DNA from: a virus | DNA: 64,000 nucleotides | Reading direction: 5' to 3' (one strand) | IMG/VR virus record: IMGVR_UViG_3300009104_001476 | In this document: piece by piece, positions 1 through 64,000 of the stretch | How the letters are laid out: each line of letters begins with the position of its first letter | Numbering within the stretch: position 1 is the first letter of the stretch | The notes under the pieces: generated by a model | What the model was told of the DNA's origin: nothing | What the model saw: the letters and a program-made list of their open reading frames with translations, nothing else | Databases searched by the model: none | Made by a program: the position numbers and the translations under genes

Positions 1-29
1 TACCAGAGGTGAACTCATAAGGATATAAA

Positions 30-3000
30 ATGTCATCAGCATCATGGTTTACAAATAGATCTGGAAACGTAGCTGGGGGATCCTCTAACGAGGCGGTTGG
101 ACCTACCGGGCCTACAGGAGCTACTGGAGCTACTGGAGCTACAGGGGCCACGGGCGCGACCGGGGCTACGGGGACGGATGGGCTCGCAGGCGCAGGAGTA
201 ACTTGGAAAGGAACTTGGTCTGACGCTACATCTTATGTGGCTAATGATGTAGTTTATTATAACGGCACTGCTTACATTTCTATACTTGCTGGAACTAACA
301 AGCAACCAAATACGGAAACGACTTATTGGGATGCTTATACCGCTGGTATAACTGGCCCAGCCGGAGCGACAGGAGCCGCTGGACCCACAGGGGCGGCTAG
401 TACTGCTCTCGGTCCTACAGGAAGTATCGGTGCAACAGGAGCAACAGGCTCTATTGGTCGATTTGGGGGCAATAGTCAAAGATTTAAATTTAGCGACAGC
501 ATTTTAGATAGCGACCCCGGAAACGGCACATTAAGATTAAATCATGCGACTATACCTAACGTAACAAAAATTTTCTTAGACGATGCTGATGCTTCTGGGG
601 TGGGCGTAGAAAACTGGATAGGAACCTTAGACGATAATTCAACAAATTCTAAAAGAGGAAGCTTAACTTTATTTGACGAAGTCGATCCGAATAATTATGT
701 AATATTCTATATTAACGGAGAAAACGAAACAGAAACAGGCTATAAGAAAATCAATGTTTCTCACGTAGCTAATTACGGATCGTTCACGAATGATAACGTC
801 CTCGTTTTAAGTTTCGTGGCTTTTGGAGAAAAAGGCGACGTAGGTTCCGCGGGAGACGCAGGCGTAACCGGAGCAACTGGTCCTACCGGAGCAACAGGCG
901 GATTAGGCGCAACTGGCTCTACCGGTGAAAAGGGAGCCACGGGGGCGGCTAGTACTGTAATCGGACCAAAGGGTCCAGCAGGTCCTACTGGGGCAATTGG
1001 GCCCACAGGCTCTGTGGGAGCTACGGGAGAAGGAGATAAATATGCTACAACCTCGAGTTCTTCTTTATCTATAACTACTGGCTCAATCAGTTTAACAGTC
1101 GGAACAAGTCTTTCTTACTCTGTCGGTCAATCCGCTATCATTGCCTATAACTCCAGCAATCAAATGTCTGGAGCGGTCACTTCTTACGATTCTTCAACTG
1201 GAGTCTTAGTGGTCAATGTAACTTCTCTTACTGGGTCCGGCTCTTATGGCGTTTGGTCGGTTAACCTTAGTGGCGCAGCGGGACCCGCAGGGCCACAAGG
1301 GGAAGACGGCATTGCTGGTCCAAGCGGCCCAATAGGGCCCACTGGATTATTAGGTGGACTTACTTATCTAATAACGGTTCAATCTAAAAGCTCTGCTCAC
1401 CCTCATTATGGGGAGGGTTATTCTTCGGGTTTTGTAGTAAACGGAACAGAAGGTAAACCTTTGAATTTAATAAGGGGATATACTTACTATTTTGACTTAT
1501 CTCATTCCTCTAATACTAGTAGGCTATATATTTCGACAAGTTCTGAAGGTGGGGGGCTTAATCAGCCGGGCGAGGTGACTTCAGGAGTCACGACTTCTGG
1601 AACAGCTGGAACAGATTATATTCTAACTTATACTGTCCCTATTGATGCTCCCGACACTTTATATTACTGGAGCGCTGCGGCGTCATACATGGGTGGAGCG
1701 ATTTCTGTAGGAGACTTTGGGCCAACTGGGCCTACTGGCGAGGCAGGGCCTACTGGCGGGATAGGCGTTACGGGACCAACGGGTCCCGCAAGTACTGCTC
1801 TCGGTCCTACTGGAATAGCTGGGCCAATTGGTAACACCGGAGCAACAGGACCCACGGGCCCAACTGGAGCGGTTGGTGGTGCCGGAGCTACGGGAGCCGA
1901 TGGGGATGCAGGACCTACAGGAGCTACAGGAGCTACAGGAGCAGTGGGTCCCGAGGGGGATGCTGGCCCGACAGGACCAATAGGAAATACTGGTGCTGTT
2001 GGCCCTGAGGGTGCCGTCGGAGAAGCTGGCCCTACGGGTGCAGCGGGTGACGAGCCAGTAGTGGTTAACTATTCTGTTAAAATCGTAGACAGCAAGTACC
2101 TCATAACTCAAGAGGGCGAGGGTTGGACCTCTAATTCTATACTTAAAATATATAAAGGCTTCACTTATGAATTTGATTTGTCTGACAGTTCTAACTCGGG
2201 CAAAACGTTTAAGCTTTCCGCGGATCCAGATGGAACGCACTCTTCGGGTATGGAATGGACTACCGGCGTAACAGTTACGGGAACGTCAGGGTCCTCAGGA
2301 GCTAAACTAAGATTTAAAGTCCCTCACGTAGTTCCAAATATTTTATATTATTACTCTAAAGAGCTACCCGCCGCTGGAGGAACTGGATATATAAACGTTT
2401 CTGTAATTTCTACAGGAGCTACAGGCGCAACTGGAGCTACAGGGAGCACGGGAGCTGCAGGCGCAACTGGAGCTACGGGGAGCACAGGAGCTACAGGCGC
2501 AACTGGAGCTACGGGGAGCACAGGAGCTACAGGCGCAACTGGGGCTACAGGAGCCACAGGAGTGGACGGCCTTCAGGGGGTAGCGGGAGCAGTCGAGCAT
2601 GTAATTACCGTAGACAGCTCAGCCATGGTTGTAAATGGAATAATAAGAGATACATTACATTTATTAAAAGGTTATACTTATTATTTTAAAGAGACACACT
2701 CTTCTACGGCTGGGCATCAAATTTATATAGCTACCTCTCCCGGAGGAGAAGGAGCAAACCCATACAATTATGGACATAGTTATTCTGGAACAGCTGGAAC
2801 AGACGGAAACCTTACCTTCACTGTTCCTCATGATGCTCCTGCAATTTTATATTATGAATGTCTTCATCACCCCAACATGGGTGGAACTTTAACTATATCT
2901 GACGAAGGTCCGACAGGCCCCACGGGAACGAAAGGAGAAACAGGGGCGACAGGGACAAAAGGAGAAGATGGGAAAGTGGGAAATACTGGCCCTGCAGGCG

Positions 3001-3638
3001 CAGCTAGCACTGAACCCGGTCCTACTGGGTCTACAGGACCTACAGGCGCGGTGGGCATGGGCGGATCAGGGGGGACGACCCCAACTATTTCAACAAAAGG
3101 TATAGAGGCGTATGTCGGGAATAGCCTATGTTTTAACCCGTTCGAGTCTTCCGAACAATTTCATGTTAATAACTCTCTGGGGGAAACATTAAATTCTCTT
3201 CAAATTATAAATCACGGAGGTTTTATACCAGAGCCTTGCGAAATCGGATCGTACAAAGCTTATATAGTCAGTAGTGATTTAGATAGTTCTAGCGCTTGCT
3301 CTATTACAATTTATAAAAATGGGGTTTCTACAGGTATTACGAGTGTAGTAAACGGTTCCTCATACGCAGGCCAAACAGTTCATTTAATTAACGAAACGAG
3401 TGGCCAACCAAACAGTTTGAATTTATCGGCTGGAGATAAAATAACGGCCGTTTGTGTTTGTAGTGGAGTAGAGAACAGTAGAGGGGTTATCTTTAAACTT
3501 TCCGGAGTAACTTCAGTAGGCGTAGGTCCAACAGGCCCAGCCGGAGACGCAGGCGCAGGTGGAAATACTGGTCCCACAGGGGCTACTGGGAGTGTAAATA
3601 CCAGTGATATTATAAAATATACCTTAATTTTTGGATAA
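30..3638 (+). CDS. Collagen-like tail fibre/appendage protein (Gly-X-Thr repeats interleaved with globular domains, including three cupredoxin-like domains)
   Basis: 1202-aa ORF with long GPT/GAT/GST triplet runs; a CBM5/12-like motif [21 protein letters not shown]; three related domains with L.L.(R/K)G(Y/F)TY.F...(Y/F).VP..(A/V)P..LYY; C-terminal beta-sandwich-like domain. Confidence 0.85.
2411..2560 (+). repeat. About four 36-bp tandem repeats encoding [12 protein letters not shown]-type collagen units
   Basis: acaggagctacaggcgcaactggagctacggggagc recurs near-identically. Confidence 0.85.
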
Positions 3639-3642
3639 TTAT

Positions 3643-3966
3643 ATGATTGCTAATACTATAATTAATAATACAGCTACAGATATTCTAGAGACCCCTGTAG
3701 ATTCAGCTATAACTGCGTATGCGGGGGTTGGGATGTTTTTCTGTAATGCCGGCGCAACTAATGAAAGTATTAATATTTATGCGGTCCCTAGTGGTCAAGT
3801 AGCTTCGGAAAATAACATGGTTATTAAAGACTTAACCGTGGTCACTGGAGACACATATGAATTTAGTGCTGAAAAATTTTTATTAAATAAGGGAGAAAGT
3901 CTTGTGGCCAGTGGCCAAAATGGGGGTTTAATATCAGCAACAATTACTTATACGGATATAACATAA
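3643..3966 (+). CDS. Small virion-associated beta-sandwich protein (fibre partner)
   Basis: ORF track starts at a TTG at 3631; ATG at 3643 preferred; beta-rich 107 aa directly after the fibre gene. Confidence 0.65.
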
Positions 3967-3967
3967 A

Positions 3968-4222
3968 ATGTCTAGCTTTATAAATAAACAAGGAAGCGAC
4001 TTAACAGGTCCAGTAGGATCTGCAGGACCCACCGGACCTACTGGCGCTGATGGTCAGTCGGGTAACACAGGAGCTGCTGGCTCCACAGGCGCTACGGGAG
4101 CTACGGGTGCTGATGGTGCGCAAGGCAATACAGGGGCTACTGGCGCTGATGGTGCGCAAGGAGAGACTGGTCCGGCTGGAGTAGCTGCTATCAGCGTATT
4201 AGAATTACAAATTTTTAGTTAA
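3968..4222 (+). CDS. Short collagen-like protein
   Basis: 84 aa, almost all G-X-Y triplets, hydrophobic C-terminus VLELQIFS. Confidence 0.8.
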
Positions 4223-4236
4223 AAGGAATTTAAACA

Positions 4237-4593
4237 ATGGCAACATTCACAAAACATAAATTAAGTGGATCTACAGATGGTAAAGGGGTCAAGGTGACAT
4301 CTAATCTCGCAGGCTCGGGAGTAACGGTACACACTGCCGTCACAGGGACTACAGATTTCGATGAAGTATGGTTGTATGCATATAATTCAGACTCTGCAAG
4401 CGTTAACGTAACTGTAGAGTTTGGAGGAACAACTTCTCCTGATAATACTATCACTCAGTCTGTTCCTGCTCAATCAGGACTATATTTATTGATACCGGGT
4501 TTTCCCTTGCAAAACTCAGCTGTAATTTCAGCTTATGCTAGCAAGCAAAACGTGGTTTCTTTATATGGTTTTGTTAATAGGATTGATCAGTAA
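4237..4593 (+). CDS. Small virion-associated protein (fibre partner)
   Basis: 118 aa beta-rich, aaagga RBS upstream; DEVWLYAYN and LLIPGFPLQN motifs resemble small fibre-associated phage proteins as I recall them. Confidence 0.65.
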   Translation: MATFTKHKLSGSTDGKGVKVTSNLAGSGVTVHTAVTGTTDFDEVWLYAYNSDSASVNVTVEFGGTTSPDNTITQSVPAQSGLYLLIPGFPLQNSAVISAYASKQNVVSLYGFVNRIDQ

Positions 4594-4612
4594 TAGAGAG
4601 TAAACTCTTAAA

Positions 4613-7600
4613 ATGAGAAATGCAAGATCAAAGTCTACTTTTAGGCCTAGGTGGAGGCGAAGGATTGCAGGAAAAGCAGGAGGTCAGGCTTATCCGATTT
4701 TAAAATCCGTCACGTCTTCGACCGGAGATTTCATTTATGATCCTGAGGTCTCTGCTTGGGCAAAAAGAGTTAATTCTGCAGGAGGATCCGTATCTAATAG
4801 TTGCCTAGAGGCTTCTAGCGCTTTCATTAGGACGATCAAAAATCAGCCGGGCTTAAGACAAAAAATCAAAAGGTTAAATCTCTTTTGTGGCTCAAATCTA
4901 GACTCCTCTTTAATGCCTCTGATCATTGACGAAGGGCCTACTCAGGACATTAACCATAATTTTGCATCAACAGAATACTCAGAAAAGTCTGGGATTAAAA
5001 ATTCAACAGCTTCTGGAAATAAATATTTAGATACAGGTCTCGATCTTTCGTGGTCCGCTGTTGGCCTAACTTTTAATGATGCTCATATAGCAATTAGCAC
5101 CTTGGGAGCGAATACTTCTTCTTCTTACAAAGAATGGATAGGTAGGGATCACTTCTCCCTAGGATCTAACAAAGAAAACAGAAAACTTCAATTTAGGGTG
5201 GGAGAACATACAATTTATGCTGATAATCCAAACCCTCAACAAGGAGCTTGTATGGGGTTTTATCTAGGTAATTGCTGGTGGGGGGACGTAAGTCTTCGTT
5301 TAAATAATAGATCATTAGAAAATATAAACGTCTCTAATAATTCCCCCAGCAACGCTGATTTGTCTCAAAATTTTCATATATTTAAAAGGAATACAGCTTA
5401 TTCAGCCCCTGATGATTTCGATCAAACAGTAAACTTTTATTCAATAGGCTTAGGTTTAAGCGATTCTGAAGCAACAGTTTTATACGATGCTGTTTCAGTA
5501 TTTAATCAGGCAAAAAATAGAGAGTTATTCGAAGCTTTAGATATTGAGGTTTGGAAATGGGCTAACCATAGAATCCCTGAAGCAGTGGGAGATGCTTCAG
5601 CTCACTTTAGCTCTTTACTGGTTCAAAATGCTAGCGCTTGGATGGAGTCCATTAAAAATAATAATTTAAGAGAAAAAATAAATAGAGCTAACTTATTCTT
5701 GGGAAAAAGCTCTTCTAACTATGGTTATTTAACCTCTCTTGTTCCTTTAATCATCGACAGCGGCCACAGAACAGATATTAACAATAATTTTCTTAATTCT
5801 GACTATAATCTAAAATTTGGCCTTCATGGAGACGGAGCTACTAAATTTTTAGATACTGGGATAACGACAAGAGAATTAGTCTCTGCCTCTTCAAATTCAG
5901 GACATCTTTCTGTCGAAGCAACTTCTCCAAGTCCAACCAATACTTCGAGTTCTTCATCGAACTGTTTGATAGGCTCTAAGGAGTCAATCTCTACCGCTGG
6001 GGGCGTTGGTATGAGTATCAGTCTGTCTAAGACTAAAATGACCACTAAAGCTTGGACGGCTTTATCCAAAAGTGCTGTTCCTGCGACACAAGGTATGTTT
6101 ACTTCTAGCATAGGGGCCGGAGGCTCAAACTCGAACGCTAGGACATATTTTAATGGGGCTTTTTTAAGTGATAATTCTAACGATATACAATCAACGTCTT
6201 ACGATTCTTCATTGACAGGCTCTACTATTTCGTTGTTCACTTTAAACACTGTGGAATATGGAAATTTAGGTCACTCATCTCAGTCAATTAAAAGTTATTC
6301 TATTGGCAAAGCTTTAACTGATGACGAAGTGCAAAATTTATATGCAGCGAATTCAAACGTAAAAAGAGTTGAGATTGTTTCTGATGATATGGATTCAGAA
6401 GTATACGATTGGGCAAACTATAGGGTTCCTGCTAACGGAGGTCTCGTTACGCAAAAGGAAGCTGAAGCCGTAAACGCTTGGATGTTAAAAATCAAAACCT
6501 CTTCAGGGTTAAGAGAAAAGCTTAAAAGAGTAAATTTAATGGCCGGATCAAACCTCGCTGCAAAAATGGTTCCCCTTATCGTTGATTCTGGTTATTCTAA
6601 GGTAGATAAAAATACTAACCTATCTGAAGGCGATTCTGTGTCCACGGGCTTAAGAGCTGGCGATGAAAAAAGTATAGATACGACCGTGAAACTTTCAGAT
6701 TTTCTTACAAATAGTTCTGGACACTTTTCGGTAAAAAACTATGCGAGCTTGGACACTTTAATCATGGGGGACACTTTCGCTCATGGGGTCATTACGAATC
6801 AGTCTTCCTATTCTAGCGAAACGAGCGCGGAGCTTTTGGTTTCCTCCGACCACGTCAATGGTTCCAATGTATTTACTGATTCGTCTGGGGCGGGGCACGC
6901 GATCACGAACCATGGCAACACGAGCCACCAAAACGCGGTTGGTAATCCGTTTGGTTCGGGTAGTGCGATTAAATTCGACGGCTCAAGTGATTATCTAACC
7001 GTGGCTGATTCGGCATCATGGACTTTCGGCAGCGGAGATTTTACGATAGAAACATGGATAAACTTCTCAGCTTGGGAGAGTACGAACTTCAACACAATAG
7101 CGTGGTTCGGCCCTGTTCAGATTGACTACAAACGAGACGGCGGGACTAAACAGTTGAGAATGTTCTGCTATAGCTCAGGCGGCAATACTTCAAGCATCCA
7201 GACATGGGACGCCTCACTGGATACTTGGTATCATATTGCTGCCGTCAGAGATAGCGGAAACTTACGACTGTTTGTTAATGGGACATCCCTAGGAACTCCA
7301 CCTGCGCATGAGGGCAACACAACTCTTACAAATGCAACCGGAGCGAGTGCGATCATGGCAAGGGCGGCTAACTCCGTTTCGGGAGTTGGAAGCCCAGACC
7401 GAAAATCTGCTGGCTACATCTACGACTTCCGAGTGTCCAAGGAAGCTAAGTATTCAGATGATTTTTCCAAGCCCACCGCATCTTTCGGGTCCACCGGGGG
7501 CCCCAAGCCTGCCCTCGGCCTCACCATAGACTCAAACGGCGTGAAAGGCTACGTTTGGGACAACAATAGATCAAATGCTGTAAGTTACGCCAAGCTAAAT

Positions 7601-10600
7601 CAAGCGACTACAGAGACGAAAAAGACTGTTGATACTTCCAGTTATTCGCATCCTACCTTGTATTCTGGTCAGCCGATGCCTTACTGGGGGTATCTCAACA
7701 CCGATCTACCGGGCGAAGAAGATAATCAAGCAGACGTTTCTTATATTGTCGAGGACAATGGTGATCATGTCATTGATATTCCTCAGTTAAAGCAGGCATC
7801 CACTTGGGGGCCCGGGCCCGCCGCTATCATTGTTTATAAAAATGGTGTCATTCAGACGCATTTGAGCGATTGGATACATCCTTACGCGTGGCCTATACCT
7901 TGGTCGCGTACGCTTACAGATCTGGCTGTTGGAGATAAAATAAAAGTTGTAATCCAATACCCAGATTGGTCCGCGCCCGGCTGGGAAGCGTGGCCAAACG
8001 TGTGGCGAATTGGAGCGATGGAGAATACTACCGTATTTTTCAAGAGAATAGTTCCCTCAACTCAAAACGCTTTAGACGGTTTGTGGACCGTAAGTAGAAC
8101 TTCAGCCACTGCATCATCTTTGTACTTAGATGGATCCCCCGTGGCTTCTTCTACCGCTTCATCTAATGTGACTAATGTTAGTGACGATTACGTAAACATC
8201 ATGGGGTCTTATTCTGATGATGGATCTATACAAAATCATCATGATAACGCTTCTAGAATAGGATTTTATAGTTTGGGTTTGAGCTTAACAGACGCAGAAG
8301 CTCTTACTTTATCTGAGGCTATAACCGCTTTCGATACCAAGATGAGAAGAGACTTAGATGAAGAAGTCTGGGATTGGGCTTATACTCGGGTTCCTTTAAA
8401 TGGCGGGTCTTTGAGCGAGTCGAACATAAATAATGTAAATACATTCATGCTTGCTCTTAAAACTGAGTCTGGACTAAGAGAGTCTATTAAAAGATTAAAC
8501 GTTTTCGCGGGTTCTAATTTGTCTAGTGCTATGGTGCCTTTGATTAAAGACTTCGGAGACAGTATAGAGAAAAATTATAACTTTACATCTTCAGACGTAA
8601 ACCAAGGGCTAAATTCTAGCGGATCAAAATATCTAGATACTGGGATGAGTTTCAGTGAATTAGATATAATATCTTATAGTAATTTTCATGTAGCCTTATC
8701 TAGAAAAGGTAATTCAGTTAGCGGATACGCCAACTCTGACGCCATCGGTAACGGCTCGATAAGATTGAATTTAACTAATAGGCCTGTAGTTCCAGTGGAG
8801 GGGGCAGATAACTTGATTTATTCTGGAAGTACTATTACTTCAAGTACTGATGGCTCAGGCTTTCTTGTGGGAACCGCAGTTAATAATACAGAAACAAAAT
8901 TATATAAAGGGTCGACAAGTTCCGACACGGGTCCTTTCGATGGTAGCTCATCCATGTCTGCGAACAATTTTATAGTTTGTGGTAATCAAACTGAGGCCGG
9001 GGTTGTAGCACAATTCTCAGGAAGGATCTCTATCTATTCCTTGGGTATTGGGTTAACATCAGGGCAGGTATCAGCTTTTAATAGCGCTGTTTCAGCTTTA
9101 GAACTTTCATTAGAAAGAGGGGATTTTGAGGCTAGTAATTCAGACGCTTGGAAATGGGCTAATATAAATGTTCCTGCTAACGGCGGCCTCGTTAGCCAGA
9201 AACAAGTTACAGCGGTAAACAAGTTCATGGATTCAATAAGTAACATCCATAATCTAAGAGACTCTATTAAAAGAATGAATCTTTTCGTTGGGGAAAATCT
9301 TAACGCCGCCTTGGTTCCTGTCGTATCTGATTTAGGGGCCTCCGTTGAGACAAATAATAATTTTATTTCTAGTGATTACATTTCTACGGGGCCTGACGCA
9401 GGACTAACAGGCGGGTCAGGTAAAACTTTAGATTTAAAAATAAAAGCTAGAGATTTAGGGGATAATTTTGTCATGGCTCTTAGGAGTAATTCGGGATCAA
9501 CTTTTGATAGCTCTTCAAATGCTCCGATAATGGGAGTGGAGGAAGGATTCAGCTCGATGACGATGGGCTCTAACTTGGGTAAATTGTCATTCTTTACTTC
9601 GATTAGCAGCGCTCAAACTATAGACACATCCCATTACATTAAAACTCCCGCCATTTTTAAAGATTTACCTCGAAATTATAATGGCTGCGACATAGTTGGT
9701 AATAGTATTCTTGAGCCTTCCCTAAATACGGACGTTGGCGAATCTTCTTGCGAAACTTTAGAAAACGCTGTTTCTAGTTACGATATACCAAACCACAGTT
9801 TTATTGATAGCTCTTTAAGCCGAAAAATTCTTAACGATCGACTGTACTGCGATTATAGAAATTCGGACATCTTAAGCCGAGGTCAACAATTTTATGGTGA
9901 CGCCGGAGTTAACTTTTCTATTGATCATGAGAAGGGGAGAAACTCTGAGGGCGTAGTGGCTCTGGGTGAAAATGGTGATTTTTGCAAAGGATTTTATTCT
10001 GTTCTCTGCTCGAAAGTTGAGGATTCGAATATTAGCAAACTTAAAATGTATAAAAATGGCCAAGAGATGGTAGAGTCTCAGATGGTTAATCAAAATATTG
10101 GCCCTGCAGCAGAAATAGCTTTATTCGGTAAGCGAAATGGAAGCGTTTTTCACTCCTTCCCTAGTTCAATAAATATCGATTTTTATTGTTTGGGTTCTAA
10201 CGCTGAGACTCCTGACGCATCTAAAAATCCAGACGTTTTAGGTGATGGCTTTTTACCTAACGAAGTTCATAACTTCTTAATTCAACTAGATGTAGATTTA
10301 AACAGAAAAGACTTCCAAAAACCTGATGCTACAAACGGAATACTTGGTAATTTACAAACCTTAACTAGCGAGCTCGATCCCGAGGTCTCAAAATGGGCTA
10401 ATGAAAAAGTCCCGAAAGTTGGGGGGAAATTAAATCCTGAGATAGTATTAGCTGTTAATGCTTGGATGACTAAAATTAAAGAACGAGCCGGATTAAGGCA
10501 AAAGCTTAAAAGAGTAAATCTTTTTTCAAGCGTCAACTTGGCGGGCGCTCTCGTACCCATCATTACAGACGAAGGGTACCCTGTCGACTTAAATCAAGGA

Positions 10601-11974
10601 ACCGTTCAGTTTTCAGAGGATGATTTTATTCTCGGGAGACTGGATGCGGGGACTTCTTGGAGCAGTCTAGACTCCGTGCCCGAAAAATATTTAGATACAG
10701 GACTTAATCCGTCTAAGGCTGGTATAAGTTGGAGTAATTTTCATATGGGCTTTGCTAGCTCGTCAGAGAAGCTTCACGGAAACAAATTGTTCGGGGCACA
10801 AGGTTATCCTACCCCCATATCCGTAAATTGTGGAGACGTTATCGGAGACTCTACCTCGAACGACGAAGCCAGAATAAGCACTTACATTGAATGTACCGGA
10901 GGTGTTGATCACCGCGGTGCTGACCCTCGGGATCCTTTGACCCCGGGTCAATCTTGTCGACAATACCTTAATCCAAATTTGGCGCAAGGAAGATTTTCAA
11001 ATTATATTCAACTCCCGTCCCATCATGAGGCAACTCATTCAACGCTTTACATGGTGACGAAAAACTCCCACGCACATCCCCACCATCTGAGGACTTTTCA
11101 AAATGGGATATTAAGAGGCATCAAATACAATGGATGGTATGAGAGCCTTGACCAGAAATTTAGAGAAGATAAAAATTTCCTTTTGTTTGCCGAACACGCA
11201 GATCAATTAAATTCATTTGAGCTGGTAGACGACATGATTAAGTATGGCGGTATGATTGTGCCTAGCAGGCATTCTTTAACTCCTATAAAATTTTCAGATG
11301 GTAGATATTATATATTTGCATTAACGGATCAAAAATTTACTTTACAGAATTTAGTTTACCCATCCTCGAATACAAACAACTGTTTTAAGGAATACGTATC
11401 GGATGTATATGGTTATGGATGGGAGCCATTAAATTATTCTGAGGTTAAAACCGAATTTTGGAATTCTGATAGACCAGAAGGAGTCTATAACTTCGATAGG
11501 TTAATCAAAGATTTAAAACACGGACATCGTTATGACAAATCTATTGGCTGGTTAGATCCTGATAATATGGAGGGTTTTGGAACCAATCATGCAACACAAT
11601 CAAGCAGGCTATTACTCTACAACGATAAGCAATCGGCTGCTACAAAAGTTTTGAACACACACAACGCTTATGATTCTGACTTAGCTAGCAAAACTATAGT
11701 AAGAAATGTAAATTCATCAGATAAGGATGTAGCTTGTGGGACTTGCGGGTTTGATTTAGTAAGTGCTCCTGTCTTAATGAAAATAGAAGTCCCTAATTCT
11801 TTAAATTATTCGGATACTGTACATAATCAAACATGGGGCTCAGATATAACTTATTATAGTGCCGGAGTTACGATAGAGGATTCTGACGTATCACATCTCA
11901 ACAGCGCATACCTCTCCTTTGTTGAAGCTCTGGATCTTAAAAATTATCATGGAACCCATCTAGGCGCATACTAA
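4613..11974 (+). CDS. Giant repeat-built virion protein (six related modules plus an inserted LamG/concanavalin-like domain)
   Basis: 2453 aa; module-start motif EV..WA..(V/I)P..GG.......(F/W)...IK...LR..IKR.NLF.G.NL...LVP.I.D.G occurs six times; LamG-type motifs FDGSSDYL, GDFTIETW, WYHIAAVR, LRLFVNG. Confidence 0.75.
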   Translation: MRNARSKSTFRPRWRRRIAGKAGGQAYPILKSVTSSTGDFIYDPEVSAWAKRVNSAGGSVSNSCLEASSAFIRTIKNQPGLRQKIKRLNLFCGSNLDSSLMPLIIDEGPTQDINHNFASTEYSEKSGIKNSTASGNKYLDTGLDLSWSAVGLTFNDAHIAISTLGANTSSSYKEWIGRDHFSLGSNKENRKLQFRVGEHTIYADNPNPQQGACMGFYLGNCWWGDVSLRLNNRSLENINVSNNSPSNADLSQNFHIFKRNTAYSAPDDFDQTVNFYSIGLGLSDSEATVLYDAVSVFNQAKNRELFEALDIEVWKWANHRIPEAVGDASAHFSSLLVQNASAWMESIKNNNLREKINRANLFLGKSSSNYGYLTSLVPLIIDSGHRTDINNNFLNSDYNLKFGLHGDGATKFLDTGITTRELVSASSNSGHLSVEATSPSPTNTSSSSSNCLIGSKESISTAGGVGMSISLSKTKMTTKAWTALSKSAVPATQGMFTSSIGAGGSNSNARTYFNGAFLSDNSNDIQSTSYDSSLTGSTISLFTLNTVEYGNLGHSSQSIKSYSIGKALTDDEVQNLYAANSNVKRVEIVSDDMDSEVYDWANYRVPANGGLVTQKEAEAVNAWMLKIKTSSGLREKLKRVNLMAGSNLAAKMVPLIVDSGYSKVDKNTNLSEGDSVSTGLRAGDEKSIDTTVKLSDFLTNSSGHFSVKNYASLDTLIMGDTFAHGVITNQSSYSSETSAELLVSSDHVNGSNVFTDSSGAGHAITNHGNTSHQNAVGNPFGSGSAIKFDGSSDYLTVADSASWTFGSGDFTIETWINFSAWESTNFNTIAWFGPVQIDYKRDGGTKQLRMFCYSSGGNTSSIQTWDASLDTWYHIAAVRDSGNLRLFVNGTSLGTPPAHEGNTTLTNATGASAIMARAANSVSGVGSPDRKSAGYIYDFRVSKEAKYSDDFSKPTASFGSTGGPKPALGLTIDSNGVKGYVWDNNRSNAVSYAKLNQATTETKKTVDTSSYSHPTLYSGQPMPYWGYLNTDLPGEEDNQADVSYIVEDNGDHVIDIPQLKQASTWGPGPAAIIVYKNGVIQTHLSDWIHPYAWPIPWSRTLTDLAVGDKIKVVIQYPDWSAPGWEAWPNVWRIGAMENTTVFFKRIVPSTQNALDGLWTVSRTSATASSLYLDGSPVASSTASSNVTNVSDDYVNIMGSYSDDGSIQNHHDNASRIGFYSLGLSLTDAEALTLSEAITAFDTKMRRDLDEEVWDWAYTRVPLNGGSLSESNINNVNTFMLALKTESGLRESIKRLNVFAGSNLSSAMVPLIKDFGDSIEKNYNFTSSDVNQGLNSSGSKYLDTGMSFSELDIISYSNFHVALSRKGNSVSGYANSDAIGNGSIRLNLTNRPVVPVEGADNLIYSGSTITSSTDGSGFLVGTAVNNTETKLYKGSTSSDTGPFDGSSSMSANNFIVCGNQTEAGVVAQFSGRISIYSLGIGLTSGQVSAFNSAVSALELSLERGDFEASNSDAWKWANINVPANGGLVSQKQVTAVNKFMDSISNIHNLRDSIKRMNLFVGENLNAALVPVVSDLGASVETNNNFISSDYISTGPDAGLTGGSGKTLDLKIKARDLGDNFVMALRSNSGSTFDSSSNAPIMGVEEGFSSMTMGSNLGKLSFFTSISSAQTIDTSHYIKTPAIFKDLPRNYNGCDIVGNSILEPSLNTDVGESSCETLENAVSSYDIPNHSFIDSSLSRKILNDRLYCDYRNSDILSRGQQFYGDAGVNFSIDHEKGRNSEGVVALGENGDFCKGFYSVLCSKVEDSNISKLKMYKNGQEMVESQMVNQNIGPAAEIALFGKRNGSVFHSFPSSINIDFYCLGSNAETPDASKNPDVLGDGFLPNEVHNFLIQLDVDLNRKDFQKPDATNGILGNLQTLTSELDPEVSKWANEKVPKVGGKLNPEIVLAVNAWMTKIKERAGLRQKLKRVNLFSSVNLAGALVPIITDEGYPVDLNQGTVQFSEDDFILGRLDAGTSWSSLDSVPEKYLDTGLNPSKAGISWSNFHMGFASSSEKLHGNKLFGAQGYPTPISVNCGDVIGDSTSNDEARISTYIECTGGVDHRGADPRDPLTPGQSCRQYLNPNLAQGRFSNYIQLPSHHEATHSTLYMVTKNSHAHPHHLRTFQNGILRGIKYNGWYESLDQKFREDKNFLLFAEHADQLNSFELVDDMIKYGGMIVPSRHSLTPIKFSDGRYYIFALTDQKFTLQNLVYPSSNTNNCFKEYVSDVYGYGWEPLNYSEVKTEFWNSDRPEGVYNFDRLIKDLKHGHRYDKSIGWLDPDNMEGFGTNHATQSSRLLLYNDKQSAATKVLNTHNAYDSDLASKTIVRNVNSSDKDVACGTCGFDLVSAPVLMKIEVPNSLNYSDTVHNQTWGSDITYYSAGVTIEDSDVSHLNSAYLSFVEALDLKNYHGTHLGAY

Positions 11975-11994
11975 AACTAAAGAAAGGAAAAAAT

Positions 11995-12243
11995 ATGAAA
12001 ATGATTATTCTTAACAACGAAGAACTTTCAGAGTTAGAAAAAATTAACTCAATGAACCTCCACTTGAATAGAGCTATACAAGCTGTAGAGCTAAGTGAGG
12101 GGGAGCATGGTGTAAATTCTGACATTCTTGAAGATCGCGTAACTTGGGAAAAGTGGATTGGTTTTTTACAGGATAAACCAGTAAAAGAAATTGACTTGGC
12201 TGATTTACAAAAAGATATCGACTCTTCTGAAGAAGAAAATTAA
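11995..12243 (+). CDS. Hypothetical protein
   Basis: 82-aa acidic ORF with aaagga RBS, fills the gap between two genes. Confidence 0.6.
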   Translation: MKMIILNNEELSELEKINSMNLHLNRAIQAVELSEGEHGVNSDILEDRVTWEKWIGFLQDKPVKEIDLADLQKDIDSSEEEN

Positions 12244-12276
12244 TATCAAAAGTCTTTCTTTTATATATAATAATTA

Positions 12277-13356
12277 ATGAAGACTTTATGCGCGGCTTTA
12301 ATCGTCAAGAACGAAAGTAATGTAATATCAAGGTGTTTGAGTAGCTTAAAACCTTATATAGATTACTGGCTTGTCTGCGACACCGGCTCTACAGACTCAA
12401 CCAAAGAGATGGTTCAGTCGGAGCTATCAGAAATCCCGGGAGAACTTCATGAAGTTCCTTGGGTTAATTTCGGTCACAACAGGAGCGAGCTTTTACGCTT
12501 AGCTAAGGGGAAAGCTGATTATTTATTATTGATAGACGCAGATGAAACCTTATCTGTCCACGATCCTGATTTTAAAAATAAGTTAAATTTAGATTCTTAT
12601 TTAATAAAATTTGAAGGAGATTTAGAATGGAGGCAAAAGAAGTTAGTTGGTAATCATATTAATTGGGAATACAAAGGCGTTACTCATGAATATATAACTT
12701 CTAATGAGGATAAAAATTTTCAACCGGCAGACTTTATCAGTTTAAATCATTTTTGCGACGGGGCAAGAAGGCCAGAAAAGTTCGAAGACGATATAAGTCT
12801 ATTGAGAAAAGGCATAAAAGAAGAGCCTAAAAATTGTAGATATTGGTTTTATTTGGCTCAGACCCTTTTCGATCTAGGGAGATATAAAAAAGCTTTAAAA
12901 GCTTATGATTCGACAATTCAGCTATCGGAATGGGATGAAGAAATATATTATTCTTTATTTAAAAAAGCCTTATGTTTAAAACATCTTAAGGGCTTTTTTC
13001 CTTATGACCAATTCTTTAAAGCTCATCAATTTCGCCCTTCTAGGTTCGAAGCTATCCATGAGATAATCAGACATTTTAGGGAGAAGGGTTATTACGACAT
13101 GGCTTACTCTTTGTGCAAAAAGGAGATAAATAAGCCTGAAAGTCAAGATTTACTATTCATAGATAAGAGTTTAAACAACTACAAATTAAAAGACGAACTT
13201 GCCGTATGCTCATATTGGGTTGGAGAATTCGAAGAAAGCGGCAGATTAAATGAGGAATTGCTGAAAAACCCAAAAGTGCCAGAATTCGAAAAGAATCGAA
13301 TAAAAACGAACCAGCAGTTTGCTGAAAATAAAATCAAAGAAAAGTGTAATTACTAG
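12277..13356 (+). CDS. GT2 family glycosyltransferase with C-terminal TPR-like repeats
   Basis: LIVKNESNVISRCLSS, DTGSTDST, LLLIDADE (DxD), YKGVTHE; helical C-terminus RYWFYLAQTLFDLGRYKKALKAY. Confidence 0.9.
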   Translation: MKTLCAALIVKNESNVISRCLSSLKPYIDYWLVCDTGSTDSTKEMVQSELSEIPGELHEVPWVNFGHNRSELLRLAKGKADYLLLIDADETLSVHDPDFKNKLNLDSYLIKFEGDLEWRQKKLVGNHINWEYKGVTHEYITSNEDKNFQPADFISLNHFCDGARRPEKFEDDISLLRKGIKEEPKNCRYWFYLAQTLFDLGRYKKALKAYDSTIQLSEWDEEIYYSLFKKALCLKHLKGFFPYDQFFKAHQFRPSRFEAIHEIIRHFREKGYYDMAYSLCKKEINKPESQDLLFIDKSLNNYKLKDELAVCSYWVGEFEESGRLNEELLKNPKVPEFEKNRIKTNQQFAENKIKEKCNY

Positions 13357-13359
13357 CGT

Positions 13360-13875
13360 ATGAAAGTAGTAGACATAGCTGACGAACTGTTTAATGAGTT
13401 AGGAGGGCCCTCAACCCTATCTCTTCCAGCTATCGCTTACTGGTTAAGGACCAATATCGGGACTCTTAGTAATTATTTGAATGAAGAATTTAGTTTAAAT
13501 TCTACGTCTTTAGATATAGAAAAAACAGTAGATGAGGAAAAAGTCCAAATCGATGAAGATGAAAAAGATATTTTAAAAAAGATGTATCATATTCATTATT
13601 ATGATATTTTATTAAGAAATACTTTGGCTGCAGCTGGCACCGATAGCGTTGTCGAAATCCAGTCTGACGATACAAGAGTCAGAAGAATCAACAAAAACGA
13701 ATTAACTAAAACTTATATCAGTTTGAAAAGGACCGAGCAACAAGAGCTTACCAAGTTAACAAACGGGTATAAACTTAAAAAATCTCAGCCTTTACAGATC
13801 GCTGGTGATGATACTATAAAGGGACAGTTTCCTCATAGGACTTACGAAAAAAATAAAAACAGGACTCAGGATTAA
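13360..13875 (+). CDS. Putative neck/head-tail adaptor protein
   Basis: 171 aa, helical; called from its position at the head of the neck/tail cluster only. Confidence 0.45.
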   Translation: MKVVDIADELFNELGGPSTLSLPAIAYWLRTNIGTLSNYLNEEFSLNSTSLDIEKTVDEEKVQIDEDEKDILKKMYHIHYYDILLRNTLAAAGTDSVVEIQSDDTRVRRINKNELTKTYISLKRTEQQELTKLTNGYKLKKSQPLQIAGDDTIKGQFPHRTYEKNKNRTQD

Positions 13876-13878
13876 GCC

Positions 13879-14322
13879 ATGGCTAATTTATTAAGCACTA
13901 CAGACAAGGCTTACTTTACGGGCGTTCTGGGAGATCTTTTCGATACTTTTCAAAGACCCATTAAAGTCCATAAAGAGCCTTTGAAAAAAATCGTAAACCC
14001 TGCTGTAGATGTATACGCAGGGTATGCGGACACGTCTACTCCGGACAATATAGAATTTGTCCCTCAATCTAAAATTTTTGAAGCTATGATATCTTACGTA
14101 GATAAAAGTCAGTCTTCTTTAGATACAGATATAAACATTCAAATACCTAGAAACGCTTCTGTAAGAATTAAAGTTAAACAGGACTGTAGAGATTACATCA
14201 AAACAGGAAGAACTGAAAGGATAGAAATAGACGGAAAAAGCTTTAATGTTATTGGGCAAGAAAGCGTAAAATATAATTTTGGATATTACTTATTTGTATA
14301 TTACTTGGAACTTACAAAATAA
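13879..14322 (+). CDS. Putative head closure/stopper-like protein
   Basis: 147 aa beta-rich (RIEIDGKSFNVIG); called from synteny. Confidence 0.45.
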   Translation: MANLLSTTDKAYFTGVLGDLFDTFQRPIKVHKEPLKKIVNPAVDVYAGYADTSTPDNIEFVPQSKIFEAMISYVDKSQSSLDTDINIQIPRNASVRIKVKQDCRDYIKTGRTERIEIDGKSFNVIGQESVKYNFGYYLFVYYLELTK

Positions 14323-14933
14323 TGGGAAAAATAAATAGACAGGTTTTTAAAAAAGAGATATCGAAAGCCTTTTCGAAAAGTAAGGTTAAGCATTTGGCCT
14401 TTGAGGAAGCTCAAAAAAAAATTGATAGAATTAGAAGAGAGGCTTTGATAGAGTTTAAGCAGCACCCTGTATCAAAAGAATTAAGATCTGGGAAAAGCGC
14501 TAACAACATTTCCAACACTTTGGGAGGCAGAGGAAACCTTTTTACGTTTATAGGGTTCCAAGAAGGAGAAGACCCCACTTTTATTGTGGAGAGAGCCATA
14601 CAAGATATAAGAATAAATAGAACTCCTAGGATCAGAGAGATAGGTAGAAGCGGAAGGTATGAAATAGCTTTTACAGCAACTTTTCCAAATGTAAAAAGTC
14701 TAGAATCTGTTACACCCATGCCTTTCGAAGGCGGCAGAAGCTGGCTAACTGCGATAGAAAGAGGTATCTCTGGCTTAAGTTATTATATTTATAGTAGAGT
14801 TAATGATATAAAAGCTAGTAGGTCTGGCAAGGGCATACAGTCCGATAGCCCTTATATACCGGGATTAAAATATAGACCAGTAGGATATATATCTTCGATA
14901 CTCGGCAAAATAAGAAACAGAATTAAGTCATGA
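14322..14933 (+). CDS. Putative neck/tail completion protein
   Basis: 203 aa, basic, coupled to both neighbours by overlapping stop/start codons; synteny. Confidence 0.45.
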   Translation: MGKINRQVFKKEISKAFSKSKVKHLAFEEAQKKIDRIRREALIEFKQHPVSKELRSGKSANNISNTLGGRGNLFTFIGFQEGEDPTFIVERAIQDIRINRTPRIREIGRSGRYEIAFTATFPNVKSLESVTPMPFEGGRSWLTAIERGISGLSYYIYSRVNDIKASRSGKGIQSDSPYIPGLKYRPVGYISSILGKIRNRIKS

Positions 14934-15796
14934 AAGCTCAATACGAAAATAAGGTAATTTCTAGCACTTTGTTGTGGATGGATCATACCGTAGCCTCTAT
15001 TGGCTCAGGATATACAAATCATAGTTCTTTATTCTATGACGTAGGGAGCCAATGGTATGGATATTACGCTTACGGTTTACCTTACAAACAGGTATTGTCC
15101 GATCATTCTGTTAAGCCTAATGCTCCTACCGACCCGAAGGTAATGACTGGGATATATGTCGATGGCACGTTCACTACACCCGGACAAGGAGACTTGGTTG
15201 ACATAGATTACTCTAACGGGCATGTATATTTCTCTTCAGATCAGGCGGGGAAGACTTTAAGCGGAGATTATGCGGTAAAGGACTTTAATGTCTATTTAAC
15301 GAACAAGACCGATCAAGACTTACTTTTCGAGACCAAGGTGGAAACTAGACCTAAGACCAGCACAAATCCGGCCGCTTTAGAAACTGATGTTATTACATAC
15401 CCAGCGATTTTCATTAAGAATTTAGGTGGAAAAAACGAGCCTTGGGCTTTTGGCGGAGTGGACGAGACTATCACTAATGTTAGGGCTATAGTGCTTGCGG
15501 ACAGTCAATTTAATCTAGACGCATCGTGTTCTATTTTAAAAGATAGGGTCCGAACAAATATAAAGTTAATTGAAGAAAATAATTACCCATTTAATGCTCT
15601 AGGTGGGTACAAATCAAGTGTATATAATTATACGGGATTAGCGGCCGGTTCCACTAGTCACGTATGGGTAAACGATGTTTACGTTTCTCAGTTTAATGTA
15701 GACTACATAAGCGAGATAAAAAACGCTAATCCTGACGTTTATAGCGCTATTGTAGATGTAGATCTGAGAAGCGAAAACAGAATGCCCAGAGCGTAA
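14930..15796 (+). CDS. Putative tail terminator-like structural protein
   Basis: 288 aa immediately upstream of the tail tube; C-terminal YPAIFIK...AWFGG-like segment (PWAFGG) then VRAIVLAD. Confidence 0.45.
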   Translation: MKAQYENKVISSTLLWMDHTVASIGSGYTNHSSLFYDVGSQWYGYYAYGLPYKQVLSDHSVKPNAPTDPKVMTGIYVDGTFTTPGQGDLVDIDYSNGHVYFSSDQAGKTLSGDYAVKDFNVYLTNKTDQDLLFETKVETRPKTSTNPAALETDVITYPAIFIKNLGGKNEPWAFGGVDETITNVRAIVLADSQFNLDASCSILKDRVRTNIKLIEENNYPFNALGGYKSSVYNYTGLAAGSTSHVWVNDVYVSQFNVDYISEIKNANPDVYSAIVDVDLRSENRMPRA

Positions 15797-15865
15797 AATG
15801 TTAATTATTTTAATAAATAATTAAAAAAAGTGTAAAAATAAATATCAACTAAGGATTTAAAAATT

Positions 15866-16984
15866 ATGGGAAAAAATAGAATCATTTATCAGAGTCAGGC
15901 CGTGTATGCCGGGCCCGCCGCCCCTAGTGGAACCTATCTCAATGAGACAGGTGTTGCGGCAGGCGTATCATACGCTCAACCTTCGAACCTCCAACGTGTA
16001 CAGAACGTCAACTATAGCTTTGACATTTCTCGTACAGATGTTAACCAATTTGGTGAGCTAGCAAATATCGACCGGGTTATTCTCGAATCTCCTTCTGTGT
16101 CGCTGGACTTCTCTTACTACTTTGCAGATTTTGCAAACGAGAAGACGCTTGGCTTTACCATCATGAACAACTCTACTCTTAAGTCTTCCATCTCTGGAAT
16201 GCTTAACCGAGTGACCGATGAGAGAAATTATTATGTTAGGGTAGTCAACGAAGGTCAAGACGTTAACGATCTTACTGGGGCGACTACAACTGGCACGGGC
16301 GTTAATGACGTGGTTGCTATCGGTAATGCCTTTTTGGCATCTTACTCTAGTGACGCTTCTGTGGGAGACTTCCCAACTGCAAGTATCACTGTGGAAGCTT
16401 TGAATATCGCTTTCGATAAGGGTACCACAGGAAATATTATTCCTGCCATTAACCCCACTACAGGCGGAAAGAAGACGCAAACATATGCACTTCCAGATGC
16501 AAGCTCGAATGTCCAAAACGATTACTCGGTCGTAAGACCCGGAGATATCACCATGGACCTCGCTACGGGGCTTTTAGGTGCAGACGATGGCGACGTTAAG
16601 ATCCAAAGCTACAGCTTAAGCTTTGACTTGGCTCGTGAGCCACTGCAGCAGCTTGGAAGTAAGTTCGCGTTTGCTCGTGAAATGACCTTCCCTGTTACGG
16701 TTTCTCTATCTGTTGACGCTCTATTGGGCGATCTGCGTACTGGCAACTTGGCTGACCTCGTTTCTGGTGACGGCACCTCGGTGCACGATCTGGTAATCCA
16801 CCTTAAGAGTGGAGGAGACGACCACTGTCAATATCTCTTGAAGCAGGCTAAGCTTGACGGACACAGCTATAGCACCTCGATTGGTGACAACAAGACTGTT
16901 ACGTTGAACTTCAGCTCTCAGATTGGTTCTTCACAGCAAACTGGTGTTGGACTGTTTATGAGTGGTGTTGGACACGACGCATAA
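15866..16984 (+). CDS. Major tail tube protein with two tandem tube-like domains
   Basis: 372 aa; internal duplication RVQNVNYSFDISRTDVNQFG / KIQSYSLSFDLAREPLQQLG; position before chaperones and TMP; followed by a strong terminator. Confidence 0.75.
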   Translation: MGKNRIIYQSQAVYAGPAAPSGTYLNETGVAAGVSYAQPSNLQRVQNVNYSFDISRTDVNQFGELANIDRVILESPSVSLDFSYYFADFANEKTLGFTIMNNSTLKSSISGMLNRVTDERNYYVRVVNEGQDVNDLTGATTTGTGVNDVVAIGNAFLASYSSDASVGDFPTASITVEALNIAFDKGTTGNIIPAINPTTGGKKTQTYALPDASSNVQNDYSVVRPGDITMDLATGLLGADDGDVKIQSYSLSFDLAREPLQQLGSKFAFAREMTFPVTVSLSVDALLGDLRTGNLADLVSGDGTSVHDLVIHLKSGGDDHCQYLLKQAKLDGHSYSTSIGDNKTVTLNFSSQIGSSQQTGVGLFMSGVGHDA

Positions 16985-17007
16985 TAAATCTTAAAAGATT
17001 AAAACAT

Positions 17008-17038
17008 GGGCCCCTCTTTTAGAGGGGTCCTTTTTTTT
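17008..17038 (+). terminator. Rho-independent terminator after the tail tube gene
   Basis: GGGCCCCTCT-TTT-AGAGGGGTCC followed by T8. Confidence 0.9.
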
Positions 17039-17075
17039 GTATTGGAGTGTAAAAACTAGTAAGGAAAAAGGGAAA

Positions 17076-17309
17076 ATGTCTGGCTTTAATCAGGACGGAA
17101 AAGCTAAGGAATTCATATTCTTTCATAATCGTCGTAAGATAATTAATCTCTACAAACAGTATTTATTTTTACTGGAAGATTTAAAAGAAGACTACGATAT
17201 ACCAGATGAAATTTATGAAAGAAATAGGAAGAGAGTGCTTGATTTCGGCAACGACACTATTCGTGAGTTAGAAGAAAATCTGGAAAAATTTGAGATTTAT
17301 TTGAAATAA
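17076..17309 (+). CDS. Hypothetical protein
   Basis: ATG at 17076 after aaggga (track start 17037 lies in the terminator); 77 aa, helical. Confidence 0.65.
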   Translation: MSGFNQDGKAKEFIFFHNRRKIINLYKQYLFLLEDLKEDYDIPDEIYERNRKRVLDFGNDTIRELEENLEKFEIYLK

Positions 17310-17317
17310 ATTATAAT
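17290..17317 (+). promoter_or_regulatory. Possible sigma70-like promoter
   Basis: TTGAGA-N16-TATAAT upstream of ATG 17339. Confidence 0.4.
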
Positions 17318-17338
17318 ATTTAGGCAAAAGGAAAAGTT

Positions 17339-18250
17339 ATGAGGATATTAAACGAGTTCTTTCTCGAGAAAGAGGAAAACGTTGAGGAAGTAGAGACATC
17401 TACCAACGAAAAAGGCGAAGAGATAAAAACTACTAAGTCTGTAAAAAAGCCTGTAAAAAAAACCTTCGTAGTTAAAAAACCAAATCGTTCTCTATACGAT
17501 GAGGCAGAATTATTTTATGGCGTCAAGCTTTCTGAAGGTATCAAAGCGGGTCTTTTAACCCGAGCTCTCTTAGCTAAAAGGTTTAATAACGATGGCGGGA
17601 TTCTTAGCGAAAACGAAAAAGATAAATTTGCTACTCTTTACATGGGTCTTTTTGAAAAACAAGCCAAGCTTCAAAAATTGGAAATGAAAGTAGCTAAGGA
17701 TTTAACAGATAAAGAAAAGAAAGAAAAAGAAAAAATCATTGAAGAGTTAGGCGCGTCTAGGGAAGAAATACAAGAGTTTGAGATGGCTCAAGCGAGCTTA
17801 TTTGATCAAACGGCAGAAAATAGAGCCCGTAATAAAACTATTCTTTGGTGGGTATTACAATTGTCTTATGAAAAAGATGGGGATAATTACATAGAGGTCT
17901 TTTCCGGAGACAGTTACGAAGATAAAGTAGCTGAATATGATCGCTATGAAGATCAGGAAGACGACTTCCTAGATGAAATGCTAAAGAAGCTTTCTTATGT
18001 TGTTAGTTTTTGGTTTGTAACCAAGGCTGATACAAAAGAAGAGTTAGACGTTTTATTAAATACTGCTGACGAAGAAGAGATCACAGGGGAGCCTTCTCAA
18101 GAAAAACCTGAAGAAAAACCTGAAGAAAAACCTAAAGAAAAACCTAAAGAAGAGCTTGAAGAAAAGACTAAAGAAAAACCCGTAAAAAAAACAAATCGGA
18201 CAAAAAAAGTTGATAACGATAAGTCCAAAGTTGAAAAAGAAGAAAAATAA
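17339..18250 (+). CDS. Putative tail assembly chaperone with charged EKP(E/K) tail
   Basis: 303 aa, lies between tube and TMP; low-complexity K/E/P C-terminus. Confidence 0.55.
   Translation: MRILNEFFLEKEENVEEVETSTNEKGEEIKTTKSVKKPVKKTFVVKKPNRSLYDEAELFYGVKLSEGIKAGLLTRALLAKRFNNDGGILSENEKDKFATLYMGLFEKQAKLQKLEMKVAKDLTDKEKKEKEKIIEELGASREEIQEFEMAQASLFDQTAENRARNKTILWWVLQLSYEKDGDNYIEVFSGDSYEDKVAEYDRYEDQEDDFLDEMLKKLSYVVSFWFVTKADTKEELDVLLNTADEEEITGEPSQEKPEEKPEEKPKEKPKEELEEKTKEKPVKKTNRTKKVDNDKSKVEKEEK
18101..18148 (+). repeat. Four 12-bp tandem repeats GAAAAACCTRAA (EKPE/EKPK)
   Basis: read directly. Confidence 0.9.
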
Positions 18251-18264
18251 AAATTGATCTTCTT

Positions 18265-18296
18265 AGCCCCACCCGAAAGGTGGGGCTTATTTTTTT
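18265..18296 (+). terminator. Rho-independent terminator
   Basis: AGCCCCACC-CGAAA-GGTGGGGCT followed by a T-tract. Confidence 0.85.
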
Positions 18297-18300
18297 ATAA

Positions 18301-19344
18301 ATGAAGAAGCCTGTAAAGAAATTAACCAAGAATAAGCTAAAAGGTTTATATTTAAACGTATTAAAAGGATATACTGTTTGTGAGAAAACGGAGAATCTTA
18401 ATGAGTTTTATATTAAACATTTAGATATTCATTCTTCTACGGACATTGATGAAGCTCACGATTCTCATTTCGACAGAGCTAAAAAAAAGGGCTTACCCAC
18501 GGAGGAAGACCAGCTCAAGTATTTAGACAAAGAAGAGCTATGGACAAACAAAGAAGAAATGGAGCTGCAAAATCAAGAGGAAATGATCAAGAGGCTTCGA
18601 CTTTCTAAAAGCAAAGTCATTCTTCAAGCTCAAATTAATTATTTCAATGAGGAGATAGAAAAAGAAACGATTATTCTTCACGAAAAGATAGATAAAAAAA
18701 ACGATCTCATGGGGTTCACTGCTGAAGCTTATGCTAACAAAAAGATTAATGAGTTTTATATTTATAATACCTTATATAAGGACCCTGATCTAAAGCAATT
18801 GTATTTCGAAAAAGAAGAGTTTGACTATATAAATTTTGAAAATTTCTCGAAGTTAATAGCTGCTTACAATGAAAATACAAAACATTATAATGCTTTAAAC
18901 CTGAAGAGAGTAGCTTTAAGCACGTTTTTTTTAAATTATTTTTACCTATGCGACGACAACCCTCAAATATTTTTTGGTAAACCTGTAATTGATTTAACTT
19001 ATCATCAGGTAGAATTATTCGGATACGCTAGGCATTTCAAACATATGATGTCTGAAGCTAAGTCTAAACCGCCAGATGAATTTTATGACGACCCAGACAA
19101 GCTTATAGAATACGTAGAAGCGGGTAAAAATGCTGAATCTATAATCGAGAAAGCTCAATCACAAGGTAAGGACAATGCTGCAACCTCTATTGTTGGGGCG
19201 ACCAAGGAAGATCTGAAAAGAATGGGTTTATCTGCCGGAAATCATGATGTGGGAGATGTAAATCTAAGCAAAGTGGCGTCTCAAAAAGACGGATCTTTAG
19301 ACATGGATGACTTGATAAAAATCCACGAAAAGGGAAGTCTGTAA
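18301..19344 (+). CDS. Putative second tail assembly chaperone (pre-TMP gene)
   Basis: 347 aa, helical, immediately upstream of the TMP. Confidence 0.5.
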   Translation: MKKPVKKLTKNKLKGLYLNVLKGYTVCEKTENLNEFYIKHLDIHSSTDIDEAHDSHFDRAKKKGLPTEEDQLKYLDKEELWTNKEEMELQNQEEMIKRLRLSKSKVILQAQINYFNEEIEKETIILHEKIDKKNDLMGFTAEAYANKKINEFYIYNTLYKDPDLKQLYFEKEEFDYINFENFSKLIAAYNENTKHYNALNLKRVALSTFFLNYFYLCDDNPQIFFGKPVIDLTYHQVELFGYARHFKHMMSEAKSKPPDEFYDDPDKLIEYVEAGKNAESIIEKAQSQGKDNAATSIVGATKEDLKRMGLSAGNHDVGDVNLSKVASQKDGSLDMDDLIKIHEKGSL

Positions 19345-19355
19345 GTGTAATTACA
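19345..19355 (+). promoter_or_regulatory. GTGTAA element upstream of the TMP (contains the palindrome TGTAATTACA)
   Basis: One of ten GTGTAA sites found within about 60 nt of start codons. Confidence 0.5.
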
Positions 19356-19393
19356 GATAATATCCCTCGGGTATGTTTATCAAGGAATAAGGA

Positions 19394-22300
19394 ATGGCAG
19401 AATCCGCATCAGTAAGAGTAAGGGCAGAGTTAGACTCGCGCCCCGCAGAGAAAACCTTGGCCCGCTTTGTAAAAAAAGCGGAAAGTGTTGATGTAAGGCT
19501 GTCTTTAAAAGACAAGAACTTTACTCAGCCTCTCGGAAGAATTACCGGAGCCGCTGACGAGTTCAATAAATCTCTCGCTGCTTCGAACGCTCGCGTCGTA
19601 GCTTTCGCGGCCTCAGCTGGGTTAATGTATTCCGTCCAAAGAGCTTTAGTCTCTGTTACTAAATCAGCCATTGAGGTGGAGGCAGCCTTGGCTGATATCA
19701 ATGTTATCCTTGGAGCTTCCTCTACAAATCTTGCTAAATTTGGAGATCAATTATTTAAAATAGCAGGGCAAACTGGTCAAGCTTTTCAAACAGTTACCGT
19801 GGCCGCTACTGAATTGGCTCGTCAGGGTTTATCGATGGAGGAAACCCTCAGGCGAACTAAAGATGCCATGATCCTGACTAGATTGGCCGGTATGGATGCG
19901 GCTTCAGCCGTAGACGCCTTAACGGCCTCAATCAACTCATTCAACAAAGCGGCTATCACGTCTACCGAAATAGTAAACAAAATGGCTACAGTCGATGCGG
20001 CCTTTGCGGTAAGTACAAACGATTTAGCGGACGCCTTAAAACGCGTAGGTAGTAGCGCTATTGACGCGGGAGTTAGTTTCGACCAGTTGATGGCTATGAC
20101 TACATCAGTGCAACAGATTACTGCTCGTGGTGGCGCAGTTATCGGTAACTCATTAAAGTCTATCTTCACCCGCATTCAAAGAACCGAGGTTTTGGATCAA
20201 CTGCAAATGTTGGGCGTGGCAGTAAGAGACATGAAAGGAAATACTTTACCAGCTATCCAAATCATGACCCAATTGGCTAAAACTATAGATAGTTTAAGCT
20301 CTGCTCAAAAAGCTAACATTACAGAATTAATGGGTGGCGTCTTCCAAATCAACGTAGTTAAAGCTGCTCTCGGTGATTTAGGTAAGGAATATTCTATTTA
20401 TCAAAACGCTTTAAAAGTTTCTACAGACGCAACCGACGCAGCGACTAAAAGAAATGAAAAGTTAAATGAAACTCTATCTGCTTTAGTAAATAAAACTTTC
20501 CAGAACGTTAAGAAAGCAGGCGCGGAGATCGGCAAATTAACTATCGCTCCAGCCTTGGAGGGGGTGCTAGATAAAGTAAATAGTGCGCTGGAAAAATTCG
20601 ACCCGAAAGATTCAGAAAGCACTGGTAATAAAATTGCTCGAGGAATTCTGGAAGGCATAGGTAACTTCATTAAGGGACCCGGGTTAATTATTGGTTTAGC
20701 TGTCATAGGAAAACTTCTTCAACAATTCGGTAAATTTGCTAGCGACTCATTCAAAGAGTTCTTTAATATCAACGAAGCAGCGAAAAAAAGACTCGCTATG
20801 GAGAAGTTTATTAATCAAGAACTATCTCACAACGAAGATTTAACACAAGCTATATTATCGGGAGAACTGAAAGTTGCTGATGCAGAAAAAATTATATTAA
20901 AAGGTTTAGAAGCTCGAGTTCTCCAGCAGGAGAAATTAAATAGGTTGATCAAGGAGGCTTCTTACGGGCTGAGCCGTAGAGGGGCTCATGCGGCATTGGT
21001 TGATCCGACAGAAGGAACTTACGCAGTTAAGCCTCCTAAAAGGTCTGGTGGCCATGTCCCGAATTTTTCTCAGATAGATATTCAGGCTTTAGTTAAAGAA
21101 GAGTTAACGTCTGCAAGCTATGCAAAATCAGGCACGAAAGCTGTAATTGATACCTTACCCGGTTTAGGACTCCATGTAAGAAATACCGAAGAGAGCATAT
21201 CTTACGCTCCGGGTATGAGGTCTCCTTTTATCAATCCCCCAATTGATAGTCCCGAAGGAAGAACTCATAGAGAAAAATCAATACGGCAGACTGGTATAGA
21301 CCCTTATCAATTATCATCGAGTTCAGGGCTTCCGGGTTTTGCCAAGGCTAACAAAAAAAAGCCTACCCCAAAAATAAAAGACTTAAGATCTAGTAATAAA
21401 TCAAAAGGCGTACTTCTCCCAGAGTTTGGCAGGAACGACACGAACTTAACGTTTCAATCAAGTCTAGCTCAAGTCTTTCCTGACACTAAGAGCCTAGAGA
21501 GGCAGAAATGGGCAGAAAAGGGCTTTACCGGTTTTAAGATGACTGGTGTAAAAGCTGCTAGATTAAGAGAAAAATCTTCAGCCTCTTTCGACACCTTGTT
21601 AGATTCCAATTTCGACCCCGCGATACAAGGCTTGGGTTCATCTATAGTAGGAACCAATAAGGGTAAACTTCCTAAAAAGACCACCGGAAAATTTTCTGAT
21701 TACTTTGATAAAAAAGCTTGGCCTCAAACTAAAGGTCGAATCTTCGAAGCGGCTTTAAATTATGTTGCAGTTAACATGTCTGCAAAAGCTCAAATGAACA
21801 ACAGGCTTGCAGAGATTAAAAATCTTACTGGAGGAGAAACTTGGGATTTCCCAGATATAAAAAATCAATTGGCGTCTTTATATAAGATTCAGCCGGCGGG
21901 GAACTGGGACGCTAAGTCGAACATTGACCAAGGGACTCAAGCCTCTATTATCAAGAAAACTTTGAATACTAAATATCAAGGTAAAACTATTCCAAATAAA
22001 TCTGCCGGATCTATTCCTAACTTCAGCCTAGGCCAAAAAGTTATGGGCATAAATACTATTCAGGCAAAAAACGCGATAGAAAGATTTAGATCTGGAGAAA
22101 TTTCGCAAGCGCAAGGATTAGTTACTCAGATTAATTCTTCCAGAAGTTTATCTTCAGCAGAAAAGAGCACATTGAAAGAGGAGATCAATGCTATTAGACG
22201 TCAAAAGAAAAACGCAAAGAATCCTAAAGGCCTAACTATCGATGGGACTAATTTAGGGAGCATGCTAGTTCCAAGAGTCGGCTCTTCTCAGGGAACCGGT

Positions 22301-25300
22301 TTAGCTAAGCCTAAAATAGATAAAGACAATACCTTGCTCCGTCAATATCTTTCGAAAAATTACCAAGCGAAAACTGGATTAAATTTTGACAAGCTCCCTG
22401 AAGAAGCGAAAAAGAAAGTCATAAGCTCAACGAAAGCTTCATTTCCTGTTTTGGCTCCTTCTCGAGGCAACAACGTCAACATTGTCGATGATGTAGCCAC
22501 CGCGATAGAAAAAGAAACTAGAAGCTTCGTAGCAAGCATGAAAGGCGGGAGTGAAGCCAAAAAAGCAAACGTACTAAACAACTTAAGCACTCATCAGAGT
22601 AGTATCAGCTCCGCTGCTGGAGCAGTATTTGAGTCAGGAATTAAATCAGCTTTTGATTTAGAAATTGGGAAAACAAATGATAGGTTCGATGTCTCGACCT
22701 CTGCAGGTCTTAAGGAGGCTTTTCCAATTGAAACCCCTTATGGAGAATTTAAAATAGATGATAATAGCCCATTGAGACAAGACATGGCCGCAAAGATTTT
22801 GAGGCAAAAAATACAAATGGGTATAGCTTCCGGGGGGCATGTGCCAAACTTCGCATCTCCCCAATCTTTGACAACGCCGCCTCCGCCGTACACACGTGAA
22901 GAGACCGAGAGATTAATCAAGCTCTGGACCAGCGGCAAAGCAAATCGTTTTGATCCAAACGATTTGTGGGAATCCATGCCTAGGAACAGAAGAGGCCCCG
23001 AGGTAGACCCAATTACGGGGTTACCTGTAAGCCTCAAAAGTCCTACTCACTCAGCCCGTTTGCAAAGGGGCTATCAGGGGAATCCCGCCTTTGGGTTTGG
23101 ACTCAGCCCTTGGTCCGGGGGGGCTGTCGAACCAAGAGTAAATCCGAGAACGGGCTTGCCTTATGCTGGGGGTTTTATTCCTAGTTTTAGCAAAAAAGAT
23201 ACAAACAGAATGAGAGAGTCTAAACAGGCGGGAGTGCCTTATTCTCAGACTTACCTCAGCTTCGTTGATACGTCGAAATACGCTGGCCCTGTGATAGGGA
23301 ACAGAAAGGATGAACCAACCTACCAAGCCCTGATAAAAGCCGTTAGAAGCCATCCTGACCCCAAGAATGCAGGTATGGCAGCGGGTGGATACATCCCGAG
23401 TTTTGCTGATGCTGCAGATGCCCCCGCCCCTCTACCGATAAAGAAGATGAATCTAGATGATCTTGGTTCTGAACCTCTGAAAAGGGTTAAAACGCTAGAG
23501 TCTAAATTGAAAGGCTTTGTAGCGAGGTTAGAAAAAATGAACGAAACTACGGGCGGCTTAAGCCCAGAAGTAAATGAAGCTGTAGAAGAAGCAAAAGGAG
23601 CCCTTTCATTTGTTCAGAAGACTGGGAAAAAGTTAGGAGAGCTTGGTGGTAAAATTCAAGAGCTAGAAGATGAACTGAAGCCGTTGGAAACTGATCTTGA
23701 CGAAGCTAACCTGTCAATTCAGGGAAGCAATACTCATCTTGAGGGCTTACGCGGCGAGCTTGAACAATTTAAAGCCGAGTTGGGTCAAACGGAAGACGGA
23801 GTAACTCTCGCGAGAGAAGATTTGAAAGCATCTAATAATGCTATATCAAGCTTACCCAATCTGGAGGATGGGTATAAAAATTTAAAAACAAAGGAAGAGG
23901 AAAAGCTCCAAGAACTAAGAGCCGCAGAACAAGCTGCTGGAAAACAAGAAAGAAAAAATCTGGTTAATAAGAGAGCTGTGATCCAAGGGGACTTTGACGA
24001 AGAGGGAATGCGCCACGGTCAACCTGATAGAGTGGGGTACACAAAAAGCGTTTTAGGAGAATTAGGAGCAAACGCTGGCCAAGCAGGAGGTAGGAGTTCG
24101 ATAAAGACCTTAACGGAGGGGGTTGGAGCTAGCAAGACGGGTCAACTAGATTTAAAGGCTCAAGATGCTCTTGCGATAACTTTACAAAAGCAAAGAAACG
24201 CCGCAATCATGGGGCAACATGACGAAGCACAGAAGATAGAAGATGAATTCAGGCTTACTCATAAAATCTCAGAAAAACATACGCATACCCAAGATGCTTT
24301 AGATAAAGTTTTTCAGAAAAATTTAGACGCCGGCACAACCATAGGTAACAAGGCCGAGGAAGAAGCAGCCCTGTGGGATAAAACAACACAAGCCAAGAAG
24401 GCTGAGTATGAGACTGCCAAAGACAAGACAAAATTAGCTGAAGGTGAATATAAAGAAGCGAAGAGGCTGAAGGGCTTGCGCGGTAAAAGAGAAAAAGCTT
24501 TAGATAAAGCAACAAGAGCGGAAGAGAAAGCGGCTGATCAGGTAACATTGACTAATCGTAAGATATCAGAAGGAAATCAAGAGCGGGATAAGCAAAAACG
24601 TAAACAAAAAGATATAAATAATAAAATTGATAAAGTCAACAAGGAGTTGGATGATGAGGTAAAAGCACAGGCGGCAAAAACAAAAGAAGTTGAGGAAGGC
24701 GTAGATAAGGCAAAAAAAGTTAACGATTCCACGGGCAAAGTTGAGAAAGGACTACAAAAAGAAGCTGAGGGTCGTAAAAATCAAAGCTTCGGAGCAGGAT
24801 CATACAATCCGTGGTCTCAGCAAGGGAAAAGATATAAATCTCTAAAGGTTGCTGCTGGTGGAGATACGGATGCACTTGCCGCTCTTGGACTGACTCAAGG
24901 GCAAGCTCAGGGTGAATTAGCTGGAGCTAAAGAACAAAGACAACAAGCCATACAAGGTAAAGCTATGTTGGCTTCAATGGCGTTGCCGATGGTAACGAGC
25001 ATGGCTGCTCAACATTTTGAAGAAGGTACTGAAGAAGGCGCGCGCGGCAAGGCGGGGGCGGAGGCAATCGGACAGGCAGGCTCTATGGCTGCTATGGGTG
25101 CGATGTTTGGACCTTGGGGTGCAGCTGCAGGTGCCGTTGTCGGAGCAACAATGGGGATTATAGACGTTTTAGGCAAGTGGGAAGATAAAACTTATGAATT
25201 TAATACCGCTGCGGAAACAGCAGAGGAGAAATTGACTAAATTCAATAACGCTTCACAAACTTATTTAAAGTCTCTTACTGAATTCAACGAAGTAATGACT

Positions 25301-28300
25301 TCTACATCTGGTGAAATTGACGGAAATAAAGCTGACAAATTTAGAAAAAATCTTAGCGAAGCTTTACTAAGTATTCCAAGTGAATACAGATTCCAACTTA
25401 GCAAGGCTCAAGGTAATGTAGAAAGGATTCAAGAGATCTTTGCAGAAATTCAAGCAGACTTGCAAAGAGACGCGAATACCAGAAGAGCTCAAGCGGACTT
25501 AGCCACAGAGATAGAAGAAAGAATACCTAGAGGCAAAGGGAAGATGTTTAAAGGAAAGGAGAGTGATAGCGATCAGAAAAAAGTTTTCGAAATGATCAAG
25601 AGTACTTTAGACATGAGTAGGTTTTACGGAGAGGAAGGGGAAAAGCTCGGAGCTAAATTAAGAAACGCTTCTAAAAAAATAGCTAGCGATTTTAGTGGCT
25701 TTAAGGCCGTTTTAAAAGAGGCTGGCGCAGACGCAAAAACCTTAGAATTGCTAGACGATATGCTTGAAGGTGGCGCGTCGAATATAACGCTGTTAGGTGA
25801 TGAATTTGAAAACTTTGGTTCAGACGCCGCTCTCGCTTCTAGAGCAGGAGATAATTTAACCTCTTCAATACTCGCTTATAGAAGAAGAATGGAGGCGGTC
25901 AAAGAAGAACAGGATAGATGGAACTCTATAATGGACGAATCTAAAGAACGAGTTAAAAGACTCGCGTCTGTATTGCTCGACAGATTAAAATTCATAGACA
26001 ACATGAGGAATCAGCGGGCCGCCCATGCTAGAGGCATGGCCATGACCGAAATAAAAGGCAGACAACAGGTAGCTCAACCGTTTATAGATAATATACAAAA
26101 GGTAGACTTAGGAGCTTCGGTTCAACGAGCCGATATGCAAAATAAACAGGTGAACTCTTTAGAAAAACTTAATAGCTCTATTAAGATAGGTTTAATCGGC
26201 ACTATAAATGATAAATTTGAAAAACTAACGACTTCTACTGAAAGGATAACTGAAAACGCAAGTGAAGACCAGAACCTTACAAATAACGAGCTACAAAAAC
26301 AAAATAAAACTTTAACAGGATACAGAGACGCTTTAATTAAAGCTGTAACGTCAGCTTCAGGTGGCGGGGACACGTTTCACGAAATAGCCGCCTCAATGAA
26401 AGAAATCATAAAGAAAGCAGAAGTAACGGGTTCTGCGCGCGCCGCATTGGAAAGCGATTTATTAGCCGTCGTAGAAAAAGGAAATCATGACTTGGCGTTA
26501 ATGAGTGATGCTCACAAGAATGAACTAGAAACACAAAGACTAAGCGCTCAGTACCAAAAAGAGACTGCTATAAACACAAAGCAAATGGCCCAATTAGGAA
26601 CTATTGGAGGAATGATGGCCGGGCCAGACTTTTCAAAGATTAATAAAGTGTTTGAAGATGCAGCTTTAAGCTCTTTTAGAGCAAACTCTGATCAAGAAGG
26701 AAGCAGGAGCTCTCTAAATATCTTAGATTTATTAAGAAATTTTGCTGGAACATCAGGAGCAGCTTTACCGGCTTCAATGAGAGCAAACGCTGTGGAGGGG
26801 GTAAAAAGTAACCTTTCCACTAAAGTAGCTAGAATCCGATCAGGTATGGAAAGTACCGGGCAAATGACTCCGGAGCTACAAGAAGAACTTGACCAGTTAA
26901 ATAATAACCTAGACGAAATAGCAGAAACTAAAGTCGCCGCCCAGCTAAAAGATGTTCCGACTCACTTGCAAACCATTGCGGACAAAATTAGCAGTCTAAC
27001 AGATAAAACCGTAAATGAAGCCTCTATGGAGCAAGCTGTTGCGGCGGCACTAACATCGGTCATGGGCGGTTCTTCTAAGCATATAGTTGATCCTTTAGTA
27101 AGAATAGAATCTATACTTAACTTCCAGAGGGGAATTAACGAAATTAAACAAGTACAGAACAACGTAGCTGATGCGTTAAAGGCTCAACAACAACTAGCTG
27201 GAAATATAGAAACGAGTATGAGTGAAGTGGGAAGTATGGCGATAGACTTGGCTAAGAATGTACCCGACTCTATTTTAGACGCCACTGTAGGAATGAATAT
27301 TAAACAAATTCGAGGTCTTATAGATAACGAAGGACAAGGTTTTACGCAAGATGCGGAGGGGCTTGCTAAACAGAAAGGTGCCCTTCAGAAGTTAATGAAC
27401 GTGGTGATCAAGTTAGACGGCACAATAACGAGGGGTAAGGTTTTCGATACTGACTGGGGGCTAAATTCGCCCGATCTTGTCGCTGAAAGGGAGGACGCTA
27501 AAATTATAGGTGGAAATACAAGTGCGATAAGTAGAACGGGGCAAGGGTCGATGCTTCATAAACAGATAGTAGATTTAAAGGCGAATCAAGAGAAGTTTGA
27601 AAGTGACACGCGTTCAGGTAAGTATGACGAAGCCTTTAATGAGGGGATGAACCTTACAAAAATATCAGCTCTGAAACGGCACATGTACGGCGCGGGCCCC
27701 ATATCGGATGTCATCAGGATTACGAAGGAGCATTTAAGGATGAACAAAGAGTTCGGGTTTAAAGGGCCGGGAGAGGGACCCCGAGTCGATCATCAGCTTA
27801 TCGAGAAATTTATTAATAAACTTGTAACATCCTCGGCTTCACTAAAGGGCGATGAGAAACTCGATTTCGGTGCCGTATGGGGTTTACTAAGGGAAGCAGA
27901 TCAGGAATGGGTAAATCAAAAAGGTCCAAGATACGGGATGGCTTTTAATCAGAGTGACGGAGGGAACCTCACTAATCAAAAGAAGGTTGTAAATGCTGCG
28001 CTGCTGGCTTTAGCTACGTATGCTGAGAATCAGAAGTCTGGAGCTAGCATAGATCACTCTGGGTCGTGGTCAGATCAATCTGGGCGAAGGAAGACGGTAA
28101 GGGAAGAAGTAAGAAATCAAATGAACGCGACCATGCAAGGACTTCAGCAGAGAGCCGATGATCCGCTACAAACGGGTAGAAAACATCAAGTGCTACCCAC
28201 TTTCGATCAATTAACGGGAGAGGGGGGGTTGCTAGATAAGCAACTAGTTAAGAACCAAGAAGTGGAAAGTGCTCAAGCGGAAATGCGCAGATTAATGGCC

Positions 28301-31300
28301 CAGTTGACAAAACGCTCAACGGCTGAGCAAGTCAATATGATGAGGGACCGTTATGCTGGAGAGATGAGACAGAGAGAAGGTAAAATGGGCGCTATAGTTA
28401 CTGGACTAGGCATAGGACCGGGCGCAAAGGATGAGGTGATGGACAAATTAAAGAAGGCGAGCTCGGTTGAAGAGGTGACAAAAATCATAAAAGACGCGGA
28501 TGGAGAAGTCTCAGATAAACAAAAAGTCACTCTAGAGCAACTTGAAGGCGAAATACAAGAACATAAAGCTCAGAAAAAAGTCTTAGAAGAAATTACGGCC
28601 ATTTATAATCGGAAAAAGGCTACCGCTGCCGCCGCCGCGGCTGAAGAAGAAGAAAAACTGAAAGTAGAAAGAAAAGCTCTAGAAAAGGAAGCAAGCGGTA
28701 AGATCGGCCAAGCTCTAGAGCTAAAAACTCCCGAAGCGAAAAGAGCATTCAATAAAGAGATTAGAAATATGGATTGGAAAAAGCTTTCTGAGCTAAATAC
28801 ATATTTCGATGAACAGGAAGCAGGCGTTTTACACGCACTGTATCCGGGCTCGAAGGACCTAGAGGAAGCTTTATCTCCTACAGGAGGCTTACTCGGAGAA
28901 GGGAGTGCGGCTAAGAGGAAAACAGTCAAAGAGATGATGGCGGAGAGAACAAGGCAAGCCGCAGGAAGAACTGCGAATTTATTTGGAGATAATATATTTA
29001 GTTACGATGCAGAACTTCAAAAGGCTGGCTTTAAGGAAAGATATACAAATCCAATGCTTCCCGGACAGAATAATGCTTTTAAAAATGCAAAAATAGATGA
29101 CCCGTTTCAAATCCGCGCTGGAGCAGAAGTCACTTTCATGGATGACAAGGGTATTATAGAAAGCATTAGAGACAGATACGCTACAATTGGAGTTGGCGCT
29201 CAAGAGGCTAAAGCCCTTACGCAAGACGTGGCCAAGAAAGTTATTAAGGGGAGATTGGAAGCCTTCAAACTATTTAAAAATTCAGACTTAAGTTATAGTC
29301 AATATATAGTTAAGTTAGCGGGAGCTGAACTGGAAATGTTTAGAACAGATGCTGCATCCGGGAAAATAAGCCAAGCAGACTTAGCCGGTAAGTTAAAGGC
29401 TCAAGTAGATAAAGAGTTAGGAGAAGGGTTAAATGTCGATCATTTATTCGCTCAGTACTTGCACGCCAACATGTCCATGAATAAGAAAGACTATGATAAT
29501 TTAGCTCGCACAGTTGCAGAGTCAATGGCTTCAGGATTGATGGGACATAAAGGCGGTGGAATTCATTCTGCTCAATTAGTTCAAGATAAGAGTAAAAAAA
29601 TCGTAGACCGTGTGAAGGGCCTTGAATTAGGTAAAAGTCAAACAACGGCTTATACTAATGCTCTAGGAACATTCGAAACATTCCAAATGAATTTTAACCT
29701 AGGCTTAGGGGGCAGAGCACAGATGCTTGCTGCTTTAAATACGAAACTTCAATCTGCTCTTCAGAACACTAGGGGAACAGATGGCGAGATAGAAAAAGCT
29801 TACGATGAATACATAGAAGCTTTAACTACTGGCTTAAGGCCTCAAGATAAAATTATGGAACGTAAGGGCATAATGGATTCTACGGGTAAGAAGGTGGGGA
29901 GAGATCAGATAAAAACTTTAGATTCGAAAGTTGAAAGTATAGTAAACAAATACGAAGGTCAGGCCGCGGCTGGCCTGATAACAGAGGAAGGCCGGACAAC
30001 TCTACAAAATGCTGAAAGCATACTTGAGGCTACAAAGCTAGCTAACGAAAAAGACTTAGTCTCTACGGCCGCTATGACCACCGCAAGAAAGAATTTTTTA
30101 GACGCCTTACTTAAGCATGGATCAGATCAGACGGCGGTTGCTGATGCTTATAGGAATTACGCCGCGTCTGTGGCCGCTAAATTTAAACCGCAAGATTTAA
30201 CCGGTATTAGCGCACAAGTTACGGGGCAATTTGGTCAAGAAATGATGGGACCAGACGCAGGCACTTTTGGCGCAACCTCGCAAGCTATAACCGAGAAGTA
30301 TAATAAGGCGTTCGGGAAGGGACAAATATCGAAAGCAGCAGTACCAAGATTAGCAAAAGCCGAAGGGGCGCTCAAAGCTGCTGAAAGTAAAGCTAAAGCA
30401 GGAGTCTTAACTGCGGAACAATTAACGGGCGCTTATTTGAAATTTCTAAATACTCTCAATTCTGAAACTAATAAGCTTACTGAGGTTCAAGCGGCTTATG
30501 AGAAATATACAGCGAGCTTAGGTGAGAAAAAGGGCGGGAAGGATTTGGTCACAAGCAGAACCAAAGTCCTTGAGGCTACGAGAAAAGGCGCCACAAGAGG
30601 CGGTCAAGCTGGATTAGTTGAGGAAGTCGAGTCAATAACCAAAGCCAATCAGAGACTTTTCAATAGAGGAAAATTAACCGGTGAAAGCTTAGAAGCTTTA
30701 AATAAAGCAGAAAGTCAGTATCATAATGCTCAAACCAATTGGGCAAACGGTTTATCGAGCACTGCGGCGTTGATGGCTGCAGCATCTAAGAATCTTCAAG
30801 CGGCTGTCGCTTCCGGCAACACTGGTAAAATAAAAAAAGCATTAAATGAATACATATCGAAATTAGATACAGAGCTTAAGCCTCAAGACTATCTTGAAAA
30901 AGCTGGTAAATTCATTCAAAAAAATCAAAACAAAGTAGGAAAAGGTAATAGAGAAGACTTCGCTAAGGATTTGAAAAAAACATCAGACAAGTACGAAAAG
31001 TTAGTTGATGAAGGGTTATTGACCGAGCAGGATGGTCAAATTATTTCTCAAGCTTTAGCAGACTTTGGCGCAGCTCAACAAAACTTCAAAGACGGTTTGA
31101 TTTCTCAATCGCAACTTTTGAAAAGTGCTGAAAATCAATTATCAAAAATCTCTGGCACAAGCGGAAGCGCTGAAATCAAAAAAGCCATGAAAGACTATAT
31201 GAAGGCGTCAACTGAGCCTATCGACGCCTTGTCCACCTTACAAGAGACCGGCAAAGATCTGGGGTCCTTGGGCGGGGGGATACTGGGTAAAGATCTGGGC

Positions 31301-33604
31301 AAATTCAAAAAGCAACTTCAAGGCATAAACCAGTCTTACAACGACTCGGTCAATGATGGTACCCTTACTAGACAAAACGCTAAGACTTTAAAGAAGGCAG
31401 CTAAAGACTTCGCTCTCTCTGAATATGAATTTGGTAAAGAGATGAGAGGTTCAGCGGATCACATTAGCGCAGCTAAATCTCTGCTTGAGAAGCATTTAAA
31501 AGTAGGCAGCAAAAAAACAGAGCAGTCTTTGAAAAAGTATTTAAAAGCTATTGATGGAGCCACGACCCCTTTAGATGTAAAGCAGTTTAATATAGGTCAA
31601 ATCACAAAATTTGCAGAACAATTAACTAAGGCGGAAAGAAGAAAATTCCGCAGAAGCTTAAATGGAAAAGATTTCAAAGAGATAAGAGCTTCTAGGGAGC
31701 GTGGAGAAATATCAAGAAAGGAAGAGAAAGATATATCAAGTAAGCTGGGTGAAATCAAAAAGTTAGAAGCCGAGGGCGCCCCTCTTGAAGAAATAAGAAA
31801 AGCTTGGGACGATTACTACAAATTGAGAGGAAGGGCATATGATTCAGAGACTGAATTTATAAAAGGTCTGGCAAATTTTTATAGATTGAGCGGTCAAGGC
31901 GACATTAAAGAGGTAATGGACACCACTAGAAGGGGTATTGTGAATCAATCTAGAGGAGACTTCTCTGACCTTGATGAGGCCCAAGGGTTCAATCAGAACT
32001 TAATCGACTATCAAAACGAATTAAGGACTATAGCTGCAGAAAGAGGAGCAACCGAAAACGATCTTAAAGATGCCCTTAAGGCTGAAGCCGAATATCAAAA
32101 AATGATTATTGACTTTAACAAAGGCAAGATCCAGTCTAAAGATAGGATAGCTGGTGCTGACGCAGCACTAAAGGCTAAGAGAGCAGCAGGGAAGGACACG
32201 GCGGACGATTTCCTTGACGCTATGCAGGCAAGATTTTCATACGGCAAAAGAGAGGCGATTCAAGCTATACAAGACACTGTGTTAAATATGATCGATACTT
32301 TTGAAAGCGAATTAAATGACGCTTTATTTAACGCTATTTCGGGAGCTAAAGACGCCAAAGAAGCCTTTAAAGACATGGCTGACGCCATGCTTGATGAAAT
32401 AACTAGAATGAGTATAGAAGCGACCACTAGGGCTGTTATAGGAAGCTTAGGGATACCGGGTATGGCAAGGGGTGGATTGGTAACGGGTGGATCAGGAGTT
32501 AAAGATGATGTTCCTAGGCTGTTACAGGGGGGAGAATTCGTAATAAAGAAAGATTCTGTGGATAAGTTTGGACCGGGATTATTTAAAGCTCTAAATGAAC
32601 AAAATGTTGCCCAGTTTAGTGAGGGGGGGGTTGCTAGCTCTTTAGAGACCCCTTTGCAACGAAGTATGAGGAGTAAGGGTATTGGAATAGGGATGGAGAA
32701 GGTGGAGCATGTCCCTGATCCTCAAGGAGGACTAAGTAGTATTTCTGACACTAAAGGCGGAGGCTCTGGATTTACCTTGAGAAACGCTTTTGTTTTCGAT
32801 GACGATAAAAGGCCTACGGGTGGGGTTCTTGAAGTAGATTCAAGGTTAAGTAGAAGAGCTTTAATGGATCCAGATAACCCGAGGAATAAAGTAAGGATGG
32901 ATAAAGAAAAAGCTTTGGTAGATTATACGGAACAAAGAATGCAAGACTGGGAAGATTATCAAGAGGCTATGCAAGATTATTATGATAAAAGAAAAAATCG
33001 GTGGAGAATGGCTGGGTGGAATATAGCTATGCAATTAGGCTTAAATTATATGAAAGGCGATAGGGGTGGTGCTAAAAATAAGGGAGAGGGTCGCTTGCAT
33101 GGAGCATGGGACTGGGTTAATGATAAAATAAATAAAAAGGACAATGAACCTTTCCCGGGTGGACAACAGCCGCAAAGAAGAGCTCAAGGAGGCTTTATTC
33201 CGTTTGCAAACGGAGGTCTTAGCTCTGATAAAATACCAGCTATGTTAACCGCTGGTGAATATATAATGAGTAGAGAGTCCGTAGAGAAATATGGTATCGA
33301 CACAATGCGTAAGTTAAACCAAGGACAAGTAGGGGGGTATGCTAAAGGAGGTTTAGTAAATGAAGGAGGTCCGTCTAGTAGTGGAGCGAGTGGTTTATCT
33401 GGCTCTGTAGCAGGAACTAATAACGTTAACATTACAGTAAATGTTGATAGCACGGGCAAGGCTGATAGTCAGTTATCTTCTCAGGGGAGTGCGGCTTCCG
33501 AATCCGAGCAATCTAAGAATATGGCTAGGCAAATAGAAACAGCAGTTGTGGGGGTGTTGTTACAACAGCAGAAACAAGGCGGTATGCTTAGAAAAACTAG
33601 GTAA
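19394..33604 (+). CDS. Tape measure protein, 4736 aa, with internal cargo-like segments
   Basis: N-terminal TP901-type TMP region (ATELARQG, MATVDAAFAVS, RGGAVIGNSLKSIFTRI); long A/K/E-rich helical body; two C-terminal copies of the D.(V/I)P..L..GE(F/Y)(V/I) motif; aaggaataagga RBS. Confidence 0.9.
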   Translation: MAESASVRVRAELDSRPAEKTLARFVKKAESVDVRLSLKDKNFTQPLGRITGAADEFNKSLAASNARVVAFAASAGLMYSVQRALVSVTKSAIEVEAALADINVILGASSTNLAKFGDQLFKIAGQTGQAFQTVTVAATELARQGLSMEETLRRTKDAMILTRLAGMDAASAVDALTASINSFNKAAITSTEIVNKMATVDAAFAVSTNDLADALKRVGSSAIDAGVSFDQLMAMTTSVQQITARGGAVIGNSLKSIFTRIQRTEVLDQLQMLGVAVRDMKGNTLPAIQIMTQLAKTIDSLSSAQKANITELMGGVFQINVVKAALGDLGKEYSIYQNALKVSTDATDAATKRNEKLNETLSALVNKTFQNVKKAGAEIGKLTIAPALEGVLDKVNSALEKFDPKDSESTGNKIARGILEGIGNFIKGPGLIIGLAVIGKLLQQFGKFASDSFKEFFNINEAAKKRLAMEKFINQELSHNEDLTQAILSGELKVADAEKIILKGLEARVLQQEKLNRLIKEASYGLSRRGAHAALVDPTEGTYAVKPPKRSGGHVPNFSQIDIQALVKEELTSASYAKSGTKAVIDTLPGLGLHVRNTEESISYAPGMRSPFINPPIDSPEGRTHREKSIRQTGIDPYQLSSSSGLPGFAKANKKKPTPKIKDLRSSNKSKGVLLPEFGRNDTNLTFQSSLAQVFPDTKSLERQKWAEKGFTGFKMTGVKAARLREKSSASFDTLLDSNFDPAIQGLGSSIVGTNKGKLPKKTTGKFSDYFDKKAWPQTKGRIFEAALNYVAVNMSAKAQMNNRLAEIKNLTGGETWDFPDIKNQLASLYKIQPAGNWDAKSNIDQGTQASIIKKTLNTKYQGKTIPNKSAGSIPNFSLGQKVMGINTIQAKNAIERFRSGEISQAQGLVTQINSSRSLSSAEKSTLKEEINAIRRQKKNAKNPKGLTIDGTNLGSMLVPRVGSSQGTGLAKPKIDKDNTLLRQYLSKNYQAKTGLNFDKLPEEAKKKVISSTKASFPVLAPSRGNNVNIVDDVATAIEKETRSFVASMKGGSEAKKANVLNNLSTHQSSISSAAGAVFESGIKSAFDLEIGKTNDRFDVSTSAGLKEAFPIETPYGEFKIDDNSPLRQDMAAKILRQKIQMGIASGGHVPNFASPQSLTTPPPPYTREETERLIKLWTSGKANRFDPNDLWESMPRNRRGPEVDPITGLPVSLKSPTHSARLQRGYQGNPAFGFGLSPWSGGAVEPRVNPRTGLPYAGGFIPSFSKKDTNRMRESKQAGVPYSQTYLSFVDTSKYAGPVIGNRKDEPTYQALIKAVRSHPDPKNAGMAAGGYIPSFADAADAPAPLPIKKMNLDDLGSEPLKRVKTLESKLKGFVARLEKMNETTGGLSPEVNEAVEEAKGALSFVQKTGKKLGELGGKIQELEDELKPLETDLDEANLSIQGSNTHLEGLRGELEQFKAELGQTEDGVTLAREDLKASNNAISSLPNLEDGYKNLKTKEEEKLQELRAAEQAAGKQERKNLVNKRAVIQGDFDEEGMRHGQPDRVGYTKSVLGELGANAGQAGGRSSIKTLTEGVGASKTGQLDLKAQDALAITLQKQRNAAIMGQHDEAQKIEDEFRLTHKISEKHTHTQDALDKVFQKNLDAGTTIGNKAEEEAALWDKTTQAKKAEYETAKDKTKLAEGEYKEAKRLKGLRGKREKALDKATRAEEKAADQVTLTNRKISEGNQERDKQKRKQKDINNKIDKVNKELDDEVKAQAAKTKEVEEGVDKAKKVNDSTGKVEKGLQKEAEGRKNQSFGAGSYNPWSQQGKRYKSLKVAAGGDTDALAALGLTQGQAQGELAGAKEQRQQAIQGKAMLASMALPMVTSMAAQHFEEGTEEGARGKAGAEAIGQAGSMAAMGAMFGPWGAAAGAVVGATMGIIDVLGKWEDKTYEFNTAAETAEEKLTKFNNASQTYLKSLTEFNEVMTSTSGEIDGNKADKFRKNLSEALLSIPSEYRFQLSKAQGNVERIQEIFAEIQADLQRDANTRRAQADLATEIEERIPRGKGKMFKGKESDSDQKKVFEMIKSTLDMSRFYGEEGEKLGAKLRNASKKIASDFSGFKAVLKEAGADAKTLELLDDMLEGGASNITLLGDEFENFGSDAALASRAGDNLTSSILAYRRRMEAVKEEQDRWNSIMDESKERVKRLASVLLDRLKFIDNMRNQRAAHARGMAMTEIKGRQQVAQPFIDNIQKVDLGASVQRADMQNKQVNSLEKLNSSIKIGLIGTINDKFEKLTTSTERITENASEDQNLTNNELQKQNKTLTGYRDALIKAVTSASGGGDTFHEIAASMKEIIKKAEVTGSARAALESDLLAVVEKGNHDLALMSDAHKNELETQRLSAQYQKETAINTKQMAQLGTIGGMMAGPDFSKINKVFEDAALSSFRANSDQEGSRSSLNILDLLRNFAGTSGAALPASMRANAVEGVKSNLSTKVARIRSGMESTGQMTPELQEELDQLNNNLDEIAETKVAAQLKDVPTHLQTIADKISSLTDKTVNEASMEQAVAAALTSVMGGSSKHIVDPLVRIESILNFQRGINEIKQVQNNVADALKAQQQLAGNIETSMSEVGSMAIDLAKNVPDSILDATVGMNIKQIRGLIDNEGQGFTQDAEGLAKQKGALQKLMNVVIKLDGTITRGKVFDTDWGLNSPDLVAEREDAKIIGGNTSAISRTGQGSMLHKQIVDLKANQEKFESDTRSGKYDEAFNEGMNLTKISALKRHMYGAGPISDVIRITKEHLRMNKEFGFKGPGEGPRVDHQLIEKFINKLVTSSASLKGDEKLDFGAVWGLLREADQEWVNQKGPRYGMAFNQSDGGNLTNQKKVVNAALLALATYAENQKSGASIDHSGSWSDQSGRRKTVREEVRNQMNATMQGLQQRADDPLQTGRKHQVLPTFDQLTGEGGLLDKQLVKNQEVESAQAEMRRLMAQLTKRSTAEQVNMMRDRYAGEMRQREGKMGAIVTGLGIGPGAKDEVMDKLKKASSVEEVTKIIKDADGEVSDKQKVTLEQLEGEIQEHKAQKKVLEEITAIYNRKKATAAAAAAEEEEKLKVERKALEKEASGKIGQALELKTPEAKRAFNKEIRNMDWKKLSELNTYFDEQEAGVLHALYPGSKDLEEALSPTGGLLGEGSAAKRKTVKEMMAERTRQAAGRTANLFGDNIFSYDAELQKAGFKERYTNPMLPGQNNAFKNAKIDDPFQIRAGAEVTFMDDKGIIESIRDRYATIGVGAQEAKALTQDVAKKVIKGRLEAFKLFKNSDLSYSQYIVKLAGAELEMFRTDAASGKISQADLAGKLKAQVDKELGEGLNVDHLFAQYLHANMSMNKKDYDNLARTVAESMASGLMGHKGGGIHSAQLVQDKSKKIVDRVKGLELGKSQTTAYTNALGTFETFQMNFNLGLGGRAQMLAALNTKLQSALQNTRGTDGEIEKAYDEYIEALTTGLRPQDKIMERKGIMDSTGKKVGRDQIKTLDSKVESIVNKYEGQAAAGLITEEGRTTLQNAESILEATKLANEKDLVSTAAMTTARKNFLDALLKHGSDQTAVADAYRNYAASVAAKFKPQDLTGISAQVTGQFGQEMMGPDAGTFGATSQAITEKYNKAFGKGQISKAAVPRLAKAEGALKAAESKAKAGVLTAEQLTGAYLKFLNTLNSETNKLTEVQAAYEKYTASLGEKKGGKDLVTSRTKVLEATRKGATRGGQAGLVEEVESITKANQRLFNRGKLTGESLEALNKAESQYHNAQTNWANGLSSTAALMAAASKNLQAAVASGNTGKIKKALNEYISKLDTELKPQDYLEKAGKFIQKNQNKVGKGNREDFAKDLKKTSDKYEKLVDEGLLTEQDGQIISQALADFGAAQQNFKDGLISQSQLLKSAENQLSKISGTSGSAEIKKAMKDYMKASTEPIDALSTLQETGKDLGSLGGGILGKDLGKFKKQLQGINQSYNDSVNDGTLTRQNAKTLKKAAKDFALSEYEFGKEMRGSADHISAAKSLLEKHLKVGSKKTEQSLKKYLKAIDGATTPLDVKQFNIGQITKFAEQLTKAERRKFRRSLNGKDFKEIRASRERGEISRKEEKDISSKLGEIKKLEAEGAPLEEIRKAWDDYYKLRGRAYDSETEFIKGLANFYRLSGQGDIKEVMDTTRRGIVNQSRGDFSDLDEAQGFNQNLIDYQNELRTIAAERGATENDLKDALKAEAEYQKMIIDFNKGKIQSKDRIAGADAALKAKRAAGKDTADDFLDAMQARFSYGKREAIQAIQDTVLNMIDTFESELNDALFNAISGAKDAKEAFKDMADAMLDEITRMSIEATTRAVIGSLGIPGMARGGLVTGGSGVKDDVPRLLQGGEFVIKKDSVDKFGPGLFKALNEQNVAQFSEGGVASSLETPLQRSMRSKGIGIGMEKVEHVPDPQGGLSSISDTKGGGSGFTLRNAFVFDDDKRPTGGVLEVDSRLSRRALMDPDNPRNKVRMDKEKALVDYTEQRMQDWEDYQEAMQDYYDKRKNRWRMAGWNIAMQLGLNYMKGDRGGAKNKGEGRLHGAWDWVNDKINKKDNEPFPGGQQPQRRAQGGFIPFANGGLSSDKIPAMLTAGEYIMSRESVEKYGIDTMRKLNQGQVGGYAKGGLVNEGGPSSSGASGLSGSVAGTNNVNITVNVDSTGKADSQLSSQGSAASESEQSKNMARQIETAVVGVLLQQQKQGGMLRKTR
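29780..31900 (+). repeat. Degenerate ~112-117-aa protein repeats in the TMP
   Basis: Y..Y...L...L.PQD-like anchors with Pro at 29840, 30188, (D 30542), 30881, 31217, 31568; spacing 336-351 bp. Confidence 0.7.
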
Positions 33605-34442
33605 GTTTATTCTTTAATTCTTGAAGCTCTTTATCTATAGTCATCAAAGCTTGATTAAGTATAGCTTCATTTTTATTTATATCATCTCTAAGTAAGGGTA
33701 AATTTAGATTAGGAGTAAAGTCTGTTAAAATTCTATATTGTGCATTAATTTTATTATCTTTAAGGTAATTTGTTTCAAGTATTAATTCCCACTTAGTCGT
33801 TGAGACTTTTCCATTCTGAGTGTTAGGGGGTAGTGGGTGATTTAAAACTATAACAGTGCCTTTTTCAGAATATAATAAATTAGCTATGGACCTATCTTCG
33901 ATTGTCCTTTTGTCAAGCATGTTGAAATTCACCTCTACTTCGGCTTTTCCAAAGACTTGTTTAGTTTCCGGAGCTTCTATATATATTCCATGGGTATCCA
34001 CTTCTATATTAAGGATTCCTCCATTCTTATCAACTTCTGTGACTTTAAGTTGAGTGGGGATGTCTACGTCATTGACTAAATCTTTTTTAGAGAGTCCTCC
34101 TTGAAGGGTAAGGATTTCCCCCTTTTTGAAGTCGGCGCCCTTTTTCTTGATAGATATTTCTGAGACTTCGTACTCTTTGAATGTAAGCCTGATAGAGTCG
34201 TTCAAGCCGAGCTTAAGCCCTGTATTCTCGTGAATAAAGATTTTATCATTTTCGACCCTCTCGAAGTCTTTGATATAAAAGAAGTTTTCTTTATTTACTA
34301 TTTTGTAAAAATTATCATCCTCGTCAAAAACAATAAAGCTTCCCTCTATTAAAGCCCCCCAATCCGCTTGGGAAGAAGCAATAACTTTATTAGTGTCTTT
34401 TAAAATAGAAGCCGTATATCCGAAATGTTTCCTTGTTGCCAT
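33597..34442 (-). CDS. Tail-associated hypothetical protein
   Basis: 281 aa; GADFKKGEILTLQGG...LKVTEVDKNGGI resembles repeat modules of virion proteins; last gene of the tip block. Confidence 0.5.
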   Translation of the reverse strand: MATRKHFGYTASILKDTNKVIASSQADWGALIEGSFIVFDEDDNFYKIVNKENFFYIKDFERVENDKIFIHENTGLKLGLNDSIRLTFKEYEVSEISIKKKGADFKKGEILTLQGGLSKKDLVNDVDIPTQLKVTEVDKNGGILNIEVDTHGIYIEAPETKQVFGKAEVEVNFNMLDKRTIEDRSIANLLYSEKGTVIVLNHPLPPNTQNGKVSTTKWELILETNYLKDNKINAQYRILTDFTPNLNLPLLRDDINKNEAILNQALMTIDKELQELKNKLT

Positions 34443-34454
34443 AACCTTGTATAT

Positions 34455-35207
34455 TTAATTTACACTATTTGGTGGTAGATTTATGTTATTTTCGGGCAAA
34501 GCTGCGATAAGAATTGCCTGTTCCCCGCCTTCTTCATCTGGCGCCGAAACCGTAATTTTGGGTCGAAATACGTAAGAACTCCCCACTTGGGTAACTTTTA
34601 CACTTTTTATAGATCCATCTTCTACCTCTGCTTCTGCTTCCATATTGAACCCTTTCTTTAAGGGGTGTCCGTTTGGCCCCTCTATTTCTATTGTCGGTGG
34701 GGAACTGTATCCTTTTCCGGGGTTGTCTATATAAACTTCAAATACGTTATCATAAACATTAAAATTATTTATATCTTTAGTTTTTTTGAACTCGAAGTTC
34801 CTGACAAGATCTGGAATATCTCTTAAGTATTGTTTAATTTTTGCTATTCTTTTCTTACATAAAGAACAATCTTCCTGCTCTAACAACTTAATTATCTCTA
34901 TATCTAGTTTTTGTAAAAGTTTTAATCGAGAGCTTTTTAGTTTTTGTATTTTTTGCTCTATGAGGTGGGATTCTATTTTCACTTTACCTGTTTCTGGGTT
35001 ATAGTAATCACCGAACGTCGCCAAGTCATCTTCCGTGTCGTTAAACCATAGGGTCTTGTGAACTGACTCTTGAGAAAATTCTTTAAAGGATAGGCATTGT
35101 CTTACCGCTTCCTCTCTCTGAGTGCTAAAAGGAAAAGAGTAAGTAAGCTTCTCTCCAGATTTTAATACAAAAATTAATATATTATGATTGTCTCTATTTT
35201 CGTTCAT
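34455..35207 (-). CDS. Tail fibre assembly-like protein
   Basis: 250 aa; LKSSRLKLLQKLD...KQYLRDIP resembles tail-fibre chaperone motifs; C-terminal NPGKGYSSPPTIEI / QVGSSYVFRPKITV repeats. Confidence 0.5.
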   Translation of the reverse strand: MNENRDNHNILIFVLKSGEKLTYSFPFSTQREEAVRQCLSFKEFSQESVHKTLWFNDTEDDLATFGDYYNPETGKVKIESHLIEQKIQKLKSSRLKLLQKLDIEIIKLLEQEDCSLCKKRIAKIKQYLRDIPDLVRNFEFKKTKDINNFNVYDNVFEVYIDNPGKGYSSPPTIEIEGPNGHPLKKGFNMEAEAEVEDGSIKSVKVTQVGSSYVFRPKITVSAPDEEGGEQAILIAALPENNINLPPNSVN

Positions 35208-35209
35208 AA

Positions 35210-38200
35210 TTAATACCCAGTCTTATACCAGCCTGACACATCCCCTGTCCAGCCTATTCCGTCATAGCTTTGAGAAGATACAAACGCATAGTCAATTCCT
35301 AAAGCATCATCGTAACGGCTCCATCCTCCTACCGACCCCCACTGAGCAGTTTTTAGGGCAGTAGTATAATCGTTAGTGGTCACTACCCCAAAGAACGCCT
35401 CTTCTAAATAAGAGTCATCAATTAGTCGACCTAGGTGCACGTCAAAATATCTTCTATTTTTAATTAACCCGCCGTAACCTTGACCAAAGCCCGCAGGGTG
35501 ATGGTTCCATACCCCGGGTATGTTTTCTACAATGTCTCCGGGATCAAGCCAAGTCTGTACTGTCCCTGTCGAAAAGATATCTGTCCCTTCTCTAGCAAAC
35601 AGCATAGAGGTTTTAGAGGTCACTGAGCCTGCTGGCCAAGCAGTATACTTACCATTCCAAGCGTTCAAACCTAGAACTGTATACGATGCCAATCGGCCCG
35701 GTAAGTTGGGGGCGGGTAAATTATGTTCATCAAAATAGACTCTGAATCTTCTAAATCCATGTAGCGGTTTGGTGGCATCTATAGTGGGGTCGTCAGGAAG
35801 ATAAACTTGTGCTCCTGTTTCATTATAGGAAGGGATGTTGTCGTCATCAATACCACCTGCGTAACCTAGCACTCCTGAAACATACGCTGACCCAACATAC
35901 GGCTCTCCTGAATAAATATCTCTATGCCAAAATTGGGGTACACCGACTCGTAAACCTGTAGCTGTATGCGTGGCGCTTACCTGAACTGATTGTCCTCCCC
36001 AGTCTCCGTATTTAGCTGAACCAGCATCGTACTGTCCTTGGGTAAACCTGCATGAATAACTGTCAGAATAGTTAGGGTAATATCTAATCGGATTTTGATA
36101 TTCGGTTTCATCTTGCCTGCACCCATAATCAAAAAAGCCATTATATCCGTAAAAATTTTCCACGTCTTTTTTCGATAAGATCCTTACGTTTTGAACCCCG
36201 TTCCCTTCCCAGATTCCGTTTACGTTTATCCTTATCCAAGCATGATAAGGGCTCATGCCTTTAGAGCTCGTAAATTTAGTGGGGTAAATTGGGCAGCCAG
36301 TAAAGCCTTGGTAAGGCGTCCTTGCCCCGCCACTAAACCAAGGGGCACTTCTCACGTATTTTGATCCTAGAACTGGGGTTTCTCCATCTCTTAAGCCGTA
36401 AGCTAGGAAGTCTTCTTCGCTCAGTATATAATTAGAAGTCGACGGATTTCCGACTTGGACTGGGCTTCCCGTAGTATATAAGCCGGTGTTTGCGTGGGTC
36501 GCGCCTAAGGTATCATTGAATTGACTAATGTAAGGTCTAGCAAAACCAACCCAAAGGCCCTCGTTCCAACCTCCACCCCCTGCCGCTTTCCCAGAAACCG
36601 CATAATCAAAAGAGTCGAAAAGGCTCATCGCTACGTAATAAGCTTTATCGAAATTAAAATGATTAGGAGCGTCATAGGTGTTCGTAGCGCTACTGAAGCC
36701 TGCGCCCCAATCGGGTGAAACGATTATCGTATTATTCCTCCTTATAGTCCCGTCGCATGCACAATCAGAATATATAGTGGGCTCTGTAAATGGTATTGAA
36801 ATTATCTTATTTTCTGCCCTTGCGTCTGCGTCATTCGTAATGCCTAGCCTGCTGTATCTGGATACTCCTAGTAAGGTGTCAGACCTATCGTTTGCTGGTA
36901 TTCCGGTTAGTCCGCCTAAGGGGGAACTAGGGGCAGACGTGAAGTCTTCGTAAGCGCTAAACGGTGTCGCACTAAGATAAACGTAACCCCCTGCTATATC
37001 ATCTAAGTCGTAACCCATTTGCCTAAAGTTTATATATATTTTCCCGTCGGAAGTAATCATTTGTTCTGTGCATAAGTCTTCATCTCCTTGGCATAAACCC
37101 GGCCTAGCTCCTTGGTTTATAGAATCTCTAGGAGTCATCCAAAAACCAGAGGGTCTTACGTTATTAACTTCCGCTATATCATAACCTGACTGAGGCGGAT
37201 TAAATGCGTCTGTTGAGAACCCTCCATTTATTCTGTCTCTAGCAACCACAGCAATATCGTAATGGCGAAACGGTCCGTTAGGTAACGCATAGTTTTGTTC
37301 AAAAGGAAACTGGAACAAGTTCCGACTACCAGTGTAAGGGCCCCCTATAATATTACCTGTCAAAGCGTTACTACCCGGTAGGGGTTCCCTTATTGTCACA
37401 ACGTACTCTAGCTCGATAGGCGGAGTTTGACCTAAAAAGCTAGCGTCCCAAGTAAAGGCTTGATCTTTACTCTTAGGTTTTATCACAGCTCCTTTGCTTA
37501 TCGTATTGTTGTTAAAGTCGTCTGTCGTCAACCTTAACGAATGAACCGACACATCTCTTATCGGATTGTGCCCTGCTACGCTTATAGCTGGGGATTGAGC
37601 ATTCCCGTCAGAAGGAGCTCCCGCTCCGTTAAAAGCGTAAGCTAGAAAATAATGGCTAACGTTAGCCGCAGGTATATGAAAATTAGTAATTTTTGTATTT
37701 GAGGTTGCCGCATTGAGTGTCGCTATTTTGGTTTGAGGTCTAGGTATAGGAGGCACTGTATTTACTATGAAGTCTCCGGTCTCTGGATCGGTAGATGTAG
37801 TATCCCAAGCCGCTCCCGTTTTTAAATAAATATTATAGTGAGAAGTTGAGCCTAGCTGAATAACTCCCCCCGCTCCAGTAGGCACATCAACCGCATAATC
37901 TATTTTTTTACTGTTTACGGTTAGGTCCCCCAAGGCTCCGGTGATTTTTAAAGGGGCCGGAGGGGCTGATGCAGAACCTACGACATTAGGGTCTCTTGGA
38001 GTAAACACAATTCCAGACTCAATAGCCGCAAATTTACCAGTGTAGTGTTTGCTGGCTGTAATTTCGTGCTGTAATCCGTCGGTTTCTTTAACATCTAGCA
38101 CGTTATAGTACTCTGGCTCATATCGTCTATCATCAATACTCCATGAAACCCCCGTAGCTCTATCGTACCCAGCGGGTATCGTTCCAGTAGGGAAACCTAT

Positions 38201-40321
38201 CACTGAACCAGATATGGGCCCGTTAACTCCTGTCCCTATAATTGTAGAAGAAAAAGTCCAATCGCTCAGAGCAGTGCTGAAAGGAGTTTTAGTTAACTGG
38301 CTTCTCCTCATTTGATCAGCATCAGAAGCTTTAAAGGTCCCATCATTTATTAAGCTATCGTCATACCAATAAGTCGGAGTTGTTAAAGATAGATCATAAG
38401 TGTGATTACTCTCTATGTTCGCATACCTGTCAAGAATTACTCCTGTAGCACTTACATCTATGATTCTACCACCTTGTAAATTTATCCCCCTGTTCTTGTC
38501 TGAAATTTGAATTACGTCTCCGGGTCGCACTAATAGAGAATCTAGGCCTGCAGAGAAGTTAACGGTTTCTTGTTCGTAGTTATTCGTATGTAATATCCAC
38601 CTGCCCAAGCGAATAGCTTGAGTCTTACTCGTGCAACCAAAAGCCGTAACCTCTGTCTCTCTGATTCCGTATTTTCTTATCGCGTCTATGTCCTCAACAT
38701 ATTCTAAAGCGGGTTTAAAGAAATTTGTTTTATCTATATACCGAACTACCGCGACAGAAAATCTGGTTTTTTTTGCGCTAGAAGCGTAACTAAAATTCCC
38801 ATCGGACACGTTCGAGTTCGTGAATTGAATTATAGGCTCTTTTTCTTTATCTTGGATAGGCTGTACTCCACCCATTCCGTAATATACGATACCTCTAAAT
38901 ATACTTGCGAAATCTTGTAAAACTTTAAAAGCTTCTTCTCTAGAATTTATCAATACATTACAGGAGAATCTAGGCTCAACACCATCTTCTCCGTTATCAA
39001 CCATTACGTCACAATATTGTGCTATTTTGTAAAGAGTCCACTTATCTATATTTATAGATTCTATATATTTCCCTAAACCATATCTTTTATTTGTTACTAA
39101 GTCATAAAAAACCCAAGCGGGGTTGTCTGTCCAGTATTTTCCTAGCTCTCTAGCGGCCCCAACGTAGGTGTCATTTAGTTTACCAAATGGTCCAGTTATT
39201 TCTGTAGAAAAGGTCCCATTCCAATCATCTGGATTATAGTAACTTCTGGTAATCGGGTCGTAATTGCTTGGAATTTTAACCTTTAACAATCTCATATCAA
39301 AAGCTCTGTTGGGTATTTGGCTAAAAAATTCAGCATTAAATCTTGATGCTAATATTGCAGAGTTGGGATAAGATAAATTAGTTTGGAAAACTTCCGTTAT
39401 GGAGTCTATGTAGCTTTCGTTTTGTACGAAAACATTTATAGAATCTAGGGTGAGTCTAGTTGCTTTAAACTCCCAACCTACTAGAAGATCTTTATTGACT
39501 TCTGCGTCTTCATAATTGGGAGTGGTTGATATTGTTAAAAGATAAGGGCTCGAAATTAAACCTTCAACGTCTGTTTTACCGTGAGCATTTTGCAGCCAAG
39601 CTCCTGCTGTTCCGTCTTTGTAGATCGCTCTATATTCAACATGGAACTCTATCCGAGTTCCAACTTGTTTATTTTGCTCGTCTTCAGTAAACTCTGAGCC
39701 TACTTTAGTATAAGAAAGCGCAGGAATTTTAATATTTATCTCAAGAGAGCTTATGTTTTTATTGTAAAGTCTAAAGTTTTTCGAATAACTTTTTCCGTCC
39801 ACCTCTGGTCCGTAAAGTCTCTCGTTGATGACTTTAGTTTTAGTTGTCTTAGTTGCTTCTTCGGAATTTAAAAAGGTATCACTTTTTTTAATTCCTTGGG
39901 GCTCTCCGTCTGAGATAGCCCATCTAAAGTCTTGAAAATTCCAATAGTTCTTATTGTCTTGTCCAGCGGAGACTACGGAGACTTCGTTCAAATATATAGA
40001 TCTTAGGTGATTCTCTGGGAAGCCTCCGAAATCTATGAATTGTCCAGAAGCATAACCAGTTTCCCCTATATTACCAGAAAGTTCATATTCTCCGGAGACT
40101 AAACCCTCCACTTGTCCTTCGCAAAGTAAGTCTAAAGTGTTAACAATGGTCCTAGAGGTAGTAAGTACTGAGCCAGAAACGATACCAAAGCCACTGCCCG
40201 TGGTTTGGTCTGTGAATGGAATTCCCGATAAGGAAGCAAAAGCATACCCCGCTCCCCCTAAGTCGCCCAAGGCCGCTACCTCGCCGCCTGTAACTGTTTG
40301 ATAATTACTTAAAACTGCCAT
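35210..40321 (-). CDS. Central tail fibre/tip attachment protein (lambda gpJ-like)
   Basis: 1703 aa; LDLLCEGQVEGLV, YPNSAI, WTDNPAWVFYDLVTNKRYGLG, EPRFSCN, AFGCTSKTQAIRLGRW, RPGDVIQISD. Confidence 0.9.
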   Translation of the reverse strand: MAVLSNYQTVTGGEVAALGDLGGAGYAFASLSGIPFTDQTTGSGFGIVSGSVLTTSRTIVNTLDLLCEGQVEGLVSGEYELSGNIGETGYASGQFIDFGGFPENHLRSIYLNEVSVVSAGQDNKNYWNFQDFRWAISDGEPQGIKKSDTFLNSEEATKTTKTKVINERLYGPEVDGKSYSKNFRLYNKNISSLEINIKIPALSYTKVGSEFTEDEQNKQVGTRIEFHVEYRAIYKDGTAGAWLQNAHGKTDVEGLISSPYLLTISTTPNYEDAEVNKDLLVGWEFKATRLTLDSINVFVQNESYIDSITEVFQTNLSYPNSAILASRFNAEFFSQIPNRAFDMRLLKVKIPSNYDPITRSYYNPDDWNGTFSTEITGPFGKLNDTYVGAARELGKYWTDNPAWVFYDLVTNKRYGLGKYIESINIDKWTLYKIAQYCDVMVDNGEDGVEPRFSCNVLINSREEAFKVLQDFASIFRGIVYYGMGGVQPIQDKEKEPIIQFTNSNVSDGNFSYASSAKKTRFSVAVVRYIDKTNFFKPALEYVEDIDAIRKYGIRETEVTAFGCTSKTQAIRLGRWILHTNNYEQETVNFSAGLDSLLVRPGDVIQISDKNRGINLQGGRIIDVSATGVILDRYANIESNHTYDLSLTTPTYWYDDSLINDGTFKASDADQMRRSQLTKTPFSTALSDWTFSSTIIGTGVNGPISGSVIGFPTGTIPAGYDRATGVSWSIDDRRYEPEYYNVLDVKETDGLQHEITASKHYTGKFAAIESGIVFTPRDPNVVGSASAPPAPLKITGALGDLTVNSKKIDYAVDVPTGAGGVIQLGSTSHYNIYLKTGAAWDTTSTDPETGDFIVNTVPPIPRPQTKIATLNAATSNTKITNFHIPAANVSHYFLAYAFNGAGAPSDGNAQSPAISVAGHNPIRDVSVHSLRLTTDDFNNNTISKGAVIKPKSKDQAFTWDASFLGQTPPIELEYVVTIREPLPGSNALTGNIIGGPYTGSRNLFQFPFEQNYALPNGPFRHYDIAVVARDRINGGFSTDAFNPPQSGYDIAEVNNVRPSGFWMTPRDSINQGARPGLCQGDEDLCTEQMITSDGKIYINFRQMGYDLDDIAGGYVYLSATPFSAYEDFTSAPSSPLGGLTGIPANDRSDTLLGVSRYSRLGITNDADARAENKIISIPFTEPTIYSDCACDGTIRRNNTIIVSPDWGAGFSSATNTYDAPNHFNFDKAYYVAMSLFDSFDYAVSGKAAGGGGWNEGLWVGFARPYISQFNDTLGATHANTGLYTTGSPVQVGNPSTSNYILSEEDFLAYGLRDGETPVLGSKYVRSAPWFSGGARTPYQGFTGCPIYPTKFTSSKGMSPYHAWIRINVNGIWEGNGVQNVRILSKKDVENFYGYNGFFDYGCRQDETEYQNPIRYYPNYSDSYSCRFTQGQYDAGSAKYGDWGGQSVQVSATHTATGLRVGVPQFWHRDIYSGEPYVGSAYVSGVLGYAGGIDDDNIPSYNETGAQVYLPDDPTIDATKPLHGFRRFRVYFDEHNLPAPNLPGRLASYTVLGLNAWNGKYTAWPAGSVTSKTSMLFAREGTDIFSTGTVQTWLDPGDIVENIPGVWNHHPAGFGQGYGGLIKNRRYFDVHLGRLIDDSYLEEAFFGVVTTNDYTTALKTAQWGSVGGWSRYDDALGIDYAFVSSQSYDGIGWTGDVSGWYKTGY

Positions 40322-40324
40322 ATT

Positions 40325-40996
40325 CTATATCACCCTACCCGCTTCATCAATACGTTTTCTTTCTACTTCATAGTGAGACATTATAACTTGACTACCAACA
40401 GTTAGTCGACCATACCCTATTGGAACTGGTCCGCCCTCATTGATAATATTAACTGGCCCGTTAAATAAATAGGAATTAGCTAAAGCTTGTGGGTCTGAGC
40501 TAGGGTTAGTTATTTGCCTATCCTCTGGGGGATCAGGAGGCTCTGACAGGGCGTTTGCCAACCCCGCAAAGAACAAGTTCGCTCCGATTATTTTCATCGT
40601 ATTGTTTCCTCCGCTCAGCCCAATTAAGGCTGCGCCCCCTAGCATCCCACCCAATCCTCCGCCAAAGTCTAAAGCACCAGCAACGCTATCGAACAAACCC
40701 ATGGCTCCTTCTACGACAGGTGCAACATCGATAGTCTTTAGGTTTTTGTACTTTATATTTAATGGGCTAGTCTCCTCGTTCCCGTTGTCCGTAAGGGTAT
40801 TGTTGTTAACCCTTATCGAGAACTTGACCCCTTTTCTCGCTAGAGAATTTATGATAACTCTAAATTTAGAATTAGTCATGGTGTTTATAGCGTGAAGAGC
40901 TTCTTGAACGCTAGACACCGAGAGCTCCCAAGTTTTTCTACCGAGTTTCTTGCCTACAACACCATGAATGTTGATTTTTACTAAATTTTTATTCAT
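40325..40996 (-). CDS. Tail assembly protein (lambda gpI-like, ubiquitin-like N-terminus)
   Basis: 223 aa; IHGVVGKKLG...SSVQEALHAI, IDVAPVVEGA, GGPVPIGYGRLTVGSQVI. Confidence 0.85.
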   Translation of the reverse strand: MNKNLVKINIHGVVGKKLGRKTWELSVSSVQEALHAINTMTNSKFRVIINSLARKGVKFSIRVNNNTLTDNGNEETSPLNIKYKNLKTIDVAPVVEGAMGLFDSVAGALDFGGGLGGMLGGAALIGLSGGNNTMKIIGANLFFAGLANALSEPPDPPEDRQITNPSSDPQALANSYLFNGPVNIINEGGPVPIGYGRLTVGSQVIMSHYEVERKRIDEAGRVI

Positions 40997-41336
40997 CGTT
41001 TTCTGGCTCTAAGATTTCAAATTTCTCTGTAACGGTATTATATAAAATACTAACGATTTCTAAATCATCGCAAACCCCCTTATCTATGTCAGAGAAGGAT
41101 TGGCCTTCGATAGTGTGCGAATGATATACCGCTAAGATGTCTCCTTCCACTAAGGCGTCTAAATATTCGTCTACAGATATTTTAAAAAAGTTTTTTTTGT
41201 CTTTCGCTATATTTTTACACTCGATCGTCCTTAGGGCTCCCTCTTCCGACTCTATTAAAAAGCCGCAGCATTCCTCCGGAAGGTTTTCGTCTGCGTGTCT
41301 TTTAATTCTGCTTTTTATTTTACTACTTAATTGCAT
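40989..41336 (-). CDS. JAB/JAMM metalloprotease (lambda gpK-like, without the NlpC/P60 domain)
   Basis: 115 aa; PEECCG, YHSH, FSDID form an intact E..HxH..S..D motif; located between L and I. Confidence 0.85.
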   Translation of the reverse strand: MQLSSKIKSRIKRHADENLPEECCGFLIESEEGALRTIECKNIAKDKKNFFKISVDEYLDALVEGDILAVYHSHTIEGQSFSDIDKGVCDDLEIVSILYNTVTEKFEILEPENDE

Positions 41337-41337
41337 T

Positions 41338-42486
41338 TTAGTTGATGCTCGTTCTTGTATTAGTGCCCGGAAACCCTCCGAAAGGTAAGAATTCGTTGGT
41401 GGGGTTACTGTCTGTGCAACCCGCTCCAGAGCAAGTGTGAGCTTTTCCGTTTAACCCCCATCTTAACTTACAGCCTTCTAAGGTCTTAGAGCATTGGTCA
41501 GGTTCCCAATAAATTCCATGAGGGGGGCATACTCCTGAAAAGTAACCGGTCTTCGCTACAAAATAATATTTAACATCATTCCTTTCTAGGAAAACTACAT
41601 CCCCTGTTGTGTATCTAGCTCCCGTTATATAATCTCCAGAAAATTGATTTTGTCCTGTAATTCGACCAAGCCCTTCTCCCGAGTAGAGAGGGAGGCCGTT
41701 AGATCCGGTTACTGTTCCTGATATCATTTCATTATTAGCGTTTGCTACAGGCGCAGCAAAGTCAGGTAAATGACCTGTCGCTCCGAAAATTTCTTTTTGA
41801 TCGTCCCCACTTGTTGGGCCTTGGAATAACTCTTTAAATTCATAGCAACAGCCCTCCCCTCTGTATTGAAATGGGCACTTAGTTGCATATATGACTCTAG
41901 CTGGTAGTCGTAGGTTGTCTAAATCTATCACCGAAGAAAGCTCAAATTGTACGTTATATTTATCTTCATTAGCCTTCCTCTCTATAAAATAAACGTCTCG
42001 AGGGAACTCGGCATCAGAGTCCGCTTCAGTGCCTACTCCCTCTATTGTATCTCCGCCTTGGTCTAAATCTAAGAATTTCGCAAAAGTCCTTACTCTAGTT
42101 ACCTTAGCTCCCACTAAATTTTCATAACTTATAAAAACGCTTTTCAAAAGAGAGAACGCGGAGTTCTCTTCCATCCCTTTTACGGCAGTTATGGTTAACG
42201 TGGGAGTAGGTAGCGTTCCTGTAGAATTCATTTCAAAACCGTTTGTAGTTATAGGGAACGAATAGTAATCATTTCCTTGAAATTTTATTGTCATCCCTTT
42301 TAGGTTGTTCATGTTATGAAACCTAAATGGAAAAGTTGGAGGGTTCACGCCAGAAACCCTTAAGCTCAATAGCTCGCCTATCTCGGTTGCGTCAATTTCA
42401 TAAAGAGTTATTAAGGCTGAGGGGTCCAGCTTCACAACTTCTGTTGCAATACTTTTTAACGAAGTCTCTGCCCCTGTTTTATTCAT
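41338..42486 (-). CDS. Minor tail protein (lambda gpL-like, Fe-S binding)
   Basis: 382 aa; ITLYEID, PTPTLTI, GAKVTRVRTFAKFLD, VQFELSS, CPFQYRGEGC, DQCSKTLEGCKLRW, PFGGFPG. Confidence 0.9.
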   Translation of the reverse strand: MNKTGAETSLKSIATEVVKLDPSALITLYEIDATEIGELLSLRVSGVNPPTFPFRFHNMNNLKGMTIKFQGNDYYSFPITTNGFEMNSTGTLPTPTLTITAVKGMEENSAFSLLKSVFISYENLVGAKVTRVRTFAKFLDLDQGGDTIEGVGTEADSDAEFPRDVYFIERKANEDKYNVQFELSSVIDLDNLRLPARVIYATKCPFQYRGEGCCYEFKELFQGPTSGDDQKEIFGATGHLPDFAAPVANANNEMISGTVTGSNGLPLYSGEGLGRITGQNQFSGDYITGARYTTGDVVFLERNDVKYYFVAKTGYFSGVCPPHGIYWEPDQCSKTLEGCKLRWGLNGKAHTCSGAGCTDSNPTNEFLPFGGFPGTNTRTSIN

Positions 42487-42492
42487 AATGTT

Positions 42493-43038
42493 TTAAGGTA
42501 CCTCGTTAAAGTTCGCGGAGACACTCATTACTCCTTGAGCTACGATTGAGCTAGAGAATTCTCTACATATGAATTTTTTTCTAGTATTGTAAGGAGAAGG
42601 AGGGGTGAAGAAAAAGAAATCTTTACCGAATCTAGACTCTAAAAAATGGATGATTGCTGTTGCCTCTTTCATTTTTCTCCCGTCAAAGCTTAAGCTTATA
42701 TTTACTAACGTATTATTTATTCCGTCTTTCATTCTTTGCTCATACCCGTCCCCAAAAGATATGGCTTTTACTTTCGGAGCATGTTGTACTGAAAAATTAT
42801 AAGACGGTGTCCAGATAAAATGAGGAGATGTAACGTTCCCTGCGCTAGCGTGTTCTGAGGTCGGGGCTGTTATCATACCGCCCCAATAAGCCGCAGCGCC
42901 CCCCGTTGTCGCTGGGGTTTGTTGACAATTGCTACAATCTTGAAGAGCGTACCAATAAAGTCCACCACTCTTTACTATATCATCTTTTTTATAGCTGGAG
43001 CTAGCCGAGTAGTCATCTATGTCGTAAATGGAAGCCAT
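42493..43038 (-). CDS. Minor tail protein (lambda gpM-like distal tail protein) with an N-terminal CBM-like extension
   Basis: 181 aa; FGDGYEQRMKDGINN, FFFTPPSPY, SANFNEVP; N-terminal YKKDDIVKSGGLYWYALQD. Confidence 0.85.
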   Translation of the reverse strand: MASIYDIDDYSASSSYKKDDIVKSGGLYWYALQDCSNCQQTPATTGGAAAYWGGMITAPTSEHASAGNVTSPHFIWTPSYNFSVQHAPKVKAISFGDGYEQRMKDGINNTLVNISLSFDGRKMKEATAIIHFLESRFGKDFFFFTPPSPYNTRKKFICREFSSSIVAQGVMSVSANFNEVP

Positions 43039-43067
43039 TTTCCTTTAACCTTGTACCTGTCTATTAT

Positions 43068-43095
43068 TTACACTCAGCGGTTATAAACCGTGTAA
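43068..43095. promoter_or_regulatory. Back-to-back GTGTAA elements between the divergent tail-tip block and the 43156 gene
   Basis: TTACAC at 43068-43073, GTGTAA at 43090-43095, with an inner CGGTT-ATA-AACCG inverted repeat. Confidence 0.55.
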
Positions 43096-43155
43096 TAATT
43101 ATAGGGATTATACTCTTTTTTTTAAAAAAATAAAAAAAAGACAAGAGGAAAAAGG

Positions 43156-44181
43156 ATGCCGTTTTATACCGCAAATAATACTAATTTAAGAATAAACGGA
43201 ACTGGATACTACGTTTCAAACGCTTCTATCGATAGCAATGCATCGTTGAGTCCTGTATATAAAATTGGATCGATAGCTTCAGAAGAGTATGTTTCCGAGG
43301 GGCCGGTCCAAGGGGGGCTAAATATGAGCTATTATTTAACTGGCGCAGACCCTATAAAGCAATTAATCAACGAAGACTCTCCCGTATCAGGTAATTTCTG
43401 CGGTCTGTATTTTAACTCTGGATACCTAAACTCTTACTCTTTAAATTTTGAGCCAAATCAACCTCTTCGAGTGTCTGCAGATTTTCTTTTTTTTGGTAAA
43501 ATGTCAGGAAGTTTTTCTCCCGAGGGGGCATCTTTGCCAGACGTAGCGATATTAAATTCTTCAGATTTCGAATTTAACGAAACCGGGGTAGTCAACGACA
43601 ATCAAATACTCAGTTTAAGCTATCAATATAATAACACCCTGCAATCATATTATTCTATACAAGAGGTTGGAGAAGGTCTCGCTCCTATAAATGTAAAAAG
43701 CACCGCGAAAAGCGTTTCCTTAGAAGTTGGAACTAATGATTATGATATCAATGTTCCTTCCACGGGTTTGTTGTGTCAGGGGAGGATTGTGTTAAAAGAT
43801 AGCTCCAATGTAGAAAAAGAAAGTTATAACATCAGCGGTGTAATGCGTAGTGAGGGTATGTCTGTCGATCCCTCTACGACCTTAGGAAAAAGCTTAAGCG
43901 TTATGCAAGCTAATTTAGCTATCCCACCAAGTATAGACGGAGTGTCCCCAATAAGTGGACCAACGGGGACGAGCGTGACTCTAAGTGGTTCTAATTTCCA
44001 AGACGTGGAGGCCGTCTTCTTCCAAGGACAAGAGCTATCTCACTCCTCCCCCGTGGGGACAACCGGTATAGCAGTTACCATCCCAAAAAATATGCCGGGA
44101 GGATCAGTTTTAGCTGCGCCTTTTGAAATAAAGACAAGAGGAGGTTCTTCAATATCGACAGGAGTATTTACCGTTTCTTAG
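43156..44181 (+). CDS. Putative tail structural protein with C-terminal IPT/TIG-like domain
   Basis: 341 aa, beta-rich; PPSIDGVSPISGPTGTSVTLSGSNF...IAVTIP is IPT/TIG-like. Confidence 0.55.
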   Translation: MPFYTANNTNLRINGTGYYVSNASIDSNASLSPVYKIGSIASEEYVSEGPVQGGLNMSYYLTGADPIKQLINEDSPVSGNFCGLYFNSGYLNSYSLNFEPNQPLRVSADFLFFGKMSGSFSPEGASLPDVAILNSSDFEFNETGVVNDNQILSLSYQYNNTLQSYYSIQEVGEGLAPINVKSTAKSVSLEVGTNDYDINVPSTGLLCQGRIVLKDSSNVEKESYNISGVMRSEGMSVDPSTTLGKSLSVMQANLAIPPSIDGVSPISGPTGTSVTLSGSNFQDVEAVFFQGQELSHSSPVGTTGIAVTIPKNMPGGSVLAAPFEIKTRGGSSISTGVFTVS

Positions 44182-44896
44182 GTTTGGCAGCCTGAAGCCT
44201 CTCAATAAGCTCGAATACTTTTATTTTCGGTAGATCATTCAAGGAATTCACCTTCGATATATCATAGTTTTCTGAGTCTAATTTAGACTTTAAAGTATCG
44301 AAAGAAACATTTTTCTTTTTCATTAACTCTTGAAGAAGGGTCTTCGGATCTGATTGGTTTAACGCTTGATCTCCTTGCTGAAGGGAGGCATTAATATTAT
44401 TGCTACCAGAAAGCTCTTCTTTGCCGACAATAGCGATTCTTAAAAAATTACGAACGCAACGAACAAACGCTCGATTTTCTGCACATGCGGCCAAAAAGGC
44501 TTGTCCGAAACCCGTGGTATTGTTAGGCGAAGCATCCCCAATAGCTGAAAACATAACCTCTTGTCCTTCCGTTTCGTAATTAGGTCTCCAAGTTATATTA
44601 CATGTAGCTACTACATAATCAGAACTAGGAGAAACGACATCGTAAGTTACGTTCGTGTATCCTCTGATTTGAGCTAGTTCCTTAATGCCTCCTAAAAGAA
44701 TGATTAACTGCCAGTCTTTTAGTTTGCTAATGTCTGTTTCTCCTTTGGCGCTATCTTTGTTAATGACTAGATACTCTGACTTAATCATTTTTCTCCAGTC
44801 GATCAGCCCGTCTTCTGTGAAAACATAATCAGTATTAGGAAGCAGTCCGTTCTCGTCTCTTACAATCTTTTTGATTTTAGGTTTTTTGACAGCCAT
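44168..44896 (-). CDS. Putative single-strand annealing protein (Rad52/Erf/RecT-like fold)
   Basis: ATG at 44896 preferred; LGGIKELAQIRG, VVATCNITW, AIGDAS, AACAENRAFVRCVRNFL resemble the SSAP core. Confidence 0.5.
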   Translation of the reverse strand: MAVKKPKIKKIVRDENGLLPNTDYVFTEDGLIDWRKMIKSEYLVINKDSAKGETDISKLKDWQLIILLGGIKELAQIRGYTNVTYDVVSPSSDYVVATCNITWRPNYETEGQEVMFSAIGDASPNNTTGFGQAFLAACAENRAFVRCVRNFLRIAIVGKEELSGSNNINASLQQGDQALNQSDPKTLLQELMKKKNVSFDTLKSKLDSENYDISKVNSLNDLPKIKVFELIERLQAAKPKKR

Positions 44897-44946
44897 GATA
44901 AAAGATAAGCGTTTAAGATGAAACAGCAAGCTTTTTTTGAAAAAAA

Positions 44947-46134
44947 TTAAACCCTCTTTAAGAAAATATAATTATCAATTTCTTTCCAGAAGTTCTTGTT
45001 ATCAATAACTTTAAGGGGCTCTTTCCCTCCTACCATAGAGGTGGGAGCGGAGTAATTCGCTGCAGCTTCTCCATAAAAGACTTCTCCCTCTTTTATTAGA
45101 AACCTAGAACTTCTATAATAAAGATTATCTAGATCTTGAGACTTCAAAAAATCTAAATCTTTCTTACTGGGATTATCCCTAGAATGGATCTTCCCAAAAT
45201 CTAAATATTTAAATTTCAACTTTTCTAACTCCGCCCCTTGTTTCTCTGTCATAAGCAAACACTCTATGCCTGCTTTATAAACATCTTCTACGTACTGGAC
45301 GCTATCTGATTGCCCTAAGACATAGACAAATTGAGTAATATTATTTTTAAAATGTTTTAAAATATTTAAAGAAACAGGCTTTCTCGTAATGATATTACAT
45401 TTACAAGTGTGTAACTGCTGGACTAAAGTCTCCTCGTTAAACTCAAGATCCATTCTAACTATTAGAGAATCAACATTTAAAGCAGAAGCGTCTATAGCTC
45501 CACCTATAGGGACGAATTCTAAACTTTTATTGGTGTAATTTTTCCCAATAAAGAGGGTTTCGTACGGGAATTTGAAAGGAATACCAAGTAGCTCGCAGAC
45601 TTGTCTTGCTATTTGTTCGGGCTTAATTTTATTGATGCTTTTATCTTCCTCTTGCACGGAGTAAGAGAACTTGTTGTTTTCATTTTGGGGGAGAATTAAT
45701 CTTAAGTCTTCCCGTCTAGAAAAGAAAGGACCAGAGTTCTTAGGTGAAGAGTCCGAAAATAGAGATACTATTTTTTTGTTAAAATGAGAAGCTAAATGAT
45801 TAGTAAAACCATCTACGCCTAAATGAAGCATCGATTTATTTATAGTATAAGCTAATTGGTTCGGTGACATTAAGCCGCTGGCATCATGAATTTTTTCGTA
45901 TTTTTGTTCTTCTTGTTCTGGAGAAACTTTAAGTATAGCGATACCTTTCTCGTCCAACATGGGAAACAGTATGTCTAGGCACTCCTGCCAATAGTCATAA
46001 TGTCTGGAAGGGAAAATCCCGCTGGGATCAAATGAAATAAATTTTTCAATATTTAAAGGGAAAAATTTTTCGTAAATAAAGGGCTTGTTTATTCTAAGTC
46101 CTGTATTTAGAGAATAACAATCAAGTAAATGCAT
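44947..46134 (-). CDS. GT9 (heptosyltransferase)-like glycosyltransferase
   Basis: SRHYDYWQE, QLAYTINKSMLHLGVDGFTNHLASHFNKKIVSLF matches the GT9 C-terminal motif. Confidence 0.65.
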   Translation of the reverse strand: MHLLDCYSLNTGLRINKPFIYEKFFPLNIEKFISFDPSGIFPSRHYDYWQECLDILFPMLDEKGIAILKVSPEQEEQKYEKIHDASGLMSPNQLAYTINKSMLHLGVDGFTNHLASHFNKKIVSLFSDSSPKNSGPFFSRREDLRLILPQNENNKFSYSVQEEDKSINKIKPEQIARQVCELLGIPFKFPYETLFIGKNYTNKSLEFVPIGGAIDASALNVDSLIVRMDLEFNEETLVQQLHTCKCNIITRKPVSLNILKHFKNNITQFVYVLGQSDSVQYVEDVYKAGIECLLMTEKQGAELEKLKFKYLDFGKIHSRDNPSKKDLDFLKSQDLDNLYYRSSRFLIKEGEVFYGEAAANYSAPTSMVGGKEPLKVIDNKNFWKEIDNYIFLKRV

Positions 46135-46140
46135 TATGTT

Positions 46141-46488
46141 TTATTTTGTTATGTTTTTTGTAATTACAGAATAGAGTATTAAGCTGATTACATAGTAGGC
46201 TCCAGTAAAAAATATACCTAATGTTGATAAGGCTACTATAATACTAACCCACAACCCCAGACAATAAGGACAGGTAATTAACCTAACAAAAAAGCTATTA
46301 TGGTAAAGGTTTAGGTAGTCGTGATAACTAAGAGTAGGATCTTTTTTCAATTTATTTTCATACGTTCTCAATTTGAAGAATTTATCAAAATTAAATATCC
46401 TAACATACTCTTCGAACGCTTCAGTATTGAACCAAACGATCAAAAAGGTTGATATTAAAGAGCTATATAAAAATATATCTAAAATCAT
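46141..46488 (-). CDS. Membrane protein with CPYC motif (DUF1360-like)
   Basis: hydrophobic segments at both ends; RLITCPYCLGLWVS. Confidence 0.55.
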   Translation of the reverse strand: MILDIFLYSSLISTFLIVWFNTEAFEEYVRIFNFDKFFKLRTYENKLKKDPTLSYHDYLNLYHNSFFVRLITCPYCLGLWVSIIVALSTLGIFFTGAYYVISLILYSVITKNITK

Positions 46489-46706
46489 TCAGAAATTTTC
46501 CTATAAACTAACTTAGGTCTTCCTTTTTTCGGCTGCCTAATTTTGCCTACTATGACAACTTCTTGGTTTTTTATAGCTTCTTGAAGCTTAATGTGAATTA
46601 AGCCATCAGAAAGACTTTCTCTAGAGTTATTTTTAATATCACTAGAGGTGAAGTCTTGATTTGGCCACTCGATATGCTTCCTAGGTCTCCCTCTTTTCTT
46701 ACTCAT
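46485..46706 (-). CDS. Small DNA-binding protein with two AT-hook-like motifs
   Basis: ATG at 46706; KKRGRPRK at the N-terminus and KKGRPK near the C-terminus. Confidence 0.6.
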   Translation of the reverse strand: MSKKRGRPRKHIEWPNQDFTSSDIKNNSRESLSDGLIHIKLQEAIKNQEVVIVGKIRQPKKGRPKLVYRKISE

Positions 46707-46780
46707 GTTTTTAGTATAATGCATAAATACAAAAAACAAAAGTTTTTTTTTAAAAAAAATGAAAATAAACTAATATAGTT

Positions 46781-47179
46781 ATGACTATTTATGAAGCCGG
46801 AGCCGAATTGTTCGGCTGGTATGCAGAGCACGACTGCTATAATACAAAAAAAGATTATAACAAACTAGTATTAGTCTCTGATACGCCAGATGAAGATAAG
46901 GCAGCCATAGCTTGTGCTCTAGAAAGTTTCCAAGAGACGGGGATAATCAAAAAGAAAGAGTCTGAAGAGGGAGAATTCTGGGTTTTAAATAAAAAATTCT
47001 CTGCAAGCTCCCAATCTGTGGAAATAACTTCTGCCACAGCACAAAAGATCCACGGTTTGGTTAATTTATATACAGAAACAGCGGGATTAGGGGAGAAACA
47101 TGCGTGTGATCCTTTGGATATTTGCGAAAGGGATATAGAGATTTTGATAGCTTCAATCTTAATCTTATCAAAAAATTAA
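46781..47179 (+). CDS. Hypothetical protein
   Basis: 132-aa ORF, divergent from the AT-hook gene. Confidence 0.6.
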   Translation: MTIYEAGAELFGWYAEHDCYNTKKDYNKLVLVSDTPDEDKAAIACALESFQETGIIKKKESEEGEFWVLNKKFSASSQSVEITSATAQKIHGLVNLYTETAGLGEKHACDPLDICERDIEILIASILILSKN

Positions 47180-47188
47180 ATTTTTTCC

Positions 47189-47217
47189 TTGCCAAGGAGG
47201 TGAAAGAGCCCTATATA
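47189..47217 (+). promoter_or_regulatory. sigma70-like promoter
   Basis: TTGCCA-N17-TATATA upstream of the dNMP kinase operon. Confidence 0.55.
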
Positions 47218-47304
47218 TATTTATTCAGTTTTAATTTGCTGAGAAAATTTTAATAAAAAATAAATAACGTAACCTAAACGATACCGATATACGTTAACGT
47301 AACG

Positions 47305-47922
47305 ATGAATACAAAAATTATAGGATTAAGTGGAGTAGCCGGATCAGGAAAAGATTTATTTTCTAAGATGCTCTTGGAGAGAGCACCAGAATACAAGAAA
47401 CTAAGCCTTGCCTCAAATCTAAAGACAGATTTAAGACAAAAAATTATTGATCAATATGATATTGATATTTTTAATTGTTCTAGAAAAGAAAAGAATTCCA
47501 TAAGGCATGAACTGGTCAATTATGGAAGTAGAAAAAGAACTGAGTCTAAAGGGAGGTTCTGGATTGAAAAGTTAAATCAAGAAGTGGAAAGCATGGAGGA
47601 CTCTATCTGTATTACAGATATTCGATATGATGATTATGAATTCGATGAGGTATACTGGTTAAAAAAGGAATTAAATGGAGTTTTAGTCCACATTGAAAGG
47701 TTTACTATTTTAAATAATAATAAAAAAATTATCGAAGCAGCTAACGAAGAAGAACGTCGAAATGATCCCAAGCTAAGAGAACAAGCTTCTTATAATGTAC
47801 AATGGCCGACATTCGAGGAGAATATCGAAAAACACGCAGGGGGATACGTTAATAGTTTTTTAGCTTGGTTAAGAAATTATGATGAAACCATTAGAGGACA
47901 ATCAACTAATCTGGAGAGTTAA
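47305..47922 (+). CDS. Deoxynucleoside monophosphate kinase (T4 gp1-like)
   Basis: IIGLSGVAGSGKD P-loop, RHELVNYG, FWIEKL, ICITDIRY..E. Confidence 0.8.
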   Translation: MNTKIIGLSGVAGSGKDLFSKMLLERAPEYKKLSLASNLKTDLRQKIIDQYDIDIFNCSRKEKNSIRHELVNYGSRKRTESKGRFWIEKLNQEVESMEDSICITDIRYDDYEFDEVYWLKKELNGVLVHIERFTILNNNKKIIEAANEEERRNDPKLREQASYNVQWPTFEENIEKHAGGYVNSFLAWLRNYDETIRGQSTNLES

Positions 47923-48487
47923 AGTCAGAAAGTGTGATATTAGTCTAATTGAATTAATCAAGAGACACTCTAGGTTGTTTTATAAAATTTCTCAAAAATA
48001 TTTTCCATTTACTGTTAGACCAAACTCACAAAGCGTAGAAGATATAATTGGTAGCTGTGACTCTATAATTTACGAAGCGGTTCTTGAATATAAACCGAGA
48101 AAGAAAGTCAAGTTCTCAACTTGGTTGGGTAACTTTGTTAGATACAAGTGTTTGAATTATTTAAATAAAAACTCTAAACTAATAGATACAGATCAGGATA
48201 AAATGGACTTCTTTTTCCAAAAAAAATCGTTAGAAAATTTCGGGAACGTCAAACGTAAGGATGATTACGTTTTTGTTAACAGTTTGATATCGCAATTTAA
48301 AGATGATAGAATGAAGAAGGTTTTCGAACTGAGATATTTCTCTGGATTAAAAAAAATGACATGGGTAGACATAGGAAAAAAGCTAGAGCTTAGCGCTCAA
48401 ACCGCGATAAATCTACATAACAGGGGGAAAGCTATCCTAAAGAAGAAGTTTGATAGTGAGCTGAATTTTGCAGATAAAATTTTGTAA
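47879..48487 (+). CDS. Phage-encoded RNA polymerase sigma factor (sigma70 family regions 2 and 4)
   Basis: YEAVLEYKPRKKVKFSTWLGNFVR (region 2) and VFELRYFSG..KMTWVDIGKKLELSAQTAINLHNRG (region 4 HTH). Confidence 0.8.
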   Translation: MMKPLEDNQLIWRVKVRKCDISLIELIKRHSRLFYKISQKYFPFTVRPNSQSVEDIIGSCDSIIYEAVLEYKPRKKVKFSTWLGNFVRYKCLNYLNKNSKLIDTDQDKMDFFFQKKSLENFGNVKRKDDYVFVNSLISQFKDDRMKKVFELRYFSGLKKMTWVDIGKKLELSAQTAINLHNRGKAILKKKFDSELNFADKIL

Positions 48488-48495
48488 AAAAAAGC

Positions 48496-48523
48496 TTGCG
48501 TATTAATTTATTATACATATATT
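48496..48523 (+). promoter_or_regulatory. Possible sigma70-like promoter
   Basis: TTGCGT-N16-TATATT upstream of ATG 48533. Confidence 0.35.
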
Positions 48524-48532
48524 GGCTTTGTA

Positions 48533-48823
48533 ATGAGTGAAGAAAATAAAACACCGAGTAAATGGCAGCAACGAGAAATTGGAGCCCTTTGGAAAAACGA
48601 AGGACGTAACCAAAAGTATCTAGCTGGTCACGTAAAACTACCAGATGGCACCGAACAAAAGGTTGTCATTTTTAGCAACAAGAATCGTTCTAGCGATAAA
48701 GCTCCCCATTTTAGGGTGTATAAATCGGAAGACCAAAAAGCTTCGACCGAAACTACATCTACTGATTTGGACGACATGGATAATAGCGGCTCAGTATCTA
48801 CTGACGACGCAGATCTTATTTAA
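48533..48823 (+). CDS. Putative ssDNA-binding protein (DUF736-like OB fold, acidic tail)
   Basis: EIGALWKNEG, YLAGHV, VVIFSNKN..DKAPHFRVY, acidic C-terminus DLDDMD...DDADLI. Confidence 0.6.
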   Translation: MSEENKTPSKWQQREIGALWKNEGRNQKYLAGHVKLPDGTEQKVVIFSNKNRSSDKAPHFRVYKSEDQKASTETTSTDLDDMDNSGSVSTDDADLI

Positions 48824-48836
48824 GGAACATTAAAAC

Positions 48837-49925
48837 GTGAAACAGTTCTGCGTCAATGCCCCTATCAACAGTGTTTCTTTCGGTCAAGTAACTACGGCCG
48901 TTCTTTTAGAAATGCTCGATAGGGGTATTGAGCCGAACCTTTTCCCAATTGGTGGGAAAATTGATCTTTCTTCCCAAGACTTTGATGAAGAACAGGTCCA
49001 GAAGCTGGAAAAGCTTGCTTCGACAAGTTTATCTTCTCACAAGAGAGAAGATCCTTCTTTCAAATTGTGGCATTTTAACGGTAGTCTAGAGTCCTTTTCC
49101 AAGGAACAGTTATTGTTAACTTTCTACGAAACAGATTCCCCCACGGAAGAAGAGCTAAACTGCTTCAACTCAAACCGAGTTCTCCTAACTTCTAAATACG
49201 CTGTAGAAGTTTTCAGAGATAAGGGGGCAAACGCTGAGTACGTGCCTTTATTTTTTGATAAATTTAATTTCAGGGCTAAAGAAAGAAAATATTTTTCTGA
49301 TGGTAGAATCGTATTCAATCTATGCGGTAAATTTGAGAAAAGAAAACATCACCCAGAAGTTTTAGATGCTTGGGCTAGAAAATACGGGAATAATACTAAA
49401 TACTTTTTACAGTGCGCTATTTTTAATCCTTTTTTATCTCCAGAAGTAAACGATCAACTTATCAGTGACGCCCTAAGGGGAGTTAGGTATAATAATATAC
49501 AAGTCTTGAGACCGATGGCTAAGAATTCCTTATATAATGATTTTTTAAATTCGGGTAACATCGTAATCGGAATGTCTGGAGGAGAAGGCTGGGGTCTTCC
49601 AGAGTTTCATTCGATTGCCTTAGGTAAACATTCTGTGATGTTAAACGCTCATTCGTATAAAGATTTTATTACTGAAGAAAATTCTGTATTAGTCGAGCCT
49701 AATGGTAAAGTTGATTCTGAAGACGGTCTCTTTTTTAAAAAGGGAGACCCATTCAGTCAGGGCCAATTTTTTAAATGGGATGAAGATGACTTTATAGACG
49801 GGTGCGAAAAAGCTATAAAAAGAGTGGAGTCTAATCCCATTAACGAAGCGGGACGAAAACTACAAGAGGACTTTCCTTTATCTCAGACGGTTGATACGAT
49901 TTTGAAAAAAATTGAGGAGATGTAA
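48837..49925 (+). CDS. GT4-like glycosyltransferase
   Basis: GTG start; FNLCGKFEKRKHH, MSGGEGWGLPEFHSIALGK (ExxGxxxxE motif). Confidence 0.8.
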   Translation: MKQFCVNAPINSVSFGQVTTAVLLEMLDRGIEPNLFPIGGKIDLSSQDFDEEQVQKLEKLASTSLSSHKREDPSFKLWHFNGSLESFSKEQLLLTFYETDSPTEEELNCFNSNRVLLTSKYAVEVFRDKGANAEYVPLFFDKFNFRAKERKYFSDGRIVFNLCGKFEKRKHHPEVLDAWARKYGNNTKYFLQCAIFNPFLSPEVNDQLISDALRGVRYNNIQVLRPMAKNSLYNDFLNSGNIVIGMSGGEGWGLPEFHSIALGKHSVMLNAHSYKDFITEENSVLVEPNGKVDSEDGLFFKKGDPFSQGQFFKWDEDDFIDGCEKAIKRVESNPINEAGRKLQEDFPLSQTVDTILKKIEEM

Positions 49926-49926
49926 A

Positions 49927-50289
49927 ATGCCTTTTTATATTTTTGTCAATCCTGATACAGGAGAGGAGATTGAAATTCAACAAAAGATGAAAGAGCCCCA
50001 TGTCTATATTGATCAAAATGGGTTAGAGTGGCAGAGAGTTTTCGTTTCCCCCCAAGCTTGTAACGGGATGAATCATGATCCCTTTAACCCAAGCCATTTT
50101 TTAGAGAAAAGTCGATACTCTAATACGTCTACCTATGGAGAGCTTGAGGATAGAGCTAAAGAGGATAGTGCTCGTAGGGCCAGTAAGAACGGCGGGGTAG
50201 ATCCTTTTAAGAAAAAGTGGTTTAAAGACTACTCTAAAAGGAGAAAAGGCAAGAAGCATCGTGACGATCCGTCTCGATTTTCCGACTAG
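49927..50289 (+). CDS. FmdB-like zinc-ribbon homologue lacking the cysteines
   Basis: MPFYIFVNPDTGEEIEIQQKMKEPH follows the MPxYxY(C)xx(C)GxxFE pattern; ATG at 49927. Confidence 0.55.
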   Translation: MPFYIFVNPDTGEEIEIQQKMKEPHVYIDQNGLEWQRVFVSPQACNGMNHDPFNPSHFLEKSRYSNTSTYGELEDRAKEDSARRASKNGGVDPFKKKWFKDYSKRRKGKKHRDDPSRFSD

Positions 50290-50403
50290 TACACTAACTA
50301 TTAACACGGAATAAAAAAATCGACTCTTCAGTTCTTTTTTCTTTATTTAATCACTAAAAGCATGTAATATGTTTTACATCTTTCAAGAAAAAACGAACTT
50401 CAA

Positions 50404-52869
50404 ATGAGCGGCAAAATTAACGTAAAAAAAAGAAACGGGAGACTAGAGCCCCTTAACATCGACAAGATAAATCTATGCGCAGAAAGAGCTTGCGGTGAAC
50501 TAGAAAATGTTTCAGCAAGTGAAGTGGTCTTAGACGCGCACGTTCAGCTTTACGATAAAATCACTACGAAAGAGATCGACAAGGCGCTTATCATGTCTGC
50601 TCGGTCTAAAATCGAAAAAGATCCTAACTATTCCTATGTAGCTGCTCGTTTATTTTTAGGAAATATTCATAAAGAAGTCTTTGGAGAGAGTAGAGATAAG
50701 GATATGTTTGAGCAGCAATACAGGCTTTCTTTCGTAAGAAATATTAAAAAGCTTGTTAAGTTTGGAACTTTAAGCGACAAACTTTTATCTTACGACCTTA
50801 AAAAACTTTCAGAACATTTAGTGCTAGATCGTGATTATAAATTTAAATACCTTGGGCTGCAAATTGTGCACGATCGTTATCTTTTACATATAGATGGTAG
50901 GCGTTTAGAAGCCCCACAAGCTTTCTGGATGCGTGTCGCCATGGGTCTAGCCCTTAACGAAGACGACAAGGAGGGTAAGTGTATCGAGTTCTATAATGCA
51001 ATTTCTCAATTTTATATTTGTCCCTCTACGCCGACCCTGTTTAATAGTGGTACAGTCCGTAGTCAGTTAAGCTCTTGTTATCTAAACACATTCGATGATA
51101 GCATTGATGGGATATTCGAGGGCTTATGGCAAGAAGCGCGTAAAAGTAAATTTGCTGGCGGTCTTGGTTTTGATGTCACTCCGTTTAGAGCCAGCAACTC
51201 TTACGTAAAAGGAACGAATGGGAAATCCTCAGGACTTATCCCTTGGCTTAAAATCTACAACGACACACTTATCGCTGTTGATCAAGGAGGGAAAAGGCCG
51301 GGAGCAGGATGCGCTTACATAGAATCTTGGCATCTAGACATTGAAGATTTTCTTGACCTTAAGAAGAATACAGGAGACGATCGTCGTCGTTGTCATGATA
51401 TGAATACAGCCAACTGGCTTCCTGATTTATTTATCAAGAGAGTACAAGAAGATGGCGACTGGTATTTATTTTCCCCTTCAGATACTAGAGACTTACACGA
51501 GCTTTACGGAGAGGCTTTTGATAAAAAATATAAATCTTACTGTAAAAAAGCGGAAAAAGGAATTATAGAGAATTTTAAAAAAGTAGAAGCTAAAGACCTT
51601 TGGAAAAGGATGCTCCGTGTGCTATTTGAAACGGGACACCCTTGGATGACCTTTAAGGACAACGCTAACATGCGTTACTCTAACGCTCACGAAGGCGTAG
51701 TCCATAGCTCAAATCTTTGTACTGAAATCTTTCTACATACAAAACCATCTAAATATGAATTAGGTGAAAAAACAGAGGTAGGAGAAACAGCGGTATGCAA
51801 TTTAAGCTCTATAAACTTAAAAGAACATATAAAAGAAAATAACAAATTAGATTATAAATTATTAGCTAAAAATATAGCTATTCAAATGAGGATGCTAGAC
51901 AATGTTATTGATTTAAACTTCTACCCAACGAAAGAAGCAGAGAAGGCCAACATGAGCCATCGACCCGTCGGAGCAGGTACGATGGGCTGGGCAGATGTTT
52001 TTAATGCTCATAAAATCAATTTCTCTTCAGAAGATGCAGTGAAGTTCTCTGACGAATTGTATGAATTTATATCCTATCATTGCCTACAGAACTCTAGCAA
52101 GCTAGCAGAAGAAAAAGGGTCTTATTCCTCATATGAAGGCTCTCTATGGAGCCAAGGGATATTACCTATTGACACTTATAAATCTTTAATGGACTATTTA
52201 GGAGAGAAACCTATTATTCATAGAGGTAAAAAATATGTCCCTGAATTGGATTGGAAAGATTTACGTGCTTGTATTGGGTTACACGGGATGCGTAATAGTA
52301 ACACTATGGCTATCGCTCCTACTGCTACTATATCTTATATTCAAGGTTGCTCTGCTTCTATTGAGCCCGATTTTTCTACTTTGTTCGTATATGAAAACAA
52401 AAGCGGGAACCTTACGATCGTAAACGAGTGGTTTATTAACGAATGTAAGGGGCTGGGGGTATGGAACCCAAAACTAATTGAGATGCTTAAAGCTGTCGAT
52501 GGGGATGTTTCTCGTTTAAACGGCGAGCTTCCCGAAGACCTTAAGAGCCGTTATCGAACAGCCTTTGACCATGATCAATTTTTATTAATTGATTCTGCTG
52601 CAGCTAGACAGAAATGGATAGACATGGGACAAAGTTTAAACTTGTTTAACTCCTCGACTTCGCTTAAGTATTTAAATGACCTTTATATGCATGCTAGAAA
52701 CAGAGGGTTAAAATCAACATATTATTTGAGAAATCGTGCAGCAAGCAAAATTGAAAAGTCTACGGGTGGTGGTGACGTTAGTGATAATGATCCAAGTGAT
52801 AGTGATAGTGATGAGCTTGATCCTAAGGCTTGCAGCATCCTAGACCCAACATGTGAGAGTTGTCAATAA
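50404..52869 (+). CDS. nrdA: Class I ribonucleotide reductase alpha subunit with ATP cone
   Basis: VKKRNGRLE ATP cone, TPTLFNSG, QLSSCY, SNLCTEI, AVCNLSS, IAPTATIS, KSTYYLR, C-terminal CESCQ. Confidence 0.97.
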   Translation: MSGKINVKKRNGRLEPLNIDKINLCAERACGELENVSASEVVLDAHVQLYDKITTKEIDKALIMSARSKIEKDPNYSYVAARLFLGNIHKEVFGESRDKDMFEQQYRLSFVRNIKKLVKFGTLSDKLLSYDLKKLSEHLVLDRDYKFKYLGLQIVHDRYLLHIDGRRLEAPQAFWMRVAMGLALNEDDKEGKCIEFYNAISQFYICPSTPTLFNSGTVRSQLSSCYLNTFDDSIDGIFEGLWQEARKSKFAGGLGFDVTPFRASNSYVKGTNGKSSGLIPWLKIYNDTLIAVDQGGKRPGAGCAYIESWHLDIEDFLDLKKNTGDDRRRCHDMNTANWLPDLFIKRVQEDGDWYLFSPSDTRDLHELYGEAFDKKYKSYCKKAEKGIIENFKKVEAKDLWKRMLRVLFETGHPWMTFKDNANMRYSNAHEGVVHSSNLCTEIFLHTKPSKYELGEKTEVGETAVCNLSSINLKEHIKENNKLDYKLLAKNIAIQMRMLDNVIDLNFYPTKEAEKANMSHRPVGAGTMGWADVFNAHKINFSSEDAVKFSDELYEFISYHCLQNSSKLAEEKGSYSSYEGSLWSQGILPIDTYKSLMDYLGEKPIIHRGKKYVPELDWKDLRACIGLHGMRNSNTMAIAPTATISYIQGCSASIEPDFSTLFVYENKSGNLTIVNEWFINECKGLGVWNPKLIEMLKAVDGDVSRLNGELPEDLKSRYRTAFDHDQFLLIDSAAARQKWIDMGQSLNLFNSSTSLKYLNDLYMHARNRGLKSTYYLRNRAASKIEKSTGGGDVSDNDPSDSDSDELDPKACSILDPTCESCQ

Positions 52870-53879
52870 TGAGTAAAACAGGATTATTATTAGGAGAGGA
52901 GGTCGCAGGGGTAAATCAAATTTTACCTCACAAACATAAACTGGCTTGGGATTTATTTATTAAGGGGGTGGCTAATAATTGGTCCCCAGCAGAGATAAAT
53001 ATGTCTACCGACATTGAGCAATGGAAAGGCGACGATCTCTTAAAAGATGAAAAGCTTTTAGTTAAAAGATGTTTGGGTTTTTTTGCAGGTACCGAGTCCT
53101 TGGTTGGCAATAACCTACTGCTTACAGTTAACAGATGGATTACAGACGCAGAGTGTAGACAATACATCCTTAGACAGGCTTACGAAGAGTCTTTGCATAA
53201 TTGGACCGTCGTTACTTGCTGTGATACTTACGGTTTAAAAATATCTGAAGTCTATGAGGCTTATTTGAACGTGCCCTCTATTAAAGCTAAGGACGACTTC
53301 TTAATGGAAATTACAACAGATACGAATAGGCAGGATTTTTCTACTAAAACCGTAGAAGGTAAACGAGAATTTCTTAGAAATCTAATTACTTACTATATCG
53401 TTTGCGAGGGCACGTTTTTCTTTAGCGGTTTTGCGATGTTACTTGCGTTAGGCAGACAGAATAAACTTCCCGGACTTTCTGACCAGATCAGATATACTCT
53501 TAGAGATGAGAGTTTACACATACAGTTTGGGACTTATTTAATAAATACAATCAAAGAACAATACCCATCAGTGTGGACAAAAAAATTTGAACAAGAAACC
53601 ACAGAGCATATAAAGAAAGCGGTTGAACTAGAGATAGCCTACGCTCATGATGTTCTGCCGAGAGGGATATTAGGCCTGAATGCTGAAATGTTTGTTGATT
53701 ACATGCAATATATAGGTAATAGGCGTTTAGAAGGTATTGGTATTGACTTTCGTTTCGATAGCGACAACAATCCATTTCCATGGCTTGCTGAAGTTGTAGA
53801 TATGGGAGCAATGACTAATTTTTTCGAAAGAAAAGTTAAAGATTATCAAAGCTCAGGAGTTTTAGAAGATGACTTCTAG
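52869..53879 (+). CDS. nrdB: Class I ribonucleotide reductase beta subunit lacking the radical Tyr (class Ic/R2c-like)
   Basis: TAATG overlap with nrdA; FFAGTESLV, EESLHNWTV, CEGTFFFSGF, RDESLH, NFFERKVKDY. Confidence 0.93.
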   Translation: MSKTGLLLGEEVAGVNQILPHKHKLAWDLFIKGVANNWSPAEINMSTDIEQWKGDDLLKDEKLLVKRCLGFFAGTESLVGNNLLLTVNRWITDAECRQYILRQAYEESLHNWTVVTCCDTYGLKISEVYEAYLNVPSIKAKDDFLMEITTDTNRQDFSTKTVEGKREFLRNLITYYIVCEGTFFFSGFAMLLALGRQNKLPGLSDQIRYTLRDESLHIQFGTYLINTIKEQYPSVWTKKFEQETTEHIKKAVELEIAYAHDVLPRGILGLNAEMFVDYMQYIGNRRLEGIGIDFRFDSDNNPFPWLAEVVDMGAMTNFFERKVKDYQSSGVLEDDF

Positions 53880-54412
53880 AACAAAACTAAGCCTTTAATT
53901 TCTTGAATCTTAACTAGTCCGTACCAAGACATACTTCTATTGTCTCCTATCACCCATACGTATCCTTCAGGGACTTTTCCGACATCTTCGTCTGTATTTA
54001 GAAACAGCCATTCGTTTTTTGGTTTTTTCATTCTCTCTTCTTCTGGCTCTAACCAATATGTGATATTTTTATTGGGAGAACGACTATCTACATATTGTTT
54101 CCCATTTATGAAAATATATCCGTTTTGGATTTTTATATAGTCTCCCTCCAGACCGATGACCCTTTTTATTACGCTATCCCCGTCCTTTTCATCTACAGCA
54201 ATAATCACCTGTCCCCTTTGAGGAGTCCAGTTTTCTCCTAACGATTTAGCTCTATGGATTAGTATCAATTCTTTATCTTCGTAAGTTGGCAACATGCTCT
54301 CTCCGGTGGAATAAATAAACCCAAAATCCTTAAAAAATGGGTAAGTAATGATTATTACAATTAAACATACCCTAAAGATTTTGTTCTTAAATATGGATTT
54401 TATAGTATTCAT
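53876..54412 (-). CDS. lepB: Signal peptidase I (S26)
   Basis: N-terminal TM segment; GESMLPT (catalytic Ser), VIKRVIGLEGD (catalytic Lys), GDNRSMS. Confidence 0.9.
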   Translation of the reverse strand: MNTIKSIFKNKIFRVCLIVIIITYPFFKDFGFIYSTGESMLPTYEDKELILIHRAKSLGENWTPQRGQVIIAVDEKDGDSVIKRVIGLEGDYIKIQNGYIFINGKQYVDSRSPNKNITYWLEPEEERMKKPKNEWLFLNTDEDVGKVPEGYVWVIGDNRSMSWYGLVKIQEIKGLVLF

Positions 54413-54414
54413 CA

Positions 54415-54431
54415 GTGTAAGTATTATACAC
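54415..54431. promoter_or_regulatory. Overlapping divergent GTGTAA/GTGTAT elements between lepB and the membrane protein gene
   Basis: GTGTAA-GTATT-ATACAC. Confidence 0.5.
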
Positions 54432-54454
54432 CCAACAACTGGGATGAAAATATT

Positions 54455-54706
54455 ATGAAAAGAAAGAGAACAAAAAAACAGTTAACTTTATGGGGAAAAG
54501 TTAAAAATAAAGCAATTTCCCTTAAAAATCATGTTTTAGATCACGCTTCTCACTGTCTCACATGCCACGAATTTTGGACGAACGTCTTAGTGGTATTGTT
54601 CGGCTTATCTTTATTGTGCCCGATAGTTAATTGGACGGCCTCATTAGGCTGGCTTGCTGTCGGCTGGGGATTAATCCGAATCCATAGAGACTGTTGGGAT
54701 TGGTAA
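54455..54706 (+). CDS. Small membrane protein
   Basis: basic N-terminus then two hydrophobic segments. Confidence 0.6.
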   Translation: MKRKRTKKQLTLWGKVKNKAISLKNHVLDHASHCLTCHEFWTNVLVVLFGLSLLCPIVNWTASLGWLAVGWGLIRIHRDCWDW

Positions 54707-54730
54707 AAACAATTAAAATGAAATAATATA

Positions 54731-54765
54731 AGGCTTCCTCTTTATCTTTAGAGGGAGCTTTTTTT
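54731..54765 (+). terminator. Rho-independent terminator
   Basis: AGGCTTCCTCT-loop-AGAGGGAGCTT followed by a T-tract. Confidence 0.8.
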
Positions 54766-54783
54766 CGTGTAATTATATATGTA

Positions 54784-55068
54784 ATGGATTATCAAATCGT
54801 ATTTAACATTGCTTTAACTGTTGCTGGGACTATTGCGGGTTGGTTTTTCAAGGTCGTTTATGACTTAATTAAAGATCTCCAAGACGAACTTAATGACTTA
54901 GAAGACAAACACGACAGCGATCACCGCCTTGTCACAGATAAAGTCAACGATTTAGCTCTTTCTCTTCCTGAAAAGTATGTAAACAAAGGAGATTTTGATA
55001 ATTTAGTTAAAGTTATGCATCACAGGTTCGACAAGCTGGAAGAGAAAATTGATTCTTTAAAAAGATAA
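54784..55068 (+). CDS. Membrane-anchored coiled-coil protein (possibly lysis-associated)
   Basis: N-terminal TM (IVFNIALTVAGTIAGWFF), then coiled coil and LPEKYVNKGDF...RFDKLEEKID. Confidence 0.6.
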   Translation: MDYQIVFNIALTVAGTIAGWFFKVVYDLIKDLQDELNDLEDKHDSDHRLVTDKVNDLALSLPEKYVNKGDFDNLVKVMHHRFDKLEEKIDSLKR

Positions 55069-55077
55069 TAAAAAAAC

Positions 55078-55106
55078 TTGCTTAAATGAGCCTGAATCCG
55101 TATTAT
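55078..55106 (+). promoter_or_regulatory. sigma70-like promoter for the glycan operon
   Basis: TTGCTT-N17-TATTAT just upstream of ATG 55118. Confidence 0.55.
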
Positions 55107-55117
55107 TATAATGTAAT

Positions 55118-56617
55118 ATGGATTTTTCTTTTGGAATAGTCACGAGTGGGGAAGATCATGATAGACTTCTCGAAATTGTAGAGTCTATTCATAGCCAAAA
55201 GATACCCAATTACGAGATTATTATCGTAGGCGGAGACGGTAGCGTTTTCTTTTCGGAAGACTCAAAATTCTTAAAATCTGCTGAAGGATGTAATTTTTCG
55301 TTTAGGCATATCCCCTTTCAAGAATCCCTAGAGCCATCAGGCTGGATTTCAAAAAAGAAAAACATAATAACTTCCTTAGCTGTTTTTGATCACGTCGTAT
55401 ACCTGCACGATTACCACGTTTTTCAAGAGGGGTGGTATCAGAGCTTTGTAGAGTTTGGCTCGGACTGGGATATATGTATGAACTCTATCCTGACGATAGA
55501 GGGGGAGAGGTTTAGAGACTGGATAACTTGGGATCACCCAGAATTAGGGAGACAGGCTGAGCTAGATTATGACGATGACAAAAAACTTGAATATCAATAT
55601 ATATCTGGAGGGTATTGGGTCGCTAAGAGAAGGGTGATGCTGTATAACCCTATAGACGAAAAGTATACGCGAGGCACAGAGTATGAAGACGTGGACTGGT
55701 CGTTGAGAGTGAGGGGGAACTACAGATATCGGATGAACAAAAACTCCGTAGTGAAGCATAACAAAGTCCATAGAGAAACTCACACTAGGGGATATTTTCG
55801 AGCGCTAGAGATGGGGAAAGAAGAGCCAGAGGAGAACATTAAAAACTGCTGGATATTAACTTTCGATAGGCCCAAGGCTTTAAACAGACAAATCAAAACT
55901 TTCGGAGAGTATGGCTTTAAAGTAAACGTATTCTCTAACCACCCAGAAGTTGACATAGAAGAAGACAATAAAAAATATGTAGATCAAATTATAATCAACA
56001 ATCTTTCAGACCCCAAGGCGACCTCTTACTGCGCTAGAAGCTGGAACAATATGTTTATAAAATGTTTTATAGATAAGGAGGTGGACGGCTCTGTATTTGT
56101 CCAAGACGACACGCACGTGCATCATCCAGAGCTTGGAAAATATTTAATAAATAAAGCTAAAGAGTATGATTTTATCTGGGGTCCCTTAGGAGATACTTTT
56201 TTCTTTTTAAAGAGAGAAGTCTTAAAAAAAGTTGGATGGTTTGATGAAAGGTATTTAGGTTGCTACTGCGCAGATGCAGATTTTTTAAAGAGGGTTTATT
56301 TTAATTATGATAAAAACAAAATAAGCATACAAGAAATCCATGACTGGGGATTCGAGCATAATTCAATAAAAATATCAGAATATATTGATTGGAGTATGGC
56401 TTCTAGAGGAGTAGACGAAAGCTACAAAAACCAACATGATCAATTACAGAATGATTGTGGGCAGGACAAAGTAGTTTCTTATTCTCAAGGTCACTTTAAA
56501 AGTAAGTGGCAGACCCCGGGAAATGGCTTGAACAATATAGGACCAATTATAGACTATGAGCCGCCAGATGTCGTTCATGAGATAGATTGGTACCCTTGGT
56601 TTAGTAAAATTATTTAA
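55118..56617 (+). CDS. Two-domain GT2-like glycosyltransferase
   Basis: Domain 1: FSFGIVT, YEIIIVGG, VYLHDY, YEDVDWS. Domain 2: ILTFDRP, ARSWN, VFVQDDT, VGWFDERYLG.Y..DADF. Confidence 0.8.
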   Translation: MDFSFGIVTSGEDHDRLLEIVESIHSQKIPNYEIIIVGGDGSVFFSEDSKFLKSAEGCNFSFRHIPFQESLEPSGWISKKKNIITSLAVFDHVVYLHDYHVFQEGWYQSFVEFGSDWDICMNSILTIEGERFRDWITWDHPELGRQAELDYDDDKKLEYQYISGGYWVAKRRVMLYNPIDEKYTRGTEYEDVDWSLRVRGNYRYRMNKNSVVKHNKVHRETHTRGYFRALEMGKEEPEENIKNCWILTFDRPKALNRQIKTFGEYGFKVNVFSNHPEVDIEEDNKKYVDQIIINNLSDPKATSYCARSWNNMFIKCFIDKEVDGSVFVQDDTHVHHPELGKYLINKAKEYDFIWGPLGDTFFFLKREVLKKVGWFDERYLGCYCADADFLKRVYFNYDKNKISIQEIHDWGFEHNSIKISEYIDWSMASRGVDESYKNQHDQLQNDCGQDKVVSYSQGHFKSKWQTPGNGLNNIGPIIDYEPPDVVHEIDWYPWFSKII

Positions 56618-56624
56618 TATCATT

Positions 56625-57416
56625 ATGTTAATAGAGTATAAAAAAATAAAAAACGACCCATCTCTTAAGCATTTTGACGAGACGGACTTTACTGTTATAG
56701 ACGAGACTAACAGTAGTCCGGGAGACACAGCCAAAAGGTTTAAGGTGGGGTGGAGTAGTGCCGAAGAGCATGGAACTGTTTGTGGGATGGGTTCTACGAA
56801 GGAAAATACTGCTAACGTATTGAAATCTTTGCCTTATGTATTCAAAAGCATTAACGCTAAAAAGGTGAATGATGCGGGCTGTGGAGATTTCGCTTGGGTT
56901 AAACACGCTGACTTAAAAGGAATAGACTACATGGGGTACGACGTGGCAGAGTGGGCCGAGCAAGATGAATTTAAATTTAAGAAGCTAGATGTCATAAATC
57001 AAAAAATGAGGAAAGCCGATCTAATAATTTGTAGGGACGTTTTTTTTCATATACCGAACAATCTAATTATAAAAGCTATTAAGAATATGAAAGCATCGAA
57101 GACTCCTTATTTATTGTGTTCCTCAGCATACATAGCTCCTTACGATCACGGAGACATGACTCTTGGTGAGCCCGAGCATGACGGCTTGAAGATTTTTAAT
57201 AACGAGAGTCGTGAAAAATTCCAATGGACTAAGGATGGAGAAGACCTTGTCGCAAGTTTTGGTTTAAATTCGAGCCGCACGTCTGTTCCATTTTGCACTG
57301 TAAATTTAGAAGCGCCCCCTTTCAATTTTCCAGATCCGATCCTTTCTATTACAGAAAGAGATCAGAATAATAGGTTCCTAGGGCTTTGGAACCTTAAGGA
57401 TATTAGCTTGGATTAA
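56625..57416 (+). CDS. Class I SAM-dependent methyltransferase
   Basis: VNDAGCGDFAW, YMGYDV, ADLIICRDVFFHI. Confidence 0.8.
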   Translation: MLIEYKKIKNDPSLKHFDETDFTVIDETNSSPGDTAKRFKVGWSSAEEHGTVCGMGSTKENTANVLKSLPYVFKSINAKKVNDAGCGDFAWVKHADLKGIDYMGYDVAEWAEQDEFKFKKLDVINQKMRKADLIICRDVFFHIPNNLIIKAIKNMKASKTPYLLCSSAYIAPYDHGDMTLGEPEHDGLKIFNNESREKFQWTKDGEDLVASFGLNSSRTSVPFCTVNLEAPPFNFPDPILSITERDQNNRFLGLWNLKDISLD

Positions 57417-57417
57417 A

Positions 57418-58800
57418 ATGATTAAACTTGTCATATTTGACATGGATGGAGTTCTTGTGGATGCGAGAGAACTTCACTACGAAGCTCTCAACAGGGCCCT
57501 CGCAGAGGTCGATGAAAAATTTGTAATATCTAGAGAAGAGCACCTATCTACCTACGACGGATTACCCACCTCAAAGAAACTTAACGCCTTGACAGAGGAT
57601 AAAGGGCTACCCAAAGAGTGTCACGAAAAAGTCTGGAAAGGTAAACAGGAAGCAACTCAACGAATAATTAACGAAGAGATGTCTCACGACGAGAGACTTA
57701 GGCAAATACTTAAAGCGTTAAAGAAAGACGGGCGCTCCATATGTGTGGCTTCAAACTCTATTAGAGAGAGCGTAAAGTTAATGTTGATGAGGAAGGGGCT
57801 TTTAGAGTTTATCGATTTTTATTATTCGAATCAAGATGTCAAAAACCCTAAACCTAACACTGAGATGTACTTGAAATGCATGATAAAGGCGGGGGTAGAT
57901 CCCGTAGACTGCATCATTATAGAAGATTCTCACATTGGTAGACTAGGGGCAGAAAGATCAGGGGCTCACCTCTGTGCGGTCACGAACGTAGAAGACGTAT
58001 CTTACGATAAAATAAAGCAATGTATAGTTGAAGCAGAAGGAAAAAGCGTTTTTAAGCCTAAATGGCAGGGAGGAAATATGAAAGTCTTAATACCTATGGC
58101 GGGAGCAGGGAGCCGTTTCCAGCAAGCTGGATATACGTTTCCTAAGCCTCTAATTGAAGTTTACGGAAAGCCCATGATACAAGTCATAGTAGATAACTTG
58201 AACGTGGACTCGGAACATATTTTTATAGTGCAGGAAAAACACTATGAAGAATATCATTTACAGCAGACTTTAGAAACAATATCCCCTCATTGTAAAATCG
58301 TGCGAGTGGACAAGCTGACAGAGGGCGCAGCATGTACCACCCTGCTAGCGGAAGAGTATATTGATAATGACGAACCGTTATTGATAGCAAATTCAGATCA
58401 GTTTGTTGATTGGGACAGTAATCTATTTATGTACTCAATGCTGGGAGATCAAATTGACGGAGGCATACTAACCTTTAAATCTGCTCACCCCAAGTGGAGC
58501 TACGCTAAGTTAAATGAAGAGGGCTTCGTTTCTGAGGTCGCGGAGAAAAAACCAATTAGCGACATTGCTACGGTTGGAATTTATTTTTGGAAAAAAGGCT
58601 CAGATTATGTTAAGTATGCTAAACGGATGATTGACAAAGACATAAGGGTGAATAATGAGTTCTATACCGCCCCCGTTTATAATGAAGCTATAGCAGATAA
58701 TAAAAAAATTAAAATTTTTAACATCGATGAAGACGGGATGTGGGGACTCGGAACCCCAGAGGACTTAGATTACTTTCTAAAAAATCATGAAAAAATATAA
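57418..58800 (+). CDS. HAD phosphatase fused to a nucleotidyltransferase
   Basis: FDMDGVLVD, VASNS, PKPNTE, IIEDS (HAD); LIPMAGAGSRF, FPKPLI, TEGAACT, IANSDQ, WGLGTPEDL (NTP transferase). Confidence 0.9.
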   Translation: MIKLVIFDMDGVLVDARELHYEALNRALAEVDEKFVISREEHLSTYDGLPTSKKLNALTEDKGLPKECHEKVWKGKQEATQRIINEEMSHDERLRQILKALKKDGRSICVASNSIRESVKLMLMRKGLLEFIDFYYSNQDVKNPKPNTEMYLKCMIKAGVDPVDCIIIEDSHIGRLGAERSGAHLCAVTNVEDVSYDKIKQCIVEAEGKSVFKPKWQGGNMKVLIPMAGAGSRFQQAGYTFPKPLIEVYGKPMIQVIVDNLNVDSEHIFIVQEKHYEEYHLQQTLETISPHCKIVRVDKLTEGAACTTLLAEEYIDNDEPLLIANSDQFVDWDSNLFMYSMLGDQIDGGILTFKSAHPKWSYAKLNEEGFVSEVAEKKPISDIATVGIYFWKKGSDYVKYAKRMIDKDIRVNNEFYTAPVYNEAIADNKKIKIFNIDEDGMWGLGTPEDLDYFLKNHEKI

Positions 58801-59113
58801 TCTAAATGATATGACAGGGGGCTGGGTAGCGGGCGACTTTAGTCCAACCATTATCGAAACCAAAGATTTTGAGGTTTCGGTTAAGCATTATAAGAAGGGA
58901 GAGTACCAAGAGAAGCACGTCCATAAAAAAGCGGACGAGTTATCTATTATTGTGCAAGGTTCAGCAAGGATGAATGGAGAAACTTATGAAAAAGATGATA
59001 TTATTTTAATGGAGAAAGGAGAGGCTACAGATTTTTATCCTTTGGAAGACGGCACCATAACTTGCGTTATCAAGACCCCTTCTGTTGTAGGAGATAAATA
59101 TCTTGTTGATTAA
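58787..59113 (+). CDS. Cupin-fold protein
   Basis: GWVAGDFSP, EVSVKHY, HVHKKADE, VIKTPSVVGDKY. Confidence 0.75.
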   Translation: MKKYNLNDMTGGWVAGDFSPTIIETKDFEVSVKHYKKGEYQEKHVHKKADELSIIVQGSARMNGETYEKDDIILMEKGEATDFYPLEDGTITCVIKTPSVVGDKYLVD

Positions 59114-59115
59114 AA

Positions 59116-59550
59116 ATGATTCTTATAGCACATAGAGGAAATACTTCTGGAGCTAAACCTCTTGTTGAAAACGATCCGGTATATATAAAACTAGCTCTCG
59201 AAGAAGGATTTAACGCAGAGGTAGACGTTTGGTTTATTAATGGTAATTATATTTTAGGTCATGACTCTCCTCAATATTTCGTTAAAGAATCTTTTTTAGA
59301 GGATGACAGACTATGGTGCCATGCTAAGAGCCCAGAAACTCTTAAGGCTATGGTCAAGAATAAAAAAATACACTGTTTTTGGCACCAGAAAGATGATGTG
59401 ACATTAACTTCTAGAAATATTATTTGGACTTATCCCAAAAAAAAATTATTAAAAGGGGCAGCTTGCGTAATGCCAGAACTAGGTTACGAAGGCAACATCG
59501 AAGAATGTTGTGCTATATGTAGCGATTATATAAAGGACTATAAAAAATGA
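59116..59550 (+). CDS. Short glycerophosphodiester phosphodiesterase-like protein
   Basis: LIAHRGN, VEND, AEVDVW, LGHD, LWCHAK, AICSD. Confidence 0.75.
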   Translation: MILIAHRGNTSGAKPLVENDPVYIKLALEEGFNAEVDVWFINGNYILGHDSPQYFVKESFLEDDRLWCHAKSPETLKAMVKNKKIHCFWHQKDDVTLTSRNIIWTYPKKKLLKGAACVMPELGYEGNIEECCAICSDYIKDYKK

Positions 59551-60620
59551 AAAAAGTATTAGTAACAGGAATCTTAGGCCAAGATGGAGCAAACATGGCT
59601 GAATATTTACTTCTTAGAAACGACGAGCCCGTTCAGGTATACGGCATGATGCGTAGAAGCTCTATACCTAACTTTACTAATACTGATAAGTTCAGACATC
59701 ATGACAACTTTGAGTTTGTGTATGGAGACTTATCTGACGATGTGAGTATTGATAATTTAATTAAAAGAATAGAACCCGATTATTTTATCAATTTTGCAGC
59801 TAACTCTTTTGTTGGTTGTTCTTGGGATATGCCAGAGCAGGTGATGGACGTTAATGCTTTGGGTGTTCTTAGATGCCTAGAGTCTATACGTAAATTTAAA
59901 CCTGATTGTCGTTTTTATAGCGCTGGTAGTAGTGAAGAATGGGGAGATGTAGACTATTCTCCTCAAGACATAGATCACCCAATTAAACCAAGGAGCCCAT
60001 ACGGAGCTTCGAAAGCTTCCGCCAGACATTTAATTAAAGTTTACAAAGAGTCTTATGGTTTGTACGCGGTACACGGAATACTTTTTAACCATGAAGGGAC
60101 TAAGCGAGGGGAGGAGTTTGTTACTCGTAAAATTACGAAGGGTGTTGCTAGAATTAAAAAACATTTAGAAAACAGAGACCTAGCAATAGAAGCGGTAGAG
60201 CCTATAGAGTTAGGAAACTTGGAAGCTAAACGAGATTGGAGCGATAGCGAAGATTTTGTAGAGGGCGTTTGGTTAATGCTTAATCAGAACGAGCCTAAAA
60301 ACTACATCTTAAGTAGTGGAGAAACGCACTCGATTAGAGAGTTCTTAAATAAAGCCTTTAAGTACGCGGGTATATCTGGTTGTTGGGTTGATATAGAAGG
60401 AGAGCCCTTGAAGACTAAATTTATGCTTAATTCAAACATGCCTGAACCTTTAGTAGTAATTAACGAAAAGTTTTACAGGCCAGCGGATGTTGACCTTTTA
60501 CTGGGAGACTCTACCCCAATCAGAGAGGAACTTGGGTGGAACCCAAAAGTTTCATTTGACGAATTAGTGAAAAAGATGGTAAACTTTGATATTGAAATCG
60601 AAAAAAGAAAAAGTAATTGA
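59547..60620 (+). CDS. gmd: GDP-mannose 4,6-dehydratase
   Basis: LVTGILGQDG, YSAGSSEEWG, PRSPYGASK, GILFNHEG..RGEEFVTRKIT, LGNLEAKRDW, FYRPADVDLLLGD. Confidence 0.95.
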   Translation: MKKVLVTGILGQDGANMAEYLLLRNDEPVQVYGMMRRSSIPNFTNTDKFRHHDNFEFVYGDLSDDVSIDNLIKRIEPDYFINFAANSFVGCSWDMPEQVMDVNALGVLRCLESIRKFKPDCRFYSAGSSEEWGDVDYSPQDIDHPIKPRSPYGASKASARHLIKVYKESYGLYAVHGILFNHEGTKRGEEFVTRKITKGVARIKKHLENRDLAIEAVEPIELGNLEAKRDWSDSEDFVEGVWLMLNQNEPKNYILSSGETHSIREFLNKAFKYAGISGCWVDIEGEPLKTKFMLNSNMPEPLVVINEKFYRPADVDLLLGDSTPIREELGWNPKVSFDELVKKMVNFDIEIEKRKSN

Positions 60621-60981
60621 GAGATTATTAGCCTTCGGCTTCGTTAAGCCTCAATGTTTATATATATTAAAAAATTTTGAGTTCCAAAGGGTGGTAGATG
60701 TTACCAACTATTTCAATTGGTTAAAAAGGAATAAACCTAGTAAAGATCATACTCAAAAATATTTTTATTTTCTTTTAAAAAATTTTGATTTTGATAAAAC
60801 TTGGGCGGAATACCAAAGATACTATAACGAGAAGAAAAACACAGCCTCTCTTGACTTTTCGAAGAAAAAGAAGTACCTTTTATCTGGTAAAAAGGTAGGC
60901 AAAGATGGAGAGGTTGATAAGAAACCTAAGAATGTTATAGACTTTATTAAAAATGGCACGAAAAGCGAAAACACAAGCTGA
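60586..60981 (+). CDS. Hypothetical basic protein
   Basis: 131-aa ORF with a TTG start (start uncertain), overlapping both neighbours. Confidence 0.5.
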   Translation: MILKSKKEKVIERLLAFGFVKPQCLYILKNFEFQRVVDVTNYFNWLKRNKPSKDHTQKYFYFLLKNFDFDKTWAEYQRYYNEKKNTASLDFSKKKKYLLSGKKVGKDGEVDKKPKNVIDFIKNGTKSENTS

Positions 60982-62050
60982 GACAGGCTCCCCACTGGGC
61001 CAGATACAACAGTATCTAGAAGATCATAAGGGAGATCATTACAATTTCGAAGAAGAGAGGAAATATACTATTTCTAGTGGAAGCCTTTTGTTGGATATAG
61101 AAATGGGTGGGGGCATTAAACCCGGCATTATTAGAGCTTCAGGAGTCACAGAGGGAGGAAAAACTTCATGTGCTTTATCTTTTGCTCGTAACTTCCAAAA
61201 GATGGACAACTCAATGGTTATTTACATTAAAGCCGAGGGTCGACTTTCTGATGATATGATTGACAGGGCGGGCATAGATACTAATGAGGAAAAATGGTTT
61301 GTATATAAATGTAACGTTTATGAGTCGGTTATAGACTTCATGAGGCAAATGGTTAAAGATAACCCCACAGACACAAGATATATGTTCATTATTGATTGTA
61401 TGGATGCCCTAGTTCCTAGAGGTGATCTTGAGAAGGGGGCGGACGAAGCACTTAAAGTTGCGGGAGGTTCTCTTCTTAGCTCAGACTTCTTAAGGCGTAT
61501 GGCTTTAGGTTTAGCTACTCGTGGGCACATTTGCTATATGATTTCTCAAGTGAGGGCGACAGTTAAGATTAACCCTTACGAGAAAGGAGATCCAAAGATT
61601 ACTAATGCTTCAGGAGGCAACGCTATACTTCATTATAGTGATTGGATTTTAGAATTTCAACCCCGTTGGAATAAGGACTTGATTACTACTGGTCCGAAGG
61701 GCAAAGAGGAGCAGCTGGGTCATTGGTGTAAAATAATTTTTAGAAAAACCTCCAATGAGAAAACAGGGGTGGAAGTAAGATATCCGATTAAATACAGAGC
61801 TCAGGCTGGCCAAAGCATCTGGGTCCAAAAAGAGGTAGCAGATATGATGATAGCTTGGGATATGGCCGTAACTAAGGGGGCTTGGGTTACGGTTTCTGAC
61901 GAAATTATAGAAGAAGTCAAAGAAAAAACTGGTTTAGAATTTAAAAAGCAGCATCAGGGTGTAGATAACTTTGGAAAGTACTTCGAAGAAGAGCAAGAGA
62001 TTGGAAAATTTATGTTTAAGAAGTTTAGAGAAGCCTTAAAGAAACAATGA
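60953..62050 (+). CDS. recA: RecA/UvsX-like recombinase
   Basis: ISSGSLLLDIEMGGG, GVTEGGKT (Walker A), YIKAEG, FIIDCMDAL, ISQVR, ASGGNAILHYSD. Confidence 0.88.
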   Translation: MARKAKTQAETGSPLGQIQQYLEDHKGDHYNFEEERKYTISSGSLLLDIEMGGGIKPGIIRASGVTEGGKTSCALSFARNFQKMDNSMVIYIKAEGRLSDDMIDRAGIDTNEEKWFVYKCNVYESVIDFMRQMVKDNPTDTRYMFIIDCMDALVPRGDLEKGADEALKVAGGSLLSSDFLRRMALGLATRGHICYMISQVRATVKINPYEKGDPKITNASGGNAILHYSDWILEFQPRWNKDLITTGPKGKEEQLGHWCKIIFRKTSNEKTGVEVRYPIKYRAQAGQSIWVQKEVADMMIAWDMAVTKGAWVTVSDEIIEEVKEKTGLEFKKQHQGVDNFGKYFEEEQEIGKFMFKKFREALKKQ

Positions 62051-62817
62051 TCTCCTTAGATAAAAAATTTATTTTTATGCACATCCCCAGAACGGGAGGG
62101 ACAAGTGTAGAAAATTCGGTTTTGTCTAATTACGCTTACTATCTAGAGTCTGAACTAGAATCAGATAACCCAAACACTTTTATACAAAAGTATTGGGGTG
62201 GAGAATTTTTAGATAAGCGTCAAGCTAACTATAATGATGGAAGTTTAACTGAGAAGGGAATGCTCGTAGGTAAACATTTTAATCTTTATGAATATTATTT
62301 AGCTTTTACTAACAAGCATGATATTGATAAGTACTTTGCCGAGCAAGACGCTGGAGATACATTGAGGAACCCATTAGATGATTTTTATAGATTCACTATC
62401 GTAAGAAATCCTTGGGATAGGATTGTTTCTTACTTTTTCGCGGCAGCGAAAGAATATAATGAAGAAAATTTTAAGCATTTTGTGAGCATGGGTCAGTACG
62501 TTTTCACAGATAATGAGAGGCCTGATTATTTTAAGGATGATCTAGCTTTAATTTTTAATACTCATTCAATCAGCTCTTGGCTTAATAATGACTCCAGCCT
62601 TTTTGATCATTTTATGAGGTTTGAGAATATAAATGAAGACTTTAAGACTGTTTGTGAAGATTTAGACATAGACTATGAAGAGCTACCCCACGTTAATAAA
62701 ACAACGGAGAAGAAAAATCATTATAGTTATTACTACAACGACGAGACAAGAGCTATAGTAGCAGAAAACTATGCGGATGATATAAAGAACTTTGGGTACG
62801 AGTATGAGACTGTATAA
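62047..62817 (+). CDS. Sulfotransferase (Sulfotransfer_2-like)
   Basis: FMHIPRTGGTS (5'-PSB loop), FTIVRNPWDRIVSY (3'-PB), RFENINEDF, LPHVN, YSYYY. Confidence 0.85.
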   Translation: MISLDKKFIFMHIPRTGGTSVENSVLSNYAYYLESELESDNPNTFIQKYWGGEFLDKRQANYNDGSLTEKGMLVGKHFNLYEYYLAFTNKHDIDKYFAEQDAGDTLRNPLDDFYRFTIVRNPWDRIVSYFFAAAKEYNEENFKHFVSMGQYVFTDNERPDYFKDDLALIFNTHSISSWLNNDSSLFDHFMRFENINEDFKTVCEDLDIDYEELPHVNKTTEKKNHYSYYYNDETRAIVAENYADDIKNFGYEYETV

Positions 62818-63220
62818 TGTTTACGGTAAGCTTCAAAATAAACGGGTAACAAAATTTCTTATAGACTGGGAGAAGCCTTCTCGTTCTAAAATCCAGTTCA
62901 AAACAAAGCAATTTTTAAAGACTTTTTGGCGGAATCAGATAGTTTATGAAGAATTTCCTGTCTACGGTACAAAAATGAAAGTAGACATCTTAAACGCGAC
63001 AAAAAAGATAGCCGTAGAAGTGCAAGGAGAGCAGCATAATAGTTTTAATAAGTTTTTTCATGGTAATTCTCGCCTTAAATATCTTCAATCAATTAAGAGA
63101 GACGTAGAGAAAGCTGAATGGCTAAAAAAGAACGGTTATACCTTAATTGAGATACATGAGAAAGAAGTAAAATCTTTAAATAAAGAGTTTTTTTTAAAAA
63201 AATTTAATATCGCCCTATAA
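62804..63220 (+). CDS. PD-(D/E)xK endonuclease (Vsr/DUF559-like)
   Basis: ATG at 62804; YEEF, KVDILNATKKIAVEVQGEQH, RDVEKAEWLKKNGYTLIEI. Confidence 0.8.
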   Translation: MRLYNVYGKLQNKRVTKFLIDWEKPSRSKIQFKTKQFLKTFWRNQIVYEEFPVYGTKMKVDILNATKKIAVEVQGEQHNSFNKFFHGNSRLKYLQSIKRDVEKAEWLKKNGYTLIEIHEKEVKSLNKEFFLKKFNIAL

Positions 63221-63385
63221 AGGTTACTATGTGTAATACCACCTGTAGGTGTAGGTTTGGCGATGTACAAGGATTATAGGCGTTTTCCTTTAGTTTTCGG
63301 CAAAAGCAATAGATTACTTCGCGGTTATTTATTGTTTGTCTTTCCATCATTATCCCTCCCCTTTAGAGGGGGGTGTGTTACCTAG

Positions 63386-64000
63386 ATGGCTGGCTCAGCA
63401 ACGCTTTATATTAAGGATCTTCTCGGCAGTTGTTCTAACAACACTTATGCGTGTGATTGCGGGCGAGGTTGGGGCACCAGTGCTGCGGCTATTTCAAACG
63501 GCCCCAGTGCGGCCATTACTATTACAGTTTTTTGGACTAGTAGCGATAGTACCCTTTCAGCGGCAATTTCCAGTGGGGCCACAGTTTATTGTCAATCCTC
63601 GGGAGAAGCTCATTTACTTACTATTGACCCTAGTGATGACGAAGGGTCTAGTGGCACTGATACTCCTTGTGATGATTGCGGTAGTAATGGACTATTAGAG
63701 GCTGGGGCGACTTGGGTTTGGGATGCCGCTGGGAATAGAGCCGTTTCAATTAGCGATGGCAGTACTCTTGATGGTAGTGCAGGAGGAGCAACGGTTACGC
63801 CTACGGTCAGTGATTCGAATACTCCAAGCAACACGCCTTCGAATACGCCTTCGAATACTCCTTCGAATACTCCAAGCAATTCGGGAACGCCGAGCAATAC
63901 GCCTTCGAATACTCCGAGCAACACGCCTTCGAATACTCCTAGTAATTCGGGAACGCCGAGCAATACACCTTCGAACACTCCGAGTAACACGCCTTCGAAT
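63386..64000 (+). CDS. Partial Ser/Thr-rich protein with Ser-Asn-Thr-Pro repeats (runs off the window; not in the ORF track)
   Basis: Translated by hand from ATG 63386: MAGSATLYIKDLLGSCSNNTYACDCGRGW...VSDSNTPSNTP...; no stop before 64000. Confidence 0.8.
   Translation, partial: MAGSATLYIKDLLGSCSNNTYACDCGRGWGTSAAAISNGPSAAITITVFWTSSDSTLSAAISSGATVYCQSSGEAHLLTIDPSDDEGSSGTDTPCDDCGSNGLLEAGATWVWDAAGNRAVSISDGSTLDGSAGGATVTPTVSDSNTPSNTPSNTPSNTPSNTPSNSGTPSNTPSNTPSNTPSNTPSNSGTPSNTPSNTPSNTPSN
63815..64000 (+). repeat. 12-bp tandem repeats (SNTP) with periodic SNSGTP units
   Basis: tcgaatactcca / agcaacacgcct / agcaattcgggaacgccg read directly. Confidence 0.9.

Follow-up and report, generated by a model that had tools for sequence, protein, structure and literature searches.

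A GT2-TPR glycosyltransferase in the virion gene block of a phage probably modifies the phage's own collagen-like fibres

A gene for a two-domain glycosyltransferase lies among the structural genes of an uncultured marine phage (record IMGVR_UViG_3300009104_001476), and the question it raises is what the enzyme modifies. The first-pass annotation of the window, by which we mean the whole stretch of 64,000 nucleotides that was analysed, proposed that the phage glycosylates its own fibres with this GT2-TPR enzyme. The gene itself was correctly described: the open reading frame is exact, and both claimed domains score above their Pfam cut-offs.

12277-13356, plus strand: GT-A (GT2) + TPR glycosyltransferase, 359 aa, intact ORF, soluble

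Glycos_transf_2 (PF00535) matched residues 8-93 with 28.9 bits, above its curated cut-off of 23.3, and TPR_17 matched residues 175-207 with 27.5 bits (cut-off 24.4). The PHROG family 13126, named 'beta-1,4-glycosyltransferase', covered residues 3-331 (2e-29). In the AlphaFold model (pLDDT 93.9), residues 1-160 form a GT-A beta/alpha domain with pLDDT >90, to which an all-helical, TPR-like domain is fused (residues 165-358). The DxD motif is D87-A88-D89, and in an alignment of 27 relatives, down to 39% identity, D35, D87-A-D89 and H137-E138 are invariant. A scan of the protein for membrane or hydrophobic segments, and hence for an anchor, found none (the top 19-residue Kyte-Doolittle mean was 0.85). 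The enzyme belongs to a family of >6,000 mostly unannotated relatives. By blastn, the region matched nothing in the phage collection, and the closest relatives of the enzyme (P0002-P0012, 67-86% identity) lie outside the gene-context comparison described below.

Comparison with solved structures points to a protein or peptide acceptor. The best whole-length matches in Foldseek were SunS and ThuS (PDB 7msn, 7msp, 7msk), in which a helical, TPR-like domain for substrate binding likewise follows the GT-A domain and which align over 373-388 columns (E 1e-17, TM 0.63-0.65). The next fold class matched the GT-A domain only, from E 4e-7, and TarP, TarS and RmlT were weaker matches that cover the GT-A half alone. 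SunS and ThuS differ from the phage enzyme in being only 15-20% identical to it (sequence matches of 8e-8 to 8e-6) and in glycosylating small bacteriocin peptides at Cys thiols; near the enzyme gene, nothing was recognised as a glycocin precursor gene. Since the SunS equivalog model TIGR04195, which has a cut-off of 350, gave 42.2 bits, the enzyme is not a SunS orthologue. Among natural solved proteins, the best sequence match was Listeria monocytogenes GmaR (PDB 22ao), a cytoplasmic GT-A + TPR protein O-glycosyltransferase that places O-GlcNAc on flagellin; the match covers the N-terminal part alone, between residues 4-96 and the GmaR glycosyltransferase domain (E 3.8e-11). GmaR is much longer, at about 640 aa, has flagellin as its acceptor and is a thermosensing anti-repressor.

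The system that suggests a collagen-like acceptor is that of C. difficile. SgtA (CD3350) is a protein of 358 aa with a GT-A domain and then four TPRs; its gene adjoins bclA3, which encodes an exosporium collagen-like protein, and in vitro it uses UDP-GlcNAc to put beta-O-GlcNAc on Thr of the GPT repeats of BclA3 (PMC7157674). Compared by published description rather than by sequence, SgtA and the phage enzyme are alike in length and in their order of soluble GT-A domain and TPRs. The two systems also share a genomic pairing with a Thr-rich G-X-T collagen and, as proposed here, an O-linked first sugar on Thr. They differ in that SgtA is bacterial and its substrate belongs to a spore layer, whereas the presumed substrates of the phage enzyme are virion fibres.

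The collagen genes of the window lie in a fibre cassette upstream of the enzyme gene, much of which is conserved in the related locus L083:

30-3638, plus strand: collagen-like fibre protein, 1202 aa; Pfam Collagen 2.6e-36; homologue at the same position in L083
3631-3966, plus strand: conserved fibre-cassette protein, 111 aa; homologue at the same position in L083 (41% identity); no Pfam match
3968-4222, plus strand: mini-collagen, 84 aa; Pfam Collagen 3.8e-11; 87-aa homologue in L083
4237-4593, plus strand: conserved fibre-cassette protein, 118 aa; L083 homologue (43% identity)
4613-11974, plus strand: giant fibre/adhesin-like protein, 2453 aa, with a concanavalin-A-like lectin domain; Pfam Laminin_G_3 8e-14; L083 homologue
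11995-12243, plus strand: small acidic protein, 82 aa, directly 5' of the enzyme gene; the same in L082 and L083

The GPT/GAT-rich collagens that had been noticed near the enzyme are indeed present, and both exceed the Pfam Collagen cut-off. The 1202-aa protein has 12 runs with 139 G-X-Y triplets, 70 of which are G-X-T, mostly GAT or GPT; the mini-collagen has 20 triplets, nine of them G-X-T, which brings the total over both genes to 79. The 142-kb record contains these two collagen genes, the one GT2-TPR gene and no others of either kind. They are not adjacent: within their common block, 8-12 kb and at least three genes separate the collagen genes from the enzyme gene downstream, in contrast to the immediate adjacency of sgtA and bclA3, and such proximity would arise by chance about 1 time in 6 inside a single 142-kb record. 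The nearest gene of size to the enzyme is that of the LamG giant, which has no collagen repeats and no excess of G-X-T (19 observed, 13 expected). The idea of a virion-wide G-x-T sequon was rejected, as the tail tube, tape measure, gpJ and LamG giant all have G-x-T at about the expected frequency.

Downstream of the enzyme gene, the block continues into neck and tail genes, so that the order on the plus strand is terminase, portal, fibres, enzyme, tail tube and tape measure, with the large terminase and portal upstream in the contig:

13360-15796, plus strand: four conserved proteins of 171, 147, 203 and 288 aa that open the neck/tail block; synteny with L083 and L332-L337
15866-16984, plus strand: tail-tube-like protein, 372 aa; atlas clusters Phage_tube_2 / Phi812 tail tube, feature score 0.95-0.97, TM 0.70-0.71
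19394-33604, plus strand: tape measure protein, 4736 aa; Pfam PhageMin_Tail 3.4e-27; tail end of the virion block

The enzyme gene had been placed between the fibre genes and the neck genes. The fibres upstream and the tail-tube-like gene downstream agree with this, but the term 'neck' holds only in part: the four proteins of 13360-15796 have no Pfam or PHROG match, and the atlas gives a weak SU10-adaptor lead for 13360-13875. Genes in this region are tightly spaced. The terminator scan found no terminator-like site in 11500-17008, and the first strong hairpin is at 17008-17030, after the tail-tube-like gene.

Relatives within the phage lineage show that the collagen genes and the glycosyltransferase gene come and go as a unit. 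The four-gene start of the neck/tail block is common to all relatives, whether they carry the glycosyltransferase gene or not. The full order of collagen, 111-aa protein, mini-collagen, 118-aa protein, LamG giant, 82-aa protein, glycosyltransferase and neck genes recurs in L083 (about 55% identity). L332, L334 and G002 have the same neck/tail block with another fibre cassette, and there both the collagen genes and the enzyme are missing. G002, which is 96% complete, has no GT2-TPR enzyme, and its own collagens are Thr-poor and of GEK type (G-X-T in 8 of 64 triplets). In L335, a record that is 36% complete, the syntenic place is taken by a GAT-rich collagen that no enzyme gene adjoins.

The pairing was then examined across the wider family. 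Viral relatives were collected with an alignment query, a single-protein query of viral contigs having given none, and bacterial relatives came from one contig search, which yielded mainly Streptomyces. A collagen ORF was scored where the flanks of a locus contained a run of at least eight triplets. By this measure, collagen ORFs were present in the flanks of 37 of 80 viral, 30 of 80 metagenomic and 59 of 80 bacterial loci; at 25, 22 and 50 of these loci, respectively, the nearest one was no more than 1 kb away. Close to the enzyme gene (within 1 kb), there were 1.8-3.6 collagen ORFs per 10 kb, compared to 0.1-0.17 at a distance of 3-10 kb. Around NrdB, 80 control loci (1,334 kb in total) contained none; since this control is weak, being one narrow marine phage group, the distance decay within loci is the main basis for the association. 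After dereplication, 10 of 23 collagen ORFs lay within 1 kb where 12% were expected (P = 2e-4), although the cluster counts are coarse because single-linkage at 50% identity put most bacterial sequences into one cluster.

All ten sampled collagen neighbours scored above the Pfam Collagen cut-off, and many neighbours are rich in G-X-T. In the Streptomyces locus L165, for example, 80 of 84 triplets are G-X-T, and the enzyme encoded there is 41% identical to that of the phage over residues 3-357. The collagen-adjacent state is spread over the family tree with 40 changes, and the pairing was seen in Actinomycetota, Pseudomonadota, Bacteroidota, Chlamydiota, Myxococcota, phages and giant-virus bins. 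Co-occurrence of GT2-TPR enzymes with Thr-rich collagens, which the first-pass annotation had put forward as a check, is thus positive in both viruses and bacteria, far above background, and encoding with a G-X-T-rich collagen holds for the family as well as for this phage, though in the phage not in immediate adjacency.

The association is not universal. Of the loci that could be scored, about half lack a collagen gene within 1.5 kb. The nearest viral relatives beyond the immediate clade (L003, L004, L005 and L120, 39-44% identity) have none within 10 kb, and one of these four has collagen genes about 32 kb off. The plasmid and phage collections contained homologues from Bacillus, Listeria and Enterococcus; three Bacillus records, two plasmids and one of 5.5 Mb, had no collagen gene near the homologue. 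The homologue in the cultured Tunturiibacter phage Tunturi_5, 41% identical to the enzyme, follows nucleotide-metabolism genes; about 4 kb from it is the gene for a tail fibre that contains collagen sequence.

Because the enzyme is of a protein- or peptide-modifying type, lies in the virion block and shares a cassette with Thr-rich collagens, the phage probably sugar-coats its own fibres. By analogy with SgtA acting on BclA3, we consider it reasonably likely that the enzyme O-glycosylates Thr in the collagen-like proteins. The proposal of fibre glycosylation is thus strengthened by the whole-length protein/peptide-glycosyltransferase fold, the lack of a membrane segment, the co-occurrence and the shared cassette, but it is tempered by the nearest viral relatives beyond the clade, with their collagen-free 10-kb surroundings.

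The fold and architecture point to a protein or peptide acceptor but name none, and a protein glycosyltransferase with an acceptor other than collagen is an unlikely contender. Such an acceptor could be the LamG giant, another virion protein, the SNTP protein described below, or host flagellin or pilin, as GmaR would suggest. The characterised relatives differ among themselves in this respect, with glycocins for SunS and ThuS and flagellin for GmaR; the many family loci with no collagen gene nearby are in keeping with other acceptors, as is the retention of the LamG giant and the 82-aa ORF, directly upstream, with the enzyme in L083. However, across viruses and bacteria, no class of neighbour other than collagen-like genes recurs. 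The LamG giant is not enriched in G-X-T or Thr, L332 has a different giant protein in its place and no enzyme, and the SNTP gene is 50 kb from the enzyme gene. That the protein might instead descend from a glycosyltransferase but have lost catalysis, and serve as a TPR scaffold or as a chaperone of fibre assembly, would fit the role of TPR domains in assembly and the position of the gene among assembly genes, and GmaR offers a precedent in its second, non-enzymatic role as the MogR anti-repressor (PMC9638930). We regard this as highly improbable, given the very high confidence at which the GT-A domain is modelled and the invariance of the DxD and other GT-A signature residues even among distant relatives.

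A non-protein acceptor, either a host envelope polysaccharide, LPS or teichoic acid, as for a 'moron' gene, or modified phage DNA, is improbable, if less so than an idle scaffold. The PHROG class of the enzyme is 'moron, auxiliary metabolic gene and host takeover', its name there is that of a beta-1,4-glycosyltransferase, and the JGI label of relatives reads 'involved in cell wall biosynthesis'; these names are automatic annotations, however, and not tests. TarP, TarS and RmlT do appear among the fold matches, but about 10 orders of magnitude below SunS and ThuS, and the enzyme has no membrane segment of its own. Nucleotide-metabolism and replication genes surround the gene in Tunturi_5 and in T4-like contigs, whereas in this phage it is part of the late virion block and comes and goes with a fibre cassette. 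A search of the 142-kb record for thymidylate-synthase/hydroxymethylase-type genes found none. DNA modification was set aside because the record has no PF00303 family gene and the fold is that of peptide glycosyltransferases.

If the enzyme starts a glycan on the collagen-like fibres, other genes of the window may contribute to it:

44947-46134, minus strand: GT9-like (heptosyltransferase-like) protein; Glyco_transf_9 21.9 bits against a cut-off of 22, weak NCBIfam heptosyltransferase III match
48837-49925, plus strand: probable glycosyltransferase, 362 aa; PHROG 4356 1.3e-6, PHROG 2170 8e-5; no Pfam match
55118-56617: candidate 'double GT2', weak (E 1.6e-3)
56625-57416, plus strand: methyltransferase; Pfam/NCBIfam matches
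57418-58800, plus strand: HAD-phosphomutase + nucleotidyltransferase fusion; Pfam/NCBIfam matches
59547-60620, plus strand: GDP-mannose 4,6-dehydratase (GMD), preceded by two small ORFs after 58800; Pfam/NCBIfam matches
62047-62817, plus strand: sulfotransferase; Pfam Sulfotransfer_2 3e-12
63386-64000, plus strand: Ser/Thr/Pro-rich protein with (SNTP)n repeats, read from the translation and cut by the contig end

Of the sugar genes listed in the annotation, GMD, the methyltransferase and the sulfotransferase are borne out by Pfam, but matches are weak for the GT9-like gene, for 'GT4' (probably 48837-49925) and for 'double GT2' (probably 55118-56617). These genes are 31-50 kb from the enzyme gene. 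The GT9-like gene may, with weak support, encode a further glycosyltransferase; its homologue in G002 adjoins collagen genes. The genes of 56625-60620 are a possible donor supply and the sulfotransferase a possible tailoring enzyme. The most frequent neighbours of the viral relatives include genes for GDP-mannose dehydratase, methyltransferases and sulfotransferases, and relatives of the enzyme fused to a sulfotransferase exist; both lend such a link indirect support. The mucin-like SNTP protein claimed for the end of the window was also found, as a repeat ORF that runs off the contig; that it is a further substrate is pure conjecture.

We infer the following sequence of events, in which acceptor, linkage, timing and sugar are all provisional. 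The enzyme, a soluble, metal-dependent GT-A glycosyltransferase, would be made late in infection together with the virion proteins, and its C-terminal TPR domain would hold the protein substrate. In the host cytoplasm, it would move the first sugar from a nucleotide sugar to Thr hydroxyls of the Gly-X-Thr repeats, mainly in the 1202-aa protein and secondarily in the 84-aa protein, before or during fibre assembly. Extension of the glycan by the products of the remote sugar genes (GMD, the methyltransferase, the sulfotransferase and further glycosyltransferases) is a conjecture. Phage enzymes acting on the phage's own virion would have a precedent in the mycobacteriophage glycosyltransferases that decorate their own virion proteins (Freeman et al. 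2023, cited in PMC12619734); in those phages, the glycans are carried by the C-terminal ends of capsid and tail-tube subunits, and a collagen-like substrate plays no part.

The literature that we searched contained no description of a GT2-TPR/collagen pairing in a phage, and the step from SgtA-BclA3 to such a pairing is a short one. A broader and rather doubtful idea is that GT2-TPR and G-X-T collagen form a mobile 'glyco-collagen' module of bacteria, phages and giant viruses, one that starts a fibre glycan to be extended with GDP-mannose-derived 6-deoxy sugars, methyl and sulfate groups into a sulfated mucin-like coat shaping adsorption, stickiness or shielding in seawater. If the fibre reading is true, tailed phages would sugar their receptor-binding or head/neck fibres by the same enzyme logic that spore-formers apply to exosporium collagens, with effects on host recognition, particle stickiness and shielding, and the sequence of a fibre alone would under-describe the surface that a host or predator meets. 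The family-wide pairing with collagens provides a testable substrate class for a very large enzyme family, for which the 84-aa mini-collagen would be an unusually simple test substrate.

The window comprises the final 64 kb of one virus record (142,348 bp; CheckV completeness estimate 83%). Its ORF at 12277-13356 (+) encodes 359 residues, with Pfam matches to a GT2 domain (residues 8-93, 28.9 bits against a cut-off of 23.3) and to TPR repeats (residues 175-227), and PHROG 13126 matches residues 3-331 (2e-29). An alignment with 27 relatives of 39-71% identity is conserved from end to end; D35, D87-A88-D89 (the DxD motif) and H137-E138 are invariant, as are many TPR positions. Hydropathy computed on the protein revealed no hydrophobic segment. 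The first-pass annotation described this gene as GT2 plus TPR, correctly, since the ORF, the domain matches and the motif conservation were all confirmed.

An AlphaFold model built on the same 27-relative alignment (mean pLDDT 93.9, pTM 0.88) consists of a GT-A domain (1-160) followed by ten helices (165-358). Foldseek ranked SunS and ThuS, two glycocin S-glycosyltransferases, highest in the PDB, with alignments spanning the full length (E 1e-17 to 4e-17, TM 0.63-0.65), while the next class (TarP, TarS and RmlT, from about E 4e-7) covered the GT-A half only. By sequence, the best natural solved protein was the glycosyltransferase domain of GmaR, the Listeria flagellin O-GlcNAc transferase (3.8e-11), with ThuS and SunS next. 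These fold and sequence matches assign the modelled enzyme to a GT-A plus TPR group whose characterised members act in the cytoplasm to glycosylate proteins or peptides, yet not as a SunS orthologue, which was rejected because the SunS equivalog model scored 42 bits against a cut-off of 350.

The enzyme gene lies in the following order of genes (G000, whole-record coordinates; other positions, window coordinates).

G000 55580-57409, upstream of the window: large terminase
G000 57489-59432, upstream of the window: portal
30-3638, window start: collagen-like protein, 1202 aa, 139 G-X-Y triplets, 70 of them G-X-T (Gly-X-Thr)
next: 111-aa protein
3968-4222: mini-collagen, 84 aa, 20 triplets, 9 of them G-X-T
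next: 118-aa protein
4613-11974 (+): 2453-aa protein with a concanavalin-like lectin domain (the LamG giant)
next: acidic 82-aa protein
12277-13356 (+): enzyme gene
15866-16984, fifth gene downstream of the enzyme: tail-tube-like protein (protein atlas)
after the eight downstream genes: tape measure, 4736 aa

Gaps around the enzyme gene are 3-33 bp, and a scan for terminator-like hairpins found none from 11500 up to the one at 17008, just past the tube gene. None of the eight downstream genes matched Pfam or PHROG; the first gave a weak adaptor lead in the protein atlas. The 142,348-bp record has no collagen genes other than those for the 1202-aa and 84-aa proteins, and no second member of the enzyme's family.

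The tail module is split in an unusual way: lambda-like tail-tip genes (M, L, a K-like JAB protein, I and a 1703-aa J) at 33597-43038 (-) converge on the end of the tape measure gene, 19394-33604 (+). Three tube-like paralogues were found, namely the one before the tape measure, one with a TIG domain after the tail-tip genes (43156-44181), and one directly after the portal (G000 59435-60532) that is 25-29% identical to relatives' tube-like proteins. At least 80 other viral contigs carry a ribonucleotide reductase small subunit with 84-92% identity to the one at 52860-53879, and several of these contigs are complete 158-178 kb records without the glycosyltransferase; this gene thus has a far wider distribution than the structural ones. 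The phage also encodes a homologue of type I signal peptidase (S26), at 53876-54412 (-).

Among close relatives, locus L083 (enzyme 56% identical) retains the full order: collagen, 111 aa, mini-collagen, 118 aa, LamG giant, 82 aa, glycosyltransferase and the eight downstream genes. The neck/tail block, beginning with a 171-aa gene, is common to six further relatives. Upstream of it, loci L332 and L334 and the near-complete record G002 (162 kb, 96% complete) carry another cassette, with neither a collagen nor an enzyme gene there. G002 holds no relative of the enzyme anywhere in the record, and its collagen-like genes all lie away from the syntenic place and are of a charged GEK/GSK type (8/64 triplets G-X-T). 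The one awkward case is locus L335, where the syntenic place has a collagen rich in GAT triplets and no enzyme lies beside it or elsewhere in its 36%-complete record. All in all, the enzyme and the Thr-rich collagen cassette travel together. The interval between head genes and neck/tail block (4613-13356, compared with L332, L334, L335 and L339 of G002) is a swap site for entirely different fibre cassettes: G002 has genes of 459 and 782 aa there, L332 a giant of 2581 aa, and L334 eight genes, each about 270 aa long.

At E <= 1e-5 the enzyme has over 6,000 relatives. Flanking collagen ORFs (at least 8 consecutive G-X-Y triplets) were sought at 80 viral, 80 metagenomic and 80 bacterial loci. Such ORFs were present at 37/80 viral, 30/80 metagenomic and 59/80 bacterial loci, the nearest being within 1 kb at 25, 22 and 50, respectively; at viral loci, 34 of the 37 nearest were on the enzyme's strand. 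Density was 1.8-3.6 per 10 kb in the first kilobase and 0.1-0.17 per 10 kb at distances of 3-10 kb, and 80 NrdB control loci (1,334 kb, a phylogenetically narrow set) had zero. When each 50%-identity cluster was represented once, 10/23 collagen ORFs were within 1 kb (expected, 12%; P = 2e-4). All 10 neighbours sampled passed the Pfam Collagen cut-off, and many neighbours are strongly G-X-T-rich, including one beside a Streptomyces enzyme 41% identical to ours (80/84 triplets), one at a viral locus (597/657) and one in a giant-virus bin (95/108). The collagen-adjacent state is dispersed across the enzyme tree (40 changes). About half of scorable loci have no collagen gene within 1.5 kb, and for the closest viral relatives beyond the immediate clade there is none within 10 kb. 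The co-occurrence that the first-pass annotation proposed examining is thus borne out: the association is real and recurrent, extends beyond one clade and is not universal.

Glycosylation of collagen threonines has to be weighed against other roles. The acceptor could be a different protein, with the LamG giant, another virion component or a protein of the host as candidates. That it is something other than a protein is unlikely, given that the whole-length fold is that of peptide glycosyltransferases, the enzyme has no membrane anchor, its gene is within the late virion block and no hydroxymethylase-type gene was found in the 142-kb record. That the enzyme is an idle scaffold is likewise unlikely, because its catalytic motifs are invariant.

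Further sugar genes named in the first-pass annotation held up in part: GMD, methyltransferase and sulfotransferase are well supported by Pfam and NCBIfam, as is a HAD-phosphomutase/nucleotidyltransferase fusion, while the GT9-like gene and two further glycosyltransferases match profiles weakly. Their distance from the enzyme gene is 31-50 kb in every case. The fusion (57418-58800) joins beta-phosphoglucomutase-like HAD and sugar-1-phosphate nucleotidyltransferase domains, a compact two-step route from sugar phosphate to nucleotide sugar. When 148 non-collagen neighbours of viral relatives were scanned with Pfam, the commonest families were GDP-mannose dehydratase/epimerase (9-10) and RmlD-like (7), with methyltransferases (4) and sulfotransferases (2) also present. 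Some relatives (P0026, P0028, P0029, P0046 and P0087, 540-630 aa) are themselves fused to a second GT2, a sulfotransferase or a LicD domain, and these natural fusions hint at steps after the first sugar. Our hypothesis is that GMD, the methyltransferase, the sulfotransferase and the other sugar genes would build on the fibre glycan here; the neighbour counts and the fusions favour such a link indirectly.

The GT9-like gene and a 253-aa partner (44168-46134 (-)) are kept in G002 (L338 7177-9114; 32% and 60% identity), where two collagen genes of the GEK type, poor in Thr, are arranged tail to tail with them. Because GT9 includes protein O-heptosyltransferases of autotransporters and the G002 pair is adjacent to collagen, the two could be a second fibre-modifying system. 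Beside the sulfotransferase gene, a protein rich in Ser, Thr and Pro, with 13 or more SNTP repeats (63386-64000), runs off the contig end, where the repeat may have broken the assembly.

Two precedents are established. C. difficile SgtA (358 aa) has a GT-A domain with four TPRs after it; its gene lies immediately upstream of bclA3, and in vitro the enzyme transfers beta-O-GlcNAc from UDP-GlcNAc to Thr, and also Ser, of BclA3 GPT collagen-repeat peptides in a Mn2+-dependent manner (PMC7157674); by this published description, it is like the phage enzyme in length and architecture. Virion glycosylation is known in mycobacteriophages, where the account cited in PMC12619734 (Freeman et al. 2023) names capsid and tail-tube subunits. 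Among the papers searched, we found none pairing a GT-A/TPR enzyme with phage collagen fibres. The cultured Tunturiibacter phage Tunturi_5 (PP885688.1, 309 kb) encodes a 41% identical homologue, gp35, and about 4 kb away on the opposite strand a collagen-containing 'tail fiber protein', gp29; this phage is a possible experimental model.

Follow-up and report, generated by a model that had tools for sequence, protein, structure and literature searches.

A polymorphic cassette of motif-fenced, exchangeable domains inside the tape measure protein of a tailed phage

The window, a 64,000-nucleotide stretch of viral DNA (IMG/VR record IMGVR_UViG_3300009104_001476), belongs to an uncultured marine phage and holds a tail module whose longest gene (19394..33604, + strand) encodes a tape measure protein (TMP) of 4736 aa. 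It is a genuine TMP, with a PF10145 match at aa 126-312 in a Pfam scan (E 3e-27, 96 bits against a cut-off of 33), matches to six PHROG TMP families, a C-terminal module matching the Douge TMP gp16 (PDB 8zdo, E 1.5e-10) and a position between the tube and chaperone genes on one side and the tip genes on the other. The probable tail tube gene (15866..16984, +) is assigned by gene order only, as a family search returned no significant match, and two probable tail assembly chaperone genes (17339..19344, +), also without a match in a family search, lie directly 5' of the TMP gene, a position kept in relatives. The genes 3' of the TMP gene are convergent and, among the relatives compared, conserved whatever the cargo described below. 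A lambda-like M-L-K-I-J tip module (35210-43038, -), with J and L identified by PHROG, holds a gpK-like JAB metalloprotease gene (40989..41336, -; PF14464, E 5e-10) with an intact HxH-x7-S-x2-D signature. No cultured member of the family was found among 50,697 phage records.

Within the TMP, a conserved N-terminal backbone (19394..21040, +; aa 1-549) shows a dN/dS of 0.06 among relatives; residues 68-89 and 421-450 of it are weakly hydrophobic. The ruler (23405..32443, +), recognized by its A/K/E/Q-rich composition, contains a hydrophobic Gly-rich stretch at aa 1908-1929 and has a dN/dS of 0.40 over its first 500 aa. Two GEF modules lie towards the C terminus, the first (32447..32632, +) flanked by G-x-h-x-x-[FYM]|[AS]-x-GG junctions and the second (33176..33358, +) opening with AQGGFIPF|ANGG.

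Six copies of a short motif, all in frame within this gene, divide residues 550-1337, as the first-pass annotation had noticed with coordinates off by just 3-6 nt. They are, all on the + strand, RSGGHVPNF (motif 1, 21041..21067, final F at aa 558), the degenerate SSSSGLPGF (motif 2, 21314..21340, aa 649), KSAGSIPNF (motif 3, 21998..22024, aa 877), ASGGHVPNF (motif 4, 22826..22852, aa 1153), YAGGFIPSF (motif 5, 23162..23188, aa 1265) and AAGGYIPSF (motif 6, 23378..23404, aa 1337); the C-terminal relative of the motif that had also been pointed out is present at 33179-33214. The family consensus reads [SA]xG[FHY][IV]PNF|[AS]. Motif 2 (SSGLPGF) is not scored by the family PSSM and is degenerate throughout the clade of the window phage; a full motif stands at its position in P0004 and others. 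The strict pattern, picked after the data had been seen and still valid on independent proteins, matches the window TMP five times against a mean of 0.02 and a maximum of 1 in 2000 shuffles, and the pattern search over related TMPs that had been suggested yields 382 matches in 122 relatives against 1.2 in shuffled sequences. The recurrence is not due to chance, and the neighbouring non-TMP frames, 311,000 residues in all, do not contain the motif.

The P, N and F of the motif are conserved at 89-100% and its dN/dS is 0.115 (18 independent pairs). Synonymous codons vary, which indicates that the motif is conserved as a peptide signal and not as a DNA recombination site, albeit third codon positions agree at 4.3 of 6 within genes and 3.9 between genes where 3.1 are expected. 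Of the boundary role originally assigned to the motif, the coincidence with module borders thus stands and the recombination site at the DNA level does not.

The motif-to-motif lengths of segments 1-5 are 91, 228, 276, 112 and 72 aa, and in the window cassette three cargo segments stand between the conserved modules A and B. Comparison of the sequences indicates that cargo is confined to segments 2-4 and that segments 1 and 5 are fixed brackets in almost every member. Module A (segment 1, 21068..21313, +), modelled at a pLDDT of about 60-70 as helix, beta-meander and helix with conserved E, Y, N and E, is found in nearly all relatives and is confined to TMPs or TMP fragments. Module B (segment 5, 23189..23377, +), the last bracket, is predicted as helix, hairpin and helix with conserved R-E and N..E. 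The resemblance claimed for segments 1 and 5 scores 97.8% with the flanking motifs included and falls to 35% (E 4e-4) once these are removed, and the two modules are for this reason only probably distant paralogues. Segments 2 and 3, likewise said to resemble each other, are not similar pairwise (z 0.2) but homologous by profile comparison (HHalign 97.2%, E 3e-11), indicating that they are paralogous. The view that the segments are non-helical did not hold, since the models are mixed alpha/beta with long helices; they form folded units joined by motifs modelled as low-confidence linkers, except for segment 4, which was modelled without relatives at low confidence and appears disordered.

Cargo 1 (segment 2, 21341..21997, +), with a net charge of +19 and a dN/dS of 0.07 against L081, carries E785, D818, D839 and K841, and cargo 2 (segment 3, 22025..22825, +), which combines a three-helix bundle with a PD-(D/E)xK-like core, carries E1080, D1099, E1118 and K1120 and belongs to the commonest cargo family. 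At the motif level both hold the E/D/[DE]xK set of PD-(D/E)xK-type nucleases. Cargo 3 (segment 4, 22853..23161, +) is, as had been stated, Pro-rich (15.5%) and, with a GC of 0.54 and a GC3 of 0.51, GC-richer than segments 2 and 3, where these values are about 0.40 and 0.35. A homologue search found none for it; it is replaced in L081/P0002, with the breakpoints of the swap at motif 4 on the left and motif 5 on the right, and is absent from P0003, P0004 and P0007. It is an orphan and a recent GC-rich insertion. The window phage is thus loaded with this orphan and with a paralogous pair of domains that are PD-(D/E)xK-like at motif level.

How variable is the cassette? Uncultured relatives supplied 105 complete cassettes, in which module A stands first, followed by 1-9 cargo segments and module B, and at least one cargo is retained in 105/105. 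Together they hold 377 cargo segments in 142 clusters, 86 of them singletons. Of 104 pairs whose backbones are 90% identical or more, only 24 have the same cargo string, so that the number and identity of segments do differ between close relatives with boundaries at the motif, as anticipated. DNA breakpoints of cargo swaps fall on the PNF codons of the motif, insertions duplicate the target motif, and in one case TMPs with 57% identity share a cargo at 93% identity. The unit of exchange is cargo plus one motif, and gains, losses and swaps therefore preserve both frame and fence. The cargo string is a set of independently evolving domains between two fixed brackets, cargo moves between distant TMPs, and we have hardly any doubt that this TMP contains a polymorphic cassette. 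Apparent stand-alone cassettes (orphan tips) turned out to be frameshift fragments and were rejected.

Purifying selection acts on the cargo (dN/dS 0.19-0.28 in 18 independent pairs), including non-nuclease cargo (0.19, only 4 comparisons), and 95% of cargo segments are net basic. The most frequent type of cargo is the PD-(D/E)xK-like domain. A search seeded with the G..FE part, with the remaining residues unseeded, recovered the catalytic set in 81 segments of 17 clusters with E at 96%, D at 100%, D/E at 100% and K at 87%, and had 0 matches in shuffled sequences. Library matches in relatives' cargo are a staphylococcal nuclease (E 2.5e-6), a polynucleotide kinase (E 1e-4) and a GNAT (E 0.002); other cargo in the family is P-loop kinase-, ART-, HAD- or phosphatase-like, and most cargo has no library match. 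Only 3 of the 347 unique cargo segments contain HExxH, and the window phage has no such segment. The proposal that the segments are effector domains is consistent with this selection and with the enzyme-like matches, but the nuclease reading of segments 2 and 3 found no confirming match in family, structure or profile searches, and their multi-domain models (pTM 0.40 and 0.26) gave generic helical matches only.

The C-terminal GEF profile matches lambda gpH at residues 753-774 (E 9e-6). The cassette motif resembles the F|AxGG junctions of this gpH-type module, with G(-6), a hydrophobic residue at -4 and F/Y(-1) in common, and the AQGGFIPF|ANGG that opens the second GEF module reads as a hybrid of both. 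Lambda gpH is cut during tail assembly at an unmapped site, releasing a piece reported at ~14 kDa (PMC12617516); a cut at F733|A would give 12.5 kDa. T5 pb2 is cut after an Arg, which frees an enzyme domain (PMC10038345). As the lambda site is unmapped and the T5 cut follows an Arg, the case for F|A as cut site, built on motif resemblance and size fit, is circumstantial. The likely substrate of the nearby JAB protease is gpI, whose cutting by a JAB protease has been presented in a conference report (PMC12908700) and would explain the gene otherwise.

The exact match between swap borders and motif makes it probable that the tail brings a variable payload into the host, and we have good, if not full, confidence that cargo travels in the virion and acts in the host cell. 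By analogy with TM4, T5, lambda and P23-45, the cassette is probably threaded unfolded through the tail tube, where it would add about 0.15 nm per residue; placed on the head side of the TMP, it would exit just before the DNA. In the least certain step, a protease would recognise the motif and cut it at F|A/S. The motif would then be a specialised version of the F|AxGG junction in the C-terminal module, with modules A and B and their conserved E..N..E as candidates to recruit the protease or to perform the cut. Each basic domain freed in this way would refold in the host and act on nucleic acids or proteins for host takeover or counter-defence. We lean slightly towards the motif being a cleavage site, and give about even chances to the full picture of a TMP that serves as tail ruler and also carries a polymorphic payload, kept unfolded within the tail until it is cut loose at F|A/S. 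More tentatively, and less likely so than not, the TMPs of this widely distributed family of aquatic siphophages may be programmable multi-effector injectors in which a standard peptide marks each effector for release, the paralogous brackets cut or direct the cut, and the motif derives from the processing site of lambda-type TMPs.

The main rival, to which we would give appreciable but clearly lower weight than to cleavage, is delivery of the payload uncut, the motif being a flexible joint or a dock for a chaperone or threading factor as well as recombination homology, and the cargo acting at the site of DNA entry while attached to a membrane-anchored TMP. P23-45 gp96 carries its RNA polymerase as a full-length, uncut TMP in virions (PMC10770324), no protease can be assigned here, motif 2 has been able to degenerate, TMPs are the only proteins with the motif, and the somewhat too alike third codon positions are expected from recombination copying. 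A passive linker, however, needs neither the strict P, N and F nor the low dN/dS of the motif, and a related junction lies within the region in which lambda gpH is cut. Moreover, nuclease-, kinase-, ART-, GNAT- and phosphatase-like cargo have different targets, which argues for release by the reasoning applied to polyvalent proteins (PMC5512222).

Alternatively, the cassette might be excised in assembly, with cargo that works in the producing cell as a late-expressed polyprotein, is packed elsewhere or is discarded, never passing the tail. Lambda and T5 process their TMPs in tail assembly and internal segments can be removed (PMC12617516, PMC10038345, PMC1796659), and the ruler is not shortened on cargo gain (e.g. 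+161 aa of cargo, -8 aa of ruler), fitting cargo outside the length count. This missing compensation fits equally a tail that grows, as in TM4, cleaved TMP pieces remain in lambda and T5 virions (PMC12617516, PMC10038345), and a late enzyme gains nothing from a place inside the ruler, so that we regard excision as unlikely. Slightly less likely still are selfish passengers, nuclease-like domains inserting homing-like and in frame at a tolerant conserved site into a mostly parasitic or neutral array, for while the prevalence of PD-(D/E)xK-like cargo, the duplicated target motif and the movement among distant backbones fit, GNAT, P-loop kinase, HAD-like and ART-like cargo cannot home, non-nuclease cargo is under purifying selection too (in the few comparisons made), and order, brackets and the retention of at least one cargo are fixed.

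Known long-tailed phages have few routes by which ready-made enzymes enter with the DNA. If payload delivery is true, a TMP that houses as many as nine interchangeable domains in a standard slot would offer one, many early effectors would await recognition in phages abundant in the sea and in fresh water, and, on the more tentative injector reading, the roughly 140 cargo clusters would constitute a large untapped set of day-zero effectors including counter-defence nucleases. F|A in the FATGG junction is a prediction for the old open question of where lambda gpH is cut. The payload would also partly set tail length; at the 0.15 nm per residue of TM4, the tail would measure ~710 nm, with ~120 nm from the cassette.

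Polymorphic toxins (Rhs, CDI, MuF) join a conserved carrier to exchangeable effectors at a conserved peptide. They have a single variable C-terminal toxin, whereas the cassette here is internal (aa 550-1337 of 4736) with 1-9 domains, and the genes adjoining the TMP gene revealed neither an immunity gene nor an orphan cassette. Polyvalent proteins, described from phages and conjugative elements (Iyer et al., 2017, PMC5512222), bring mutually unrelated enzyme-like domains together in a single late-encoded polypeptide of the virion, as the present family may do; invasion-time delivery and processing into units were proposed for them. The window TMP is likewise encoded among virion genes, and the family as a whole has nuclease, GNAT and polynucleotide kinase matches and catalytic-looking motifs, the window only two paralogous nuclease-like domains and an orphan. 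That article mentions tape measure proteins 0 times, and polyvalent proteins use MuF, ArdC-N or DarA-N anchors and an MPTase protease, none of which Pfam and PHROG scans of the whole TMP detected (TMP families only), in place of one repeated motif and two fixed brackets. P23-45 gp96 is a giant TMP of 5,002 aa whose N-terminal part contains the RNA polymerase, active in the host after infection, but this is one conserved enzyme, with no repeated fence or swapping reported (PMC10770324). In TM4 the enzyme (motif 3) lies inside the ruler and counts towards tail length (PMC1796659), and in T5 the enzyme domain pb2C lies inside the ruler and is cut free (PMC10038345); these domains are muralytic and extracytoplasmic, in contrast to the basic, predicted nucleic-acid- or protein-modifying arrays described here. 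Lambda gpH and Douge gp16 have the GEF module homologous to the two C-terminal modules of the window, and gpH has F|AxGG junctions like the cassette motif in its cut region, but lacks an N-terminal cassette. We found no paper describing a TMP with a motif-fenced exchangeable cargo cassette.

The open reading frame at 19394-33604 (plus strand, 4,736 aa) is a true tape measure protein (TMP): Pfam family PF10145 matches aa 126-312, and several PHROG tape-measure families match as well. Probable tube and chaperone genes precede its gene. On its other side it faces a lambda-like tip module (35210-43038, minus strand), whose genes M, L, K, I and J are inverted relative to the TMP. Beyond this module another tail-tube-like gene, encoding an IPT/TIG domain, lies on the plus strand (43156-44181). 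A stand-alone JAB protease of 115 aa with an intact JAMM motif is encoded at 40989-41336 (minus strand); it is too short to accommodate the second domain of lambda gpK (199 aa). Such a gpK-like JAB protease is present in the window and in 16 of 17 relatives, and its lambda homologue was reported to cut gpI (PMC12908700). Two JAB genes occur in three relatives. The window is part of a 142-kb phage contig, which IMG/VR classes as a provirus (83% complete) and which contains a single tRNA-Leu gene (genome 27086-27173); the sequence is present in marine metagenomes, the best holders of which may be its source samples.

Six motifs, ending at aa 558, 649, 877, 1153, 1265 and 1337, divide a cassette (aa 550-1337) within this TMP and were found where the first-pass annotation had placed them; five of the six fit the strict pattern, against a chance expectation of 0.02. 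A profile-free search with the cassette yielded related TMPs in 118 clusters at 50% identity and an alignment search 80 IMG/VR loci, with no cultured phage among the cassette relatives found by either. The layout is constant: a backbone of ~550 aa, a motif, module A (~85 aa), 1-9 cargo segments each followed by a motif, module B (~72 aa), a motif and the A/K/E/Q-rich ruler. The motif consensus in the family is [SA]xG[FHY][IV]PNF, with A or S as the next residue. Because this layout is constant, segments 1 and 5 (modules A and B), originally counted among five cargo-like segments, are fixed brackets, and the cargo consists of segments 2-4. Variants of the array also occur: A/B modules duplicated within it, or a second motif-fenced downstream cassette (P0005 aa 1524-1602; L072 aa 1145-1257; L056 aa 1471-2573; P0016), and one cargo slot (L072:4201-5682) filled by ~500 aa of low-complexity Q/K/E-rich repeats with no globular domain. 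TMP genes apparently split near the cassette (L021:12960-12985, L098, L099), none ending at a motif, look like assembly frameshifts. Family members in aquatic MAGs labelled Proteobacteria, Flavobacteriales, Marinimicrobia, Halobacteriovorax and Nomurabacteria (L083-L092) are probably mis-binned.

The segments differ from the ruler, as initially noted; they are richer in proline and more basic. Predicted models contradict their description as non-helical. Segments 2 and 3 are indeed homologous (HHalign 97.2%). The likeness suggested for segments 1 and 5 scores 97.8% in HHalign with the flanking motifs included and 35% without them; these two modules, which have an E..G..N..E pattern in common, are probably paralogues of distant origin. 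Within the ruler, fragment queries detected degenerate ~110-aa repeats, 21-26% identical (aa 3384-4116, window ~29540-31750), which one self-search did not recover.

Within this architecture cargo is swapped and under selection. Both number and identity of segments vary among close relatives, the comparison proposed at first pass. The 377 cargo segments form 142 clusters, 86 of them singletons. An identical cargo string was found in 24 of 104 (non-independent) pairs with at least 90% backbone identity, and cargo differs in two pairs with 100% backbone identity; some of the differences between strings are swaps between divergent homologues. The mechanism is visible in the closest relatives, where the slot of segment 4 holds a different segment in P0002 and none in P0003, P0004 and P0007. 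At the DNA level, similarity between the window and the relative L081 breaks off within motif 4, at its PNF codons, and returns at motif 5, and in L082 a single motif connects segment 3 directly to module B. Segment 4 is GC-richer, as observed earlier (GC3 0.51 versus ~0.35 in segments 2 and 3), consistent with a recent arrival. The segment that replaces segment 4 in L081, a cargo of 75 aa (L081:9448-9696), shares 93% identity with L054:10797-11021, in TMPs whose backbones are only 57% identical; therefore cargo moves between lineages, and this case is, judged from sequence identity, a recent horizontal transfer. Across 18 independent pairs, dN/dS was 0.06 in the backbone and 0.40 in the ruler, with values of 0.115, 0.07-0.23 and 0.19-0.28 in the motif, the brackets and cargo, respectively.

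What could the cargo be? An iterated profile connected 81 segments belonging to 17 clusters and gave zero shuffled matches; across these segments the residues E, D, D/E and K are kept at 87-100%. The candidate catalytic residues are E785, D818, D839 and K841 in segment 2 and E1080, D1099, E1118 and K1120 in segment 3, matching the catalytic pattern of PD-(D/E)xK nucleases. The assignment is limited to the motif level, since Pfam, PDB-profile, Foldseek, VIA-align and Atlas searches did not confirm the fold; the predicted models were multi-domain and of moderate or low confidence. In library searches, cargo of relatives matched a nuclease of the staphylococcal type (E 2.5e-6), a polynucleotide kinase (E 1e-4) and a GNAT (E 0.002); ART-, protein-kinase-, HAD- and HExxH-like cargo was recognized by eye or pattern only, with a significant Pfam match missing for most of those tested. 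Net charge is basic in 95% of cargo segments and neutral in the ruler.

The motif is maintained as a peptide, since synonymous codons vary and the excess of third-position identity is only mild; it did not occur in the 311,000 residues searched from non-TMP frames, and in the best predicted model the motifs are low-confidence linkers joining folded units. Two C-terminal GEF modules (32447-32632 and 33176-33358) have homologues in Douge gp16 and lambda gpH and are flanked by G-x-h-x-x-[FY]-[AS]-x-GG. These flanks agree with the cassette motif in having G at -6, a hydrophobic residue at -4 and F/Y at -1, positions outside the A/S and GG that the search pattern forced. The junction of lambda itself has the F/Y(-1) and lacks the G(-6). 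Between the modules lies a non-ruler region of 181 aa (32633-33175) that may serve as an additional, smaller slot for cargo; the corresponding distance in Douge gp16 is ~400 aa. Lambda gpH loses ~14 kDa from its Gly-rich GEF-module region at an unmapped site (PMC12617516), and a cut between F733 and the following ATGG would by calculation release 12.5 kDa. Mainly because of this size fit and the junction likeness, a cleavage site is the preferred reading of the cassette motif, on circumstantial grounds. Precedents exist for both fates, T5 pb2 being cut after R1127, which frees an enzyme domain (PMC10038345), and P23-45 gp96 being whole in virions (PMC10770324).

We infer that the cargo is carried in the tail, delivered, cut and enzymatically active. 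In TM4 a 114-aa enzyme motif in the TMP adds ~20 nm of tail (PMC1796659), and by analogy the cassette would probably be kept unfolded within the tail tube. Because TMP C-termini are located at the tip, the cassette would be head-proximal and exit just ahead of the DNA. Inside the host the basic domains would refold, either freed between F and A/S, as we prefer, or remaining tethered to the channel. The payload would be renewed in frame by recombination via the short shared motif and the flanking modules.

No publication on the motif or the architecture was found in the literature searched, which omits most subscription papers, and the description of polyvalent proteins does not mention tape measures (PMC5512222). 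These proteins have a similar way of working, and the window TMP is without their anchors and MPTase. Polymorphic toxins follow the same logic as the TMP cassette in a different layout.

Follow-up and report, generated by a model that had tools for sequence, protein, structure and literature searches.

A conserved domain with a nuclease-like set of residues occurs twice in a phage tape measure protein

Tape measure proteins (TMPs) are usually viewed as rulers, carrying at most a cell-wall hydrolase insert. The known enzymatic inserts of TMPs, which include the muralytic motifs of mycobacteriophages, the peptidase region of T5 Pb2 and transglycosylase domains, act on the cell wall; the TMP of lambda and T5 is a trimer. 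In PD-(D/E)xK families, the order E...D...(D/E)xK...K/Q is a recognised catalytic signature, in which x is usually hydrophobic and the K/Q lies about 14 residues past the lysine, in the next helix. Polymorphic toxin tips are C-terminal and strain-variable, occur in many carrier contexts and are paired with immunity genes.

The window analysed here is a stretch of viral DNA of 64,000 nucleotides (IMG/VR record IMGVR_UViG_3300009104_001476). It includes the following gene and domain:

19394..33604, plus strand: tape measure protein gene, one open frame of 4736 aa.
19769..20329, plus strand: PhageMin_Tail domain, aa 126-312 (Pfam PF10145, E 3.4e-27).

In the PHROG search, the N-terminal part of the product was matched by phrog_4211 (E 3.2e-47) and four more TMP PHROGs. 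Homologues of the lambda-type tip genes M, L, JAB, I and J were found beyond this gene, on the minus strand at 35210-43038, and the contig of a relative (P0002) has the identical order of TMP and tip genes. Based on its N-terminal domain and its position in the tail module, ORF 19394..33604 is a tape measure protein.

About 550 residues from the TMP N-terminus begins a cassette of modules, every one of which terminates in G-[FY]-I-P-N-F:

21047..21067, plus strand: first linker motif, GGHVPNF, aa 552-558, the start of the cassette (regex on the translation).
21344..22024, plus strand: module B, or segment 2, aa 651-877 (alignments of relatives and family model; one copy).
21674-22024, plus strand: conserved core of module B, aa 761-877, ending in the linker G-S-I-P-N-F (22007-22024).
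22025..22852, plus strand: module C, or segment 3, aa 878-1153 (alignment of relatives; reciprocal jackhmmer with core B).
22544-22852, plus strand: conserved core of module C, about aa 1051-1153, ending in the linker GGHVPNF (22832-22852).
22853..23404, plus strand: modules D and E, aa 1154-1337, with linkers at 23168-23188 and 23384-23404 (motif positions).

The linker-motif class recurs in 241 TMP-like ORFs of other loci. Modules D and E do not have the E/D/(D/E)xK core found in B and C, and module D (about aa 1156-1258) is absent from the closest relatives (P0002, P0003, P0005 and P0010). The cassette is a modular architecture described by no database, and it belongs to a large family of siphovirus TMPs.

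An earlier note on this DNA had proposed two alike domains inside the TMP, and profile comparisons bear this out. The hhalign comparison of B with C placed the motifs in register (E 0.0018, 129 columns), and jackhmmer searches started from core B or core C recovered the other copy with domain E of 3e-19 and 1e-16. Judged by sequence, segments 2 and 3 are paralogous copies of one domain of about 100 residues, previously unannotated. The family model keeps the downstream alignment offered in the note (ASIIKK / QDMAAK) in register. Its upstream alignment (GVLLPEFG / GSMLVPRVG), however, was not supported: the N-terminal halves, when compared by hhalign, scored E 0.11 and were paired over other stretches, and a motif of this kind lies upstream of only 34 of 203 copies. 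The residues quoted in the note were all located in frame 1 of ORF 19394..33604. The residues of both copies discussed below are:

21746..21748, plus strand: E785 of G-R-I-F-E, segment 2, family column 33; invariant in 10 relatives.
21845..21847, plus strand: D818 of W-D-F, segment 2, family column 52; invariant in relatives, with strong beta-type periodicity around it.
21908..21916, plus strand: D839-A840-K841, segment 2, family columns 73-75; family conservation and A840-F819 covariation.
21956..21958, plus strand: K855 in the helix after DxK, family column 89; invariant in relatives.
22631..22633, plus strand: E1080 of G-A-V-F-E, segment 3, family column 33; kept in all covering relatives.
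22688..22690, plus strand: D1099 of F-D-V, segment 3, family column 52; conserved in relatives.
22745..22753, plus strand: E1118-F1119-K1120, segment 3; [ED]-F-K in all covering relatives.
22793..22795, plus strand: K1134, segment 3, family column 89; aligned with K855 in the family model.

Across 10 relatives of segment 2, G781, F784, E785, D818, F819, K841, K855 and P875 are invariant and D839 is nearly so. By direct reading, the surroundings of D and DxK in this segment are rather polar for core strands. Iterated profile searches yielded 263 distinct copies of the domain from 237 loci (about 224 effective sequences at 80% identity), virtually all of them in giant TMPs. The host ORF has a TMP N-terminal domain in 181 of the 237 cases, and 52 of the other 56 ORFs are cut at the locus edge. 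The domain is present in 82% of the cassette TMPs that include the N-terminus, with a median start at aa 787, and among 1.84 billion representatives none was found outside TMPs or standing alone.

Family conservation amounts to 100% for G29, 88% for F32, 93% for E33, 97% for D52, 97% for D/E73 and 93% for K75, and column 89 is K or Q in 96% of copies (K 88%, Q 8%). In (D/E)xK, the position x is occupied by A, F, L, V or Y. About 210 of the 263 copies retain every member of the set (G, aromatic, E, D, D/E, K, K/Q), and in a 242-copy alignment five degenerate copies have lost E, D, K and K all together. Conservation falls on the acidic and lysine residues that the note named, and this suggests a functional site. 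Some of the conservation is structural, since G29, G110 and P113 are conserved no less than the charged residues; together with N114 they are the most conserved positions of all.

The strongest covariation links the residue after D (column 53) with the x of (D/E)xK (column 74), with z of 7.7-9.1 in three analyses. This pair is size-compensating (F/A 80, F/S 11 and Y/A 10 versus V/F 18, V/Y 14 and L/V 15), and the two copies in the window represent its two states, F819/A840 in segment 2 and V1100/F1119 in segment 3. Because the covariation is one of size, the two motif strands probably touch. The clustering of acidic residues expected in the note fits this result, which probably places the D segment beside the (D/E)xK segment. 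The GFIPNF segment, in turn, covaries with domain positions 65 and 83.

Both motif segments display beta-type hydrophobic alternation, and helices 1 and 3 display helical periodicity; parallel and antiparallel registers for pairing of the motif strands scored alike (0.35 vs 0.36). AlphaFold gave pLDDT <50 over the motif cores of both segments. In the family-alignment periodicity and these low-confidence models, the D strand is followed by a helix-like stretch (L..LFG) before the (D/E)xK strand, with no evident strand separating helix 1 from D. This suggests a predicted element order of alpha-beta-alpha-beta-alpha-beta, against alpha-beta-beta-beta-alpha-beta in canonical PD-(D/E)xK folds.

The domain was then compared with known families. 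Pfam gave nothing significant for the segments, for 148 members or for six whole cassettes, and the segments had no PHROG match. The PDB profile searches gave no relevant match, and neither the atlas feature searches nor Foldseek with VIA-align, run with a poor-quality model as query, gave any. When the domain was aligned by hhalign with UPF0102, VRR_NUC and Mrr_cat, the best local matches covered only the G..E helix and were non-significant (E 0.09-0.5). It should be noted that many true PD-(D/E)xK members are equally undetectable by sequence. As to the PD-(D/E)xK reading of the note, the E, D and (D/E)xK residues are indeed present in this order and conserved, with the set intact in both copies of the window, but sequence, profile and structure searches matched no nuclease family.

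The closest likeness is to the minimal PD-(D/E)xK nucleases, namely UPF0102/YraN, the Mrr catalytic domain, VRR-NUC, Hjc and RecU. These have the same order of a G-preceded E in the first helix, hDh, (D/E)-hydrophobic-K and K/Q in the next helix; they are similar in size (about 100-120 residues), and their D and (D/E)xK are on neighbouring strands, as is probably the case in the TMP domain. The latter differs from them in the invariant terminal G-[FY]-I-P-N-F, its occurrence in TMPs only, the helix-like L..LFG between the motif strands and a first strand that is not evident. The enzymatic inserts of other TMPs are likewise catalytic-looking globular modules carried in the tube and expelled at infection. 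However, they belong to recognised cell-wall hydrolase families with peptidoglycan as the target, none of which the present domain matches; it has instead a nuclease-type residue set, and the cassette to which it belongs has several modules sharing one end motif. T4 gp2 and Mu N, which bind or protect the entering genome end, offer another comparison in that a head-proximal cassette would likewise adjoin the leading DNA end at ejection, but they are separate polypeptides rather than TMP domains, with no sequence relation known. The polymorphic toxin tips invoked in the note share with the domain a delivered protein with a putative nuclease module. This analogy does not hold further, as the domain is internal, is a regular part of most cassette TMPs, occurs only there and has no evident immunity partner.

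Based on the above results, we tentatively suggest that the domain is a nucleic-acid enzyme or binder, nuclease-like or end-binding, working like a PD-(D/E)xK enzyme. It would form a compact alpha/beta unit consisting of helix 1 (G..FE), a short hDh strand, a short helix, the (D/E)xK strand and helix 3 (K/Q), after which the GFIPNF segment would pack back onto the domain. The side chains of E, D, D/E, K and K/Q may converge on one site, most likely a divalent-metal site acting on a phosphodiester. As part of the TMP, the domain would occur in a small number of copies in each virion (three for a trimeric TMP), kept within the tube of the tail in an extended, non-native state. After being expelled just before the genome, these copies would adopt their fold in the envelope or cytoplasm of the host, where they may cleave host nucleic acid or that of competitors, or process or retain the incoming DNA end. 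A nuclease travelling beside the phage's own DNA would need self-protection, and none is evident.

That widespread siphoviruses have a metal-dependent nuclease built into the TMP and inject it right ahead of the genome is a more specific proposal, and a doubtful one. The targets of such a nuclease could be the host, rival phage or plasmid DNA, the nucleic acids of defence systems, or the leading end of the phage's own genome. If true, it would be, to our knowledge, the first nucleic-acid enzyme delivered as part of the tail ruler, and the GFIPNF-delimited cassette would be a general platform for injected effector modules. A nuclease or DNA-end handler would add a new step in siphovirus genome delivery and a new route of phage counter-defence. 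Even if merely structural, this conserved, unannotated domain with catalytic-looking residues, found in the TMPs of more than 200 uncultivated phage contigs, still defines a large new TMP architecture, and its handful of invariant residues is directly open to mutation.

Such motifs could also arise accidentally within the charge-rich filler of a long TMP. The loose pattern of the note occurs 0.24 times per shuffled TMP (P = 0.025 for two or more), a third match to it at aa 2135 is at chance level, and BLASTP of segment 2 against segment 3 gave nothing significant. On the other hand, when the pattern also requires hydrophobic residues on either side of D, it turns up 0.0145 times per shuffle, and its presence twice or more has P = 0.0005; the two copies are linked by reciprocal profile searches, the size-compensating covariation is strong, and the very residues in question vary little or not at all in the relatives and the 263 family copies. 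Conservation is stronger evidence than the shuffle statistics for the reality of the domain, and it rules out chance occurrence, whose probability we consider negligible. A structural role is a more serious alternative, if on balance an unlikely one. The conserved charges would then be non-catalytic and form a salt-bridge or metal (Ca2+/Mg2+) cluster stapling a small module, which could keep the TMP oligomer in register, fix it to the lumen of the tube or to the tail terminator, retain the genome end or serve as a latch that opens at ejection. Such a role agrees with a standard TMP part at a fairly fixed place and never seen outside TMPs, with the glycines, proline and asparagine as the most conserved residues, with the covariation of GFIPNF, which also closes modules without the E/D/K core, and with the failure to match any enzyme family. 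It agrees less with the five charged positions, kept at 88-97% at only about 20-25% identity, as is more typical of an active or ligand site; moreover, the few degenerate copies drop all charges without swaps, and the residue order is the recognised catalytic one.

An enzyme acting on the envelope is quite improbable in our estimation. On this view, the domain would help the TMP through the cell wall as a small metal-dependent hydrolase or transferase, with peptidoglycan, lipid or a phospho-sugar polymer as its substrate. The predicted beta-alpha-beta order, Rossmann-like rather than canonical PD-(D/E)xK, would suit it, as would the cell-wall-acting inserts of other TMPs and the one weak, non-recurrent match of core C to a HAD hydrolase family (E 0.13). 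Against it, no lysozyme, transglycosylase, peptidase, amidase or lipase family was matched, and the motif set is without the signatures of these families. Furthermore, the cassette is in the head-proximal third of the TMP and should exit the tail last, whereas wall-degrading parts would be expected near the tip.

The same beta-alpha-beta order led us to consider Toprim, PIN and other Rossmann-like nuclease folds. Toprim has an E plus DxD, and PIN has four acidic residues at strand ends. None of the 148 members had a Pfam match to these families, and by direct reading the lysine of (D/E)xK does not suit the Toprim DxD. The only PDB profile matches were plant hemopexin-fold seed lectins and albumins (4oei, 3v6n, 3s18 and 3lp9; whole-chain E 3e-4 to 9e-4), which have the local motif G-x-[IV]-F-E-x-G-[IM]-x-[AS]-A-F ... 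D in common with the domain. However, the alignment covers only about 40 of 133-151 profile columns, single repeats give E of 0.3-3, and (D/E)xK, K and GFIPNF have no counterpart. In hemopexin-like repeats, four-stranded blades of about 45-50 residues follow one another in tandem and form a propeller; a repeat of this kind was rejected for the TMP domain, which has one partial motif per 100 residues and an alignment gap at the second blade strand. We regard the hemopexin likeness as a motif-level resemblance.

The two segments under study, segments 2 and 3, are copies of a conserved domain that is specific to tape measure proteins (TMPs). It carries an invariant set of E, D, D/E, K and K/Q residues, and its two central motifs are probably in contact. 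The window covers the final 64 kb of an IMG/VR virus record of 142 kb, in which the host gene, its N-terminal domain and the adjoining genes were located as follows.

19394-33604, plus strand: TMP gene, one open frame of 4736 residues
aa 126-312 of the TMP: PhageMin_Tail (Pfam), E 3.4e-27
33597-43038, minus strand: homologues of the lambda tail-tip genes M, L, JAB (a JAB-only K), I and J, and two more genes

Several PHROG tape measure families also match the N-terminal part of the protein. The tip genes run opposite to the TMP gene, towards its 3' end, an arrangement common to the contig of P0002, one of the closest relatives. The gene order of the window is also that of the closest relative's contig. 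Based on the Pfam and PHROG matches, the adjoining tip genes and the preserved gene order, the host protein was identified as a TMP.

Copies of the motif G-G-[HFY]-[IV]-P-[NS]-F, in weaker form at aa 645-649 and aa 872-877, divide aa 552-1337 of the TMP into a cassette of modules.

Window 21068-21340 (aa 559-649): module A
aa 651-877: module B, which is segment 2
aa 878-1153: module C, which is segment 3
Window 22859-23167 (about aa 1156-1258): module D, proline-rich
Window 23189-23404 (aa 1266-1337): module E

Module D is not present in the closest relatives (P0002, P0003, P0005 and P0010), and the breakpoints coincide with linker motifs, which suggests that the cassette evolves through the gain and loss of whole modules. 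All modules of the cassette (window 21047-23404) end in G-[FY]-I-P-N-F, even those without the E/D/(D/E)xK core; a common last strand, a docking motif or a processing site are candidate roles for this ending.

The residues quoted in the earlier note were each found in place, and its proposal that the two segments are paralogous was borne out by profile searches. BLASTP detected no significant similarity between the two. An hhalign comparison of two small alignments gave an E of 0.0018, in a register that sets FE on FE, D on D, DAK on EFK and linker on linker. Starting from the conserved core of module B, jackhmmer reached the core of module C in the window (3e-19), and core B was recovered in turn when the search began from core C (1e-16); the path ran through many intermediate sequences matched by both starting profiles. 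In relatives of segment 2, G781, F784, E785, D818, F819, K841, K855 and P875 are invariant and D839 nearly so, and the corresponding positions of segment 3 are kept equally well; the choice of residues in the earlier note thus agrees with conservation in the relatives and in the whole family. In shuffled TMP sequences, a loose form of the pattern occurred twice per protein with P 0.025, and a stricter form with hydrophobic flanks with P 0.0005. A chance origin of the motifs was excluded.

To assess the extent of the family, segments 2 and 3 and modules D and E were compared by tblastn with 50,697 phage records, and no match was found. Locus-level relative searches, with the single protein or based on an alignment, yielded no relatives or an alignment that was too variable, and word-indexed protein searches returned three close TMP fragments and nothing else. 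An exhaustive phmmer search of 1.84 billion representative proteins gave 12 relatives only, all of them TMPs or TMP fragments and some from marine samples. The larger family, with hundreds of loci, was found by scanning IMG/VR and the JGI metagenomes with the back-translated linker motif. At least three linker motifs were present in 241 TMP-like ORFs from these two sources, with a maximum of 16 per ORF. When genome contigs were scanned for the linker motif, most matches were single and at chance level, and the domain was found on one contig only (L555).

The final family includes 263 distinct copies of the domain, or about 224 effective sequences, from 237 loci. A TMP N-terminal domain was recognized in 181 of the 237 host ORFs, and 52 of the remaining 56 are truncated by the locus edge, so the domain is essentially confined to TMPs. 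Among cassette ORFs that include the N-terminus, 119 of 146 (82%) carry the domain. Its median start is aa 787, and there is usually a single copy per cassette ORF; two copies, as in the window, were found in 14 ORFs and three copies in one. The earlier note had likened the segments to polymorphic toxin tips. This likeness fails, since the domain is a near-constant, internal part of cassette TMPs and was never encountered in another context.

The full residue set is intact in about 210 of the 263 copies. Weighted conservation reached 100% for G29 (numbered by columns of the family model), 88% for F32, 93% for E33, 97% for D52, 97% for D/E73 and 93% for K75. Column 89 is K in 88% and Q in 8%, and G110, P113, N114 and F115 of the linker are conserved at 93-100%. 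A handful of degenerate copies, seen in an earlier alignment of 242 copies, have lost E, D, K and K jointly.

In three covariation analyses, the top coupling linked column 53, immediately after the D, to the x in (D/E)xK, column 74 (z 7.7-9.1). Large-small pairs (F/A in 80 copies, F/S in 11, Y/A in 10) alternate with small-large pairs (V/F in 18, V/Y in 14, L/V in 15), and both states are represented in the window by F819/A840 and V1100/F1119. This size compensation is good evidence from sequence covariation that the hDh and (D/E)xK segments touch, and it agrees with the clustering of acidic residues expected from the earlier note. Both segments also show beta-type alternation, so that D, D/E and K would face one side; parallel and antiparallel registers of the two strands scored alike. 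Columns 24 and 28 couple with 76, and only two or three couplings (53-74, 28-76 and 24-76) can be regarded as robust. Linker column 111 couples with 65 and 83, which suggests that GFIPNF belongs to the fold and is not a free linker. Couplings between near-invariant columns were rejected as artefacts that stem from the APC correction and a small number of degenerate rows.

Family hydrophobic periodicity and the secondary structure of the low-confidence models agree on the order helix (G..FE), strand (hDh), short helix (L..LFG), strand ((D/E)xK), helix (S...K) and GFIPNF. This order differs from the canonical PD-(D/E)xK core, alpha-beta-beta-beta-alpha-beta. The domain could be a variant core with a helix inserted into the hairpin, or a Rossmann-like arrangement. 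The AlphaFold2 models had an overall pLDDT of 54 for segment 2 (10-sequence alignment) and 58 for segment 3 (12-sequence alignment), with values below 50 in both motif cores. With the low-confidence model of segment 2, Foldseek against the PDB gave nothing at E 0.001 or better and VIA-align gave no match; atlas feature searches gave no usable match. A Pfam search of the segments, six whole cassettes and 148 domain members revealed no family and no recurring weak family. Comparisons by hhalign with alignments of UPF0102, VRR_NUC and Mrr_cat (30, 19 and 32 genome hits, respectively) were not significant; the best local match, also not significant, was the G..E helix in two of these three PD-(D/E)xK families. 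A match of the shallow segment 2 profile to Bse634I (E 0.84) lay in the N-terminal half of the module, off the motif register, and was attributed to chance.

The deep-profile PDB search recovered only plant hemopexin-fold seed proteins, through a 40-column motif (E 3e-4 to 9e-4). These are lectins and albumins (4oei, 3v6n, 3s18 and 3lp9), matched at about columns 27-75 of the family alignment by G-x-[IV]-F-E-x-G-I-D-A-A-F...D. The likeness is probably convergent and of motif level only.

Based on the above results, we tentatively suggest that the domain is a nucleic-acid enzyme or binder. The E, D, D/E, K and K/Q residues would form one divalent-metal, phosphate-handling site, working as in a PD-(D/E)xK nuclease or in a related protein that binds DNA ends. 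A structural or latch module with no catalytic role seems somewhat unlikely, and an enzyme acting on a substrate other than nucleic acid is the more doubtful of the two. For the nucleic-acid enzyme or binder, the course of infection can be proposed by analogy. Because the TMPs of lambda and T5 behave in this way, the few domain copies per virion would be carried by the tail tube in non-native form, exit last, just before the genome, and may then fold in the envelope or cytoplasm. Full-text literature searches found no description of a nuclease-type domain within a TMP, nor of the GFIPNF cassette; the domain combines an enzyme-like TMP insert with a PD-(D/E)xK-like signature.

Several further features of the protein should be mentioned. 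Model confidence was high only at the start of module C (window 22052-22219, aa 887-942; pLDDT 80-85), which is predicted to be a small helical hairpin or bundle. In the metagenomic relative on L003, an in-frame stop at 775-777 of the locus separates the two halves of module C within the TMP and may reflect a broken gene or an error in sequencing. By eye, modules A and E are similar, each with a hydrophobic stretch followed by a short acidic motif (N..E / N..DE), and they also resemble G-E-[FY]-V motifs close to the TMP C-terminus. A glycine- and alanine-rich, glycine-zipper-like hydrophobic stretch follows the cassette (about 24950-25150, aa about 1854-1918) and a second, short hydrophobic segment precedes it (aa about 425-445), so that the cassette is bracketed by possible membrane-inserting segments.

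What the first reader, a model, noticed from the sequence alone, without database searches (positions are those of the whole stretch)
52869..53879. Phage NrdB lacks the radical tyrosine and has the Asp-to-Glu ligand switch of class Ic (Mn/Fe) RNRs
Seen, numbering from ATG 52869: the first metal ligand is Glu76 (FFAGTESLV, codon 53094), followed by Glu107 and His110, and the His+4 position is Val114 (EESLHNWTV, codon 53208). The distal ligands (EGTFF, RDESLH) and the C-terminal relay Tyr (VKDY) are intact, and NrdA has all its catalytic residues. Established: E. coli R2 has D84/E115/H118/Y122. Chlamydia trachomatis R2c has E89/E120/H123/F127 (the same 31-residue spacing) and uses a Mn(IV)/Fe(III) cofactor instead of a tyrosyl radical. 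Inference: a functional tyrosyl-radical-free RNR in a phage, with Val rather than Phe and an extra Trp at His+2. It may tolerate nitric oxide or peroxide stress and may hint at the host group.
Basis: partly seen in the sequence, partly recalled or inferred. Interest (0 to 1): 0.75.

Follow-up and report, generated by a model that had tools for sequence, protein, structure and literature searches.

The report
Tyrosine-free class Ic-like phage RNR
A large uncultured marine phage carries a complete ribonucleotide reductase whose small subunit has valine where most such enzymes keep their radical tyrosine. It belongs to a widespread "class Ic-like" marine clade that a 2026 preprint has already noted but nobody has tested at the bench.

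Summary
NrdB (window 52869-53879, 336 aa) has Glu76, Glu107, His110, Glu180, Glu214 and His217. It has Val114 at the radical-tyrosine position, Trp112 at His+2 and the C-terminal Tyr326.

Its closest solved relatives are the Chlamydia trachomatis and 6Y2N class Ic R2 proteins: E about 1e-108, 50% identity, and an AlphaFold model with TM 0.89 and rmsd 1.1 A. An ungapped alignment puts Val114 on Ct Phe127 and Glu76 on Ct Glu89. NrdA, which overlaps NrdB by one base, keeps all catalytic residues. The surrounding genes are clearly phage (lambda-type tail tip, collagen fibres, UvsX).

The feature is not unique:
- 439 IMG/VR contigs carry close relatives, and 78 of the 80 I read have Val or Ile at this site.
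- Alphaproteobacterial chromosomes carry an Ile version.
- Harrison et al. 2019, citing Lundin 2009, give the RNRdb class Ic (NrdBzc) criterion as Phe, Leu or Val at this site.
- A 2026 preprint already names a marine viral "subclass Ic-like" clade with Ile or Val.
- This scan flagged the same motif in at least seven other genomes.

Two points are new here. All Val/Ile/Ala sequences form one supported clade, and that clade also replaces the radical-pocket Ile (E. coli I234) with Thr. Trp112 is not linked to the loss of tyrosine. The Mn/Fe cofactor is inferred, not shown.

The parts
50404..52869 (+). nrdA, the class I RNR large subunit (821 aa). It has one N-terminal ATP cone (residues 5-91) and the catalytic residues C225, N437, C439, E441, C465, Y773/Y774 and C-terminal C817/C820.
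   Evidence: Pfam ATP-cone, Ribonuc_red_lgN and Ribonuc_red_lgC. NCBIfam NF005544 at 1060 bits, cut-off 965. Best solved relative is P. aeruginosa NrdA 5IM3, E 4e-251, with all motifs aligned. Motif positions.
52869..53879 (+). nrdB, the class Ic-like small subunit (336 aa). Its ATG shares one base with the nrdA stop codon (TAATG), which suggests translational coupling.
   Evidence: AlphaFold model with pLDDT 90.2. Foldseek best match Ct NrdB 4M1I, TM 0.89, rmsd 1.1 A, 50% identity.
53094..53096 (+). Glu76, the first metal ligand. It is Asp in class Ia/Ib and Glu in class Ic/Id.
   Evidence: The first ligand is Glu in all 80 IMG/VR relatives read.
53187..53198 (+). Glu107 to His110 (ExxH), metal ligands 2 and 3. 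Glu106 just before them is the second-sphere residue typical of NrdBz.
   Evidence: E107 and H110 are invariant in alignment A1. Pattern compared with Table 4 of PMC6370689.
53208..53210 (+). Val114, at the position of the radical Tyr (E. coli Y122, Ct F127).
   Evidence: Val in 108 and Ile in 13 of 121 near homologues. Val in 63 and Ile in 15 of 80 viral contigs; the pattern search mis-hit in the other 2.
53202..53204 (+). Trp112 (His+2, Ct H125). It is specific to this subclade and not linked to tyrosine loss.
   Evidence: Trp in 7 of 14 Val/Ile/Ala-clade representatives and 7 of 38 Asp+Tyr representatives. It is Leu in L003/L004 and His in the alphaproteobacterial copies.
53406..53408 (+). 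Glu180, metal ligand 4. Pocket residues Phe184 and Phe188 follow it, and the clade-typical Cys179 precedes it.
53496..53498 (+). Thr210, equivalent to E. coli I234 of the hydrophobic radical pocket (Ct I223). Thr is typical of the Val/Ile/Ala clade.
   Evidence: Thr in 12 of 14 clade representatives. Ile in 35 of 38 Asp+Tyr, 7 of 7 Glu+Tyr and 13 of 20 Glu+Phe/Leu representatives. Thr in 79 of 80 viral contigs.
53508..53519 (+). Glu214 to His217 (ExxH), metal ligands 5 and 6. Asp213 is the second-sphere residue.
   Evidence: Invariant in A1.
52980..52982 (+). Trp38, equivalent to Ct W51 and E. coli W48 on the electron/radical-transfer route.
   Evidence: Invariant in A1; aligned.
53844..53846 (+). 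Tyr326, the C-terminal relay Tyr (Ct Y338, E. coli Y356). It is followed by the acidic tail ending in DDF that binds R1.
   Evidence: nearly invariant in A1.

Best explanation
This is a working two-subunit class I ribonucleotide reductase of an uncultured marine tailed phage with a record of at least 142 kb. It makes deoxyribonucleotides for phage DNA synthesis. Its small subunit is of the class Ic kind. It has no tyrosine at the radical site (Val114) and has Glu instead of Asp as the first metal ligand. The oxidising equivalent must therefore be stored on the dinuclear metal centre itself, most probably a Mn(IV)/Fe(III) pair as in Chlamydia trachomatis R2c, and not on a tyrosyl radical. During turnover the hole would pass by Trp38 and C-terminal Tyr326 to Tyr773/Tyr774 and Cys439 of NrdA. 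Shown here: gene integrity, ligand pattern, alignment of Val114 with Ct Phe127, fold, purifying selection, the intact catalytic partner, phage context, and membership of a distinct Val/Ile/Ala clade. Inferred only: enzymatic activity, the identity of the metals, and any ecological benefit such as lower iron need or stress tolerance. I put about 0.85 on a functional tyrosine-free RNR and about 0.55 on Mn/Fe specifically.
For: Residues and coordinates. RNR small-subunit family above curated cut-offs. Best solved relatives are the class Ic proteins (1SYY, 4D8F and 6Y2N, E 1e-99 to 1e-108), aligned without gaps across the site. AlphaFold model pLDDT 90.2; top Foldseek hits are all Ct NrdB at TM 0.89-0.90 and rmsd 1.1 A. 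The eight first- and second-sphere residues equal the published NrdBzc pattern. W38, Y209 and Y326 are conserved, and no other Tyr or Trp is specifically conserved in the clade, so nothing could stand in for the radical Tyr. NrdA is complete and closest to the NrdAz-type P. aeruginosa enzyme. Against relatives, synonymous sites are saturated (pS above 0.8) while pN is 0.09-0.2, which means strong purifying selection. RNR identity (78-87%) far exceeds that of neighbouring genes (35-55%) in syntenic phage contigs. Phage context: J-type central tail fibre, tail assembly and minor tail proteins, collagen-like fibre, UvsX-like recombinase. The same operon and neighbours occur on many marine contigs, and 439 IMG/VR contigs encode relatives. 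Literature: RNRdb class Ic accepts Phe, Leu or Val (PMC6370689); a GOV 2.0 viral 'subclass Ic-like' clade has Ile or Val (PMC12918982).
Against: No member of the Val/Ile/Ala clade has been characterised biochemically (PMC12918982), so activity and metal content are extrapolated from enzymes that are 44-50% identical. In the quick tree the stand-in for the characterised R2c proteins (P0128) does not group directly with this clade, and the deep nodes are unresolved. The radical pocket is remodelled relative to Ct R2c (Val114, Thr210, Asn111, Cys179, Cys117/118), which could change the metal preference. The first-sphere ligand set is shared with the di-manganese class Id, so ligands alone do not fix the metals. 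I found no thioredoxin or glutaredoxin gene in the record, so the reductant would have to come from the host.
Confidence: 0.75

Rival explanations
1. The enzyme is a tyrosine-free RNR but uses a cofactor other than Mn/Fe, for example a high-valent di-manganese centre as in class Id, or a di-iron centre. On this reading the Val/Ile/Ala clade is a separate, unnamed subclass and not class Ic proper.
For: Class Id has the same six first-sphere ligands (Table 3 of PMC6370689). The clade is monophyletic (SH-aLRT 98). It has its own pocket signature of Thr210, Asn111 and Cys179. The preprint authors kept the group apart from class Ic and found no clear link to a single trace metal.
Against: Class Id proteins are far more distant: PDB 6CWO/6CWP at E 1e-13 to 1e-15 over part of the length, against 1e-108 for R2c. 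Class Id keeps the Tyr and has Cys or Ser, not Glu, at second-sphere position 7; here it is Glu106. The AU test does not reject a single clade of all Glu-type tyrosine-less sequences including the R2c stand-in (p 0.39).
Confidence: 0.17
2. The protein is not a radical generator. It is either an R2-like ligand-binding oxidase or an inactive, structural beta subunit like yeast Rnr4.
For: R2lox proteins also lack the radical Tyr and have a Glu first ligand. Weak R2lox matches exist (PDB 7QBK, 3EE4; NCBIfam R2lox models).
Against: R2lox scores are far below their cut-offs (62 bits against 194) while the RNR beta model is above its own. The gene overlaps nrdA by one base. It keeps the C-terminal Tyr326 and the acidic R1-binding tail, which an oxidase does not need. 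All six ligands are intact, unlike Rnr4-type subunits. It is the only R2 gene in the record, so an inactive copy would leave NrdA without a partner.
Confidence: 0.03
3. The operon is a bacterial gene pair lying in host DNA of a 'provirus' record and is not a phage gene.
For: IMG/VR labels the record as a provirus. Close relatives sit in MAGs named Pseudomonadales, Cellvibrionales and Woesebacteria. Genuine alphaproteobacterial chromosomes carry a 61-62% identical operon.
Against: Tail genes lie about 10 kb upstream and a UvsX-like recombinase about 7 kb downstream. The ORFs in between are mostly small and match no family. The MAG contigs L002 and L003 share further phage genes with the record. 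The operon's GC content (0.383) equals that of the phage record (0.393). 439 IMG/VR viral contigs carry it.
Confidence: 0.05

Closest known systems
Chlamydia trachomatis NrdB (R2c, class Ic; PDB 1SYY, 4D8F, 4M1I) and the R2c of PDB 6Y2N
   Same: The first- and second-sphere residues are the same (E,E,H,E,E,H plus E,D). Neither has a Tyr at the radical site. Trp (Ct W51), Tyr (Ct Y222) and the C-terminal Tyr (Ct Y338) are conserved. The fold is the same at rmsd 1.1 A, with 50% and 44% identity.
   Different: Val replaces Phe at the radical site. Thr replaces Ile at the pocket position equivalent to E. coli I234. Asn, Trp and Cys replace Thr, His and Met at residues 111, 112 and 179. The partner NrdA has one ATP cone and is 821 aa; from general knowledge, Ct NrdA has three cones. 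The source is a phage, not an intracellular bacterium.
'Subclass Ic-like' viral RNR clade of GOV 2.0 (bioRxiv 2026, PMC12918982)
   Same: Both are marine viral contigs whose alpha subunit is nearest to NrdAz and whose beta subunit lacks the Tyr and has Ile or Val. That is the pattern found here: Val or Ile in 78 of 80 IMG/VR relatives, many homologues from Tara samples. It is almost certainly the same clade.
   Different: The preprint treats the group ecologically: 269 sequences, anti-correlated with predicted iron, peaking at the deep chlorophyll maximum. It gives no ligand, pocket, structural or cellular-relative analysis. I could not compare sequences directly.
RNRdb NrdBz group: NrdBza (Asp+Tyr, for example the P. 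aeruginosa type) and NrdBzc (class Ic)
   Same: NrdA is closest to P. aeruginosa NrdA (5IM3). NrdB has the NrdBz second-sphere Glu. Asp+Tyr, Glu+Tyr, Glu+Phe/Leu and Glu+Val/Ile/Ala forms are interleaved among the nearest 150 cluster representatives.
   Different: The window's protein falls in a separate, supported Val/Ile/Ala clade (27 of 90 rows, SH-aLRT 98). Its position relative to the Phe/Leu forms is unresolved.
Cyano SP ('class If') beta subunits of cyanopodoviruses such as P-SSP7 (Harrison et al. 2019, PMC6370689)
   Same: Both are phage-encoded class I beta subunits without the radical Tyr and with a Glu first ligand.
   Different: Cyano SP has Asp, not Glu, at second-sphere position 7. 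Its alpha subunit lacks an ATP cone, and it branches away from NrdBzc. Here position 7 is Glu106, the ATP cone is present, and the nearest relatives are R2c proteins.
Nearest phage-collection relatives: Pseudomonas putida phages vB_PpuM (for example Peetri) and the record 'Acinetobacter phage MD-2021a'
   Same: They are the best tblastn hits in the 50,697-record phage collection, at 43-44% identity, with nrdA upstream of nrdB (adjacent in MD-2021a; separated by an HNH endonuclease and a hypothetical gene in Peetri).
   Different: Both keep the radical Tyr, and MD-2021a also keeps Asp as the first ligand. No record in that collection was closer than 44% identity.

Membership tests
Class I RNR small subunit (Pfam PF00268; NCBIfam NF005550) | Profile match above the curated cut-off over the full length | tested here: met
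   PF00268 at 250 bits (cut-off 33.6), profile positions 2-281 of 281. NF005550 at 432 bits (cut-off 309).
Class I RNR small subunit | Six metal ligands on the four-helix bundle, plus a C-terminal Tyr and an R1-binding tail, next to an nrdA gene | tested here: met
   E76, E107, H110, E180, E214, H217 and Y326. nrdA overlaps nrdB by one base. NrdA is complete.
Class Ic (RNRdb NrdBzc) | Glu instead of Asp as the first metal ligand | tested here: met
   E76 aligns with Ct E89.
Class Ic (RNRdb NrdBzc) | Non-tyrosine residue (Phe, Leu or Val) at the radical site | tested here: met
   V114 aligns with Ct F127. The criterion is quoted from PMC6370689. PMC12918982 states that its class Ic reference sequences have only Phe or Leu.
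Class Ic (RNRdb NrdBzc) | Second-sphere Glu before ligand 2 and Asp before ligand 5 | tested here: met
   E106 and D213, compared with Table 4 of PMC6370689.
Class Ic (RNRdb NrdBzc) | Phylogenetic grouping with the characterised R2c proteins | tested here: inconclusive
   R2c proteins are the best solved relatives. In the 90-row tree, however, the R2c stand-in P0128 sits outside the Val/Ile/Ala clade and the deep nodes are unresolved. The AU test does not reject one clade of all tyrosine-less Glu forms (p 0.39).
Class Ic (RNRdb NrdBzc) | Mn(IV)/Fe(III) cofactor as the radical initiator | not testable with these tools
   This needs metal analysis, EPR or Mossbauer spectroscopy, and an activity assay.
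Class Id (NrdBi, Mn2) | Tyr retained at the radical site, Cys or Ser at second-sphere position 7, and close similarity to F. johnsoniae-type proteins | tested here: not met
   V114 and E106. Class Id structures match only at E 1e-13 to 1e-15 over part of the protein.
R2-like ligand-binding oxidase (R2lox) | Match to R2lox models above cut-off, with no R1 partner and no C-terminal relay Tyr | tested here: not met
   Best R2lox model scores 62 bits against a cut-off of 194. nrdA is adjacent and Y326 is present.
Cyano SP / proposed class If | Asp at second-sphere position 7 and an alpha subunit without an ATP cone | tested here: not met
   E106. ATP cone at NrdA residues 5-91. Criteria from PMC6370689.

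The most novel reading that the evidence does not exclude
The Val/Ile/Ala clade is not simply class Ic with a smaller side chain. It would be a separate subclass whose remodelled, more polar radical pocket (Val114, Thr210 in place of the near-universal Ile, Asn111, Cys179 next to ligand Glu180) supports a different metal pair, oxidation state or activation route from the chlamydial Mn(IV)/Fe(III) centre. That difference might be tuned to iron-poor open-ocean hosts. The clade is shared between abundant marine phages and small-genome Alphaproteobacteria.
Probability: 0.17. Interest if true: 0.7.

Novelty: new member of a known kind. Interest (0 to 1): 0.38.

Why it matters
Class I RNR subclasses are defined by how the small subunit stores its oxidant, and each new cofactor type (Ic, Id, Ie) came from noticing odd residues at exactly these positions. 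This phage gene belongs to an abundant marine group: 439 IMG/VR contigs here and 269 GOV 2.0 sequences in the preprint. The group lacks the tyrosine, has never been expressed, and also has cellular counterparts. A bench test would show whether Mn/Fe chemistry extends beyond the chlamydial type to Val/Ile forms. It could also show whether these phages lower their iron demand in iron-poor water. For this scan, the practical point is that the same motif will keep turning up in this phage lineage and should be treated as one known clade, not as separate discoveries.

Tried and rejected
- DNA-level search of the phage collection with the operon found only short 69-70% matches inside nrdA, so there is no close cultured relative.
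- dN/dS could not be computed because synonymous sites are saturated (pS 0.82-0.88). I report only pN against pS.
- The coordinates of the AlphaFold model are not available to scripts. I therefore could not measure the distance of Trp112, or of any Tyr, from metal site 1. I used helix register and clade conservation instead.
- I looked for a substitute radical residue, meaning a Tyr or Trp conserved only in the Val/Ile/Ala clade. There is none. Y176 and Y232 are enriched, but Y176 also occurs in half of the other groups.
- I asked whether tyrosine loss arose once or several times. The free tree splits the tyrosine-less forms, but the AU test does not reject a single clade (p 0.39), so this is unresolved.
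- No thioredoxin, glutaredoxin or second RNR catalytic gene was found in the 142-kb record. The record is estimated to be 83% complete, so absence is weak evidence.
- R2lox, class Id, Cyano SP and 'host gene' readings were rejected; the reasons are in the rival explanations and the membership table.
- I could not infer the host. The nearest cellular copies are in unnamed Alphaproteobacteria MAGs at only 61-62% identity, and the closer 'bacterial' hits are mis-binned phage contigs.
Full report
**1.
Window 52869-53879 (+) translates without stops to a 336-aa protein.
- Metal ligands: E76 (53094), E107, H110, E180, E214 and H217.
- Other sites: W112, V114 (GTC 53208) and Y326.

The protein matches Pfam Ribonuc_red_sm over the whole profile (2.9e-74). 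It also matches NCBIfam NF005550 above its curated cut-off (432 bits against 309). The ATG shares one base with the stop codon of the upstream gene (TAATG).

One detail needs correcting. The 31-residue spacing between the first two ligands is the same in E. coli (D84 to E115), so it does not point to class Ic.

**2. Alignment with solved structures.**
The four best PDB sequence matches are all class Ic R2 proteins:
- C. trachomatis NrdB (1SYY, 2ANI, 4D8F), E about 7e-108.
- 6Y2N, E 4.5e-99.

The next hit (yeast R2) is at 4e-33 and E. coli R2 is at about 1e-13. The alignment has no gap from residue 13 to beyond 290. It puts E76 on Ct E89, E107 on E120, H110 on H123, W112 on H125, V114 on F127, Y209 on Y222 and Y326 on Y338.

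An AlphaFold model built from 52 diverse homologues has mean pLDDT 90.2. Its best Foldseek matches are all Ct NrdB chains, with TM 0.89-0.90, rmsd 1.1 A and 50% identity.

The eight first- and second-sphere residues (E, E, H, E, E, H, then E106 and D213) equal the pattern tabulated for RNRdb NrdBzc. They differ from the other patterns in these ways (Tables 3 and 4 of PMC6370689):
- Class Ia: Asp as first ligand.
- Class Id: Cys or Ser at second-sphere position 7.
- Cyano SP: Asp at position 7.

**3. The partner subunit.**
The upstream ORF (50404-52869, 821 aa) has one ATP cone plus the all-alpha and barrel domains of NrdA. It exceeds the cut-off of NCBIfam NF005544. Its closest solved relative is P. 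aeruginosa NrdA (5IM3, E 4e-251). That alignment conserves every catalytic motif:
- SSCYL (C225).
- NLCTE (N437, C439, E441).
- AVCNL (C465).
- TYYLR (Y773, Y774).
- The C-terminal CxxC (C817, C820).

This is the only R1 gene and the only R2 gene in the 142-kb record.

**4. It is a phage gene.**
The window is the last 64 kb of a 142,348-base IMG/VR record labelled 'provirus'. Upstream of the operon lie:
- A collagen-like tail fibre.
- A 1703-aa J-type central tail fibre.
- Tail assembly and minor tail proteins.

About 7 kb downstream lies a UvsX-like recombinase. Most of the intervening ORFs match no family.

The same operon, with the same neighbours, recurs on many marine metagenome contigs of up to 186 kb. 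These neighbours are a glycosyltransferase, a 120-aa ORF, nrdA, nrdB and an opposed signal peptidase. In addition, 439 IMG/VR contigs encode a close relative.

Two 'bacterial' MAG contigs carrying the closest GTDB copies (L002 at 87%, L003 at 74%) share further phage genes with the record. They are therefore mis-binned relatives. The operon's GC content (0.383) matches that of the record (0.393).

**5. The gene is under constraint.**
Against four relatives, the proportion of synonymous differences is 0.82-0.88, which is saturated. The non-synonymous proportion is only 0.09-0.20. In syntenic contigs the RNR genes are 78-87% identical in protein, while the flanking genes are 35-55% identical.

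**6. How common is the pattern?**
- All 121 nearest homologues (83-90% identical) have Glu as first ligand, with Val (108) or Ile (13) at the radical site.
- Of 80 IMG/VR loci read, 78 show Val (63) or Ile (15). The pattern search mis-hit in the other two. Thr210 is present in 79.
- Two alphaproteobacterial chromosomes (1.65 and 1.32 Mb) carry nrdA-nrdB with Glu and Ile at 61-62% identity. The one examined (L008) is flanked by ordinary bacterial genes.

A full search of 1.84 billion cluster representatives gave these counts among the best 150:

| First ligand + radical-site residue | Representatives |
|---|---|
| Asp + Tyr | 52 |
| Glu + Phe | 24 |
| Glu + Val | 14 |
| Glu + Tyr | 7 |
| Glu + Ile | 4 |
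| Glu + Leu | 4 |
| Glu + Ala | 2 |

The remaining representatives were fragments or carried other residue pairs.

Val at this site is therefore a frequent natural variant. It occurs in cells as well as phages.

**7. Phylogeny.**
In a 90-row maximum-likelihood tree, all Glu+Val/Ile/Ala sequences form one clade (27 rows, SH-aLRT 98). The window sits in a tight phage subclade (7 rows, SH-aLRT 99). That subclade is sister to L003/L004, and next to the alphaproteobacterial group.

P0128 stands in for the characterised R2c proteins; it scores 688 bits to 6Y2N and 460 bits to Ct. It falls elsewhere among Asp+Tyr forms, but the deep nodes are unresolved. An AU test does not reject a single clade of all tyrosine-less Glu forms (log-likelihood difference 8.2, p 0.39). 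Whether the tyrosine was lost once or more than once remains open.

**8. What is specific to the clade.**
I compared 14 Val/Ile/Ala representatives with 20 Phe/Leu, 7 Glu+Tyr and 38 Asp+Tyr representatives.

| Position | Val/Ile/Ala clade | Other groups |
|---|---|---|
| Thr210 | 12/14 | Ile in 35/38 Asp+Tyr, 7/7 Glu+Tyr and 13/20 Phe/Leu |
| Asn111 | 13/14 | mostly Thr |
| Cys179 | 9/14 | Met, Leu or Phe |
| Cys117 / Cys118 | 10/14 and 11/14 | mostly Ile |

By position (ligand Glu minus 4), Thr210 is the equivalent of E. coli I234, one wall of the hydrophobic pocket around Y122. The loss of the aromatic residue thus goes together with a smaller and more polar pocket.

No Tyr or Trp is conserved specifically in this clade, so I see no candidate for a relocated radical residue. 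Trp112 is present in only 7 of 14 clade representatives and also in 7 of 38 Asp+Tyr relatives. It is Leu or His in the nearest non-identical relatives. At His+2 it lies on the opposite helix face from His110 and Val114. I therefore read it as a subclade feature with no shown link to the radical chemistry.

**9. Comparison with the literature.**
- Harrison et al. 2019 (PMC6370689) state that RNRdb assigns NrdBz proteins to class Ic when the Tyr site holds Phe, Leu or Val.
- A 2026 preprint (PMC12918982) describes 269 GOV 2.0 viral sequences whose alpha subunit is nearest to NrdAz and whose beta subunit lacks the Tyr and has Ile or Val.
- The preprint calls these 'subclass Ic-like'. It finds them anti-correlated with predicted iron and most abundant at the deep chlorophyll maximum. 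It notes that no member has been characterised.

This window matches that description. Within the phage collection searched, the nearest records (P. putida vB_PpuM phages and 'Acinetobacter phage MD-2021a', 43-44% identical) keep the Tyr. This scan has flagged the same motif in at least seven other genomes.

**10. Mechanism and verdict.**
The most likely reading is a functional phage class I RNR. Its small subunit would store the oxidant on the metal centre, and Mn(IV)/Fe(III) is the best guess by homology. The hole would pass by W38 and Y326 to NrdA Y773/Y774 and C439.
- Shown: gene integrity, ligand pattern, fold, the partner subunit, selection and phage context.
- Inferred: activity, the metals, and any ecological benefit.

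The finding is real and correctly interpreted. It is a new member of a clade that is already recognised but uncharacterised, so it is not a new kind of system. The modest additions here are the clade's monophyly, its cellular members and the co-varying Thr at the pocket position.

Noticed in passing
window 49912-50289 (+): A 120-125 aa ORF sits directly upstream of nrdA and matches no Pfam or NCBIfam family. It keeps this position in related phage contigs (L002, L015-L021). It could be an RNR-associated factor or simply a conserved neighbour.
   Followed up: partly
window 53876-54412 (-): A signal peptidase I gene (Peptidase_S26, 6e-22) lies on the opposite strand and overlaps the nrdB stop codon by 4 bases. 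It is conserved next to nrdB in relatives. This is an unusual gene for a phage.
   Followed up: no
proteins P0122, P0125, P0126, P0131, P0139; locus L004 1-7005: Several representatives of the same Val/Ile/Ala clade are about 650 aa long and match the query in two separated stretches, which suggests inteins or other insertions within NrdB. In L004 the nrdA reading frame appears broken, and about 4 kb of unrelated genes separate it from nrdB. The window's genes have no insertion.
   Followed up: no
L002, L003 (GTDB MAG contigs): Contigs binned as 'Pseudomonadales' and 'Candidatus Woesebacteria' MAGs share phage genes beyond the RNR with this record. They look like mis-binned phage contigs, so their taxon labels should not be used as host evidence.
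   Followed up: partly
L023 (CAKLQH020000007.1, 'Acinetobacter phage MD-2021a'): The flanks of nrdAB in this 'phage' record carry a LysR regulator, a PhzF-family protein and an HcpC-like protein. This part of the record looks like bacterial chromosome.
   Followed up: no
window 47305-48487 (+): A P-mevalonate-kinase-like P-loop protein (below the Pfam cut-off) is followed by a sigma-70 region 2 protein, 2-3 kb upstream of the RNR operon. Both are conserved in relatives.
   Followed up: no
window 55118-62817 (+): Downstream of nrdB lies a run of sugar-nucleotide and modification genes around the UvsX-like recombinase: a HAD-nucleotidyltransferase fusion, an epimerase/dehydratase, a methyltransferase and a sulfotransferase. 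Relatives carry a different sugar cassette at the same place (an aminotransferase, an acetyltransferase and glycosyltransferases in L019).
   Followed up: no
whole record G000: IMG/VR classes the record as a 'provirus'. However, a contig carrying the identical NrdB with the same gene order is 186 kb long, and related viral contigs reach 160-178 kb. The label may result from trimming a large lytic-type genome that is rich in metabolic genes.
   Followed up: no
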